From positions 17,439,437 through 17,503,436 of the forward strand of contig OZ316895.1 in NCBI GenBank assembly GCA_973895155.1: a DNA stretch of 64,000 bases, read 5' to 3'. Source of the DNA: Marsupella aquatica. Its lineage: Eukaryota > Plantae > Marchantiophyta. Position numbers and translations under genes: made by a program. Positions 1-64,000 of this stretch are shown one piece after another (within the stretch, counting starts at the first letter, position 1; every line of letters begins with the position of its first letter). The notes under the pieces are model-generated. The model was given only the letters and a program-made list of their open reading frames with translations, made no database searches and was not told the origin of the DNA.

Positions 1-206
1 TGGCAACGCCCATAACTTTCTTGGTAGGCATTCGCAAGCAAAGTGCCTTAGCCCGTTGTGACCGGGCCGACCCAGTGCTCATGCCCAGGCCCTCAGGTCT
101 GATCGTCGCTTGGGCCCCCCGACCGGCCAAACCCGAATCGGGCCACAACTTGCGCCCCAAGCGTCTGTTGCCAATGGCGTCAACTCCATTGGCCTTGGGC
201 CCAAGA
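1..206 (+). repeat. Left arm of an inverted repeat (pairs with 6200-6405); runs off the window start
   Basis: 1-206 is a high-identity reverse complement of 6200-6405; the ORF track gives near-identical peptides for 21..269(+) and 6185..6385(-). Confidence 0.92.
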
Positions 207-433
207 GGAGCTCACTCCCAAGCCCTCAGAACTCAAAGTCCATTCAACAGTCCGGACGACCATCCTTGAGCCCGACCCATTTTCCCTTGATCCGACCAGC
301 CGTAAGCTAGTCCAAGTCCTTAGTTTGTGTCCCCAGCTTGGCCCGTTGCCTCGCCAGTGTCACGTCTCATTGCTCACAAGTCTCCCCATGCTAAGTCCTC
401 CCCGGATGGCCTATCCGGGCCTGGACCATAAGG

Positions 434-756
434 TGTGGGGAGAAATCAGATCAGGAAAAACACTCCAAACATACACGTGCTCAATAGTTATGTGGTTCGC
501 CTCACGGTTGGCTACGTCCACGGGAAGACCAAGCTTTATTAACGGTTATGTGTCTACTCAAGCATCACCATAGCTCTCATCTCTTCAAGCTCTCATCTCT
601 TGCTATATCACTATGTTCTCTCTTGAGAACTCTCTTGTGTGTTCTCACACCACATAGAAGTTGAAGAGATAAGGACCAACTCTTCAACTAGGGTTTACTC
701 TAACCCTAGTTATCATACTAACCATAGTTCAACCCAAGACTGAGTTAACCTCTACA
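434..756 (-). repeat. 3' LTR of the copia element (323 bp)
   Basis: Direct repeat of 5791-6141, preceded on the - strand by the polypurine tract AGGGGGAG (759-766). Confidence 0.95.
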
Positions 757-950
757 AACTCCCCCTTGACTCACGTCTTGGGAGGGTTCATAACATTGTC
801 TTTTCCTTACAAGTTCCTCCGCGGGAAGTTCAAGATAGTAGGGCCAAAAGACCCTCCCCCTAATGCAAGGGTTAACTAGAACTAAGCCGTAGCCGATAAG
901 CCATTGGATGGAGTACTCATATAGAGACATTTTCTTGGTTAACTCTATAT

Positions 951-3900
951 TTACAATATTTGTAAATAATTACAATGCCTTGAAAAAATATTGGAGTCTA
1001 ATACTTTGGTAAAAGCATCCGCTGGATTAAGCTTTCCATCAATCTTGACAAGCTCAAATTCATCATCCGATAATGCTTGTTGGATGAAATGATAGCGAAC
1101 ATCAATGTGCTTTACCCTGCCATCCATCACCTGATTCTTGGCAGTGTAAATTGCACTTTGACTGTCACAATGAAGATATATATACACACTCCTGTGATAA
1201 ACCCATCTCCGTGACAAGCTTTTTCAACCAAATGGTCTCTGATGCTGCTTCTGCTACTGCTACATACTCGGCATCCATAGTAGACTTTGCAACACAGTTT
1301 TGGAGAGTAGACTTCCAACTAATGCATCCACCAGCAAGTGTAAATACATATCCAGTTGTCGATCTCCTCTTATCCAGATCACCTGCGTAGTCTGCATCCA
1401 CATAACCTTGAAGCACTTTCATATTGTTTGAACTTGCATCAAACAATAAACCCTTCTTAGTGGAACCTCTGATGTAGCGCAAAATCCATTTCACTGTTTC
1501 CCAATGAACTTTTCCTGGATTTGCCATGTATCTGCTTACCTTGCTAACGGCATAAGCTATGTTTGGTCGGGTGCATACCATGAGATACATTAAACTATCC
1601 ACATCATTTTCATAAGGAACTTTGGACATCAAACTTTTTTCTGTCGTATCCGATGGACAAAATGCTGTAGAAATATTAAAATGCCTTGCCAAAGGAACAC
1701 TCACAGCCTTAGCATCTGCCATGTTGAATTTTGAGAGTACCTTCTCTGCATATCTTTTCTGCGTTAGCCAAAGTTTGGCTAAGTTGTTAACATCCCTGAC
1801 AATCTCCATGCCTAGGATCCTCTTGGCTGTGCCCAAATCCTTCATCTTAAACTCAGAACTGAGTTGGGCCTTAAGCTTATCAACTTCGCCCCTATCATGT
1901 GCTGCAATGAGCATATCATCCACATAAAGTACAAGGATGACAAGCTTAAAACCTGTGTTGTTCATACGCCTTATGTAAACACATGGATCGTACACGCTTC
2001 GCACAAATCCAAGCGATTTCAAAAATTCATCAAAATGCTTGTTCCATTGCCTTGGGCTCTGCCTTAATCCATACAAGGATTTTAGCAACCTGCATACCAA
2101 ATTTTCCTTGCCTTTTGCACAAAACCCTCTGGTTGCCTCATGTAAATTACCTCATCCAACGATCCATATAAGAATGCCGTGACAACATCCATTTGATCTA
2201 AAACCAGATCAAATAAAACTACAAGAGCACATAGCAAACGTATTGTTGAATACTTTGCTACAGGTAAAAAAACCTCATTGTAGTCTATACCTTTTTGTTG
2301 AGTAAAACCCTTGGCTACCAACCGAGCCTTAAATATCTTCTCAGCATCCTCCGTGGGTCCATCTTTCTTCCTATACACCCTCTTGTTGTCAATAGCCTGC
2401 TTGTCACTAGGTAGACTTGTGAGTTCCCAAGTCTTGTTATCATGAAGTGATTTTATTTCCATGCGTATCGCCGCCTGCCATTGTTGCTTCTCCATAGAAG
2501 CTAGGACCTCTCAAAATGAGGATGGATCTCCATCTTTTGTCACCAATGCATCAATAGATTCTTCATCCAAATCCACTTGATCAGAAGGAAACCCCATACC
2601 TTTCCCGGGCTTGACGTTTTCGAGTTCCTCTTGGCACTGAAGACTTTGGCTGATCTGATTGTAGTGTGCTTTGCCTTACAGTGGTGTCAACATATTCGTT
2701 ATCTGACACATCCTTTCCCCTTATATCCTCTAGAGAAGGAGATTGCTTTTTGTTAGTAGTAGGGAATTGATGTATCTCCCCCTTATTCAATGATTTTTCT
2801 TCATTGAAGGATACATCTTGACTAACAAGTAACTTGCAATCAACTGGATCCCACAACCGATAACCTTTAACTTCACGCTGATAACCAAGAAAAATCCATT
2901 TATGGGCTCTAGGATCTAGCTTAGTCCTATTGTTGCTAGGAACATGTGCATATGCTTCACAGCCAAAAACCTTAAACTTTGAATAATTAGCAGGTCGATT
3001 GTACCATAGCTCAAAGGGGGTTTTGTAAGTAATTGCCCGACTAGGAGAGAGATTTACTAGATAAGCAGATATGTTGACAGCTTCTGCCCAAAAGATTTGT
3101 GGCAATTTAGAGTGGCTCAATATGCTCCTTGCTCGCTCCAACAATGTGCGGTTGAGTCGCTCAGCAACACCATTTTGCTTAGGAGTGTACACAATTGTGA
3201 GATGGTGAGTAATTCCCTTATTTGCACAATACGTGTTGAACTCGCCAGAGGTGTATTCACCACCATTATCTGATCGTAGATATCTCACATTCTTTGCAGT
3301 CTGTGTCTCAACTTGAGCTACCCATTGTTTGAAGATGGAAAGCACTTCAAACTTATGGGCAATGAAATAAATCCAAACAAACCTTGAGTAATCATCGATA
3401 AACGATACATAGTATTGTTTGCCTGAATGTGAGGAAACCGGAGTAGGACCCCACACATCGGAATGAATATATTCAAGTACAACTTTAGAATGATGAATGA
3501 CAGTTGGAAATGGAGTTCTTGTTTTCTTGCCGACAATGCAATGATCACAAAAACTCAACTTGCATGCTTGCAATCCTGGTAGGAGATGTCGCTTGTGTAG
3601 GATTTCCAAACTTTTTTCACTCATGTGACCAAGCCGAGCATGCCATAAATTGATTTTCTCCTCCTGAGATGTGACCAAATTGACTTCGGCAAGAAGTGTG
3701 GTGCCTTCCAAGACATAGATATTTCTTTTCCTCTTGCCAATAAGAACTTCAGTTGATCCATGCGTGACTGTTAACACCCCATCAGTTGCACTCCATTGAT
3801 AACCCTTTGCATCCAAGTAGCCAAGAGAAATCAAATTCTTATACATTTCTGGAATGTGTCTGACATTTGATAGAGTACAGTACTTGCCACCGGGTAGTTG

Positions 3901-4986
3901 AATCTTTACGGATCCAATCCATAAAACTTTGCAAGAATGATTATTTCCCATCAAAATAGATCCGTTGATAGGAGTGTAGGATGAGAACAGTTCACGCATA
4001 TAGCACATGTGATACGAGCAAGCGGAATCCAAGATCCATTGACAATCCTCAACTTGGGAAGTGGTACACAATGCAAATCTTTCACTATCCTCTTCTCGAA
4101 CAACTACTTGGGTTGAAGAACCGACAACTTCTTTGAATGTGTCTTTGATGCAAAAATCCTTCTTCATGTGGCCCACTTTGTCACACTTCCAACACTTTAT
4201 CTCACGAGTAGACTTGGATGGTGATTTGGATCGAGATCTAGATCTGGATCTAAACCTCCTCCTACCAAAAGATCGGTCGTGGAACCTTCCTCGCTCCATG
4301 GGAAGTGGGTTAAACCTTTTGTTTTCATGAGATGGCTCCCTTGATTTGCCTCTTTCTACCAACAATGCTGTTGATGATGAGGTTGAGGTAGGATGAGCTG
4401 AAGAAACCAGCTTAGACTGCATGTCATCGGTCAATAGGGCACTCACCACATCATTGTAGGATATAGTTGTCTTATCACGGAATAGAAGAACTCGAGACAA
4501 AGATTGGTACGAAGGTGGTAGTGAGCTCAAGAGTTGTAAGGCTTTCTTTTCTTCGCTCAAATGCTCCCCCAAATTCTCTAGGTCAACCACAAGATCATTG
4601 AACTGATCGATATGATCTTGAATCTTGACTCCATCAGCCATTTTGAATTGCATAAGCTTCAGACTTGCATACATTCGGTTTGACATCTCCTTCTTGTAGT
4701 ACTTGTTGCCCAATGCTTGAAACAAGTTCGTCACCGTTTGTGTTGTTTTTTCCTCAAACTACTTCTTCACATTGTTTTTCAGGTACATGCCAACAATACT
4801 TACCGCTTGATCCTGGAGATCATGCCAATCATCATCTTCCATCTCCTTGGGTTGAGATCTTAGTACCTTGCCTAGGCCCATCGCCCTAAGTGCATCCCTC
4901 ACGTTACGTTCCCACATTGTCTAGTCCATTCGACCATCAAATTTGTCCACCTCAAACCTTTGACCTCCAATCCTAGTAGTCGCCAT
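951..4986 (-). pseudogene. copia gag-pol polyprotein with stops and frameshifts
   Basis: Starts MATTRIGGQRFEVDKFDG at 4986 followed by an in-frame TAG. Contains zinc knuckle CWKCDKVGH, protease WILDSACSYH, integrase LWHARLGH...IHSDVWG...RSDNGGEY, RT YVDDML and RNaseH GYVDADYAGD...HCDSQSAI. Split over ORFs 2581-4734, 2082-2495, 1165-2100 and 951-1217. Confidence 0.93.
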
Positions 4987-5776
4987 CGCTGGAATGCCAA
5001 ATGTAGTGTGGAGTCACCTTCCCACAAGAAATAAACGTCGAATGCTCAGATGTGGGGTGTGAAAATAAGGCCAAAAATGAAAGTTGGTGAATTTTGAAAC
5101 TGATCACTCCTATGTGTAGCCCACAAGATAACGCTCCAAATCCTGAAAATGGTTTGTCAAATGGACTCTTGAGTGCCGAGAATTTTTACTCCAACCGGAG
5201 GGGGGTAAAAGATGAAATAATTGCCCCTCGAGGGAATCTCTTATGCCAAAGATTCCACTAGTGTACTTTTTCAGAATCAAATGCACCAATACTTGCCTAG
5301 CTTCCCCAAGTACGCCTCTCCAAAAGTTAAAGTTGATCCAATTTTATTTGTCGCTCGGAATCTTTGACCTTCGGTAAAAATTTAAGCCTTTGGAAAAGAA
5401 TCTTTTTGGGAAATTCTGTTCGCCCTTGTACAGCCCCTGTGGGGGACTTCACAAGGGGCACTTCCCCCTACCCGAGCCCTGTCAAGCCCTAAAAGGCCTC
5501 CTCAAAGTTTTCGACCTCCTCGCGCGTCCGCGGAAGTTGCAACTACTCGCGGCAGAAAGTACCCCTCGACGGATTCACTCAAATTCAATTGTTTCTATTT
5601 TTGACCTCAGGCCTTCATTGCTTCACTTAAATGAGCCCCTGATTGTGTGCTCCACACTTGTGAGAAGATTGAGTCCGATCTTCTTTCAATAGCTCCGCTT
5701 CGAAGAGGAAATCATCCGCTGTTTGCTTTGCTTGAAGCAAGTTCTATGGAGTTCCTAATCGACTGAAAAAATCTGA

Positions 5777-5788
5777 GCTCTGATACCA
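5777..5788 (-). promoter_or_regulatory. Primer-binding site for tRNA-iMet
   Basis: The - strand reads TGGTATCAGAGC 2 nt inside the 5' LTR, the canonical plant copia PBS. Confidence 0.93.
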
Positions 5789-5790
5789 AT

Positions 5791-6141
5791 TGTGGGGAGA
5801 AATCAGATCAAGAAAATCACTCCAAACATACATGTGCTCAATAGTTACGTGGTTTGCCTCAAGGTTGGCTACGTCCACGGGAAGACCAAGCTTTATTAAC
5901 GGTCATGTACTCAAGCATCACCATAGCTCTCATCTCTTCAAGCTCTCATCTCTTCAAGCTCTCATCTCTTCAAGCTCCCATCTCTTGCTATATCACTGTG
6001 TTCTCTCTTGAGAACTCTCTTGTGTGTTCTCACACCTCATAGAAGTTGAAGAGATAAGGACCAACTCTTCAACTAGGGTTTACTCTAACCCTAGTTAACA
6101 TACTAACCATAGTTCAACCCAAAACTGAGTTAACCTCTACA
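5791..6141 (-). repeat. 5' LTR of the copia element (351 bp)
   Basis: Direct repeat of 434-756, adjacent to the PBS. Carries about 4 copies of the 16-bp unit GCTCTCATCTCTTCAA. Confidence 0.95.
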
Positions 6142-6146
6142 TAAGG

Positions 6147-7615
6147 GAGCTCGGCATCGGAGTCAGCGACGCCGGAGCTAAGTGTTAAGGTAGTCGAGTT
6201 CTTGGGCCCAAGGCCAATGGAGTTGACGCCATTGGCAACGGACGCTTGGGGCGCAAGTTGTGGCCCGATCCGGGTCGGGCCGGTCGAGGGCCCTGAGTGG
6301 CAATCAGACCTAAGGGCCTAGGCATGAGCACTGGGTCGGCCTGGTCACAACGGGCTAAGGCACTCCGCTTGCGGATGCCTATCAAGAAAGTTATGGGCGT
6401 TGCCAGTTGGTGGCGTGCCCATTATGCGCGATGGGATCCGGGTTGGGGGCCAAATGTCTAGGGACCAAAGCTGGTCCGGGGTGGCAGGTCTCCAGAAGCA
6501 TATATGAGGGGAGTGGTGTCTCCCTGGGGGCTAAGGGCAAGCCGAAGTTGTGAGCCGCGGCGATCGCGACACTAAGGAAAATTGTCAAACGGAAATGACG
6601 ATATCTTCCCAACGGGAAGTCCTTCACGTCCGTTGGAGGACTTCTTGGGTTCATTGGAAATCTCTTGAGGAGGGCTACGCCCTCCTGAGCTCAAATAGGT
6701 CCGGGGGTGCCGTGGGTTCTGGTGGTTTGCGGGTGTTAGCTCACCTGCTTGCCAAATCCTGCCGAATAGCAGCCAAGCCGCGTTCAGCCTCCCAAGGGAG
6801 CTTGCGTTGGGGAGGCAAGGCCAAGTAGGTATGGAGGCTGCTTCCCAAGGGTGCTCGGTCCCTAGACCATCAGTGGGGAAAATCGGGAGTGGTTGCTAGG
6901 GTCGGGGCCGTTCTGGTCCCGGCGTGTTGGGACAAGCTTGGGACAAGCTTTAGGACAAGCTACGCTACTTGGGCCATGAGCATGTCCTGAGGTCAGAGCA
7001 TCAGTTGGTGATGGATAGGTACGAGGGGGAACCCGGGCCGCGCCCAAGGAAGGAGTTGTCCTGGACGGACAGTGGGCGTGGGTTCTAGTTCTGGCTTATG
7101 GCATCAGGAGAACCTATCGCTGACCTATTTACCAACGTCTGTTGAGCTTGAGTTAGGATGCTAGACTGGGCGAGTTCTAGATTCGAAGGGGTTACTTACC
7201 GAGGTGCTTGGTTGTTTGTGCAGACAGTGAGGACCGTTGAGTAGCGGTCGTGCAGGTGAGCAAGTGCGGCTTCGTATGGGAGTGGCCGCAGGTGGTGCTA
7301 GAGGCACTTGGATGCTTGCTCGAGGTATTCCGTGGAGGCGTTCGGGCACCAAGGGCACTTAGGAGCAAGTGTCGGGATTGGTGAGGGCGCTGGGTGGCGA
7401 GGTCCACCACTCACGGGAACACACAAGAGCCACAACACAAGCTCTCCCTATCTCTCAACTAGCTCCGTAACAATGAGCCTAAGTTCCACCCAGGGTCTGA
7501 CATCAGCCCTGGCTATATGCACAACAACACTACCGTTAACACTAGCTAAATCCTAACCCGAGTTAAACTAATTGTGGTTAGCTCATGAGTCACAAAACTA
7601 GAGCAATATCTAACA
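6147..7615. repeat. GC-rich unclassified repeat/TE remnant hosting the copia insertion; includes the right inverted-repeat arm 6200-6405
   Basis: GC-rich, no credible ORF. 7140-7615 is bounded by TGTT...AACA like an LTR but has no TSD. Confidence 0.5.
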
Positions 7616-8698
7616 GTTATCGGTTTGTTGAAAATTGATTTCATTTCATCACCCACACATTCCTTGGATAAACATAGGGGAGTTCATATGCTTCTCTTGC
7701 CTCCATTTCCATGGATTAATTTGTCTTCAAATGTTCTAATGCTTCTCTTGCCTCCATTTCCGTGATGGGGTTGGGGGAGGGTTCCCCGATTTCACTTAAA
7801 AAATATATATGAAATAAAAATGAAAACGTAATGATAAATTGGAGGAGAAGCCACCTTCTTGGCTGCTTCCTAGATTTATAAAAGCATGTGGTGGCTCTCT
7901 CGTCAACTCGTGACGCAGACTACAGTAGGACTTTCTTGACTGAAATTGGACTGGACTGGACTGATTCACACTCTGCAACGACCCATGCCGATCAGTTGAT
8001 TCGCAGTTCAGCATCGCCTAGTCCTTGTGGACAGATTTTATGGAACCTCGTAGTTCCAACGAGGAAGGGAGCAAATCCTGAGACGCGAGCTCTGCTTGCT
8101 TGTGATGGAATCTGGAATGTGCGATAGTTTGTCGTGAAATTTGGGACTTGAGTGTGAGTCCAAATCGGAAGGAAGTTCAATGGAGGTAGTCAATGATCAA
8201 GACTGTGCGGAGGGTACTGCGGATGACTGTTCGGAAGTCTTTGTTATCTTATCGACTTGATCGATCTTGCTTGGAACTTGTACAACCTACTTGTGATATT
8301 TTTTGAACTTAAATTCCAGGTACTCACATGGGAATTCTCGGAATGTGCTTTTGGCACTTAGAATTTTAGTTAGTGGGTGAGAATGAATGTCTTCATTGAA
8401 GCTCAAAAGTTGAAGATCCTTGGCACATTTGCTGTGCAGACCGTTTCACGCAGAGATGTTTAGACAGGATGAAAGGAAAGATTTATGAAACACTGTCAGG
8501 CTTAATAAGAACGGAAGCAGTATTCTGCTCCGGGGTAGAGAACCCATCTGCTGATCTGAAACGAATGATTATTGGTTCTCTGGCGGATTGGACCATATTG
8601 TTTGAGTTCTTTGCCCTTTAACACTCTTTTCTTTTATGATAGGTGCTAATGTGTCCTGCATATTCTGCTCTGAACTGTGAATTGAACGAGCAGATCTT

Positions 8699-11600
8699 AT
8701 GGCTCGGATGGAGCTTCATTCTACTCTAGTACCAAAGGCTTTCCGAGGTGGATGGGCTAGTGCTTCTTCCAAAGTTTCTTTGTTTTGTTTTGCCCTTCAC
8801 ATTGTAGCGGAGCCAAACGATAGAGAGTATGCAGACTTTGCTCTCTTTCTAGAAGCAGACGTTAACGACAGTATGAAGGATACTATAACTGAGCTCTATC
8901 TGAAGAAGCGACGAAAAGTGAAAATTCAGCTCGTATCCTGTGGACAGGTTGAGTTTGAAGTCGATCAGGTATAGTGAACATCAATTGCGCATACATAGAC
9001 TTCAAGCTTAATGCGTTATTGTCAGAGCTCGTCTTCAATCCCTGTAAATGGTCCTCAACAGCCATGCAGGTGTAGTTCTTGCGAGTCCCCTTGCTGCAAA
9101 TGTTAGGATGTACGAATAGTCTTTTCCGTGTTCTATTTGATTGCCCCGCAATTTCTTGCAGAGTTCCCTCAACAGTATCCATTTCTCTGAAGAGTGGTAT
9201 CGTCTCTTGTAAAGTCGTGAATGTCGTTTGAGAAGATACTGACACTGATGGGAACTCCCTAACCTGCCGTTGGTGTGTAGCGGGGTCGAGCCTTCGCATT
9301 TTCAAAAGCGCTGATGTGGAGTCCTGCTCTACACTTCCTGCACTTTCCTTTTGCAGTTAATGTCTCGTGGTGCACTTTTTTTCTTACTGCAGTTAACGGA
9401 TGCTATGAGGTTCCAAGAAAAAATCTTCAGCATAACGCTAGGCTCGACGACTGAAAAGAACATCCAACCAAACTGGGACCCAGCGTTGCTTTATCTGATA
9501 CTCCCATTGCTACCGCGAACCAGAAGCCCAGCTTCAGTTGATTGGAAACGCGTGCGAACAGTCTTGACGGACGTTGTTCCGGGATCTCGTCCATTGTTTC
9601 GAGCTCCAAGGGAGGATTACACTGAGGATGAATCTCATCCATCTGACCACGAAAGCCAGTCAAAGACTGGGGCTTTCGTTCAGATGGCAAATGGGCCTGT
9701 ATCTCTGGATGCAGCTTTAAATTCTTTAGTGGAAGATATCCGCAACGGTAATTTATATATCATCGTTCCTGATATGGATAGCCACAGCGCTTTTGGAGAC
9801 CATCACAGCGGTCTCGGGTACTCTCTTTCACAGACGCAGAACCATTCGCAGTCTTCGACCTAGGTCGATTGCTATAAAGAAATGCTAGGGAGCACATTGA
9901 CATTTCTGGAAATTTCATGATTTTTGAGTGTTTTGTATTATCGCTTGCTGTTTCACATCATATTTGTAATCTGGTATAGGTTGGACAGATTCCATCCTAA
10001 ACAATTGCGGCTAATGGGAAAGCCATTGAAGAAGATGGACAATCTTCTGGATAACACAAAGACCGGACCAGACAAACAGTCAGGTGATTCAATTCTGTCT
10101 TTGCCAACAGAGTGCCGACTCATCGGTTAATCTTTTCCTGCTTGATGTACTTGGGAGTCTCAATTCTTCGTCAGGAAAATGGACATGGAAATGTCTTGAT
10201 ATCCAGGAATGTTGATTGACGGAAATCTAGGCTTTAGAGTTCAACTTCGCTTTTCCATCACAAAGCCAGTTTACGTCGGAAGGGTGAGTGTCTTCTAAAC
10301 TTGTCTAGGGTCAGAAGTTCACAACAAAATCGTACAATCAATGAAAGTACCCATGATGTACATCTTGAATTTTGAGATTTTGAGGTTTACAATGGAAAGG
10401 TTGAAAAGCAAAGCGCCTTGGATTCTCAAAATCCTGTTTTCGTCATCTTCGCAGAGTCTGTTGTGAAAGAGGAATGGTTTACGAAACTTCGGCCTGAATG
10501 GTGCTGCCTAAAAGTACTTGGGTTTTCTTCTCAAGTTATGAACACGGTGTCCTTGATGCCATCTTTCATGCATAGAGTTGAAAAATTACTATTAGCAACT
10601 CAGTTGCAGGAGGAACTTGAGGCAGCTTTTAGTGAAGCAGCAAAGGTGTTTCCCACGACGGTAGCTCTCTTCCTCCTTCAAATCCATTAGTTCAACATTA
10701 AGGATGATGAACTCATATTAGTCTGCGACTAATTTTGGACCTACATGGCGTTTTAACTAAGGTATTGTTGACGCTTCGTAGGTTCTTCAAGCGTTGACCA
10801 GGGCTAGGTGCAAGGAAAGTTGGAGTTTGGAGAGACTTGAGTTCTTTGGTGATGCCTTTCTAAAGTTCGCAGTGAGCAAACGTCTGTTTCTGGTCAATGA
10901 TAAAGCGAGGGAAGGTCAACTCACTGACATGAAGAAAGAGGAGATCTCGAACTCCTCCTTACACCAACGAGGTGTTGCCCATAAGTTGACTGTAAGCTCC
11001 TGTCCGTTTGGCCAAATTGGGAAAGAGTACCTATATGTGTTTGAGATTAGGCCCAGTAGCCTAACGAGAGTTCTAGACGATAAATTCCAGTTTACACTAT
11101 ATTTCTAACGGCTCTCTGACGAGTTCTAGACTGGAGATATTATGGGTATCCATTCATGTACTTCTTAATTGATTGGAATGCTTCTGTGTATTGAGAGTGC
11201 TTTTCAATGAACTGACTCTGGACGATCTTATAGGTGCCTTTGTAAGGGCGGTTTCTTTTGTCTTGAATTCCTCGTCCTGTCTTGGTGAAAGTTCATCAAT
11301 GGCATGAGCATCATGGGTTCTAGCGCTTTTGCTTTATAGTCACGCATTGATGAATTTGGTTAGAATTTCGTGCCCCTGATTCTGTTCCGGGCCGTATGAG
11401 TCAGTTGACCTAAGTTGGAATTGGTGGGGATCTACACAGCTGTACATCCTCGATGAGCTTTTTAACCCACTGCAATGGAGTGCACCGGGTCGGCCGTGTC
11501 GAGTGCATTGTGATGCAAGCAACCGAGCTGCGATACATGACGTAGAACTCATTGTAGATGCATCAAACCCCAATCAAGTCAAATGCAGTGAAGGGTATCG

Positions 11601-13625
11601 CTGGCTAAAGGAAAAGGCAGTCGCTGATGTGGTGGAGGCTTTGATTGGAGCACACTTGGTGGACGGGGGCTCTGAGGCTGCTCTTGCTTTTATGGAATGG
11701 GTGGGCATCAGTGTATATTTTGACAAGAATCTGATCTCTGAAGCAAGTATTCGCTGTGCTGGTGACATCCGTTTTGTTCAAGAGAAAGATCTTAGTAAAC
11801 TGGAGAATATTTTGGGGTACTCATTTCAGAACAAAGCTCTTCTAGTTGAGGCCCTGACACACGGATCATTTCAAGTTCCTTCTCATTATTGCTACCAGGT
11901 ACTTAAAACTTTCGCATTGTACAAAATGTTCAGAAAGTGTGAATTTCCGCAATGACTGTTTTTAGCAAGAAAATGAGTGAATTTTCCTAGTTTGCGTCGT
12001 GCGTATGTTCATCTAGTACGGTGAATGTAGAGGTGTTCTCGCTTTGTACACCCTAGTGAGAATCATTTCTACCCATTTACTCGTTGCAAATGCACAAAGA
12101 GCCTGAATGCTTGCAGTGCATGATTGGCCTGGAAAAAATGTAGATACAAACATCACCATCTTTAGAGTCCCCTTGTTTTCGTGGATCGATGATTGCTTGT
12201 ACGAGTTCTGGAATGTTTGAGTGATCTGCAGTATGAAGTAAGTGAAGTTAACGTATAGAAGGGAAGGGACTTTCATGTTGGTAAAATGGTAGTCACGCGC
12301 ATCTAGCATTGATGTCCTTTAGTTTCTCCAATATTTTTGCTTTTGCTTTGAACTCATGGACGAGCTTTGGGGGTATATTTAATAAATGATTTATGTGACA
12401 GAGGCTGGAGTTTCTTGGCGATGCGGTACTGGACTACCTAATCACACGTCATTTTTATGAAAATTTGCCCCACTGCCCACCTGGCCTTCTCACGCACCTG
12501 AGAGCAGCAACAGTGAGAAATGAAATCTTTGCTAATGTTGCAATTCGGCGGGACTTGTACAAGTTTCTCCTTCATGAGTGCCCAAGTTTTACCGAGGCCT
12601 TTAAGGAGTTGGTGCTGTCTAGCGAAACTGCGGAGCCTGGCTACGGTTGGGGAAGTCAAAAGTCAGAAGTCGTCACAAGTCCAACGGCAAGTTTAGCCAA
12701 AATTTCCTGTACTTGGCCCTGGTCTAGTGTCTCCTTTTCCATGAAGGGAAGGTCATCTGAAATTACTCAGAACTAGAGTTGTGCTTTAGATTACGTTTGA
12801 TGTGTTTCTGCAAGGAACTAACGCAGATTAAAGGTCTGTATTGGCATGGTCATGTATTCTAGCATGCATATTCAAGTTGACTCGTATCATATTTTCATTC
12901 TCAAATTATCGTTGGTGAGCCTTGGCTAAGCTGTTGAATGGTTTTGTCATGAATTACTGGCAGGTTCTTGCTGATTTGGTGGAGTCCCTTGCTGGTGCAG
13001 TACTTGTTGACACAGCATTCGATACCAGAAAAGTATGGTCTGTCTTTGAGCCTTTGCTGCAACCCATTGAAACTCCAGCCAAACTCTCTCTAAACCCAGT
13101 AAGTAAACTGCTCGAACTTTGTAGCCAAAAAAATTGCGAACCTGAGTACACAGCCACATTGGAAGGTACCCAAATGCTTGTCAAGTACACAGTAAGTACA
13201 GGGAACCAGATAATTGTGTCACGGGCAACGAAGCCAGACAAGAAGAGCGCAGAGCGAGAAGCAGCTATTGAGATGCTGGAAAAGCTGAAGGTTTTTTGCT
13301 TATCATTATACTGTTCGTTTGCTAGTGAATGCTGTTTTCCACTTGCTGACTTGCTGTTACACTTTCAGATTTCTCATACAATTCATGAGTCAAACTATGT
13401 TGGAGATGTTTTACATGATTGCCATTCGACATCTTTAAGGCTGGGAGTGTTCGACCACTCCTATCCCATGGACTAAGTCAACGGAGCTTCGGAGCCTGGA
13501 CAGGAATCCTGCCAGACACAAAATTCTCAAGAAGCGATGCTAAGGCACAAGATGCAGCAGAATCCTTAGCTCGTTGTGTGTTCTTCATGGGTTCGCCCTT
13601 GCATTTGATATCACAGAGGGCGTAG
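8699..13625 (+). CDS. Dicer-like RNase III without helicase/DUF283 (platform-PAZ-RNaseIIIa-RNaseIIIb-dsRBD), about 845 aa; possibly damaged
   Basis: Exons approx. 8699-8968, 9393-9883, 9980-10083, 10455-10660, 10782-10991, 11440-11898, 12402-12686 (GC donor), 12964-13290, 13440-13625. RNaseIIIa LERLEFFGDAFLK + KAVADVVEALIGA; RNaseIIIb RLEFLGDAVLD + VLADLVESLAGA; dsRBD LNPVSKLLELC...KKSAEREAA. The N-terminus ELHSTLVPKAF and FVQMANGPV resemble the DCL4-type platform/PAZ. In-frame TAG at 9861. Confidence 0.85.
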
Positions 13626-14708
13626 TCATTTGTACTCCCTGTTTTCCTCAACCTACAGCTTAGGCTCACGACGTAGGCAAACCTGCGAGCAGGCACAACA
13701 TTACAAATTCACATCCTTGTAGTTTAGCTAGACAGTTATTTTGTAAAAATAATTACCGATGTGAATGCCAAATGGAACGTAATGTTTTCAGCCAGGTCAC
13801 TGTGAATTAACACACGGAGCAGAGAACAGAATCTGAATGAACGATCAACAAAAACGAAATCTGCTATTTCACAACCGTAATTCAGAATCTGAAAAGACTT
13901 TCCAAAAATATGGACTCTGATATTTCACACTCATAATGTTTTGGCTTTTGTTAACATGTTTTCCCTTCAACGATCCACTTTGTGTTTCTTGTCCATTGCC
14001 CCAAATACATCTCTGGACTTCAAAATTCAGCAACCCGCCCTTCAACAGTAGAAAGTCTCCATTCATGAGAATAGATGCCCAGCTACAAACTAAACAAGGT
14101 GAAAATGCGAGGAAACTTGATGGACTCTAAACCAACGATTAAATCATCAGGAAAACACTTACATCTTACGTGCAGCATTGACGATCATGTTAGTTTCAAC
14201 AACTGCTGAAACCAAGCCATATCAGACAGGATCCAGTAACAAACCATGAGATATGAGCCATGCTTGAAATGACTCGCAAAGCGAACTACAAACCAAAAAC
14301 TGTCACCAGTACCTGGGTGAATGTGGAGGTCCTTCAGGATAACCTGGACAAAGCTCATAGTTTGGCTTGGTCCATCTGTATTTGTCACATAGCTCGTATA
14401 GGTCTACTCTATGCCTCCCAACGTTCTCATCCGAGGAATTCGAAAGCACAGACGATCCTGCTCACCACAAAATCAACGTATATTTATCCAAGCTTTAGGT
14501 CGCGATGAGGTGTAAGTGACTAAGTCATTCGAAACTTTAGAGACTACTGCAATGCAACAGCTGTGCTCCGCAGATTATTCCTGAATCTAATTCTCCAGCG
14601 AGGACTAAGCATCCTGTGACGTGAAAAAATCCAGTACCCTCAGAAAAGAGTCCGATATCAAAATGGAATCACTCAGCCCCAGATCACAAGAAACTTGTGC
14701 ACGTTATT

Positions 14709-15635
14709 TCAAGAACAACCTGAAACACTACTTTCTGGCGATGAAGACGATATGGTGTACTTTCGATTCAGGGATCCATTCACAGCATCCAAATTTTGAG
14801 TTGCTCCTTTGAAAATTTCATCTTTCAAACTCCCCGTGGTCGTTGCTACACCAGCACCAACAGTGCCATGCTCGAGACCTGGATAACCGACCAGTGCATC
14901 AATAAGTAACTTCAATTCACCACTCAGATCCATAGAATCAACATTTCCTTCTCCGTAAACAGAAGGCTGGAAGTGGCTGGTGTCCAATGGTGTATTGCTT
15001 GTCGATGGGTCTTGTTGCCTGACAAATGAATCTTCAGGTGTGATGATCTCATCCGGGACGAATTCATAAATATCAGATTTACATGAAGGAGCTTCGTAGT
15101 CGGTGAAAATCTGAAATGATTTATGAACGTAAATCTTTTCGGTCAAATTTCTGAGATCTGTTGGGGCTCCTCCATATGACTCGTCAAGGTTCGGTACTTC
15201 ACGAGGAAGCGCCCCACGTTCTGCACCAACACGCTTGCGAATCTTAAAAGTTGTTAGACATTCCAGAGAACCACTAGAGGCACTGCGACTTATTTCAAAC
15301 AGCTCCAATCCAGCGATTGAGTTTGAAACCATGTGCATCTCTGCATTGTCCTGTTGATCACCACCGCTGCAGCTCTCAACAAGGTTCTCTTGCGAAATCT
15401 CTGGTAAAATCTCTTCTGAAATTTCGTGTGAAATGTCTCCTGAAATTTCTTGCTGGTCGATTTTCCTAGCCTCTGGAGATTTCAACTCATCTCCTGTTTG
15501 GCCCAGGTTACAAACATCAGTGACTTGACTAAGAGGCTCCATGCCGTCTTGAGCAATCAATCCTGCGTTCCGATGACGATATCGATGCTGCCAGCCCAGA
15601 TTCTGCAATTTGACAGGTTCCACAAGAGTAAACAA
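14709..15635 (-). CDS. Unidentified 308-aa Ser/Glu-rich ORF, probably one exon of a larger degenerate gene (about 13870-17270)
   Basis: Long ORF with protein-like composition. Nearby - strand exon-like pieces (14185-14350 VILKDLHIHPGTGDSFWFVVRF; 13869-14080) but no intact spliced model found. Confidence 0.45.
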   Translation of the reverse strand: MFTLVEPVKLQNLGWQHRYRHRNAGLIAQDGMEPLSQVTDVCNLGQTGDELKSPEARKIDQQEISGDISHEISEEILPEISQENLVESCSGGDQQDNAEMHMVSNSIAGLELFEISRSASSGSLECLTTFKIRKRVGAERGALPREVPNLDESYGGAPTDLRNLTEKIYVHKSFQIFTDYEAPSCKSDIYEFVPDEIITPEDSFVRQQDPSTSNTPLDTSHFQPSVYGEGNVDSMDLSGELKLLIDALVGYPGLEHGTVGAGVATTTGSLKDEIFKGATQNLDAVNGSLNRKYTISSSSPESSVSGCS

Positions 15636-17798
15636 CTACGAAATATTTCATCCTTTGAGAGAGGCCCGGGACAAATAGCCGGAGATATTCAAACATGCAA
15701 TCGCTTTTCCGTAAGGTTGCGACAATTTCTGAAACTTCATTGTGATGAAATGCAACTGGAAATTTTCCAAATGGTGAGGGAAAATAAAACCTTTCAACAA
15801 TAAATGACTGCCATTAAACTATATGAGACCTAATGATTGGGCTTCAGTATTTATGAAGTCAATACTGGTACCATTTCCCGTTAAAGGTATATACAGTACG
15901 AGGAAACCTAGAGAATGCTACAAGCACATTGGGCAGAAGCCCATGATTGGCCTAAAAAACAGTTCATACAGCAATATCAAGTGTTGACACCGAAGGGACG
16001 AATGTTCAGATCTTGAAAACAAATCCTTCAACACGACGTGGCCGAAACAAACTGATGAGAGCCTCCACTATCTCAATATTCTGCATGTTTGAAGGGGAAA
16101 AGAGGTGTTTCATGCTGTACAACTAAACAGGGCCTGCATACTTGCGTTTCAATATATCTATGGTCAACACAACATCTAAAGCTTGCTGTTGGCCAAAGAT
16201 GTGTTGCAGTGTAAGTGGTGCTTGCATCATGGGTAAGGAAATTAGTTTTCCTTACCGATGATGCAAGCACACTGTCCTTACGTGCCACATGGAAATTGTT
16301 GGAACGCCTCACCAAACTTTGACTGTTCTCGTATGTTACCCAACTTTTGATAAACACTACAGATCATAGGTTGCGCTACATCCCAAGAAAAGACGTTTCT
16401 AGAAAACCCTGTGATAAGCTCCAAGTCCCCTAAGACAATTGAATAAAAGGGACATAAAGTGGAGCGATCTCCCAGGGTTTAAAAATGCCATTCACGATTG
16501 AGTACGGGCAGATTATTTACGTGCTTGGACCTAGTTTCCAATTCATTCTCTCTACTCTCAGGAGGCACTGTTGTGTGGAGGATATGAGTAAACCCCATCG
16601 AGCAGACGAAATAGGTGATATAAACATCAATGGAAAGTACAGGGAATTAGAAGAAAAGCTGACCCCCCATCCCAAAATTCTGAACAGCAAATGTTTCAAA
16701 GTGACCAATCTCAGTCCAAAATGAGTTTAGTAGTACCATTTTTCAATTTTTGAAAGGGCAATATCTACAAAACCTTAAATAGACTTGAATGTAACCTATT
16801 GTATTAACAGATTAGACAGTGAGACCCAGGTCCTGCTCGCAGATAAAGTTGAATGACCAAAGTGGATGCCAATCAAGGCGAATTTCAGACTGGAGCATGT
16901 GATTACCACATGACGTCAGACAATTTTCGTAACCTGGGTAATGAATGAATTGGTTTCAGAGTACATAGCTCGGCAATGCTGCTGCCAAATATCATAAGTA
17001 TAGTAGTGTAACATTATCAAGGACTAGAATTCACAAGCAAGGTTCAAAGACGGCAAGACACGTGTCGATAGATGTAGATGCAACTGCCTAGTCTGGCTCA
17101 CTATAAAACCTTCATTTTGATGAAGTCGAGTAAATAATTCAGAAATTTTCTTGCTTCTGGATCCCTTGCCAGTCAAATCCACGACATTGTCACCTCTGTG
17201 TTTCTCTCTTAATGGGAAATCTGTGGGTCAAGTTGATCGAATTACTTGTGCTTGACATATGTGCAGCTGAATTCGTGCCGAAATTGTCCCGACTACTATG
17301 CAAGAAAGAGTATATGACCACTCATAAATCAGACGCTGTCTCTCCCGTTACTAACAATATCGCCTTATGGCAGTTCTATGAGTACTTCGTCTCCATTGGG
17401 ATCCATGCACTGTAAAGCTTTCCTTGATTTTGTCCGTCTACTTGGAAAGCTATGAATTTCACAACTCGATTCGAATACAATTCAAAACCGACCCAGGTCT
17501 ACCTCTTGGCAGACATTCAGGTCCCATGACACTGTTGTCAAACTTCATTTATTCTCTCTCAAAAGAACTCTATTCACATGATTAAGTCGTCATCCTGGCT
17601 TCTAATATTCACTGCCCATGCTCCGGAAGGGACCGACGAATGAATCATTCATCGTCTCTAACCGAAACATTTGGATATCATCGACGGCAATGCCACAACT
17701 TCACAAAGACATCAACTGAGATTGTTTCGTTCGTAGTTTGCAGTGATTGTTTGGAGCAAACCAGACTACCAAAGTGCGATGTAATCAACAACAAGCAG

Positions 17799-18716
17799 CT
17801 AAGAGTTTGTTGTGCTTCCCGAATGATTCAAAGGCACGTGAACATCTCGGTATTTGGAAACATACGGTTCATGAGCGCCCGAATAGGGCCCAGCCCACCG
17901 TCCCTCGTCAATGTCACCGGCGTTCCAGATAGAAGCATAGAGGTACATGGGCTTCACAGGCCAGGCCTCACCATCCTTCTTCTCAGCAGTCCTCACCAGT
18001 TTTCCATCGATGAGCCACTCGATCTTACCCGGCAACCATCTGATGGTGTAAGCATGGAATTCAGAAGATGAATCGAAACTCAGCTGATGAATCTCCTCTC
18101 GGTTTCCTGTGCCAATAGTGTAGTAGTTCGTCTGCACACTGCCCTTATCCTTCCCCAGAAACTCGAAATCGATCTCATCCTGTGACTTGTCCCCCTCCAT
18201 AGACGATAGGTAGAAGCTGGTATTGAGCCCACTGGTGTCTCCGTCGGGGGTCTTGATCCTCACACTGAATGTGCCAGACTCGAACTGGACGTTCGTCCGC
18301 CATCGCGCTCCTCCTCTGTTATAAAAAAATAAGGAGATCTCCCTCTCTTCAGGATCATGTGCTACGAGTTCATGGCCATAATCGATGGCAAACTCTGGTA
18401 AAGGTTTGGTTGATGAGAAAGCAGCATGAAATTGCTCCACACTAGTGGTGGTCATCGTAAAAGCAGCTGAAGCCGGTCGCCCAAGTCCAAACTGGGATGC
18501 TAAATCTCCCTCAGGTTGCACCAGCTCCTCCTCTCCAATACGCAACCCTTCCACATTTTGCCTGTGAATGGAATAGCCACCCACAGTCTCCCTAGAAGGT
18601 ACCACTCCTGGTGATGAGGACTCTACAGGCTGAGTTACTGTTGTGGAAGTGTGACATATGATGTGTGAGAAAATGACCAAGTGGATAGCAATGAGGAAAA
18701 TGGAACAGCTCCTCAT
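17799..18716 (-). CDS. EG16: GH16 endo-glucanase of the EG16 clade (XTH-related, no XET_C domain), intronless
   Basis: Catalytic DEIDFEFLG. EG16-typical RGGARWR, YLSSMEGDKSQ, QTNYYTIGTGNRE, KPMYLYASIW and DEGRWAGPY; the protein ends shortly after the core. Confidence 0.92.
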   Translation of the reverse strand: MRSCSIFLIAIHLVIFSHIICHTSTTVTQPVESSSPGVVPSRETVGGYSIHRQNVEGLRIGEEELVQPEGDLASQFGLGRPASAAFTMTTTSVEQFHAAFSSTKPLPEFAIDYGHELVAHDPEEREISLFFYNRGGARWRTNVQFESGTFSVRIKTPDGDTSGLNTSFYLSSMEGDKSQDEIDFEFLGKDKGSVQTNYYTIGTGNREEIHQLSFDSSSEFHAYTIRWLPGKIEWLIDGKLVRTAEKKDGEAWPVKPMYLYASIWNAGDIDEGRWAGPYSGAHEPYVSKYRDVHVPLNHSGSTTNS

Positions 18717-21495
18717 TGTGTGGAATGGGATGGGAAGAGTTCGCTGGTCGATTGCATTGTGTTGATGGAGCTGATGATCGAGCAGCGTGGATCATGTGTG
18801 GCGAGTTGGAGATCGAAACCAGCTTTTCCTACGGTCTTTCTAAGTGAACCCAAGTATTATGAAAACTTCTTATAAAACAATGCCAAAGAACATAAAGCCC
18901 TATATTGGGATATTTACAACTATAATAAAGGATCCCCTCTTTTTTAGTCCTTGAGCCCAATACAAAAAGTTCCTGGGTAGGAAAGATACACAGAAGTTGG
19001 ATTCATTTGGCTGTTTTCCCTGACCATTGACACCCTTGGCGCATATGTGCTTCCCCACGCCGCCCATAATGCACTGGCCCTACTCCTTATGGGCAGGCCC
19101 TCCTTGCGCCATGCAACAACGGGCATAGGCCTCGTAGTATATATATACAGTAAGTCCTGTTCAAAGGGCATTGCCCCTATGCATGGGATATAATGCCCCT
19201 AAAAAGAGGGCGGTAGCCTTGAGGGGCTATTAATTGCTCATAGTGCTCTGACTGGAAATACTTTTAATTTTCCCAACTTCGACAAAAGTAGAGAAGAATC
19301 CTTTTAAAGAGGTGATCCAGATCTTCACTAAGCATTTTGCTGCCTGAAACATACGAAGGGAAAAGTCATGAAAGGCATTAAGAATGGCAAGAAGAAAAAT
19401 AAAGGGAAGAAAACAAAGGAAAGGCTGGGAACACCACCAAGCCAAAAGCCCAAGAGTCCCCAACCAAATGATGGGAAAAGAATTAAAACTGTATTAAGCA
19501 AGAAACTGAGAACCTGGCAAGGTTTATAATCCGAGGAGGGTTTTTAAATAGTTTCCTGTAGGGTTTTAGCTTTTTAGCCATTGTTGGGACTCCTTTGCTT
19601 GTATGGATCTTTGGTCCTTGATCTTGGGGTTTTTCCTTTGTTGTCTCCCCTTTATTGGCTATCTGGCCTTTGGAATCATGTCTCCCCGTTTGGTGATTTC
19701 TTCTTTGGCGTGCTATGTATATTCCACATCTATTCAGTCACTCTCAAAGACGTGACACTGCTGGTTGATATTTTTGGCTACTACAGTGGATTTTCATATG
19801 CCTTTGCAATAGACAATTTAGATCCATGATTTTAGTAGATGACAAAGATATTGCACTTTCACTCCTCCCAATATGACACCATTGGGTATACTATTGGCTC
19901 ATTAAAACCCATGACAGTCACTGCAAACTCAACCCCAAAATGATAGGTTACGTGTTGCATCATGGATGGTTTGTCTAAATGGACTCTAATTAAAAATGTA
20001 TTATGGAGTGGAAGATTAGGGAGATCTCTCTCTCTCTTGGATTCATGATGACTCCTTTGTTATAAGTCACGCTTCATACAGAAGTGTAAATGTGCCATCC
20101 AAGCCCAAAAGTATGTTTTGCGAAGGCCCATCTAAATTGGAAATGTCCATAGGAGCATTCCTTTGAACTTGAAGGTCCATCCCAACTTCAACTTCAAAAA
20201 TCTGAATAACAAAATGAAAGTTGCCCATGTTTTCTTTCTTTCTTATTCCCAACGTTTCTGACATCTTTTGAATTTTTTTAATGACCTAAGTAAAGGACAC
20301 ATGTTGAAATTGAGGTTGAAACTCCCCAACTTTACAACCAAAATTTTTTCTCTCATTTTTTCTTCCTAGCATATCTCACACCTTCTTCTAATTCATTTAA
20401 AGTAAGAACACATAACAATAAAAAAATTCAATAAAAGGGGCAGCCCATCTTTTTAGAGGGGTGTGCGGGTTGTCTTGGGGAAGACAGTGGTTTTTTCTAA
20501 TGGCCTAAACTTGTCCCATCATAACAAATAGGGTGTTTAACATTGGTCATTTTTTCTTGATTCTGGCTGAAATTTATGTTTTCCTTCTTAAGAAGTACAG
20601 CACAAATATAAAACATTTGAGGCCAACCTTCACTAACAAATGTAGGAGGTTTGGACCATAATAGTCTTGCATTCATTTCTCACTTTTGGCTTAAAAAAAC
20701 CTTTTGGCTCAAAGTGAGTGGTAATTTGGACCAAACATGAAATGTTTCTGGATGTCTCTGAATCACATGATCTGACTGTGTAAGTAGCAATTACAGTCCT
20801 TGCTGCCTCTTAAACAAACTATTTAAATTATGATTATGCCAAGTGTAAAACTCTGTTTTTCCTCAACTACAATGTACGTGAGAGGCCCAACTGCACAGGT
20901 GTACAGTTCAGTCCAGCTTGTTGCTGTAAATACCTGCTGATATACACCGATGAATAGCATGTATTATTCATGCAAAGCTGCTGTCAAAAAACAGAAAAAT
21001 CTTCACCAGGACTTCCTTAACTTGAAAAGTTTGATGTAAAGCCTTGATAAATATATTGTAACCAGGACCAAAATAGTACACCAACAGAGTACACAAAGTA
21101 ATTTCAAAAGAACTAAGCTTGAAATCGATGCTTGTATGAGCCACCACATTTGACCTATCAAGGACTCTGATGGACCAAGCACTGTTGACACAAAAATGTG
21201 AAACATTCACACAAAGGAAAGGTGTCACGTGAGAAAACATTATGTTGCACTATGGTCCATGTGGGGGTGGTGGCCATCTGAGCATCTAACTATGAGAGCT
21301 TTTGGTTTTGGAGAATTAAGTGCTTGCTTTCACTCTTTAAAATTTAAGTTTAAGTCACGCATTGCAAGGAACATACGTTGTATTTCTACACACATTCATT
21401 GTCTTGGCAAAAACAGGGGCAAAATTTTCTTCAATCTCTGCATGTCATTTAGCAGCATGGTATGAATCAATGTGTTATAATCTTAACTTTGTGAA

Positions 21496-24224
21496 TTATT
21501 GTAAAGAACAAGCTAAGGGCCCCTTAGCACCTATGAGTGGTTTAATAGGGACTTTAGCTCCAGGAGGCAATGGCTGCCCGTCCCATGGGTCTTCCAACAC
21601 CTCAGCAACAAATCTACCAATTTTAAACAACCACAACCATTAATGCTTTGATTAGCTGATTTAAAAGATGGATTACTGCCCGATCCCATGTAAGAAATCT
21701 AGCATATTTTTTACAAGTTGAATAACCCATTGCTAGGCGTACAATGTGCTAACCTGTCTTTATTGAAACACAACATGGGTAAGAACTACCTTTACTTATC
21801 ATTCTACTCATATCCTAATTAGTATTGTGTCTTGACCACTGGAATAAAAAGGCAGCTGGCAACTCACAATTTCACAGGGTATATAGGGCTGTAGCTTTTT
21901 GTTTTCACTTTCTCCATCTTCTCAAGCACTTCAAACGATTTTTCATGCACTTGTCCAAAAACACTGTGCTTCCCATCCAGATGTGGGCTCTAAAACCACA
22001 AGCATAATGATTGGTGAGTGAGTTGCATTGATATCACTCCTGAAGTTGACATGCTCAAGGTGTGAAGGGATGTTCTGCTGAAAAACGGAAGAATTTAAGC
22101 CAGATGATATTACATCAAATTGATGGGGAAATGGAGCAAGCTTGACCGGCCTACTTTGTCCCCATCTTTTGTTCGGCAGAAATTTCCTTTCATTCCTTGT
22201 AATCAAAATAAATGTTTATGGCAGCTACAGCAAGGAACAAATGATATTCTAAATACCATGGAACAATGTGTTTCAATTACATATAAAGTGTGTGGTCTGG
22301 TGGCTAAGTGAGATGAGTTTGACACCCTCAATGTGGTGAATGGGTGTCTGGGTGGTACACACACATATGGGCTAAATAAAGTGTGACAATAATATATGTG
22401 GGGTGTGACTTGTGAGGGTTGATATAAAATATTGTAAGCAGCCTCAACATTTAGAAAGGAGAATTATGCACACTCTATATATTATATTCCTCACTTGAAC
22501 ATGGATCCAACAAAGGCATCCACATAATGTCATTGTAACCTACTCACTCCTTTGAATATGATAAAGAATTGGGAGGCATTTGTGTTCCGCCCAAAGTTAG
22601 CCATGGAGACAATGCCTTTCCTATCATGGCTCCGCTTTGCACTCATTTCATCAGGAAATCTTGAGCCATATATTGATTCTCCACCTCTCCCAGTACCTTG
22701 TATGCAAAATTTCAAATAACAAGACTTTCTTTAAGCTGATTTCTTTGTCCTTCAAACAACCTTTACTGCAAGTAGATAGCATTACATGAAGCGAGCCAGG
22801 CCTACCAATCAACAGGGCCTGACAAGCTTTCTGGATCTTGTACCATCTGGCCTGCTAGTTCCAAAATTAGTTTTAAATATTTATTGTAAGAATGTAATGA
22901 AAAGGGAATGTGACAAAACCTGAAAGATAATGTTGAGTCAAAAAATCCTTAATTTTTAGCTTTAGTCTCATGCTAGCTTGCATTCTAGGAGGTTCATTTA
23001 GTGCAAATTATCTGTTAGAACAAAACTGTAGACACAACAGTAAGTATACAGCCCGACACTCAGGATGCCACTGGTCTTAGTTTGTGGGCATGTTTCCTGA
23101 CCTGAAGGATCGCCACTTTGGCACATGAAGTCAGAAACTATTTTCTGCAAAGTCAAGAAATCCAATTTTATCACTGACCCCAAGATTTAAGTAAAGTGCA
23201 ATAAAAGGAGGGCAGGTCTAGAAGGAAAAGCAGAATTGAAGTTGAGATTAACAAAACTAATATTGTTGGGCTAACAAATAGATATCAATGTAAGCTTATG
23301 TGTCCTTCAACTGATGATGCCTCAAAGCAACAAATTTTCTGCTTGTCAATGGACATTACCTATTTTGTTACCTATATATTTAAAACTACAAATGTTCAAT
23401 GAGACACTGTGAAATTAGTGAAGAATGATAATGTCCGATTCAAGTCATGGTCTGAGCTTCCCCTTGACCAAATAAGATCAAAATTGCTAATGTTGTGAGT
23501 TCATAGATGAAGGTAGATTATAGCTGTTTCAGACATTATTAACCAAAGACATGAAATTATAGCTAATTCTAAGACCATGGTACAGCTGAATTTTGCTTAG
23601 CAGTCATGTGTTCACGTAACTGCAGATTTGACTATCATCGATTTGGAATTTCTATCAAACAAACTACAGCTCCAAAGACTTCTGAAGTCCTGACCTAATA
23701 CGAACAAAGATTACAAACACATTGGAGATGTCAATGATGACCAATTCTCAAAAGCTCTGAGACATGGTAGTACTAAATCATAACTATGTTGAGTCCAAAG
23801 GTGGATAATATATACATGGAAGGTGATGCCGTCATAGTAACCTGCCTTACACAACTCAATGAAATTTCTGCAGGTCCTGGCCATTTACAACAGATTATCG
23901 TCGTCAGCTCCTGTAGAGAGCCCTAATTGATATCCACCTCAACTCTGTACACTTGATAATTTCACAATCAATTATTTAGGTTATTTCCTCATACCTACAG
24001 TAGGTGTTCTTCTGTCATCTTAGCCATTGGTTATTGTTACATGACATACAAAAGTGCACGGCCACCCAACGCCAATTCCTCAATGTCTTTAAACATATAT
24101 AGATCTCCAATTCTATTGCATGAGTAATGTTGGAAACACGATGATAGAACGCCTACCTTGGAGCGTCTTTCCAGAAGAGTTCAATCTCAATATCTCCATG
24201 AGTACAAGATAGAGTCACTGACAT
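21496..24224 (-). CDS. Single-domain cyclophilin (PPIL1/PPIL3-like), 186 aa, C-terminal CaaX
   Basis: Six GT-AG exons: 24157-24224, 23816-23876, 23102-23144, 22548-22696, 21868-21989, 21496-21613 (561 nt, in frame). Motifs [50 protein letters not shown]. Confidence 0.9.
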
Positions 24225-24990
24225 GAGTGCTCACCAAGTAGGATGGACGAGAAGAGGGATAAATCAGTACACCTTGGTTCTACTCTAAGAAATGTTGGTT
24301 GACTTTTTGATGTGGTTGCATCCCTTGAAACTTTGTATCACCTCAAACAGCTAGTGACATCCCCATTTTGATCAAATTTCACTGCTAAATCCGAACTTTA
24401 CACAAGATGGCTGGGCTTTGGGAACCCATGTTTCAAATTGTTTGTCTTCCCCATTGATTGCAAGGTTCGTTATAGTTCATGTATCCAAATGGAACTTTTT
24501 TTAATCGTGAATGAAGACATTAGGTTCTAATTTCCAAGGTCAATCATTAACACATTCTGAATAACCCAAACAAATAAGTAAATTGGTGCAGCCTTAAAAA
24601 CTGAGGACTTTTTCCAATTCTAGTAGTTTGTACCTTGTATGAACACTGGTATTGGACAGGATGATGATAAGTGAGAAGTGATCAATATTATTTAGTGAAA
24701 TATCAAAACACTCATATATCAATGACAACCCTTTCAAGGGTTACTTGTTTAACCCATTTCTTTGTTTATTTGAAGTATTGTTTCAAATTTCCATTGTTTT
24801 TACATTTACAGGGTCTAACTGTTTTTCTGTGCCTTGTCCCAAACACAAACTGTCAAGTTTGGTACTTCTTGAATTGCATAACTAATTGTTCTTGTGACCA
24901 ATAGCTAGTGTTGATGTGGCTGCACATGCTTTTAAAGATTTTGGAAGGAGCTTCCCATGGGGGTCCGTAAAGATAGACCTTTCTCCTTTA

Positions 24991-25500
24991 CAACTTTTTA
25001 GTAACCTGCCCTCCATATTACCCCATATTACTAACATGTACCCAAATCAAAATTATTTATCAACCAGCCCCCATTTCAGATTTGGGTTAGTATTAAGTCA
25101 TGTACAAGTTCCCATTGTCATGTGACAATTCGTTACTGGCTAGCCTTAGTTTACCCGCCGCAACCCCCTCCTGAACCCCCTTTGCCCCACTTCCCGGATG
25201 CATTTTCCTGTGAAAAATTGAAGGCCAAAAGCGTTGGAGTTTTGTGAGGGGAATGTTGAGCAAAAATATTTGTTTTGGCCCATCCAAGACCCGCAACTGT
25301 GCTCTGCAACAGGGAGGGGGAAGGGAGGCCAAGGGGGCTGGTCACGACAGGTTAAGGCTAGCCAGTAGCGAGTTTGACAACAGGAACTGATACTTATATG
25401 AGTTGATATAACCCAAAAGAGGACAGGTTGATGAATAATTTTGTTTTTGGGACACATTAATAATATGGGGTAGTTTGGGGGACATGTTATTAAAAAACTG
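24991..25500. mobile_element. Non-autonomous Mutator-like (MULE) foldback element
   Basis: About 150-bp imperfect TIRs (24991-25148 vs 25353-25500; core TACTGGCTAGCCTTA / TAAGGCTAGCCAGTA), flanked by a 10-bp direct repeat TTCTCCTTTA / TTCTCTTTTA. Confidence 0.75.
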
Positions 25501-25504
25501 TTCT

Positions 25505-25878
25505 CTTTTATGGTGTAGCCTTGAGCACACTAAACCCAAAACCCTGAACTTACAGTGCTTCTCAGGTTTGCTGAGATCATGTTTATATACTCTGTAGGAT
25601 GTCATGTGTCTTTTTACTGGGTGGCTTGTGCATGTTGGGTTGGGCGTTGAGAGTGTTGCCACTAGAAGTAGATACACCTTTCTCTTTTAAGGTGTACCCT
25701 TGAGCACACCAAATCCAAAACCCTGAACTTACAGTGCGTCTCAGATTTGTTGAGATCATCTTACTATAAAGGCATGAACTAAAGCTTATTCTTAAGGGCC
25801 TAGGTTGCTTGTCAGGTTTGTTAAGATCATCTTACTATAAAAGCATGAACTAAAGCTTATTCTTAAGGGCCTAGGTTT
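25505..25878. repeat. Nested local duplications
   Basis: CCTTGAGCACAC...GAGATCAT occurs at about 25519 and 25698. A unit of about 70 bp, AGATCATCTTACTATAAA...GGGCCTAGGTT, occurs twice (about 25753 and 25824). Confidence 0.7.
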
Positions 25879-26294
25879 AGAGTGAATCCTCTAGACAGAC
25901 TCGAATACAGACAAAACTGATAATGAATTTCACGTACAAAAGTGACATTGGCTCTAAATAAAAACAAAACTGAAATGAGGGTGGATAAAAAACTAGGATG
26001 AGGCAAAGATGACCAGAAATAGCATATAATTTTTTTAAGCAAATTTACTTTTACTCATATCTATTTACATTCAAGGAACGGGTCATCGGGCTAGTGTTTA
26101 GATATATCTATCGGAATGTTGGGTTGGGCGTTGAGAGTGTTGCCACTTGACTCATGGAGTTCAGACCAAGTACTTCTAGATGAGAAGAAACAATATAAAG
26201 AGTGGATGGAGGACATCTGGAATGGTGGAAGGGTATATCTAATAGGGCTAGTTCAAGACATTGCTAGACACACGAGGACTGACTGATGTCAACT

Positions 26295-26545
26295 CCTACC
26301 ATCAATTGCAATGCCTCAAAGGCCTTCACCTTTTGGGTAGTGTAAACTTACCATCAATTCCTACCATCAATTGCAATGCCTCAAAGGCCTTCACCTCTTG
26401 GGTAGTGTAAACTTACCATCAATTCCTACCATCAATTGCAATGCCTCAAAGGCCTTCACCTTTTGGGTAGTGTAAACTTACCATCAATTGCAATGCCGCG
26501 AAGCCCTTCACCTTTCTGGTAATGTCAAACTCCACCATCAATTTT
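26295..26545. repeat. 65-bp tandem repeat (3 copies plus a degenerate partial)
   Basis: Units start at 26295, 26360 and 26425: CCTACCATCAATTGCAATGCCTCAAAGGCCTTCACC... Confidence 0.9.
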
Positions 26546-26709
26546 CCAACAAAAAGAATGACAATTTCGCAATCAAGATAGTTTCATGTGCACAGCATCG
26601 TTGCTACCTGAGCAGTTACAGAAAAAGTGTCATTACCTCAGATAACCCAGCGTCAAAGCAAACAAGTGTGCTCCAAAACCAAGGATATCCAAAAAGAGCA
26701 GGAAAAAGT

Positions 26710-26782
26710 TTCCGTAACCGGGACTCGAACCCGGGTCGCCTGGGTGAAAGCCAGGTATCCTAACCATCTAGACTATTACGGA
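26710..26782 (-). tRNA. tRNA-Glu (TTC)
   Basis: TCCGTAATAGTCTAGATGGTTAGGATACCTGGCTTTCACCCAGGCGACCCGGGTTCGAGTCCCGGTTACGGAA: 7-bp acceptor stem, anticodon loop CT-TTC-AC, GGTTCGAG T-loop, followed by a T-run Pol III terminator. Confidence 0.96.
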
Positions 26783-27227
26783 ATACTGCTAACTATGCGA
26801 AAGGATACTATAGTAGTATTGAGAAGGACATGCAATCTAGAGTCAAAAGATTATATCGCCTGATTTCGCAAAATGTTGTTGCTCTTTCTTGCGTTGGGTA
26901 CGGGATGCTCGATGTCCGACTTAGCTGAGAGTCGTCGAAGTCGAAGATTGCTGCTGTCCATAAAAAGTTTGCATTGTGCAGACGTGAATGTTTTAGGTTT
27001 GTATGTAGACAACTCCAGTAGAGTGACAAGACTTCAACTAATGTAGCTCTTCCTGACCGGGAGAGGGCGACATTCGGTTGGGTACCCGGAAACAAGGGTC
27101 AAATGAGAAGCTCCAAACCTCGTGATTCCAACGGTTTCAAGAGCAGTTTGAAGTACGTGTAGAACTGTTAAAAGGCAACATGATAAACCTGTCGAATTGA
27201 TCAGCTTCCAACAACAAGATTTCGCGG

Positions 27228-27482
27228 ACAACAGAAAGAGGACCGACGAGAATCCACAGACTGAGAAATGAGGTCCAGAAGAAAAAAGTCGCATTGCTTT
27301 TCCATAGGATCAACATTATGGGCCCAGAACAAGTCTCGGGAACAGAAGGGACAGAAAGAGTTCCGACGAGAATCCACAGAATGAGAAATGAGGTCCAGAA
27401 GAAAAAAGTCGCATTGCTTTTCCATAGGAGAGGAGCAATCAACATTATGGGCCCAGAACAAGCCTCGGGAACAGAAGGGACT
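27228..27482. repeat. About 120-bp tandem duplication (2 copies)
   Basis: CCGACGAGAATCCACAGA...CATTGCTTTTCCATAGGA...GGGAACAGAAGGGAC repeated; also seen as duplicated peptides in the ORF track. Confidence 0.85.
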
Positions 27483-27760
27483 GAATCCAGCCCCTACTCC
27501 TGCGTGCTAACAGAATTGAATTGAGCTCCTGCGTATAGGTGTCCACGCAGAGAAGCTTCTCGGAAGATCAGCCAGCCGAATAGATTATTTGGGGTACTTT
27601 TCTCTGAACAAAATACGAAGAAGATGATCTTCTTTGAGCATCACAGTACTGGGCACCTATATCCGGGGCCTTTATTTGGGTGGACAGACTATTGCGAAAT
27701 TGGCCATCAGCTGCCAGGCCCAGAAGAGCGTCAGCTTTCGTTCTTGACCAGTACCATCCT

Positions 27761-29706
27761 TTAGTCGTTGAACTCTTCCAAGAGACCCTGTGACACACAA
27801 TATATACATCAATTGGCCCACACATTGAAATACCATTGCCTGCGAGCAATGATTCAATAGGTTCGCTTATATTTAAGCCAAAGCTGTGATTGACCGTGCG
27901 ACATTGATGGAGCGGGAGAAACGGAAATTAGAATACCCACCTGCGAAACCAGAGACTCCGCTTCTGTCCGTTTCATGAAATGAATTGAATTTCGCAAAAG
28001 GGTTGTTGCCTGATCGTCTAGCAGCATCTCTCCAATGTTATCCATGACTCGTACTTGAATGTAAGGGTCCTTAGGGGGAGTAGCGTCCTGCAGGAGTCCC
28101 CAAAGGTGGCAATACACGAGGCCAGATTTAGCTAAATGGCATGACAAAGGGACAAAGAATCGATACCTCCAAAAAGATCCATTTTATTGTGATGGCCATA
28201 ACGCTAGTGAAGTAGAAATTATAATTCCATCGCGCTCTATTCATAGGATAAAATTCGGGAAAACTCCATATCTGTTGAATAACCTATCTCGTAAGTGAAC
28301 ACTGAGACTAGAACAGAGATTGAACGCTAGGACTCTAGCGATCCAGCACAACTGATTGATGAGAGGCTTACCACGATCAGATCCAGGTTTATTTTGGTCA
28401 TGTAGGATCCAAGGATATCGGAGTAGTGCTTAAAGAATTCCTTCTCAGACTGACTGAGTTTCTCTTGGATATCTTCAGGCAGTACTGCTCCGAGCTGCCA
28501 CCTGAGCTGTTGTATTCTTTGAGCCCTATTGTACCTGAGAAAGATGGAACGAGCTATAAGACACAATCCCAGATGGCAGGAGACTATCCCAGACTTCAAA
28601 AGTAAGGGAGGTTTATGAGCATACTGTATATTAGCACATCCATCACTGTAGCACGATGCTTGTCTCGATCAGTGCCGAACGTAAAGCTTCCCTACTCTTC
28701 CCTACTCGACAGATAATATAATTGCGGATGACCTAGCCAATCGTGCTCATTCGGCAGTAGACAGGATTTTCAAAACCTCAAAGTCAATAGACTGTGTAAT
28801 AGGAAGCAATCACTTCGTACTGGGAAAAGAAGAGAAATCAAATATGTACTGAGCGAATCGTACATATAACCCATGAGGCAGCGCTTGTTGCGCAATATGC
28901 TCGTGTGATGAACTAAACCGCCGCCGTAATCACCACTTTGAACAGCCTGCTCGAGAGGTAGCCCCTCTATTTTCCTGCCACACGAGATGAGTGCCGATTA
29001 ACACTGCCAGAGAAAATCCAGGCCAGAAAAACTTGATCTCCCAAAAATCAAAATTCCTCTTTCCCTCCCCCTGATCCCCCGTCCAACGAACCATCGAATT
29101 ATAAGCAAGTAAGCGCAGCTGAGTTCGGATGAAACGGCCAGCATCAATAGGGTCACATCACCTGAGCTAGACTGTAATCAGGTACATATCGTGACATATA
29201 AATCAAGCTCAATTTCCATCCTTCCGGCGATGGGTCATCACTAAGAATCCTAGTAGGCAAGAGGAGAGGAGAGTGGAGAGAAGGTAAGCGTGGAAAAAGA
29301 CAAATACCTCAGTGACTCACTCAAGAGCCCATAGTGTTCCTTTGACTCGTCCACAACCTGATTGAACAGATCCGTCTGGTACCAGCCTCAACGACAACCA
29401 ATCAGAAACCACAATCCAGCATCCAAGCTAGGATGAAAAAAATCGATGAATGTCGTCAAGAACGGGGGACCAGTTTGGAATCGGCTAAAGCTATTGGGTT
29501 GGGCCCGACAAAAAGTAAGGCATTCTCATTGGATCTGAAGCGCGACATTGAGAGAGACCAACGCAGAAGCGACGGTCGTCTTCGAAACAGAACAGCAACA
29601 AGGAAGGGAGAAAGTGAAGGTCGAAGCTCACATTGAAGCGGCGAAATTGGTCTTCATCACACATTGCAAGCTCGCGCACCAACTGAGCGCCCTTTCTTCC
29701 GAACAT
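27761..29706 (-). CDS. PSF1: GINS complex subunit Psf1 (GINS1), 196 aa
   Basis: Six exons: 29632-29706, 29308-29375, 28864-28974, 28372-28534, 27941-28087, 27761-27787 (591 nt). Motifs MFGRKGAQLVREL, HHTSILRNKRCLMGY, YNRA, PPKDPYIQVRV, SQGLLEEF. Confidence 0.95.
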
Positions 29707-31490
29707 GGCGTCTCCTCAGTGAGCCCACAATCGACGGATATGTTTTAATTACCGATCTTTCGAATATCTGCTGCTTGTCGTCTCTTGTCGACGACCCAAT
29801 TCTCCCTCCCCTCCTCTCTTTCTCTTCCTGCCGCTTCTGATTGTACGAGACACAACACCCGAAAGCTAAACTATCTATCCATGAACGGCATTGCTCTGCA
29901 AAATGAGCTCGACAACAGTGTCTGTTCTGTGCTAAGTTTGTCGAGCATTCAATCTCCTCACTCGGGACCTAAGCCTACACTACAACTCGACAATTGGAAC
30001 AGAAATTTCCAGGTCTAGCAGGCATGATCAAATTGATGGGTGGTTTCCTACTCGAATCCAGTGCGAAGGACATTGAAATCAACTGTATGTTTTGTAATTC
30101 TGCCATCGAATTGTGGCGTAAACTCCCGCGCAAAGTCGTCCGATTATCTGTCGGTCATTCGTATTTTCCATCAGATAAACTGTTACAATTCCGGTTATCG
30201 GCGACACCTCTCCTACTTCTACTTTGCTGAAGGTTCCATGGAAATTAGGAGACAAGCACCCTCAACATACAACCCCCTCCACAATCAACCAGATTTTGCA
30301 GTTACACACGGTGCACTTATAAAGCGCTGACTGTACAGTTCGACGTTCTTCAGTTACCACAAAGCGGAGGACTGCTCTTCACCGAACGTGTTGTTATAAA
30401 TCGAGATCGTCTAACACCATGAATCGAGATCCGGTTCCGGCGATCAACGATTCCGGTTGCTTGTGTTTCTACTGCTCGATGAAATTTTTTGGTCGATTTT
30501 TTGGTCGATTTTTGGCCGATTTATCTCCTGTTTTGTGAGCGAGATTAGTGGGCTCTGGATTGCCTACAATTCGTTCGCAGGGATATGAAGCAGCCAAAAT
30601 CTATGAGACATCGAAAATATGCATCCCGACATGTCTGTACCGGGATCGATTGCTCCCATGCTTTCGATTCTAAGACAGAGCATGGTTGCTAGTCCTTTTC
30701 ATTGTTTTCCCTTGAAAGATGGTTGTAGTTTAATCGCTTTGGTGGTTGTTAGAAACAAGGCATCTCGTCGGGCAGTATAAACGGGAACCCTGAACTTTAG
30801 ATGGAGAGACCACAAGTGCTCGAAGCCCCAACGAAGAGATTTCGATTGCCGGGACTGCCAACTCTGTGGAAACAAATGCGCATTTGTCTCCCCCTCACTT
30901 TCCAACATAGAAGGTTACAAGGTGGATTCTGGATTGTCTAGAACCTGGCATTACGAGTCTTTATATGTGCCACCAATGAGCCACGCGCACCAGGATTCTT
31001 TATTAGAGACTAAGCTTTGCTCTCTACTAAGGTTACCATTGGTAGGATGAAGTCAAATTGCTCAAACCTCATTCGTGCAATCACTAGAGACACGTGAACA
31101 AATCGGAATTCTTCGTTTGTAGTTACTTATGACGTCATTCTCGTGCACTCAATTGGTGGACCTAATCTTCAGTACTGATATCCTTCTGCCGATGGTCCGT
31201 AATGGATTTTCAGTCGCTTACCCTAAGTGGTGACCCGCGCTTCAGAATTCAGACAATCTCTGTTCAATTTGAAATCAAAGCTTATCCATTAACTTGAATT
31301 TAAAGTCTACACATCTCTGAATGCGCTCCTTGAGCGAGCAAGGCAGAGATCTATACTAAAGCCGGACGAGTTCCACACGTTTGAGTAAGGCATGTTAGAA
31401 TGTTAAGTGGACAGCGGATTTTGTCTTCAAGTACTCTGCAAAAAGCAAGTACTATGACAAGTAAATGTGAATGTATTATGGAGCGTCGCA

Positions 31491-31571
31491 GACATATAAA
31501 GGGAGCATCAATATGGCAGGTCTTTCGCAAACTGTTATTGGCAGCTTGCTAAAAGGTTTCCGAATGCCAAG
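31491..31571 (+). pseudogene. Degenerate upstream IFT139 exon with premature stop
   Basis: Translates DI*REHQYGRSFANCYWQLAKRFPNAK, in frame with the next exon via the GT donor at 31572. Resembles TTC21 ADIYLKH...CFREIAER; TAA at 31497. Confidence 0.6.
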
Positions 31572-31715
31572 GTAATCTTATCAAAATTGTTTGTCGTCCA
31601 ATTTGAAGCCTGTTGGAGCTGAATATGAGAATATATTTGGTATGTTGTGATGCGATCGTTTTTAATCAGTAGGGATTGTATTTGACATCATTTGTATTTC
31701 CTCGTTCAGACTTAT

Positions 31716-34700
31716 ATGATGTTGCGGGACACTTTCGTGAAAACTGACGATCTGGAAACATTAGGTCGGTCATATGAGGCCGCAATGAGAGAAAGTCCAA
31801 ATGATGCATCTGTGGCAGCGCAACTCGGCAAGGCGTATATTGTAACCCACAATTACCCGAAGGCTATCGAGCAATACACATGTGCTTTACAAGATACAGA
31901 GGATAGTCTGGGAAAGCTCCTATTATTTCATGATTTAGCAGGTAAATTTGAGCTGGTTGAAATGTGTGCATGGCTGAATCTTTAACGTTGTACCATAAAG
32001 ATCGGTAGAGAAAAGTTCTAGTCAAAGTAGAGGCCCACGTAATTTTCTGTTATTTTACATAATGAGTTTCGGGTGAGAGTTATCGTGATAGTGTTGAGAA
32101 GACCACTCTGACTGAGCACGTCAGGACGATCTCATTACGGGGCATGGTTGGATTCAGGACTTTACCAAGGCAGTCCTCTGTAGCAAGGGATTCTCGTAAA
32201 CAGACGAAATGATTTCTCATTGAAAAGAATTTAGTTGCACTTCCCAGTCCTTCCCTGTATTTGGAGGTCGTACTATTCTTTGGAAGCATGATGATAAGCT
32301 TCATACCATTGGCACGTGCCAGTTCCATTGACTACAGTTTGGTGGTACATATCACGGCAGATCTTTACTTCAAGTTGAGAAACTACGAGCAAGCTCAGAG
32401 AGTCTTGAACGACATGTTGGAAAGCGCAGACTTTAACATCCAAGTGCAAGATATGGAAAACACGAGCACGGTTTTGTTGTGTCTCAAGGGCTCTTTGCTT
32501 CTATCCAAAGTGCAGCATCTACTTGGAAAACGTGGAATATTGGGTGAGGTGTGGACTGTGGGGCATTGTTTTAGAAAATTGGCATCCTTGCTGCCGACTG
32601 GCTTAATTGGCTGACAAAAAACTGTACACAAGTAGTTGTGCATTAGACCAGATTGACGAAGGTGTCACGCATTTTCTTCACAGGAAAGCAGGCGGTCAAG
32701 CCCTGACTCAAGGTACCTGCCCCAGTACAAGGTATATATCTGGCCTTGTCTTGAAAACAAATACTTTTCTGATATGATTGACATCCACTGCCAGTTACCT
32801 GTTTTCCAGCGGTAGAATACTTATCATATAGTCTGTTGCCCTTCATCCTGGGCACTTTGGGGTAATATGCAAATGAGGGCCGTGGCTCACCCGGAAATGT
32901 AATGACTGTCGAACTGTCTTACGGAGTACAAGCTTTCCCTTTTGAATCACCCGGACCAGCTAGTGTGTGTTAGTTCTTCAGGTTCTGAAAATTTGATACT
33001 TTGCCTTGTCCGTTATCGTCCTCGATTATATATCTTAAAGACAAAGCATACTAGTAGGCCGAATTTAGCCGTCGGGAATCTCTTGATCTTTGAATGTTCT
33101 TGATCAAGTTCCCTTGCTGAAATCTGAACGTCTGTTTCAATTTACTTGGTGAAATTCACAGGTCATGTTTAACGCCAAGAACATTCAAAGTTTGCTGTTA
33201 CGTGAGCAGCATGGACAGCACACTGATTCAATCAGAGAACAAAGAAATGTATCGGCTGATATCTATTTCCATTTTGCCCAGGTTGGCTTTTGTATGCTTT
33301 TGTATATCTATCTTCAAGCCTGCTGTTTTGAGATTACACTGAGTTACCGACATGCTTAGTGCATCTTTCAACAGAGCTAAATGGAACAAAGAGTATGAAG
33401 TGTATCATTTCTGATTCTATTTCCCTTTACAATTTGCTCAGTTCTCTACTGCTCTGCTGTGATAGAGGATAGAAGTCTCATTGACGAGATATCAGCTGTG
33501 CTCTTCACTTATCATGCCACCAGTTTCTAGGTATGTGAAATTGAGAACGATCCTGAGAAGACGGTGATTCTTCTAAAAGAAGCATTGAATTGCAATGCTG
33601 CACATAGTCTAGCAACTCTGGCTCTGGCCAAAATTCAGCTATCAAGGTGCTTGTCTCCTGAACCGTTTTGGCATAACAATGAGTGCTTACAACATTTTTC
33701 CGAGGATAACAACCCGCATTTCTACATACAGTGCTTACAGGTTTCTGAATAATTGGCAAATATCTTTTCTGAGCTATTTCTATCCCAAGGGCCGCGGGGT
33801 TGGGGAGGGGGGTGATGGCGGTGGCGGGGGAAGATTCTTTTAGAAATGTGTTTCGTTGGAAGGTTATGTATCCTGTTGTCATGCTTGCAAAAGGGCATTC
33901 TGGGTGAGAGCCTAAATTCAAATTCTTTCCATGCAATTCTTAATATAGTAGGTATAATAGGAGGCAAGTTCTTGCGGCAGTCACTCCGACTGTTTTCTTA
34001 TGGACCCTCCATTCATGTCTTTGTCGCAGGGGAGATCTGAATGAATATGAACAGAAATTTGGGGAGATATTGAGGGCTGATCCATTTGATTCTGAGGCAG
34101 CCGAAACGCTTGTCCGATTAATGTTGTACAGAGAATTGTACGAAGCTGCTATTATTCACTTCAAAGAAATTCTTGAGAGGGATTCTAATCACTACCCTTC
34201 TATGGCTCAGGTAGTCTGGAACCTGAGAATAGATACCTGCCGTCGGAAAAGCTAGAATTAGGTCGAGAAATGAAGTAGATCACTTGAAAAGTTAGAATGC
34301 CAGTCAAGAACAGTGCTTTGATTTGTACGCAATCCCAAAGCAGTGCGTTGAAACCGATGAAAGAGTAGTCTCTTGCAATCTAAAGAAATGCCCAGTCGTA
34401 ATTTGTATTTGCTTTACAGCCCCTACAAATTTGCTTGTCTTTTATCTGCACCTAATTTAATCATTCAAGTTCTACTTAACTGTGCATTGCTTTGTTGGCT
34501 CACGCACTAAGACAGTGACAGTTAAAATATGAAATGAGCTAACTAGACGTTATCTCTCTAAAATAAAATCAAGGTCTGGCATGCCTCTTCAGAAAACCCT
34601 GAGCTTGACGGTAACAATGTCAGATCTCAATGTTGTCATTTTTCCCGTGCAGCGGTTTAAGGACTCTTCTCATTGCAATTCAAACTTAAATCTAGTGATG

Positions 34701-37700
34701 ACTGACCTGGTGGCATCTATTTACTTTGCACCAGCTGATCAGGCTTCTACATTGTGCTGGACAAATAGATGATGCTCAGCATTATGTTCTCAAAGCTGAG
34801 AAAGCATGTCCGAAATTTCACGCAAATGCGGGGCTGTCTTTTTGCAAAGGGTTGATAGCGTACTACTCGAAAAACCGCCCTGAAGCTCTACAAGTGAGCC
34901 TCTGTCTGGAGCTTGCTCATGTGTATTGTATTATTACTGTGAAGCTTGACCCACAAATCGTTATTAGGAAACCGTCTTGGATCAGATGTATATTGCATGC
35001 ATGGCATGTTTGGTTGGTTCAATACATTCTCATCGTCTAGTATACCGACCGGTTGCTGCAGACTCTCAAAAGCTAGAATGACCAGTTATAAAAATTCGGA
35101 TAAATTTGGCAATCATTTGACATTGCCCTTTCAGTTGTGGTGGATAGATGTTTAATCGTGCACGAGCGGATGCCGAATGGGGCAAGCTAGCAATTTATTC
35201 CCTCATAGAAGTCTATCTCAATATTGATAAGGAACAAGTACAGAGTGAAGAGAACTTGGATGGCAACATTGGTTGCAATGAAGAAGGAATCAAAGCCGCC
35301 TGGAAGCTATTAGGTGAAAGTAGGTACAGTTTACATCCAAGCATACATCAAGCTGGCTACGTTGCCATGTTGGCCGGTTCGAAGATTTAGTGCACCTGGA
35401 AGAGACGAATGTATTTAATTGACAAGAACAGTTAATTTGAAGCCATCCTCGTTGTCGTAAACCAAAATGGACGATACCAGTTAATTGCATCCTCGTTGTC
35501 GTCAATCTACTTGTGTTGTGAATATATGTTTCTTTACTCTTTCACACATAAGCTGAAAATCATATGTTGAGGGGCATAATTAAAGTCCTGATTGAACTCA
35601 TTTCTGAAGTGATGCGAGATGCTGGAATTTGACTATGGATTTTCAAAATCTGTGCAGGCTATTGGATTGCAAGTCAACAAAGCAATTAGTGCTGGAGTGC
35701 TACGCAACAATGGCAACTAGACAGAAAGCAGACATTGAATTTGCCCTGGGTAGATTGAGCGAGGCACTAGGCGAGGAGGAGAAAAGGGTTCCAATCTTGA
35801 TGGCTATTGCAACTGCACGGACTTTGCTCAACCAGACCGCTAGAGCAAAGATCCAGCTACAAGTCATCGACAGATCAGTTTACAAATGGCATGACAGTGA
35901 AGATTTTGAGCGGGCGTGGCTCATGCTTGCTGGCATTCATATGCAGGTAACTTGTGCCCGAACTGTGAAATGCAGTTAGTATCCTGCCTTTGTTTTTGTT
36001 TTTCCTTTTGTCTGAGAAATCGAATCAAAAGAGATCCGTGTCTGGTAGGCGTTCAGACAATGACTAATTCGAACTCATTTAGGGTTAGGAGTGGGCGGCT
36101 GTATGATGTTAGGGTGAAGCTAGGCACTTTTCGAAGCTCTTGTCTCTGCATGAGATTCAAGGGCCAAAAGTCAAGCTCGGAGAAGCTAACTTGTGGGGAT
36201 GACATCTATCGAGGAAACCCAAGAAGGTTTTCGTGAAGTCCTGTGGTCTTGAGTGTTCAGCTATTCCCGGATGTCATCTCCATCCTTTCCACCGCAGTAT
36301 ACATCACAGGCACACGGACTCGAGCCATAACGAAGGTAAAGAGAGGCGCACGCGTACCCACGAATCATCGCTGAATAAATGGTTGCAGAGATTCAAGGTT
36401 GTTCTTCGTATATATGGATTGTGGGCCCGATTCATTCAATACTGCCATTGCTATGTTGTCGAGGATCTCCCCTCTTCCTACACAGCAGTGGCAGTCTTAA
36501 ACGAATGAGGCCTACCTACCCATCCCAATGTTGTCGCAACTCCCACTGTTGTCGCAACTCGAACCCGTACAGAAGGGGAATCCGAGAGGTTCGAGGATGA
36601 CGGAGAAATGGTGGACAGATAGAAGCTGAAAGATGATGACAGGACGGTCGAAAGCAGACATATGTGTAGTGGGCCCATTCATTGCATACTGCCATGGTGT
36701 CAAGAATCTCTCCGATTCCACCACACTCCTGGCAGTCTTCAGCGAATGAGGTCTACCTACCCATCTATTTCCTCCTTAAGGCGAAGCGCATAGAAGGGGA
36801 GTCGAGAGTTCAGAGACTGAAAAAGAATGGTGGACATATGTAAGCTGTAGAATGATGGCAAGACTGTTGAAAGAGAAGATACGGGTTGGGGGCCCGATTC
36901 ATTGAATGCCGCCATTGCCATGGTGTCGAGGATCTCTCCTCTTCCAAAATAACAATGGCAGTTGTCAACGAATGAGGCCTACCTATTCATCAACATGAGG
37001 GAGAAATGGTGGCCAGATACAAAGCTATAAACAGATGGGAAGGCAGTTGAAAGCGGAAATATGGGTTGTGCGCCGGATCCATTGACAACTGCCATTACTA
37101 AGGTGTCGAGGATCTCTTCCCTTCCAACACAGCAGTGGCAGTCTTCAACGAATGAGGCCACCTACCCATTTACTGTCGTCACTAATACGAAGCGTGTGCA
37201 AGGGGAAGTCGGGAGTTAAGAGCATGAAGGAGAATGGTGGACCGATACAAAGTTGTAAAAGTGAAAGAGGCGGTTAAAAGCGAACATATGGGTTGGGGGC
37301 CGATTCACTGATGACTGCCATCGCCATGGTCTCCAGGATCTCTCCTCTTCCAACAAAGCAGTGGCAGTCTTCAACTAATGAGGTCTAACTAGCCACCCCC
37401 TGTCGTCGCTAACACAAAGCATATGGAAGGGGACATCAACAGTTAAGAGCATGAAGGAGAAATGGTCGACAGATACAAAGCTGTAAAATGATGGCAAGGC
37501 CGTCGAAAGCGGACATATGGGTTGGGGGCCCTATTCACTGCCGACTGCCATCGCCATGGTGTCAAGGATCTCTCCTATTTCAACACTGCCATGGTAGTCT
37601 TCAACGAATGAGGCCTACCCACCCATCCACTGTCGTGCCCATCGCGAAGCATATGGAAGAGGAAGTCGAGAGTTAAGAACACACAGGAATGGGTGCCTAC

Positions 37701-39254
37701 AGAAGGGGCAGTCGAGAGTTCCGCGCATGAAAGAAAAGGTGGAGCTGTAGAAATATGGCTAGACGCTTGAAAGCGAGCTTTGAAGGAATGCTAGCGGAAC
37801 GATAGTTGTTGTCAAGACATGCATAGCGGCGAACCCAGACAAGAACAGCGCGGCTCGAAGATTTCACCTCCACTAGCTACAAAGTAACTAAGCGATGATA
37901 CTGATTTGCAAAACTGGGACAACGAGTGATAATGTCGACACATGTCCTACTGCACCTAATGTAGGGCTGAGATAATCAGTGTAGACTGTTCCGTTGGGAT
38001 CGACCCCTGACATCGGATACAGCTGGAAAGTGTCTGACACCGACCATCACTCCACACCATGATAAATCTATTTCCGTTAATTCAATCACTGCACACTGGC
38101 TGTCGTTTGGATGGAATTCGCAATGATTTTTGCGCAAAAATCAGTGCACACTGTATATTCCTTTGCTTGACGCGCTCCCATGTAGTTCACACTGGACCTA
38201 TACCTGATAGGTAGACTTTGGGGTCCTGGTTTTTGGGTCTGTAGTAGTTCTTTGTTTTTTTGATTGCTTGCCTTTTTTGGCCCCTTGGTGGTCCCCCTTG
38301 ATTGGGCCCTTTGCGTGAGGGATCATGTTTCCAGGTTCGGTGCCCTCTATTTTTTGGAGATTTGAGATATATATGTATATTACTACATTTTGATGTGTTA
38401 TTACTGAAATGTACTGAAATGAGCACAGCTGCGTGGTCTTATGAGAGGACGACAGACATGGTGGATACAGTAGTATGAGTGATTGGTGTCCCCCTTGGCC
38501 CAATTAATTTGTTGAAGACTGCCGTGGTGAGCGCTGTCTTGCCATTTGTACCCTCGCAATGGCAGTCTGCAACAAATGAGACCCGTGACTATTCACTTTC
38601 ATTCGTACAGTGAGCAGACGTCAGGGACAGTTTAGACCCTGAAGGAAGGCGAGGAAAGCAAGGTGTTCCCATAATGATGGGAAGTAACCTGCCAAGGGCC
38701 TACCAATTCCAGGGACGTCCATAGGGGATGCGCATTTGCCCATTGATGGTTTCACTCCTGTCATCAGGATCTCCTACAAACAAATTGGTGTCTCCGCTGT
38801 CATTCTGTGACTTGGTTGAGACTTTTGTTGCGTAGCGTAGTTTACTCTGCCTTTTCTTTGTGCCCGGCGCAAACATTTCTTCTTTGGGTAATACCTTAAT
38901 CTAACTATTCATTTTGTCAAAATTCTGCAGAGTGGGAAGCACGATGCTGCAGAAGAACTCTATAGGAAGTGCTTGAAACACAACAAAGGTTGCGGCCGAG
39001 CATGGGCATGTTTGGGATTGATAAAGGAGACTCGCCATTCTTTTAACGACGTAGCGACGTGTCTTGAGAATGCTTGGAAATGTCAGAAGGAAGCATCTCC
39101 ATCAATGGGTTATCACTTAGGACTTGCATATCTCAAGCAGAAGAGGTACATTGAAGCAATATCAGTCTGCCATGAAGTTCGTAAAACCTGTCACAATTAT
39201 CCACAAATCAAGAAGGAAATTCTACACAAAGCTCGCTGGTGTGTACGGGTTTGA
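31716..39254 (+). CDS. IFT139: IFT139/TTC21B-like TPR protein, C-terminal half only (about 592 aa)
   Basis: Nine in-frame exons: 31716-31941, 32361-32548, 33162-33281, 33531-33646, 34030-34210, 34735-34893, 35148-35323, 35658-35946, 38931-39254. TTC21-like motifs LGKAYIVTHNYPKAIEQY, FNRARADAEWG, EDFERAWLMLAGI, CLKHNKGCGRAW, GYHLGLAYLKQKRYIEAI, YPQIKKEILHKAR. Confidence 0.88.
36405..37780 (+). ncRNA. Tandem array of six pre-miRNA-like hairpins (units 180-241 bp) in the last IFT139 intron
   Basis: Each unit has a 5' arm ATTCATTG..ACTGCCATTGC pairing with a 3' arm GCAGTGGCAGTCTTCAACGAAT, and a lower stem ATGGGTTGGGGGCC / GGCCTACCTACCCAT. Conserved 21-mers start at 36489, 36730, 36956, 37136, 37362 and 37592. 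Confidence 0.7.
38198..38420 (+). mobile_element. Probable non-LTR retroelement 3'-end remnant
   Basis: T/G-rich tail similar in character to the 3' ends of the elements at 54843-55100 and 60570-60800; no ORF. Confidence 0.3.
38478..38600 (+). ncRNA. Seventh, dispersed pre-miRNA-like hairpin of the same family
   Basis: ATTTGTTGAAGACTGCCGTGGTGAG pairs with CTCGCAATGGCAGTCTGCAACAAAT. 21-mer TGGCAGTCTGCAACAAATGAG at 38560-38580; loop unrelated to the array units. Confidence 0.65.
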
Positions 39255-39852
39255 AGGCTGCGGTAATAGTTGTGCCTATGCCAATCATGGTTCTTCGACA
39301 ACATTGTGGAAATTGTCTCACCACAGATGTAGATGAAACACAATCCCTTTTTATGTTATACGGGCAATGGCGTGTGAAAATCTTAATGATAGCTCAGATT
39401 TAATCAAATTGAACATAGATGTCTTCCCTTAGATATCCTGACAATTTCCTGAAGACCTCATGTTTCAAGGGTCGCGATCCATGCAACAAAATTCCTTAAG
39501 CGACTACATGTGATTCTTCTTCCCTCTCAAAGTCCTTGATTATTATGCTGGTACAGCATTTAAACGTTCTAAGCTATAATGAGCAGGAACGTTTCTAAGT
39601 AAACAAGAGGGAAGGCAAGAGACGAAGTAAAGTAGCGTTTGCAAATTAAATCAGCATCAACTCAAATTGCATCGAGGCTAGCAGATATTCCAGGGCGCTG
39701 GCAACTTCCTTCACAACTCCCGGGAAAAATTGTCTCCCGGAGGTTTACATATTGTCGTTGTAAAGTGAGCCGTGTATATCGCGATTTCCCCTCGTACGAA
39801 ATTTGGCTAGAGCACAAAGTGAAAGCAGATGTTTCCCTTGAGTACCCATTGC

Positions 39853-40016
39853 GCTCGACTTTAGTACATATATTCCAGTTAACAGTGTCATTTGTGTCAC
39901 AGCTTATACTGGGCCTAGACTGTTGATAAATCTTCCATAAAGCTCGACTTCAGTACATATATTCCAGTTAACAGTGCCATTTGTGTCACAGCTTTTACAG
40001 GGCTTAGACTGTTGAT
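39853..40016. repeat. About 75-bp direct duplication
   Basis: CTCGACTT.AGTACATAT..TCCAGTTAACAGTG.CATTTGTGTCACAGC...AGACTGTTGAT occurs twice. Confidence 0.8.
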
Positions 40017-41605
40017 GAATCTTATGAATTTTGTGGAGTGCGCACCAATTCACCAACAAGTTGACGTGGGTTGGAGACGATTGAGGGCTGTTTACACTTG
40101 AATGTGACTCACTGTACACTTAATTAATGAAATGCATGAAAGACTGTCGAGCCTTAAGTGGCCACTACCCTGTTGTGCGCGGACTAATACACAAATGAAC
40201 AGCTCCAGACATGACTGACAGCAATTTTGAGTGGGCCCGGTCTGGAATTCTGTTCATGCTTTTCAAAGTGGGGGATGCATGAAGTGAAGATATTTGTGCT
40301 CGGCGGACGCATGTGAAAAACATTTCTTCGAAAAAAGTTTCAGAGTTGTGGGAGCAATTCTTTTCGGTTATCTTCGAGCCGGGCAAGTAGCTCAAATGTC
40401 CGACTCATCAAGATTATTTGTCGATTGTGTAAATCAACTTTTGAGATTGAGAGTTGTTTTGAAAAGCTTTCTCCATTACTTCTTTAGATGTGGAAGTCTG
40501 AATTGTTTGTTGTCTCCACCTTGTACCCTGAGCTGAGGAACTTTGTGATTCGTAATTGGGTAACTTTAGTAGCAAATCAAAAGGGATCCTCCTCGTCGAG
40601 AGCTACCGTGGTTGAGCAGACGAAGGGAGGGACATCAAACCCTCAAAGACTGGAGGAAATGGATTTCCCATGTTACGTACGGGTGGGCTACAAACTGGGT
40701 TTCCGGGCAAGAGAATTTGTTTCATTATCTGGGTCATAACATAGTGCATAAGAATACGTACGAAAACCTCGTCTGACAAGTTAATGGGAGTACACTAAAA
40801 CCTTGTAGGGAACCTATAAACTTCCAGCAGGTCCCTGGAAGTGGTAGGACGCTTAAATTTGACATTTAGCAGGTCCCTGGAAGCACCTGATATAATTCCA
40901 CGTTCAGTAGGCCATCGACAGGTGCACGGTAGCTTTGTTACTATGGAGGCAGTGGCCTCACTAACTTTGATCATTCACAAGATCAGAGCTAAAGCCATCC
41001 AAAGAGTTATCGACGAGTTGACCCGTATACAGCAATGGTGCTGGAAGTCTCTCTGTCAAACGATGTCTTGTATTGCATGCGAAGAATGTTCAATAGCAAG
41101 TTCAATGTTATTGACATCGTCACGAAGATTTGACTCTTTCATAATACAGGATGGAATCGGGCAAGAATTTCTTTGACAAGGCAGTTTTAGCACTTAACTC
41201 AATTCTGAATGGATCCATACTCTACTTGATAGCGCGCACATGCACCCTAACCACAGTACTGGCCTACATCCGTGGTTCGGAAAACCCATATGCACACAAC
41301 CAACTCCATGCTGAGGATCTGACAGGTATTTTGGATGTAAGCTTGTTAGTGCCTGCCACTAAACAGGCAGCTGTACATTCGATGAAGAACGATAAAATAT
41401 TTACAACTTAGATTTTCAGCGTGCTTGGAACTAATTCTGATATGTGGTAGAACTGGAGATGAACCGTCCAAGCCTTCTCAAATTGGTGAGCTTTTGAGAT
41501 ATCTACAGGACACTTCCGAATTCTAAAGGGTTGGGACTCTCCAGATTGCTCCTTTAATTTACAGACTAATATGAAGAAGAGCTGGAGAAGTGATCAACCC
41601 TTTCA

Positions 41606-44218
41606 TCATGTATCACCTTCTGCCGTGGAATCAGATGGAGCACTAAGGAGAAGCAAGGAGTTGAGGAAGCCCTTCTCGTATGCTCCATTCTTGACGTAGC
41701 CCACCATATAGTCAGCAAATGAGATCTCTGGATACCTGCGCGCCTGCGAGCCATTGCCCAGCAGCTCTGCTGCAGGGGCAATTTTGGCTGCCGCATCAGG
41801 AGAAAAGATAGCGGCTGCAGAGTAGCGTGGCTGCTTGGAGTTGACAACGACCCTGTGCATGCCGCTCCTATACGTCCCATTGCTCAGTATCTGCAGTGCG
41901 CATCACGGAGGATATGCAAAATTAATCGCGAATGCATGAGCATTGTCAGGTGACTCAGTACTCTGTAAATGACAATAGTTTCACACACAGTAACTGTGGC
42001 ACACTTAATTGACAAGATTGAAGCAAATTGAAGAAGAAATCAAGCAGGTTTTGTGCTGATGTCTATCTTCCCAGTTTATCAATAAGGACATCAATTCCAT
42101 ACGACAAGTTTCGTTACTTTTGCAGGGAGCCAACAATGCGAAGGGCTGAAAGAGATCGTCTTCCGAGTCCATTGCTGGTTAAACAGAAAGAAAATTAGCT
42201 AGAACAGGTAGTGGAAGCCTCTTCTAGCAAAACATTCAATTGGCAGAAACTGGACAGACTGTTTGAGCAGTGCATAGGGTAGACTACACCAAAATATTAA
42301 GGAGGAAAGGCATAGTGAATTGAAGCAATACTTAGTGACAATAGTGACGCAACATATGCATTGGAATTTACAGTCCCAATGTGACAAAGGAAATACATTG
42401 AGATGGTTTTGAATGACTGATAAGACATTTACAGCTGACAGCACTTCAATAAACGGATCTATCGAACACTCAAAAGAACCAGTTAGTAGATCATGACAAT
42501 TCGAGTAGCCTTGAGAATTATTTTCACAAAAAAGACTAGCGTGTATGACAGAACAGAGTTCCTCTTCCCCAAATCCTGCTTATTGCAGACACCATAACAT
42601 GCATGGAATCTTCATATTTCACAAGTACCAACCTACCTGTATTTGATCTGCAAGATTGACCACGAAGGCATTGCGCCTAGGGGTGACATCCACCCAAGGC
42701 CCTCCATATTTTTGTGCTTGCAGGCCGCCGACTTCATCCTGGTACAGGATGGTGATGCCACCGGGATCAGAATGCCCTGATAGTCCGAGAGTCAGCCGGG
42801 GCTCGGGACAAACTGGGTAGAAATTGTTGTTGATGTAAGTGAAGGCGTGCGCTTGGAAGGCTTCGTTGAGGTAGTCTCTTCTCAGTCCCAGGTTTTCAGA
42901 CAGCACGGCCAGCAGCCGCCTTGCAAGCCCGGTCACTTGCTTGGAGTACTCTGCAGCCGTCTCTCTGCCCCACAGAACAGACCCACATCGAAACATGATG
43001 TGAGATTGTCTCCCAGCTGGAACTAGAGTACACCATTTCCTACTAGGGTGTTGTGAATTCCAGCATTAATTATTCTGGTGTGGCACCACAAGACCGGTTA
43101 CTTTTCGGGGCCAGGAAAGCTAACTGAAATGAATCAATGCTTTGAAACACAATTATTCGCATGAAATTATAAGCTCTAATAGCTAACAGGCTCGATGCTC
43201 TCCAGAAGAAGTTGAAGCTCATATAGCAAGCTAGAAGATAACTAAACTTCATACTGACTGGATGAATGCTCTCAAGCAGAAATTGAGGTTCCGTATACCA
43301 TACATCGATTGTAACAAGACAGATGCTCTCACGAAAATTTGAAGCTCTTATGGCATAACTTCATACTGACCGGATGAATGTTCTCCAGAGAAAATGAAAT
43401 TCATATAGCCAAGCTTCATGCTGACTCAATGGATGCTCTCAAAAGGTTCTACGATTCATTGCCAACATATTTCCCTCAGACGGTTCTCTGAAAATCGAGT
43501 TCTTCAATATAAATATATATGCACTGGTCTACCACACTTCTTGATCTACATGGCTCATAACAGCTATTTCTTTACTCTGAGATTTGGGACTGTCACGAAT
43601 TGATAGTGGAGTAGTTCATTTCTAAAGTGAAAATCTGAGGACAGATGAGACATTCGGATCACTGTACCTGAAACCGACGGGTTTCTCGGGCCATCGAGAG
43701 GTATCCGGGTTGGTAATCGGCTCACACTTGAGACGCAGAAAATCACTCCAGTCCTTGCTGCGCGTGGCGTAGAGGGCCGGGACATTGAAATTGCTCCCGA
43801 CGAATTTTGCCTTCTCCTCCAGCGGCAAGCTGAAGAAGTTCCTCACCAGTCGCATGTAGTCCTCTACCAGCGATTGCTCGACTCCATGATTCACCACCTG
43901 GAAGAATCCCCATTCCTCGCACGCCCTGGCGATTTGCCGCTTGAATTCCTCCGCACTCTTCCCTCCTGCCTCTAACTGCGCCATGTCCAGCGTCGGAATC
44001 GCTGGTGATTCTTCCCTTTCTCGTTGTTGCTCCCATGGTGCATCAGCTGCTGTGGGATGGCACTTGATATGCGACTGGGGAACCTTTTCGGGCTGCTTCA
44101 TGGCCATGGACTGCGAAGGTGGCAGCCAGCTGAGGCCGTTCACGTGCCCGAAGACCTTGCCATTGCCAGCCACCTCGTGTGCCTCTGCCTCGAAGTGCTT
44201 GGAGTACTCTTGTCCCAT
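41606..44218 (-). CDS. 2-oxoglutarate/Fe(II)-dependent dioxygenase (DOXC class), 387 aa
   Basis: Exons 43668-44218, 42637-42964, 41606-41890 (1164 nt). DIOX_N ACEEWGFFQVVNHGV; NFYPVCPEP; Fe ligands HSD...H (MHRV); 2-OG-binding RYS. Confidence 0.95.
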
Positions 44219-46175
44219 GGATTTATACTGAAGCCGTGAAAGAGTGATGTGGAGCCGAGAGCATCGATCCGCAGTTGCGAATTCGCTCAATCTGTCACTG
44301 ATCTGTTTGAAATACAATTGTCCATCCAGTCGGTTCCTTAGAGCTTAATGCTCAGAACCAGCTCCATCTGTTCACTGCTGAGAATCTCAAGCAGAGCCTT
44401 GTCTTTGCTTCCTTCACAGCTCACTCACGTGTTCACTTGCGCTTCTCAGAAATTCTCAAGTGCTCAATTACAGTCAGTGTCCTCTCTTAAGAAGCCGTTC
44501 CTCTGTCTCCTTCACTGACAAAATCTGATCGACCTTCAGGAGACTGAAACCTCCTCTACAGAACAGGAGTGCATGATGATCACACAACTCTCCCGACATT
44601 TTCCATTTTTCTTCCTCCACCCATAATGCATCGTTGCTTCATGAGGGAGAAAGTGAGCACAGCAGAGAACTGTGACCAAAGTGGGCAAAGGGTGTTACAG
44701 ATTTTCTTTTGAATTTTGATTTGCATTCCTCTTGGACAGGGTAATTGTCTTGCGTGCTTTGAGTGAGGGAGAAGCCATTGGAGAATCGTTTTTCCTTTCA
44801 ATTTAGTCTCCACCAGCCCTCGGTATCAAAGGGCTAATAAATTCTAGCCCAACCTCCTTCGAATGAAAACAATTTCCCAAAACGCTTCAGTTGTAACCAC
44901 AACTTGAAGCGAGAAATTAGGGACCGAGTAGGGAAACTCACATACACCATAGCCAAAGTAATAGACTTATCAGCAATGTCCTAATCTCTGTTTATTGTGT
45001 TTGTTCTGTTGTTTATCCTCTAAATATCACAGATCAAGTAATCAGAGCTTAGTACAGTACACTAGTCCAATGTCCATCTGTTGTTGGACTGTATCGTAGA
45101 TATTTGATAATTAATGTTGAACATAAATGACATTATCAGGAAATCAGACACATTGTCGAGAGTTGGCAAGTAGGCTGGGAAACTAGATTTCAAGGCATGT
45201 GCGAGCTGTGGGGTGAGTTGGGCATGGAAAAGGTACATCGTGATGGAAACTAAATTTCTAGGAATATGCGAGTGGTGGGGATTGTGAGTTCGGCATGGAA
45301 AAGGTACATCATGACCCCTTTAGGTTTGTCCTCATGATTAGTAAAAAATGGTACCCAAAATCCAACAGCCATGGAGGTTTCCTGCCAAAATGACATTTTA
45401 GTAAACAGACCATGAGAAAGAAAAAACAGGATTGGATAAAGAAATACTGTAGTAAGTGTGTTCAGTGTTTAGATGAGAGACAACTTCAAAACTAAAATAT
45501 TCATGGCCAAGATAATTCGACAGCCTTTCCCTGTATTTTGTCTGAACGCATCGAAGCAGGAGAAAACTTCTACTGTACATGGAATGGGAATATGGCACAG
45601 AGAGGCTTCTAGGTGAGCAACTTGAAGGTGTTGTCACTTTCAAAGTACAGCGGCATTTGGTGGGACCTGATGCACCTTCCCTATAACGTGCAGCTATTTA
45701 CTGTGACTGAAAAGCCCGCTGAAAATATCTGGATTCTAGTGAACACTCCTGCCTGTTTATCAAGCCTGTTCACAAATCTTCTGCTTCTTGTGAATGCATG
45801 TGATTCCGAAGTAACGTTTCTGATTACCTTTTGGCTCACATTTGTGATATCGGCGGATCGGGAGCCATATCGAGAGCCATATGACATGGGAAATATGACT
45901 CGCACCAACCACCTATGCAAACATGGAAACAAGGACCTCATGGCCTTATATCTCATGTGTCTTATGCAGATCTCGATGCAGATTCCCATCGGGAGATCTC
46001 GTTTCTCAACGAGAAAATGTAGATTTGCTATAAAATGTACACCACCTAAGAAATAATTTTTGCTTGCCACCTTTTCTACTGCATTCAACTTATGTACAAT
46101 TCCAGAAATGGTGGCTAATCTGGCTGTGTAATTCTCTAGTCCCCGGTACTGTAAACTCTCAGTCTCCTTGTGGCA

Positions 46176-49100
46176 CTATGGACGTTGGATGGCGGCATGG
46201 TTGACGTGACTCTGACCATCAACCCCAAACCGACGTGGGCCTGACTTACTGGAATAACCAGCTGTACCTTCCTCTGGGAGTCTCAGATAAGAACGTGCGA
46301 GTTTCAAATCGATTGCCACTATGGAATTTGGTAGTACCACAACATGCATATCCGATCCTGATAAATCCAACTTGGTAATCTTCGGAGACACCTGAACAAA
46401 CCAACGAGAGTGTTTATTGTTCATTAATACTGACATATCCAGAAAAGTTCGATGAAGAAGAGTGCACTTCGTTTGCTTGAAAATCGACAACAATCGATAT
46501 GAGAATATTCCATCCGGCCGCTCCTCCCTATGGAATGATAGCTACTTTTACGCAGTCGAACGAATGAGTACGGGTGAAAAAATCCGCACCTTTTCAGGCT
46601 CATCAAACGAATTTTCATCCCACAAGTGAGCTGAAGCGATCGTAGCCATTGTTGTGTTGGCAAACTCAATGTCATCAGAAGCTAAGCCATCAACAACAAT
46701 GCGCAATGCCAGCACATCTTGGCCAAAGTTAACGACCTGGACAGATAAAATTAAAAAATCACCAGTATGTCAGCCAAGCGTCTGCTGCCATTAGTGGAAT
46801 AAGTCAGTAGGGTTTTGTGAATAGCATGTCATCGCGATAGGAGACTTGATGTGATTTACTTTGTCAGGCAAGTACTTGTACCAGCGGTTAACCCTTAGAA
46901 TGACCCAAAGCTTAGTTCTCTACTGTAGCCGTCCTTAAACTAATACGGCACATGCAATTTCCAGCAAATTAGCGGAGGACGCACCTTGACTATGAGGGAC
47001 TCCTCTCCAGTATTGTCGTCACGCCTTCGAATAGCCGAAACCACCGCTGGAGTTGCGCTGAAGTCATCCGTCAAAGAAACCGGGAGGAGCTGGGCTCCAC
47101 TAGAATGCTTAAACATCCGCTGCACCCAGTAACTTGGGGTGCCATAAACCTTCCAGGAATTGAACACTATCGCATCTGGATTCCATCTGTTGCAGGAAAA
47201 CCCACTCTAAAGTCAGTTCAGAGAAACATAGGCCGGGTTTTTCCGAATCACTGCTACAATAAGTCTGAGGAGAGTAGATTACAGGTTCATGCCTCCGAAA
47301 TAGACACGTTACAACATCCCGGAAATGTCCTTGGCATCCTGTTCCCTGTGATAGCATGACTTCCTCAGAGTCAATGGATCGATACCCTCTAACAGGTCCG
47401 TATATCTGGGAATTTCTTCATGAGGATACCAAGCATCTACAATTCACGACCTTTGATTTTTCAGAATCTTTCCAAGCCATTTCCACAGGATGAATTTCCA
47501 GTTTTACTCTAAACATCCTAACCGCACTAGCAAGCTATCAACGAGGATGGTGAAGCGAACGTACCTCCGATCCATTTGGTGTACGAAAAGTGGTGCGTAG
47601 CTTGCCATCTCTACCACGTCACTGGTAAAGGACACATTGGGTTAGTAGTTCGGCTGGTCACAACAGGAACTATGGAAGCTAGAAGAAGCTCCATGGTGCA
47701 AATGCAATCAACGTCAAGTTTTTCGGACGAGATCGTCAGTATTGAAATATGCGGCAAAAGAGCACCACGCTATGGTTAAAAAAAAATTAAGGTGAAAGAC
47801 CTAGACCTGTTCATCTCCAGGCCAATCATGAAAGCTCCTTCTGCTAGCGCAGCCAAAAGACTGCCTTGTCCAGAATCTGAACCTGTGACAGCATACTCGC
47901 TTACAAATACCTGCACCAACAACCCGTCAATGAAACCAACGTTCCTAAACTTATGATCACGTGATCATTTAGTCCTTCTGTCTGCTGAGATTTACCACTA
48001 TGACAAGAAAGCGTCGCTTTGCAATGCGATACTGAAAACATTATATTTGAACCTATACGCAAAATTTGAAGTGAGTACGAACAGAGAACAGGTAGAGAAG
48101 CTAATAAATATATTTGGAAAGATCTTGCAGTGCATTCAATCAGAAAGATTGAAGTGTTTCACCTTTGGGCCGTTCCTACTGACGTGGTCAAATTGGTGAG
48201 TCATCCAGAACAGGTTATTTGCGTTTGTGTAAATCTGCGATCAGTCCCCAAGGACTACTTAAATCAACAAGCTTGACAAACACTAATGACCAAGGAACGG
48301 TCATCCATACGCAACCACAAGACATTCTGTTCTCCAGCGGCTGTGCCAAAACATAACTTCAATGCGTACAATTTCAAACTACACTGGCGCACTGATGGGG
48401 AGGGTGATTGAGATGTTTTGACGTACATGAAAGTCATACATATCAGCTGGATGATCCAGGGGCTGTGTTGTTGCATCACAGTTGGAGATGAGCTCAATGT
48501 CAGGATAATTTTTCTTTATTGCATTGTAGAATGCCAAATAGTTATCTGCGGGAAACAGACAAGATACAATCATTTACGTCAACTGAAGAGAACACAACCT
48601 TGGAAGAGTAATTCTCTGCGTATGGATTCAGGAAAGGATTTAGCGGGCGGCAGAACAGGAGGTAATCATGCGAACCTCGATAATACGGTTTCCAGCAGTC
48701 TTCATTTCCAATTGCAATGTGGTGTAGTGAGAATGGTTCAGGATGGCCCATCTTTGCACGCACTCCACCCCATTTACTCGAAGGTGCACCCCTTGCAAAC
48801 TCGATACCATCAAGAATGTCCTGAAGTGGAATTCGACCATTAACACCGCAGCAATATTTATGTCAAGAATCTTGCAGCTCTGTCTATTTTCTAAGCAGTC
48901 TTGAAGCCACATTACAAAAGGAGACAGATAGGCAGACAGAGAGGATCGATCAGCTCAGTCAGTCTCGCCCTCCTCTTGGAATTGAAATCCAGATAGCAAA
49001 GGCAGATTACCTTTACATATGGTCTGATAAGGTCTGTAGAGATCCAGTTTTGATGTGCAATGCCTGCAATTTGTAAGACAGCATTTTAGAACAACGCCAT

Positions 49101-52100
49101 TAGAAGCCGTGGAAACTGTGTTAAGCGGGAATTTCAAACAAAATACATGTAGACTTGCAAAATTCAGAACAGCTAAGCGGGAATTGATCCAGATTTTCAG
49201 TGTATTTTAATTTGGGCGAACCATTGTTGAAGACCCAAACTGGAGCTGAATTTAGATCCTCTGCTAGCTGCAAAACCAATACAGAGTTCACATTATGGGA
49301 CCTCATTAGTACAAAACTCTTGACCCTAGTAGATGCTTGACGAAATAATGATTATACATGCGCCATCTTGGAAAAGACTTGAACTTCAATCTGGGGCCAC
49401 AGACAAGCTTTGTTTATCATCCACAAGATTGCTCAGTAAACCCGAAGACAAAAGTGCTCCATCCATACTTTTAGAATCGATCTATTGGACCGCGATGATC
49501 TAGTTCAGCTTCTTCTCGAGCATAGTCCAACGATTGATACTCGTTAATTTAAGTTTGAGTCAATTATAAGTCTAAACTACTCAGCTTTTTGACCGGTTTG
49601 CCGTACCCAACCTTACCTGAAGAAACTCGAAGTACCCAAGTCCATCATCTGACCAGTAGCTCCAAACGTCCCCAAAGTGACCAGGTCTTTCATGCCATGG
49701 GCCAACTGTCTCTCGCCATCGCCAAGCGTTCTGTAGTCTATCACCCTCCACATAGCATCCCCCTGTACCAATGCCATATGTTGATATGAATGATACGAAG
49801 GACGCAGACCTGACAGACGTCCAGTAGTATGTAGTAGAGGGAAATCCCCGGGGAAATCCCTCTACTACATTCAAATGCCCCCGCTATATGGCTGTACCTT
49901 CTCAATAAAACTTTTTCTTAAGTAATGAGCTCGAATCATACTTCCTCTACACCACTAGGCACTTTTTCGCTACGTAGCAAACAGATTATAATGTCTAATG
50001 TATTTGACTTCATGAGAAGTGGAGCTTCTCGAATGGTACACTAAACATGAGTGGACGGTTGCAAGGCAGTCACCTGGAAATCTAACGAAAGCAGGTTTGA
50101 GTTCTTCAAGCATGAGAGCCAGTTCCTTCCTAAAGCCATGACCCTGAAGACAAAGAAGACGTGATCTCAGAACTGAAGCTCCGTACGGTTGTCGGTTTGA
50201 ATTTAGATGACTCATTGGTCGATTATCTCTCATGATCCTGTCATCAAGATACTATGGTTTGGGTACATTTACTTGCACAAACATCTAACAGCTCCACGAA
50301 TTTATTCTGGAAAAACCTCGCAAAGTGACTTAGAGTTACTTCTGCGAGGGAGCTAAAATAACTTGAATCTTGCTCGCGAGCTAAATTGCTTAAATGTAAC
50401 GGAATGACAGATGTTAAAGCAAACCAGAAAGGAGCTCATTATTGTGCATGAAAGTAAACCTTGTACGTCTCCAATGGGAAAGCCGATACTTGGTCGAGCC
50501 AAAATGTTCCTTGCTCAGAACTGGTCAGCGCAAGCATCCCTTGATGATCTGTTTCCGTCGCCTCCAATACAAGCTCATACTTTTGCCAGTCCTGGCCGTT
50601 TTCCCCGTCAATTCTGCCAAGAATATTGTATTCTTCAGCAAATCCTCCAAATAATGGAGACACTGAACAGACCGAAGTGAGACTTTACTAACGAGGACTT
50701 TCAAACATTTATCCAATGGATGCGGACTTTACTAGCGACAGATTTTCTTGTTAGAACTGAATGTATCTGAGAAGTTTACATAAGATTTTCTTGGGCCAAT
50801 GTGTTCTTCGCATCAGCGCTGATAAATTTTACAGCGAGGTTCACAGCCGTCGTCGACTGCAGCCAAAATATAACGCGATACTTTTCTCCGGCACGAATGT
50901 CCTGCAATGACAACAAGGTCGTATTTTGAATTTGCTTCCCTCGGCGAAGTGAACTCGTCTACTGGTCCACTTGGGGAGTTTGCCCATTGGACGAGCTAGT
51001 TTCTATAAACGAGACATCAAGAAAGTCCACTGTGGAGAGCATATCGAAAGAGCAAATTGCGCTTTCGTTAAATGCACAGAACCTAATGCATGTGTGCTAA
51101 GAGGTGTGGACGTACAACATTCCTCTATATCACTGACACGAAGCAATTGTTAATGCATTTTCAGAGTGCGGCTTTGAACAGCTTGTGGTAGAATTGAAGG
51201 TGGGCTCACCATGCCCCAGAAGCCTGGATTGATCACGCCAACACCACCATCGGGGCACCTATTAGCACCCTCTGATACGCAAAGGACTGTCACGCGAAGG
51301 GCTACTGGGTTCCTGTCAAATGGGGATGATCGATCCGTTTCCAGCCAGACGTCGTCTCCGCTTCCCAGAGGATACCATGGTTCTATGCCTGATGGCACAT
51401 TTGGCCCTCCAGCCTCGAACCCTGCTCAAAATTGCAATTTCGAGTGTAAAATACTGAAAATTGATAATTATCTGAAATTTTCAATACTGCGTTCCTTGAG
51501 TTATAACAGACATCAATTGAAAGCCCTTGTTGCTTGGTCAGCTTTCCATCCGAGGATAGACTTAAATTTCGACATGGCAAGTACATGTGCAACAGCGTCG
51601 AGAAGTAGATCGTCTTTATGGTGATCAACTAGTCAAGTCAGGCACGTGCGCACATGGTCGGAATGTACTAAGATCGCTCGGTCCTTCATTCTTAAGAGAA
51701 ACAAAGCTCCATCATGTAAGAAATCTCCGACGAAGCAGAAAAATAACATCCAACAGTCAGTCGGACTACCTCGATTGTTGACAAATTCTCCCCATAGACC
51801 ACCAGCACCGGCATGATTGATTTCCTGAAACAAATTCAGTGCAGGTATTGTTATTAGCACAGCTCCTTCTCACTGGTCGATCAAAATACCAACATGTGGG
51901 GGATCTAATTAGTATACTCGCGAGTGAGACATTGATACTGTGAAATTCAGACTGACTGGCTACTATGTCCGTGTCTACCATTCAAGAATTATGGTGATCT
52001 ATCGTGCGGCATACTGGCAAATTGAAGGCATTAACTATCAAGTCGAGTCGCATCTGACAGGAGTCGCTGTTGAATTGTAATTCCAAGTCGATTTCAATTC

Positions 52101-52681
52101 AATTTACCGGACATCCAATTGAATTAAAGGTTGAAAACACAGTAGGACACGCTCCCGAGGCAGGCGATGGAGTTGAACAGTTCCATAGTTCTGTTTTATA
52201 TTACAAAGTACTTCCCAATATTGTCGACGGAAGAGCACTGCTTTATTTGATTGGTTATTTTTGTTGTTGAGCACTGCAACTTCCTGCTGTGAGAACATGA
52301 GAGATTCCACCAAACGAAAAGATTTGGACTGGATTCGGACAACCGATCCAGGACCGAGCGTAGTTAAGTGAAGTATTTTGTTAACTCATTCAGCTGATCT
52401 AGTTCAGATTCTATTATCCCTGAGAAATGCCGTTTTTCATCCAGGCAGGACAGAGTGCATACCTCAAAGAAGACGCCGAAAAGAGTTTTTGGAATGAGTC
52501 GACCAGGATTGCCTGCATCGACTTTGAGCGTCGCGATCTGATCAGGCTGTCCATTTTGACCACTCCCAGAGTCAGGCAGAAGGGTAGACCGGGAGGCCAC
52601 CACAACGAATATGAATAAACACGGAATGGCCAGCCACATCAGAACTGTTCTGTTTGCAAGTGCGATCGCCTGCTGGTCCAT
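46176..52681 (-). CDS. GH51 alpha-L-arabinofuranosidase (ASD1/ARAF-like), multi-exon, N-terminal signal/anchor
   Basis: IPKTLFGVFFE|EINHAGAGGLWGEFVNNR|GFEAGG, NPGFWGM, FVRFPG|GCYVEG, RPGHFGDVWSYWSDDGLGYFEFLQ, acid/base IAIGNED, nucleophile VSEYAV, YGTPSYWVQ; about 17 GT-AG exons. Confidence 0.95.
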
Positions 52682-54284
52682 TGCAGCCGCTAAACCCGGC
52701 CGGTGCTATGGAGAAGATACACCAAAGATCAACGCGAGCAATCTCTTACTCTCTCGCGAACGCGAATTGCCTGCAGGGAGATAAGACAACATTTACTTCG
52801 TCAACAATTCAGTATGTGTGTCATAGTCTACGCGCGACGGTACACCAAGAATGGCTTGAAAGTCAATTCAGTGAAAAATTCCCGAAATCGGAGTTACTAA
52901 TCTCCGCTGATACATCAAGAAGCACTTTATTTCTGCATCTCCTCATGCTCTAAGTGACGGGAAGAAATCAAAGAAGCCCCTTCAGAATTAGACGACATTT
53001 TATTCGAACTTACGTTGCTCTCAACGCTCGCCTCTTCGTGAGACGGATGACTGGCATCCAGGCCGCAAGCTAGGAAGCCAACAGCTTCAGAGAAAAGACA
53101 TATGACCTCTCGACAAGACTGCTGCAGAATGTTCTACGGGGTATTTTTCAATGGCTGCACATTGAATCGAAACTAGACCATTCCTCAGCCGCACATCAAA
53201 CAACCTTGTCCTCCACTACATGACTCAAGAATGAGATCCGCCACTCGCGGCACCTCTCACATCAATAGATCCAGCCAGTCCTGCTGGCACCATGCCATCA
53301 CTCGTGCCCTGAATGGCCCACCTGGCGAGGATAACAAGCTCTGCCGCACAACCAAAAGGAACGCCTGAGTCATTCAGGTCCAGCTTCAATCCCAGCAGCC
53401 ACAGGTACGCCTTTCTTTCACGCTGCTCGCACGCGCAACATTTTCATGTCTCATACAGTACTCGAAAGAATCTCATGCTCTACCAGCCAAGAACATCGTG
53501 TACAGAGCAAATTCGACAATGATCTATCTTCGAAGGGGGCCTGTCAATCACGGTCCATTTTTTCAACCCCGCTCATTAAATAATCATCTTTCTTTTCTCC
53601 TTCTGGTCTTCGTTGTTCTTTTCCGGGGTTCACTAGACAGAAATATCTTTATTTCTTTCGCGCCACCTGACTTGTCCAAACAATCGCAACAAGAAAGCCA
53701 CCAGATAAAGACGAACTTCGCCGCTCTTCTCGTGACTAACGAACCAAAGGACCAAGACGGCACCAAGTCACCAACTTACATGCTCATCCCGAAAACACGG
53801 CGACGCGAGCTCACTCACGTCCACCTGCTGCTGGTGGTCGGCTCTGGCACTACAGATAAGCTTAAATTTTTGTCGTTGCGGTCACCAACATCATCATTAC
53901 CCCGGCGGATTCTTTTGCTGGTGTTGACTTGATCAGGCGAGGTTGCTTGTACTGGATCTGTGACTGGACGCACTTATCCGCATCTTCATGCGTCCACCCA
54001 CCGCTGTGACCATTGGTCATTCCTAAAATCAATATTCACTACAGATTTCTAGACTTTTGAACTTTAGAACTCCAGCTTCAAAATCAAAATTGACAGATAA
54101 AAGGAATGAGGACAAGATCAATGCTGGGGAACGAATTAAGCGATCGTAGAACGGAATGTCGTACTTCGCCTTTGCGTAGCCGATCCGCATTCTCGCGGAT
54201 TTCCGTCCTTTACATCCTGATTACGCTGTTCTGGACAGCTAATCTGTTCGCGCTGTTCCTCCTCCTGTCAGCAGCAGAAGAAGG

Positions 54285-54540
54285 CATTCGGAATTACAGT
54301 AGAGACGTGCGGAATTGATGTCTTTATTACATTGTACAGTAGAGAACGAACACCATCAAGAAATTATCGATGGAATTCGGATTCCAGTAGAAACTACATT
54401 GTACAGTAGTGAACCAACACGTCAAAAGAAATTATTGATGTGATTCGGATTACACTAGAAACTTGCGGAATTGATGTCTTTAGAACATTGTACAGTAAAA
54501 TGAACCCAACACTCCAACACATTCAAGAATTTATCCATGG
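54285..54540. repeat. Degenerate short tandem repeat (about 65-90 bp, 3 or more copies)
   Basis: ACATTGTACAGTA at about 54329, 54396 and 54485, with recurring ATTCGGA(T)TAC and GCGGAATTGATGTCTTTA. Confidence 0.7.
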
Positions 54541-54732
54541 ATGACCTTTTCAATTGTCAACTTTTCACAGGAGAACGTCGGGTTTCGTGCGCTGCAGAAT
54601 AAAAAGTTGCATTCAAAGCAAAGCAAAGAAGGAAAGTGCAGAGTGAGAATGTGGGGCCGGGGCCGGCTCAGCCCCGGCCCCAACACCATTGCAGAGGAAT
54701 CTCTCTATCCGTGGAATGGAGGGCTCTTATTA

Positions 54733-57700
54733 GTGCATCTCAAAACTCAAAATTCGATGGACCTTACCCCCATAATTATGGGTACCTACACACAAAAACT
54801 CAAAAAGTCACCAACTACTAAAATTCATAGTTCACAACTTTTTTTTGCCTCTAAAAAACCATTTGAAATTCATCCAAAAAGCCAACATACAAAAGGGGTG
54901 GCCCACAAAGGGGGTCGGCACCCAGGTGGACCAAAGGTCGAAAGCCCTAAAGACCAGGGAAGCCAGCACCAGGAGAGAGGGAAGACCAACGATGGAAGCC
55001 AAACAAGAAGTTCAACTACTGCAGCGGGAGGGACAAAACTCCAAAAGACCGGCCAGTGGACAGTGACCGGCATGGTACTGAACAGTGGTTCCACGATAGA
55101 GTCAACAACTATCAGTCTTAGCAACAGGGCATCCTCAACTCCAGATCAACAAAAGAATTCATGGTGGTCGGGGAGGGACAGGGGGTACTTGAAGAACTTC
55201 ATCATGAAGTTCCCACAGTCTCGCCCACGTGCCGTAATCAAGGGACATGTCATTAAGGGCATCTCCAAAGGTAGATTTGCCTGCCCGAATTCTGGATCTA
55301 TGTCGGGCCCAATCCTTACGAATGTAAACTCCCAATTGCTGCCATGCTTTCACAATGACACCCTGAGACGACGATTGGGTGTGCTCAATGAAATGAGTAG
55401 ACCTGTCTTTTCATATATACCAACATATGACAGCCCTCAGAGTGGACCAGAGTTTTACTGGTACATCCCAATCCTCTGGCAGAGGAGCCCCAACAAAAAT
55501 GTGAATTGCCTGCAGGTGAATGATGTTATTTCTTGCAAAAGCAGTCCGTTGCAAGATGAATTGAACCCAAAGCCAGACAGTGGATGAAACATGGCAGCTC
55601 CAAATACAATGCACCAAGTCTTCTTGCTGGTTAAGATTGCACCGAGTGCACCAAGTGAGAGGGTCAGTTGGTGGTGATTTTGGGAACCTCCAGTGCTGGG
55701 TCGCAGGAATCCTATAGATCATCTACCATAGAAAACAATTCTCATTCGCTGCCCTGAAATTGTGCCAAGTGTTGGCCCACAAAGCCTGGAGATTGGGCTG
55801 CCAATTCAGCCGGGCTGCCCATTTCCTAACCGCCTTGTGCACAGTCGTTCTGAGGGGGCCCTGGATTTCTCTAAGATGTGCCGTGCTGGTCTCTAGAATG
55901 GGGATGCCATCCTTCCACTCGTATTGAATAAGCACCATAAAGCTATCCTTGGGTCGTCCAATGCGTTGCAGGGATGTGGTTGCTGTCTTGTGGGACCGAA
56001 TCACCACCTGGTGCAAGATAATACCAGGTGGGGGAGCTGAGTTGTCAGTTCTAAGCAGGAGCCCATTAATTACCTTGAAAGTTCTGATCGGAGTAGACGT
56101 ATCATTGAATTGCTGCCATTGAGAGGTGATGTGGTTTCGTTGAACCTTGAACTCCCGGATAAGAAAGATGCCAGAGGGCAACATCCCCTCCATAAAGAGG
56201 GGGATCCTCTGTCTGGGGTTGCTGTGTAGTTCCGGTATACTAACAAGGTTTCTAATCAAATTTCAATAGGCAGCAGCACAATTACCTGGTAATCTCAGGT
56301 TTGGTCCATCCTCCCACCTAATGAACTCTCCAGTTCCACTAGTGACATCGCTCATAGAGGTCAACCCTGCTCTCTTAAGCTTCCTCTGGGGATTGGTGAT
56401 GCATTTGGCCTGGTTGGGCTGAATGTGGTTGAGAATGAGGTCTCCAGAGGGGGAGTTGAAGCCATCCTTCGAGGTGGCCAGGAGCAGTGGGCCGCAGGTT
56501 CTTCTTGATAACATTCCAGCCAGTGCAAATGTTGTCCACACCTTCGATCCAACCAGCGGCAAAGTGTGGCATTGGGAGACCACCCAAGAGAAATCCGCCA
56601 ATCCCCACTTCTGTTGTGAGAGCATTTTAATCTTGTACTGTAGAATGCGGCGCAGAGGGTGGTGGTCATCTTCCGCCAGAGCCCAGATGATGAAGCTCCC
56701 TGCAAGAGCCTTGAATTGTGCTGCTAGGGAGATTAATCCCAGACCTCCAAACTTCCTAGGGCGTGTTATGGTGGAGAAATTAACCCTCGATCTCGCCTTC
56801 TCATTCTGTCCAGCCCAAATGAAAGAAGTGATCTTCTTCTGTAAAGCGTCCAGTGTGCATTGCTGTCCTGCCCAAACTGTGAGCATATACCAAAGCGTGC
56901 TCAAAACAAGATGGTTAGCAACGGTGACTCTGGCAATTAGAGATCCAGAACTTTTATGAATCTTATCTAATCTGGATTCAAGCTTCTCAGATAGGGAACG
57001 AACCATTTGCGGCTCGAAGATTCCTTGTGCAAAGGGAATGCCAAGGAGCTTGGTTGCAGACTGAGCATCCTCCCACTTCCAAGGCAGGCAATTGAACTCA
57101 ACGGGGACAGGTCGGGAGAGATGAATGCAGCCTTAGTTTTCTCCCATATACAAAACAAACCAGACGCCATGCCAAACAAATCCAATATTCTTTTGCATGA
57201 ATCCACAAATTCCATCACAGCACGTATGACCATCGCCAAGTCATCCGCAAACAGATTATGGACACAGTGGACATCCACCTCATGAATTTGCACCCCTTGG
57301 ATTGTACCCTGATTTGTTTCCCAGAGGATCATTTTGCTTAGCGCATCAATAGCAATCAGAAAGATAAGCGGCGATAAAGGGCAGCCTTGGCGGACAGACC
57401 GAGCCAGCTTGAACGGAGTAGTCATTTTACCATTGAGGAGGATTGCAGATGACGCCGAGACTTGTGTAGCCCGTAGGAACTGCATGATAAGTCCATCGAA
57501 TCCAGCCTTCTCCATGAGGGCGATAAGGAAACTCCACTCCAGTTTGTCAAAGGCCTTCGTGACATCAAGTTTCAAAAGAAAGTAGTCCAAGCCGGTGGTC
57601 TCCGCATGATGTAGTGTTTCGTTAAGCAGCATCAGGGAATGATGAATATTCCTACCTGGAAGGAATGCAAATTGTTGCGGGGTGATGAAGCGCTGGAGAA

Positions 57701-57975
57701 TAGGATTGAGGCGTAACTGGAGTGCCCCTTTATACAAGATTGGGGCATAGTTCATAACTTTTCATAGTTAATAACTTTTGGCCATAAAGATTGATAGTTC
57801 ACGCCGTCTACCAAAGTCATGCTACATAACTACACTGATTACTACTGTAGAGGGCTAGTAAGTTTAAAAATAAACTTTTATATAACCTTGTGAAAAAATT
57901 ATAACCATTCTTTTATGGCCAAAAGCCATCTCCTTAATTTGAAGCTATGCTTAATTTTGAAGCTTTGAGATACCC
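54733..57975. mobile_element. Tourist/Harbinger-like MITE (about 320 bp) split by the LINE insertion
   Basis: Imperfect TIRs: GTGCATCTCAAAACTCAAAATT (54733) and the reverse complement GGGTATCTCAAAGCTTCAAAATT (ends 57975); flanks TTA / TAT. Confidence 0.55.
54843..57745 (-). mobile_element. 5'-truncated L1-type LINE (ORF2 RT + zf-RVT), frameshifted
   Basis: RT motifs QFAFLPGR, KLDVTKAFDKLEW, SVRQGCPLSP, LFADD; RKFGGLGL; zinc finger CTRC...EDLVHCIWSC. A-tail near 54843; 17-bp TSD CATAGTTCA(C/T)AACTTTT at 54826-54842 and 57746-57762. Confidence 0.93.
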
Positions 57976-58506
57976 TATTGGAGTACTAACATTTAAATTA
58001 TACTTAAATGTATAGGGTGGAAGTCAGAAATCTGGGGAGTTAAGCCCATAAATGAGTAACATTAAAAACTAGCATGAGAGCTAGTCACTCACAAAAATTC
58101 AGGTTGGGTTTGCCAACGGCTCCTTTGGATATGCTTTTGGCTGGGAGCATGTGGAAATGACTACATCCTTGTTATGTAAAGCATCAGGATCTACTTCCCC
58201 ATAGCCAAGCTCCACATTCCCTGCGAGCAATGTCCTGATCACTCCTTGGGGGTCTCACTATATGGATGCCTCCCCATCGCCTACAACATTTTTAGGCCCT
58301 GGATCCCCTAAAATGTAAGAAAATTTAATTTTTTAAACCCCTATAAAGTTGAAATATTCCAAAAATTTGGTTATAAGGACCTTAATGTTCTTATGTCTCA
58401 AAATTGAATGTAAAAAACACTATTGTTATTCTCAGAAAATTCTGAAGTCTTCCCTTTGAACCAATAAAATTACCCAAAAAAAAACCAATAAAATGACCCT
58501 ACACTT

Positions 58507-60245
58507 TGTTGTACGTGATGTGACATTTTTGTGGAAGTGAAACCCCTGAGGATCACTCATGGCTCACTGAGCAAGGAGGTCTACTATGATCTAAATTTCT
58601 CAAGGACTTATTTATGAACTGCACATCAAAGCTGCACCTAGGCCCATTGCGCACTATGCATGATTGAAGTCTGGGCATGAAATCTCCATCACCCACTGTA
58701 CACCAAGACTCCATTGCACCTCTTCAAGTTAAGCACAGGGAACTTTGGGTGACTTTGGGTTAATATGGCACTCTTGGAAGCGTTGGGCAATTTTAACCAA
58801 TTTGAAGAGGCAAATTAATGGGATCTTGAGCTGGAAGTGTAACTCACCCTGAACACAACTCAAAATAAGATGACGGGTCTGGAGTCTTGCTTGCTTAAGG
58901 AAAACTCTATTACCAGTAGAATTTGGTGGCAAAAATTTGCCAAATTTTGCCTCACTGAAAAGTATTAGTTCGATGTCTTTTCTAATGTAGTTTGTAACAC
59001 AAAGCATTGTGGGCTCTAATGCCCTGAAAAATGAGTACTGAGGCTCTACTTTTGATGGGCTATTATTGCCTATACTGTTCTGACAGTAAATTGATAGACT
59101 TGATGCCCTTAGTGACTTATTTATTTGTTTTAATTTTTCTTTGTAAAACCTGTGTATGGAAACACAAATATGTAGCTCCTCCATACTCTAGTTCACTTTG
59201 TGTTCCGTCTCTGGGAAGTTTAGCCTTTCCAAGTGGATAATCAAAGAGCAGGAGACGAGTATTCCCAGCCGTGTAACAATGAAACTGAATTATCTCTCTT
59301 CTTGCATTTGACTATTTCTTCTGAGTTTAGTGCTTTACTGTATTGTACTTTGTTTTGACACTTTTTAGTAAATTGTTCTGTTTTGCAACTTTGTTGTACT
59401 TTGTAAAGCTTTTCAATAGATTGGTGGTTGTTGTGCTTTTACTCTAGTTTACTGTGTAACCCTTGTTAGTAAAATGGTCCCTTTCTCTCAACCATGCCAA
59501 TCAATGTGAGAGGCAGTAGACAAAGACAAATATATTCAGTTGCTTGAATAACTGATTTAATAGAATCCACTGAGTGATGTTCTCCCTGCAGCCCCAGTGA
59601 GTGAATCATGAGATCAAATTCCAAATGCTCATGCTCAATTACTGAGTGAACATAATCAAGATGAGTCCACTGAGCTACCGATTGGAGATCATGAAATCTG
59701 CTCATGCTCAGATACTGAGTGAACATCATCAAGATGAGTCCACTGAGCAATCAGTAATTCCCTGCCATCAAGCTGGCTACCATAGAGTCCTCACTGAGCA
59801 AAGACAAAACTGAGCTCAACCCATGAAATTGACTTAAGAACTATTCTTCATGGGCTGAGCTCTAGACCTCACCCAAATGGACCAGACTACAATAGACAAA
59901 CAGAAAAGTGCAAAGTTTCCATAAGGGCAAAGTTCCTAAATTTGCACCTCAATCTTGCTTAGAAATTGCAGTTACCACTTAATGCAAAGAATGGTCCTTG
60001 TATGTATTGCACTTATTGAAGTTGCACATTAAGCACCAGAATCTTGCTAAGGACAACTGTATGCATGAATTGCACCGATAAGGATTCTGATAAGTGCAAA
60101 ATTCTCATAGGTTGAACTTAGTAATACCTACAATTTGGTTGATCTATTGCAAATGTATGTCAGTTGTAATGTTGAATAAATACAAGAAGATGGCTGTCAC
60201 CTAGCCCTTGCACTTAATACTATGGATTAGTTGTACTTCACAAAT
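58507..60245. repeat. Probable LTR-like TE remnant with internal CACTGAG-rich repeats
   Basis: No credible ORF; T-rich U5-like stretch at 59290-59465; duplication of about 73 bp at 59625-59748. Termini and TSD not resolved. Confidence 0.35.
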
Positions 60246-60569
60246 CCCACAACTTTAGAAATGCACCAGCAGACCTCACGTAAGCTTGGCATATTAGACG
60301 TGTCAAAGACACTTACTTGAAAGACCCTGGGGAATATTTGAGCGTCATAGGGCTCCCTTACCCGGTCCATCCAAATAATTGGTCCATAAAAGCTTATCCA
60401 TTTGGCCACAAACAGGCACGCAATCCTGTTGCCTGGGGGGTTACTTAATATCTGAGTAGGTATAATCTGTGTACGATGCTCTATTCAATGACACTGAACA
60501 AGATTTGTTCTAAAGACTATTATCACAGTTGATCTCCACTTAGATATATAAAGAAATATACACACTTTT

Positions 60570-61450
60570 TATATACAAAGGGACCAAACAGAGTACAAAT
60601 GAACAAACAAAAGAGGGCCCAAGTGGACAAAACCAATCGGAAAAGAAGTGAGCAAAAGGGAACCACTAAACACCAAGAAAGAGGAACTAAAAGTAAGAAA
60701 TGAACAATAGGGAACCCCTAAAAACCAAGAAAGAGAGAGAGACTAAAACTAACCCAAGCGGACCAAGGTCCTCATCATTCCTACCGATTGTGGCAAAAAG
60801 CTAATGGTCCACATCAAGAGTCAAAACTAGATCGGCAAGTGGGATTGGAACATCCTCAAGGGGAGCTAGCCGCTGCGGAGGCACACTAGCACCCACTGTA
60901 AGAGATCGACGATAGATGGCCCGAGCTTGAGCACGCTGTAAGGTGACTGAAATGCGTTGGCGAAAGTGCGTGGTCAAAATAGAAAGCGGGGGTCCAGTGG
61001 GACCCATTCGGCCATGAACATCCCGGGCAGCTTGCCGAAGAAGCCCATCAAACTGAGGATGAAGACGCCCAAATAGCTCCACAGCAAGGGGGAGGAAACA
61101 CGAAGACGGCCACGAGGGGGAGGGGAGGACGGGGGAGAAGTGTGGGGTGGGGCTGGGCGCTTGCCCCGCGCCAACACTCTCAACGTAGACATGACAGGCC
61201 GCAACCCGATAAAAGCAAAAACGCATCAAGAAGCGACAAAAGGCCCAACCGAGGCATGTGAAAAGAAAGGGGAGGCGATGGAGAGAGCCCACCGCATCAG
61301 GTCGAGAAACGGCGCCACCGCTAGCCTAGGAAACCGTTGAGTAGGTGCAGGAACAGTAAGGAACAAAGCTGAAACGCCCGTCGATCTGTCCGTTGGGGAG
61401 TCGACGCGAGTGAAGATCCGCCCTCTAGATGGAGCGTGCGGCAACAGCTC
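60570..61450 (-). mobile_element. 3' fragment of a CRE-like (restriction-like endonuclease) non-LTR retrotransposon
   Basis: ORF 60801-61292 contains FLPLAVELFGRLH...PPLSILTTHFRQRISVTLQRAQARAI, the C-terminal signature of REL-type elements, followed by a T-rich 3' UTR. Confidence 0.7.
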
Positions 61451-61486
61451 CCGAAGGCAACAACCAATTGGAGGAGAAGCGATGGC

Positions 61487-61877
61487 CTAAAGCCGATGTG
61501 ACTCGCTCATACGTTGCCCCAAATCGAGTCGTGGAAACGCCAAGATCGCCAAACGCGCAGCCAATGTGAAAAAACGGCAAAACCTAAATCTGATGAAACT
61601 CGCTCAATTGGTGACTGTTTGGGGCGCAATTCATATCGATCTTCACCGCCTCGCCAAGATCTTTCCAAAGCCGTCAAGAACACCCAGATCCGAAACTCCT
61701 GGAGAAAGTTATGACCCAAATGGAGTCGCGAAATCGCCAAAATGGTCAAACGCGCAGAAAAAGTGAAAAACGGCAAAACCTAAATCCGATGTAACTCGTT
61801 CATAGGGTGACCGTTTGGGGCGCAAGTCGTATCTATCTTCACCGCCTCGCCAAGATCTTTCCAAAGCCGTCAAGAAC
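61487..61877. repeat. About 197-bp tandem repeat (2 copies plus a partial)
   Basis: AAAAACGGCAAAACCTAAATC.GATG...TCTTCACCGCCTCGCCAAGATCTTTCCAAAGCCGTCAAGAAC at about 61519-61682 and 61716-61877. Confidence 0.85.
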
Positions 61878-62837
61878 TTAGATCTATAAACATCACACTC
61901 AAAAAAGATTGAGCCTATGACTCAGTCTCCTTATACCATCTTTTAGATGATATCTTAGTCTTCAGGTGGTTTGGTAGTATCCTTTTGTTGTATGTTATGG
62001 CTTAGGCTGGTTCTTAGGGTTTTCATCCACCTCCTGCCCCCTGATAGATGAGTGAGGCCAGGTTGCATGTTAAGATAGGCCAGTAAAATTTTGATGTAAT
62101 TGTGTATGCTGCAACTTAACCTTGGAATGGCCACTGGCGGATCAGTGCTCTGGGAGGGGAGGTGTGTGGGTAGGAGACGGGGTTGTTCATTTAAACCTCC
62201 ACTGTCCCCCAAGCAAAACCTGATGGGATCTAGCTCGCTATAATTAGTCAAAAGTGTTCTTGACAAAGTTGGCAAAAAAGCTGTGGCTTTTTTAATCCTC
62301 CCACAACATCTGGGACAGGGGCGATTGAACCTAAGGAAGACTTGTGTTGAAAGCTATTCAAGTCCATCCTTTGAGACTTTTCAACATTAATGAGTATTTT
62401 ACTTGTAACCAATCATGTGATGCCATGGGACAACCAGGACCTTTATACCCCTCAGTTTCTAAGGATATCTAAATATTTTTAGTAAAACTTATCATTTGGC
62501 CATAGATTTGATTGCATGTAGTTTTAGATATCAAGGAGTATATATGTCAAATATGCTGATGAAAGGAACCCAAAAAGTTCTTTAGTGACCCCACTAGAGG
62601 TCCCTTCCAAAATTCCTGGCTCCACAGCATGCCACATCATCATGACGTGCTGCAAACGGGTACGAATTGGTTTACAAAATAAAATGACTTTAACATTTGT
62701 GTTTGCGGCAGAATTTTGGTAAAATTGGGGACGCCATGCCGTAAATCTTCATGTAAAAAGTAATAAAAAAATAACTGTTTTATTTACCCTGAGTAGGCCC
62801 GCAACTCAGTTTTATCTACCGCAAATAACCAACTGCC

Positions 62838-63311
62838 CCCGGGTATGCAACTCCCCTTTTTATAAATCAAGTTTTTAATTCCTTATAATGACCCTATATC
62901 CTTAGACCATCTTAGATTTCATTTTAGTTTACTAAAGTCTTGTACCTCTCAATTCAAGGAATCCAAAAATGTAACTTAAAAAAATTCCGAATATGTTTTG
63001 ATGTATAGAAAGTTGATCAAAACCAAATTATATGACTTGTTTTTAATACAGGGGTCTACAGCCAAACTAGCCAGCTTTTTAGGATTTTTATTAAAATTTT
63101 AAAAATATTTTAATAAAAACTACAACATGTATAGGAATATTTTTTAATTTCATACGGAAAAAGAGGAGAACCAAACCTTTTGTATGACTTGAAAATTTTT
63201 AAAAGTGGAAAACCCAGGTTTTTTCAAATTTTTCAAATTTTGTATAGCCAACTTTTTAGTCCATATAAAAATGTAGACCCCTGCCAATTATACAAGAGTT
63301 GTGTACCCGGG
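62838..63311. mobile_element. hAT-like MITE (474 bp)
   Basis: 16-bp TIRs CCCGGGTATGCAACTC / GAGTTGTGTACCCGGG (14/16 match), perfect 8-bp TSD CAACTGCC (62830-62837, 63312-63319), AT-rich interior. Confidence 0.85.
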
Positions 63312-64000
63312 CAACTGCCCACCCTTTTTTGTGAATTGTGGTAAGTTTCAATTCCACAATAAATATTAAGTAATTAATGAAGCAACACAGCATGGCAGTT
63401 AAGAATCCCACAGGGGCAGAAGGTAACCTCGTGTTTCCTCATTTCCTCGTGTCGTGCTCGAGGACAGAAGAAGTGGCGATGAGGTAATGGAATACTCATC
63501 TAACCTTCCGAACAAGTGCAGAGAGTGCGAAGCAAGATTGACTCTCTCTTTTTCTCTTTCTTTAGCGGAAGGTCAAGTTCATCCGCACACGAGAGACAGT
63601 CAGAAGAGCAATTCTCAGTCATGGCTAACAAACGATAGTCTCTCTTGAGGAAATCACTCTAGTCCTCAGTGAGAGCTCTGAAATTGCTGCTCGGAATTGA
63701 ATTTTGGAAATTGCTTCAATCTGCAAATGAATATTGAATCAAAAAAATTTGAGAGTAAGGGAATTCAGGAAGACTTCATTGCTCCTCACCTAAGACGGAG
63801 GCATTGACTGGACCATGAAGAGGTTGAGTACTCTTGCTCCACAACAATGCATTAGAAGCGAGGCAACTAATGATAGAGAGACGACTTTGGATTGAACGAA
63901 AGAGAGGAGGGGAGGGAAACACCAAAACTAGCCAGGATGTGATTGCGAAGGTGAAAGGATGAGAGCAATTGATCTCCAAGGATTCCAACGGGACTATGTG

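Follow-up and report, generated by a model that had tools for sequence, protein, structure and literature searches.

Host gene and intron

The hairpins lie in an IFT139/TTC21B gene encoded on the plus strand of the window (the whole 64-kb stretch of DNA that was analysed). Protein matches point to a liverwort, and the nearest named relative is Calypogeia. The 3′ part of the penultimate coding exon (35677..35946) matches residues 1162-1248 of the solved IFT139 chain 8bda_E with an E-value of 7.3e-17, and the last coding exon with its stop codon (38931..39254) matches residues 1247-1352 of 1355 (E 2.5e-30). Because the flanking exons cover these residues, the intron between them is the last one. 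The last exon also matches positions 109-209 of the 209-position Pfam profile ARM_TT21_C (PF25063) with an E-value of 7.5e-39 and a score of 134 bits versus a cut-off of 35. The C-terminal TT21 ARM/TPR domain is thus collinear with solved IFT139 (8bda_E residues 1162-1352), which identifies the host gene as IFT139/TTC21B. The penultimate exon ends in ...ATGCAG and is followed by the donor GTAACT. The intron (35947..38930, plus strand) is 2,984 bases long, has GT...AG ends and is in phase 0, and the frames of the open reading frames 35608..35979 and 38892..39254 are joined in phase across its splice sites. It contains all seven hairpins described below and one high-copy repeat. The 8bda_E matches of both flanking exons and the Pfam match bear out the preliminary description of this DNA, which had placed a hairpin cluster inside the last intron of a flagellar IFT139 gene. 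From bryophyte biology, IFT139 is expected to be transcribed during spermatogenesis.

Architecture and copy number of the hairpin array

When the window was scanned with the consensus 21-mer, allowing up to three mismatches, seven matches were found, all on the plus strand and each with 0-2 mismatches. The number expected by chance is 0.01, and none of 100 shuffles reached seven. Six of the 21-mers form a tandem array of about 230 bp per unit, and the seventh lies about 950 bp downstream; the successive distances are 241, 226, 180, 226, 230, and 968 bases. Tandem Repeats Finder reports a period-230 array at 36994-37678 with 3.0 copies and 79% matches. The six tandem units and the dispersed seventh copy of the preliminary description were recovered, with all seven 21-mers at exactly the positions given there.

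The coordinates of the hairpin units are given without strand. Unit 1 (36414..36527) has its 21-mer at 36489-36509 and the partner arm at 36429-36449, unit 2 (36655..36768) at 36730-36750 and 36676-36696, and unit 3 (36881..36994) at 36956-36976 and 36896-36916, respectively. The 21-mer of unit 4 (37061..37174), at 37136-37156, is identical to the consensus and faces a partner arm at 37076-37096. Unit 5 (37287..37400; 21-mer 37362-37382, partner arm 37303-37322) is the weakest and is possibly decaying. Unit 6 (37517..37630; 37592-37612 and 37532-37552) is followed by a partial seventh repeat unit (37631..37800), which is spacer-like and has no hairpin; it aligns with the spacers and shows short matches to those at 36792-36834 and 37188-37221. 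Unit 7 (38485..38598; 21-mer 38560-38580, partner arm 38506-38526) is an old dispersed paralogue.

Between the array and unit 7 lies a dispersed, transposon-like high-copy repeat (38131..38463) that stands outside the hairpin family. Its summed contig depth is 750-3050, compared with 23-200 in the sequence flanking it; all four contig runs show this, with many loose ends. Given their contigs of 67 and 185 kb, two of these runs (X1 and X3) were taken as DNA. The hairpin region itself is single-copy, with one 27-kb contig of X1 covering it at a likeness of at least 85%, a threshold that more diverged genomic copies would escape. At this likeness, a satellite or transposon origin of the hairpin unit, which the preliminary description had named as an outcome that would speak against it, was ruled out by the single-copy depth.

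Hairpin folding on the two strands

On the plus strand, each unit folds into a long hairpin of about 110 nt that carries the 21-mer on its 3′ arm. The z-scores of units 1-7 are -5.33, -3.79, -2.31, -2.49, -1.55, -3.96, and -4.18, and 0, 0, 3, 2, 16, 0, and 0 of 200 shuffles fold at least as well; in five of the seven units, no more than two shuffles match the plus-strand fold. The corresponding minus-strand z-scores are -7.76, -2.91, -5.56, -5.26, -0.96, and -4.67 for units 1-6. Unit 5 folds no better than shuffled sequences on either strand. The paired positions of the 21-mer on the plus strand number 16, 16, 15, 15, 12, 16, and 17 of 21, and in unit 1 the 16 paired positions become 19 on the minus strand. 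Duplexes of about 22 bp with a few mismatches had been proposed for all units. Such duplexes are present on the plus strand, but with 12-17 of 21 positions paired this wording was generous, and the duplex of unit 5 is poor. The proposed lower stem of about 15 bp in the tandem units stands, as positions 22-35 below the 21-mer form approximately 11-13 pairs per 14 positions in the six units. Unit 7 has no lower stem.

In plant DCL1 substrates that are processed from base to loop, the lower stem that separates the single-stranded junction from the first cut is about 15-17 nt long. In units 1-6, positions 22-35 are opposed and mostly paired, a distance that fits base-to-loop DCL1 processing; this feature is absent from unit 7. 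The MFEI on the plus strand is 0.63-0.84, under the value of 0.85 that is often quoted for plant pre-miRNAs. Axtell and Meyers (2018) reportedly require one foldback, no longer than 300 nt, with neither secondary stems nor large loops in the duplex. Six of the seven units contain only symmetric loops of 1x1 to 3x3, and unit 5 departs from this form. The same authors are said to allow at most five mismatched duplex positions, of which no more than three lie in asymmetric bulges. Counted by eye, units 1-7 have 4, 3, 5, 5, >5, 4, and 2 mismatches on the plus strand and 2, 3, 4, 3, >5, 4, and 2 on the minus strand. Six units therefore stay within five mismatches on either strand, units 3 and 4 being borderline on the plus strand. 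Their requirement for small-RNA reads is reportedly a 20-24-nt miRNA with its miRNA*, a 2-nt 3′ overhang, and a precision of at least 75% in at least two libraries.

On the basis of its sequence and predicted folds, we designate the array a candidate MIRNA locus. We put the probability that it is a MIRNA-type locus, on either strand, at roughly 60%. As to the strand, we tentatively favour a version in which the MIRNA family is cut from the intron of the IFT139 pre-mRNA. Since the hairpins are intronic, this sense-strand reading needs no promoter of its own.

It is also possible, if rather doubtful, that the same type of cluster is expressed from its own minus-strand transcript, antisense to the IFT139 intron and uncoupled from the flagellar gene. 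In that case the conserved arm, which is the 5′ arm on this strand, would supply the guide as UCAUUCGUUGAAGACUGCCA plus one variable letter, which also begins with U; a U stands at the matching minus-strand start in all seven copies. The minimum free energy is lower on the minus strand in five of the seven units, by 3.1 to 11.9 kcal/mol, with a sum of -332.2 versus -294.9 kcal/mol on the plus strand, and the z-scores are better there in four units (1, 3, 4, and 6). However, the energy gap arises mainly from two inherited A-opposite-C positions (14 and 20) that are common to 5-6 units, and for units 2 and 7 the plus-strand fold is slightly the better one by both energy and z-score. In unit 5, the z-score is better on the plus strand although the energy is lower on the minus strand. 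The 21-mer pairs at 17-19 of 21 positions on the minus strand versus 12-17 on the plus strand. Duplex cells that wobble on one strand only number 16 for the minus strand and 5 for the plus strand, but when counted as events they are about 7 and 5, and the lower-stem wobble cells lean to the plus strand (9 versus 5). The RNAalifold consensus is -34.76 with 40 pairs on the minus strand and -26.81 with 37 pairs on the plus strand; its covariation term is slightly better on the plus strand (-4.03 versus -2.81). A separate MAFFT and RNAalifold analysis of all seven hairpins misplaced a 6-nt indel, which makes its pair counts unreliable, and per-unit folds were used in its place. An antisense transcript would also require its own promoter, and if it included unit 7, that hairpin would be only about 330 bases from the last exon of IFT139. 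Because most units fold better on the minus strand and a 5′-U 21-mer is available there, co-transcription with IFT139 is unproven. Folding does not tell the strand, and therefore does not tell whether expression occurs in antheridia or sperm, as had been supposed.

Conservation of the 21-mer and the hairpin

The 21-mer is the best 21-column window in the 292-column alignment of the unit, with an identity of 0.905 versus 0.584 overall (identities are mean pairwise values of the six tandem units). Outside it, the identity is 0.81 in the 5′ lower stem, 0.76 both in the upper stem plus loop and in the 3′ lower stem, 0.67 in the opposite (star) arm, and 0.57 and 0.44 in the two spacers. The view that the 3′-arm 21-mer is the best-conserved part of the unit thus holds (0.905 against 0.44-0.81). 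Over the whole-unit alignment, one of 20000 column shuffles reached the conservation of the 21-mer. Within the hairpin columns alone, 1765 of 20000 did so, which is not significant. The tandem units are 80-86% alike, and conservation extends beyond the 21-mer throughout the hairpin.

Conservation is higher in the upper stem and loop (0.76, with 0.84 in the best window) than in the partner arm (0.67), a point on which the preliminary description was silent. This order is unusual for MIRNA paralogues and may reflect the youth of the tandem copies.

Beyond the duplex, blastn detected nothing in unit 7 that resembles units 1-6. It keeps 19 of the 21 letters of the block together with a complementary partner arm. 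Both letters of pair 15 have changed, C:G having become U:A, and pair 14 has closed as G:C. As unit 7 retains only the duplex, with a compensatory change, it is the duplex that appears to have been conserved, as in old MIRNA paralogues. On the plus strand, the one-sided changes in the block of unit 6 (position 4) and of unit 2 (position 13) still pair, as wobbles. The pattern seen in the 21-mer and in the arm opposite it points to selection acting on a small-RNA duplex.

Organism B has a second haplotype, in which position 13 of unit 2 carries the consensus letter. Of the 19 changes in 215 nt for this copy of unit 2, one lies in the block, one in the partner arm, and five, plus a 2-nt deletion, in the loop; these are too few per region and give no clear sign of selection. 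Several of the differences listed for organism B (at 36910-36955, and near 37214-37301, where the depths are 38.6 and 76.4) represent paralogous units aligned to one another, not alleles.

The conservation data also bear on a more sceptical explanation, in which the array is a tandem repeat of recent origin with a unit that is imperfectly palindromic by chance, either silent or giving rise to heterogeneous siRNAs of the hairpin-siRNA type, with no precise miRNA or trans target. The limited likeness of the tandem units, the conservation of the whole hairpin with no significant outlier at the 21-mer, the possible decay of unit 5, and the folding of both strands are all in keeping with it. However, the spacers have drifted to 0.44-0.57 while the hairpin has stayed at 0.67-0.905, a difference that calls for either constraint or local gene conversion. 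The retention of just the compensated duplex in unit 7 and the low copy number of the unit also argue against it. Moreover, MIRNA genes, rather than long perfect inverted repeats, typically have stems with regular single mismatches and about 15 nt of lower stem. We consider this explanation doubtful.

Searches for relatives and targets

No Rfam 15 family reached its gathering score with the array, the two best matches having E-values of 0.43 and 0.95. The 21-mers had no match in a full-text literature search, and their sequence was not found in the Pellia miRNA supplements. No match to the sequence was present in file 2 of the Marchantia supplement (PMC4788410), whose long cells were covered in part, or in PMC10841014. 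The family was previously described as not being a recognised conserved plant miRNA, and the Rfam and liverwort lists compared here agree with that. A metagenome scan returned 0 loci with a strict pattern and 42 loci with a loose pattern; the latter had one match apiece and showed no tandem copies. Five of these loose-pattern loci were inspected; they lie in GC-rich or wholly open-reading contigs, lack a miRNA-like duplex, and were rejected as chance or bacterial coding matches. When the 64-kb window was scanned for targets of both candidate guides, only the hairpin loci and partner arms scored. The palindromic-repeat explanation gains from the lack of a target in the window and of a relative in the collections searched.

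Plant snoRNAs are often polycistronic and intronic, but another structured RNA or cis element, such as intron-encoded snoRNA-like genes or hairpins for a dsRNA-binding protein that regulate IFT139 splicing or 3′-end choice, is very improbable, since the AUGAUGA and CUGA motifs in the spacer before unit 2 and the conserved upper stem and loop are offset by the lack of an Rfam match at the gathering score and by a 50-bp hairpin with neither C/D nor H/ACA shape. The snoRNA form was rejected because the C-box-like motif occurs in that one spacer and is absent from the other units, in addition to the Rfam result.

Proposed processing and significance

Returning to the MIRNA-type reading, the seven hairpins are likely to be a lineage-private MIRNA gene family amplified by tandem duplication, as judged from their sequences. 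A Dicer-like gene is also present in the same window and shows that enzymes of this kind exist in the organism. In the proposed pathway, a DCL1-type Dicer would set its cut about 15 nt above the stem base and so free a duplex of 21 nt. The conserved-arm strand of this duplex, which begins with U (UGGCAGUCUUCAACGAAUGAG on the plus strand), would be loaded into an AGO1-type Argonaute and direct mRNA cleavage. Where copies differ, at positions 4, 8-11, 13, and 15, their target preferences could have shifted. In the sense-strand version, the small-RNA output would follow IFT139 transcription. A fuller claim, that the last intron of IFT139 holds a homologous miRNA polycistron of six to seven hairpins and that each round of transcription in spermatogenesis delivers a diversified private miRNA family, is in our view unlikely.

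Knowledge of liverwort miRNAs comes almost wholly from Marchantia and Pellia. If the array is a MIRNA locus, a leafy liverwort with six to seven homologous hairpins would demonstrate that tandem amplification in the style of MIR395 occurs in liverworts too, and the locus would present a young family with birth, diversification, and decay (unit 5) side by side. Under the sense-strand version, the locus would be a naturally occurring example of miRNA output coupled to a host gene that is specific to sperm. Should the antisense version be correct, it would be a warning that strand calls for hairpins made from DNA alone are unsafe. With an intronic polycistron, liverworts would have their first example of several homologous hairpins in one polycistron, and in bryophyte sperm cilium assembly would be intrinsically tied to a small-RNA programme.

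Comparison with known hairpin clusters

The animal C19MC cluster releases many tandem copies of one hairpin family from the intron of a host gene. Its hairpins are about 70 nt long, are processed by Drosha/DGCR8, and lack the plant-type lower stem, which is about 15 nt long. C19MC and the liverwort array are alike in their intron-hosted tandem architecture alone and are evolutionarily unrelated.

Among bryophytes, the portion of PMC9291395 used here gives 51 pre-miRNAs in introns of protein-coding genes in Marchantia polymorpha, and the candidate hairpins of our array likewise lie inside a protein-coding gene. According to the same portion, polycistrons are common in Physcomitrium patens, accounting for 25% of miRNAs, whereas the one polycistronic locus that it reports for Marchantia consists of two unrelated hairpins (miR390 and miR11676) instead of six to seven homologous ones (PMC9291395).

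If the locus is real, it would be another case of a known type of plant MIRNA tandem cluster, and the rice MIR395 arrays would be its closest counterpart in architecture. In the part of PMC4860694 that describes them, rice miR395a-g comprise seven homologous hairpins within 1,002 nt. Both systems, as far as that part extends, have 6-7 paralogous hairpins placed head to tail over about 1-2 kb (PMC4860694), with a mature arm that is kept while the rest drifts and a presumed single polycistronic primary transcript. The two systems also differ. MIR395 is ancient, seed-plant-wide, and has known targets, whereas the liverwort array matches nothing in Rfam or the liverwort lists compared. The expression of MIR395 has been shown, whereas the liverwort array is known from DNA alone. 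Finally, the MIR395 arrays are intergenic, whereas the liverwort array is situated in an intron of a protein-coding gene.

Location and layout of the hairpin family

The hairpin family resides in the last intron of the gene for the flagellar protein IFT139 (TTC21B), as the preliminary description had proposed. Two ORF pieces at 35677–35946 and 38913–39251 match residues 1162–1248 and 1247–1352 (of 1355), respectively, of the solved IFT139 structure (8bda_E), and the last exon matches the Pfam family ARM_TT21_C. Splice sites are present at 35947 (GT) and 38929–38930 (AG); the last intron therefore spans 35947–38930 and is in phase 0. Judging from the ORF positions, the other introns in this region of the gene each measure a few hundred bases.

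When up to three mismatches were allowed, the consensus of the conserved 21-mer (the block) matched the 64-kb window at the seven positions previously listed (36489, 36730, 36956, 37136, 37362, 37592, and 38560), all on the + strand and with 0–2 mismatches each, compared with 0.01 matches expected by chance; 0 of 100 shuffles reached seven. The layout of six tandem units and a dispersed seventh is also borne out. Tandem Repeats Finder detected an array of period 230. The first six 21-mers are spaced 241, 226, 180, 226, and 230 bases from start to start, and the seventh starts 968 bases after the sixth. Units 3 and 4 are separated by a spacer (36977–37135) approximately 45 bases shorter than the others, giving the 21-mer spacing of 180 compared with 226–241 elsewhere, which points to a deletion inside the array. 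An 18-bp unit, TCCCAATGTTGTCGCAAC, occurs twice in tandem directly after hairpin 1 (36523–36560). This duplication is recent, given that a diverged haplotype (described below) lacks it, with 19 letters missing there.

A Dicer-like gene, whose exons lie at 11380–13476 on the + strand, is located approximately 23 kb upstream of the array. Its RNase III region matches the structures of plant DCL4 (E = 2.4e-31), DCL3 (9.2e-23), and DCL1 (3.2e-17), and the best match of its C-terminal piece, which includes a dsRBD, is DCL1 (1.1e-16). The − strand carries a copia-type LTR retrotransposon (1165–4758; gag, integrase, and RVT_2), a LINE-like reverse transcriptase (56263–57761; RVT_1), and two genes. 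One is a 2OG-Fe(II) oxygenase gene (41566–44344; DIOX_N and 2OG-FeII_Oxy), which converges with IFT139 at the 3′ end of the latter. The other is a single-exon GH16/XTH-like gene (17802–18716), whose best named matches are from Calypogeia fissa (88% identity) and Marchantia paleacea (68%) and thereby place the window in a liverwort, probably a leafy one. A near-perfect 24-nt inverted repeat at 16218–16270 (96% complementary, 5-nt loop) is no kin of the hairpin family.

Conservation among the units

Among units 1–6, the mean pairwise identity is 0.905 in the 21-mer, 0.81 in the 5′ lower stem, 0.76 in both the upper stem with its loop and the 3′ lower stem, 0.67 in the partner arm ("star"), and 0.57 and 0.44 in the spacers. 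Of all 21-column windows in the full 292-column alignment, the best conserved coincides exactly with the 21-mer described earlier, and its conservation was matched by one of 20000 column shuffles. When the hairpin columns alone were shuffled, 1765 of 20000 matched it; therefore, the firm claim is that the whole hairpin is held while the spacers drift. The 21-mer is the best-kept part of the hairpin, as had been stated, but without significance on the within-hairpin test alone.

Unit 7 provides a stronger argument than the column shuffles. A blastn comparison with units 1–6 found no likeness, and yet unit 7 retains 19 of the 21 block letters, and its partner arm is still complementary. At pair 15, a two-sided change has turned C:G into U:A, and pair 14 has become closed as G:C. 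The duplex alone has survived in this copy, resembling old MIRNA paralogues. The main non-miRNA explanation invokes a young, palindromic tandem repeat, either silent or producing heterogeneous siRNAs only. The within-hairpin shuffles leave room for such a repeat, the duplex of unit 7 speaks for a MIRNA family, and we regard the repeat as unlikely.

Hairpin folds and the transcribed strand

On the + strand, all seven units fold into one long hairpin each, whose 3′ arm holds the 21-mer. For units 1 to 7, the z-scores are −5.33, −3.79, −2.31, −2.49, −1.55, −3.96, and −4.18 on the + strand and −7.76, −2.91, −5.56, −5.26, −0.96, −4.67, and −2.87 on the − strand; 16, 16, 15, 15, 12, 16, and 17 of the 21 block positions, respectively, are paired on the + strand. 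Unit 5 is a poor hairpin because of its z-score of −1.55 and its 12 paired positions, and it looks to be in decay. The duplex had been described as having a few mismatches; the hairpins themselves stand, but the mismatches number four to six, and unit 5 folds poorly. Every unit has an internal loop at positions 8–11 of the duplex, and the letters that vary in the partner arm face these positions. The lower stem ascribed to the tandem units is present in units 1–6, extending through positions 22–35 beneath the block, and is absent below the block in unit 7.

The evidence on the strand of transcription is split. The + strand was an assumption of the preliminary description. It is favoured by the position in the intron, where no separate promoter is needed. 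Predicted folding energy favours the − strand. The MFE is lower on the − strand in five of the seven units and on the + strand in two (summed, −332.2 compared with −294.9 kcal/mol), the z-score is better on the − strand in units 1, 3, 4, and 6, and 17–19 positions of the 21-mer are paired on the − strand compared with 12–17 on the + strand. The alifold consensus energy is −34.76 on the − strand and −26.81 on the + strand, with covariation terms of −2.81 and −4.03, respectively. The − strand folds better because A-opposite-C positions of the + strand become G-U wobbles. In the duplex, 16 wobble cells occur only on the − strand and five only on the + strand; however, positions 14 and 20 are common to five to six units and therefore count as two events, which leaves approximately seven events for the − strand compared with five for the + strand. 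Wobble cells in the lower stem lean to the + strand (nine compared with five). If read from the − strand, the conserved block falls on the 5′ arm, which likewise offers a 21-mer with an initial U in all seven copies. A sense, host-intron version of a MIRNA-type locus is possible, and we favour it narrowly; a MIRNA-type locus transcribed from the − strand is only slightly less probable.

Copy number and the second haplotype

The stretch is present in four public contig runs of unrecorded kind, none of them listed as RNA; because the contigs of X1 and X3 reach 67 and 185 kb, we took the runs for DNA. In X1, a single 27-kb contig at a depth of 23 alone covers the hairpin region at a likeness of at least 85%, and this single-copy depth rules out, at that likeness, a high-copy satellite or transposon as the nature of the unit. 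The segment at 38131–38463, between the array and hairpin 7, is a dispersed high-copy repeat inserted in the same intron: in each of the four runs, its summed contig depth is 750–3050 compared with 23–200 alongside, loose ends are numerous, and contig joints skip approximately 305 bases. A small non-autonomous transposon is its probable identity, and the window contains no second copy.

The organism that is the source of X3 and X4 (organism B) has two alleles at similar depth, one equal to the window and the other diverged. At 35800–39100, the diverged intron version differs by approximately 3–9% in some places and hardly at all elsewhere; the sample could be heterozygous or mixed, or the two versions could belong to two subgenomes. 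Of 215 positions across unit 2, 19 are changed in the diverged allele: the 21-mer has one change, at position 13, which brings back the consensus letter; the partner arm has one, inside the internal loop; five, together with a 2-nt deletion, fall in the upper stem and loop; the 3′ lower stem has one; and the other eleven lie further out. In the same allele, the 3′ arm of unit 1 has six changes, with none in the 21-mer. These counts per region are small and neither demonstrate nor rule out selection. A single contig covers the loop, block, and 3′ stem of unit 5 (37313–37415) at about double depth, and we therefore infer that both alleles are identical there. Several other apparent differences are paralogous units overlaid on each other.

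Candidate MIRNA family and known systems

The proposed miRNA family is partly supported. The long hairpins, the conserved block, and the duplex of unit 7 are structural and evolutionary signs that mark it as a candidate, whereas the strand evidence is divided. We put the probability that the family is a MIRNA-type locus, on either strand, at roughly 0.6. It is most likely a lineage-private MIRNA family, in which units 1–6 would have arisen by tandem duplication of an older copy akin to unit 7. By analogy with the established plant pathway, DCL1 would cut each stem approximately 15 nt up from its base, AGO1 would take up a 21-nt guide with a 5′-U, and the guide would direct target cleavage. The suggested link to sperm hangs on the transcribed strand because only the sense reading ties the hairpins to IFT139.

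The family had not been recognized as a conserved plant miRNA, and in Rfam no family reaches the gathering score; mir-8338 comes closest at E = 0.43, followed by a lncRNA at E = 0.95. The 21-mers were not found in searchable paper full texts, two Pellia supplements, file 2 of the Lin et al. Marchantia supplement (in which long cells are incomplete), PMC10841014, or the main text of a liverwort miRNA review (PMC9291395). A metagenome scan gave 0 loci with a strict pattern and, with a looser one, 42 loci with one match each and none with tandem copies; the five inspected were chance or coding matches.

According to PMC9291395, Marchantia has 51 intronic pre-miRNAs and only one polycistron, of two unrelated hairpins, and 25% of Physcomitrium miRNAs are polycistronic. 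If real, the family would be unusual among liverworts in its copy number and among plants in its location in a flagellar-gene intron. The closest architecture is that of the rice MIR395 arrays, for which Table 1 of PMC4860694 gives seven hairpins in 1,002 nt.
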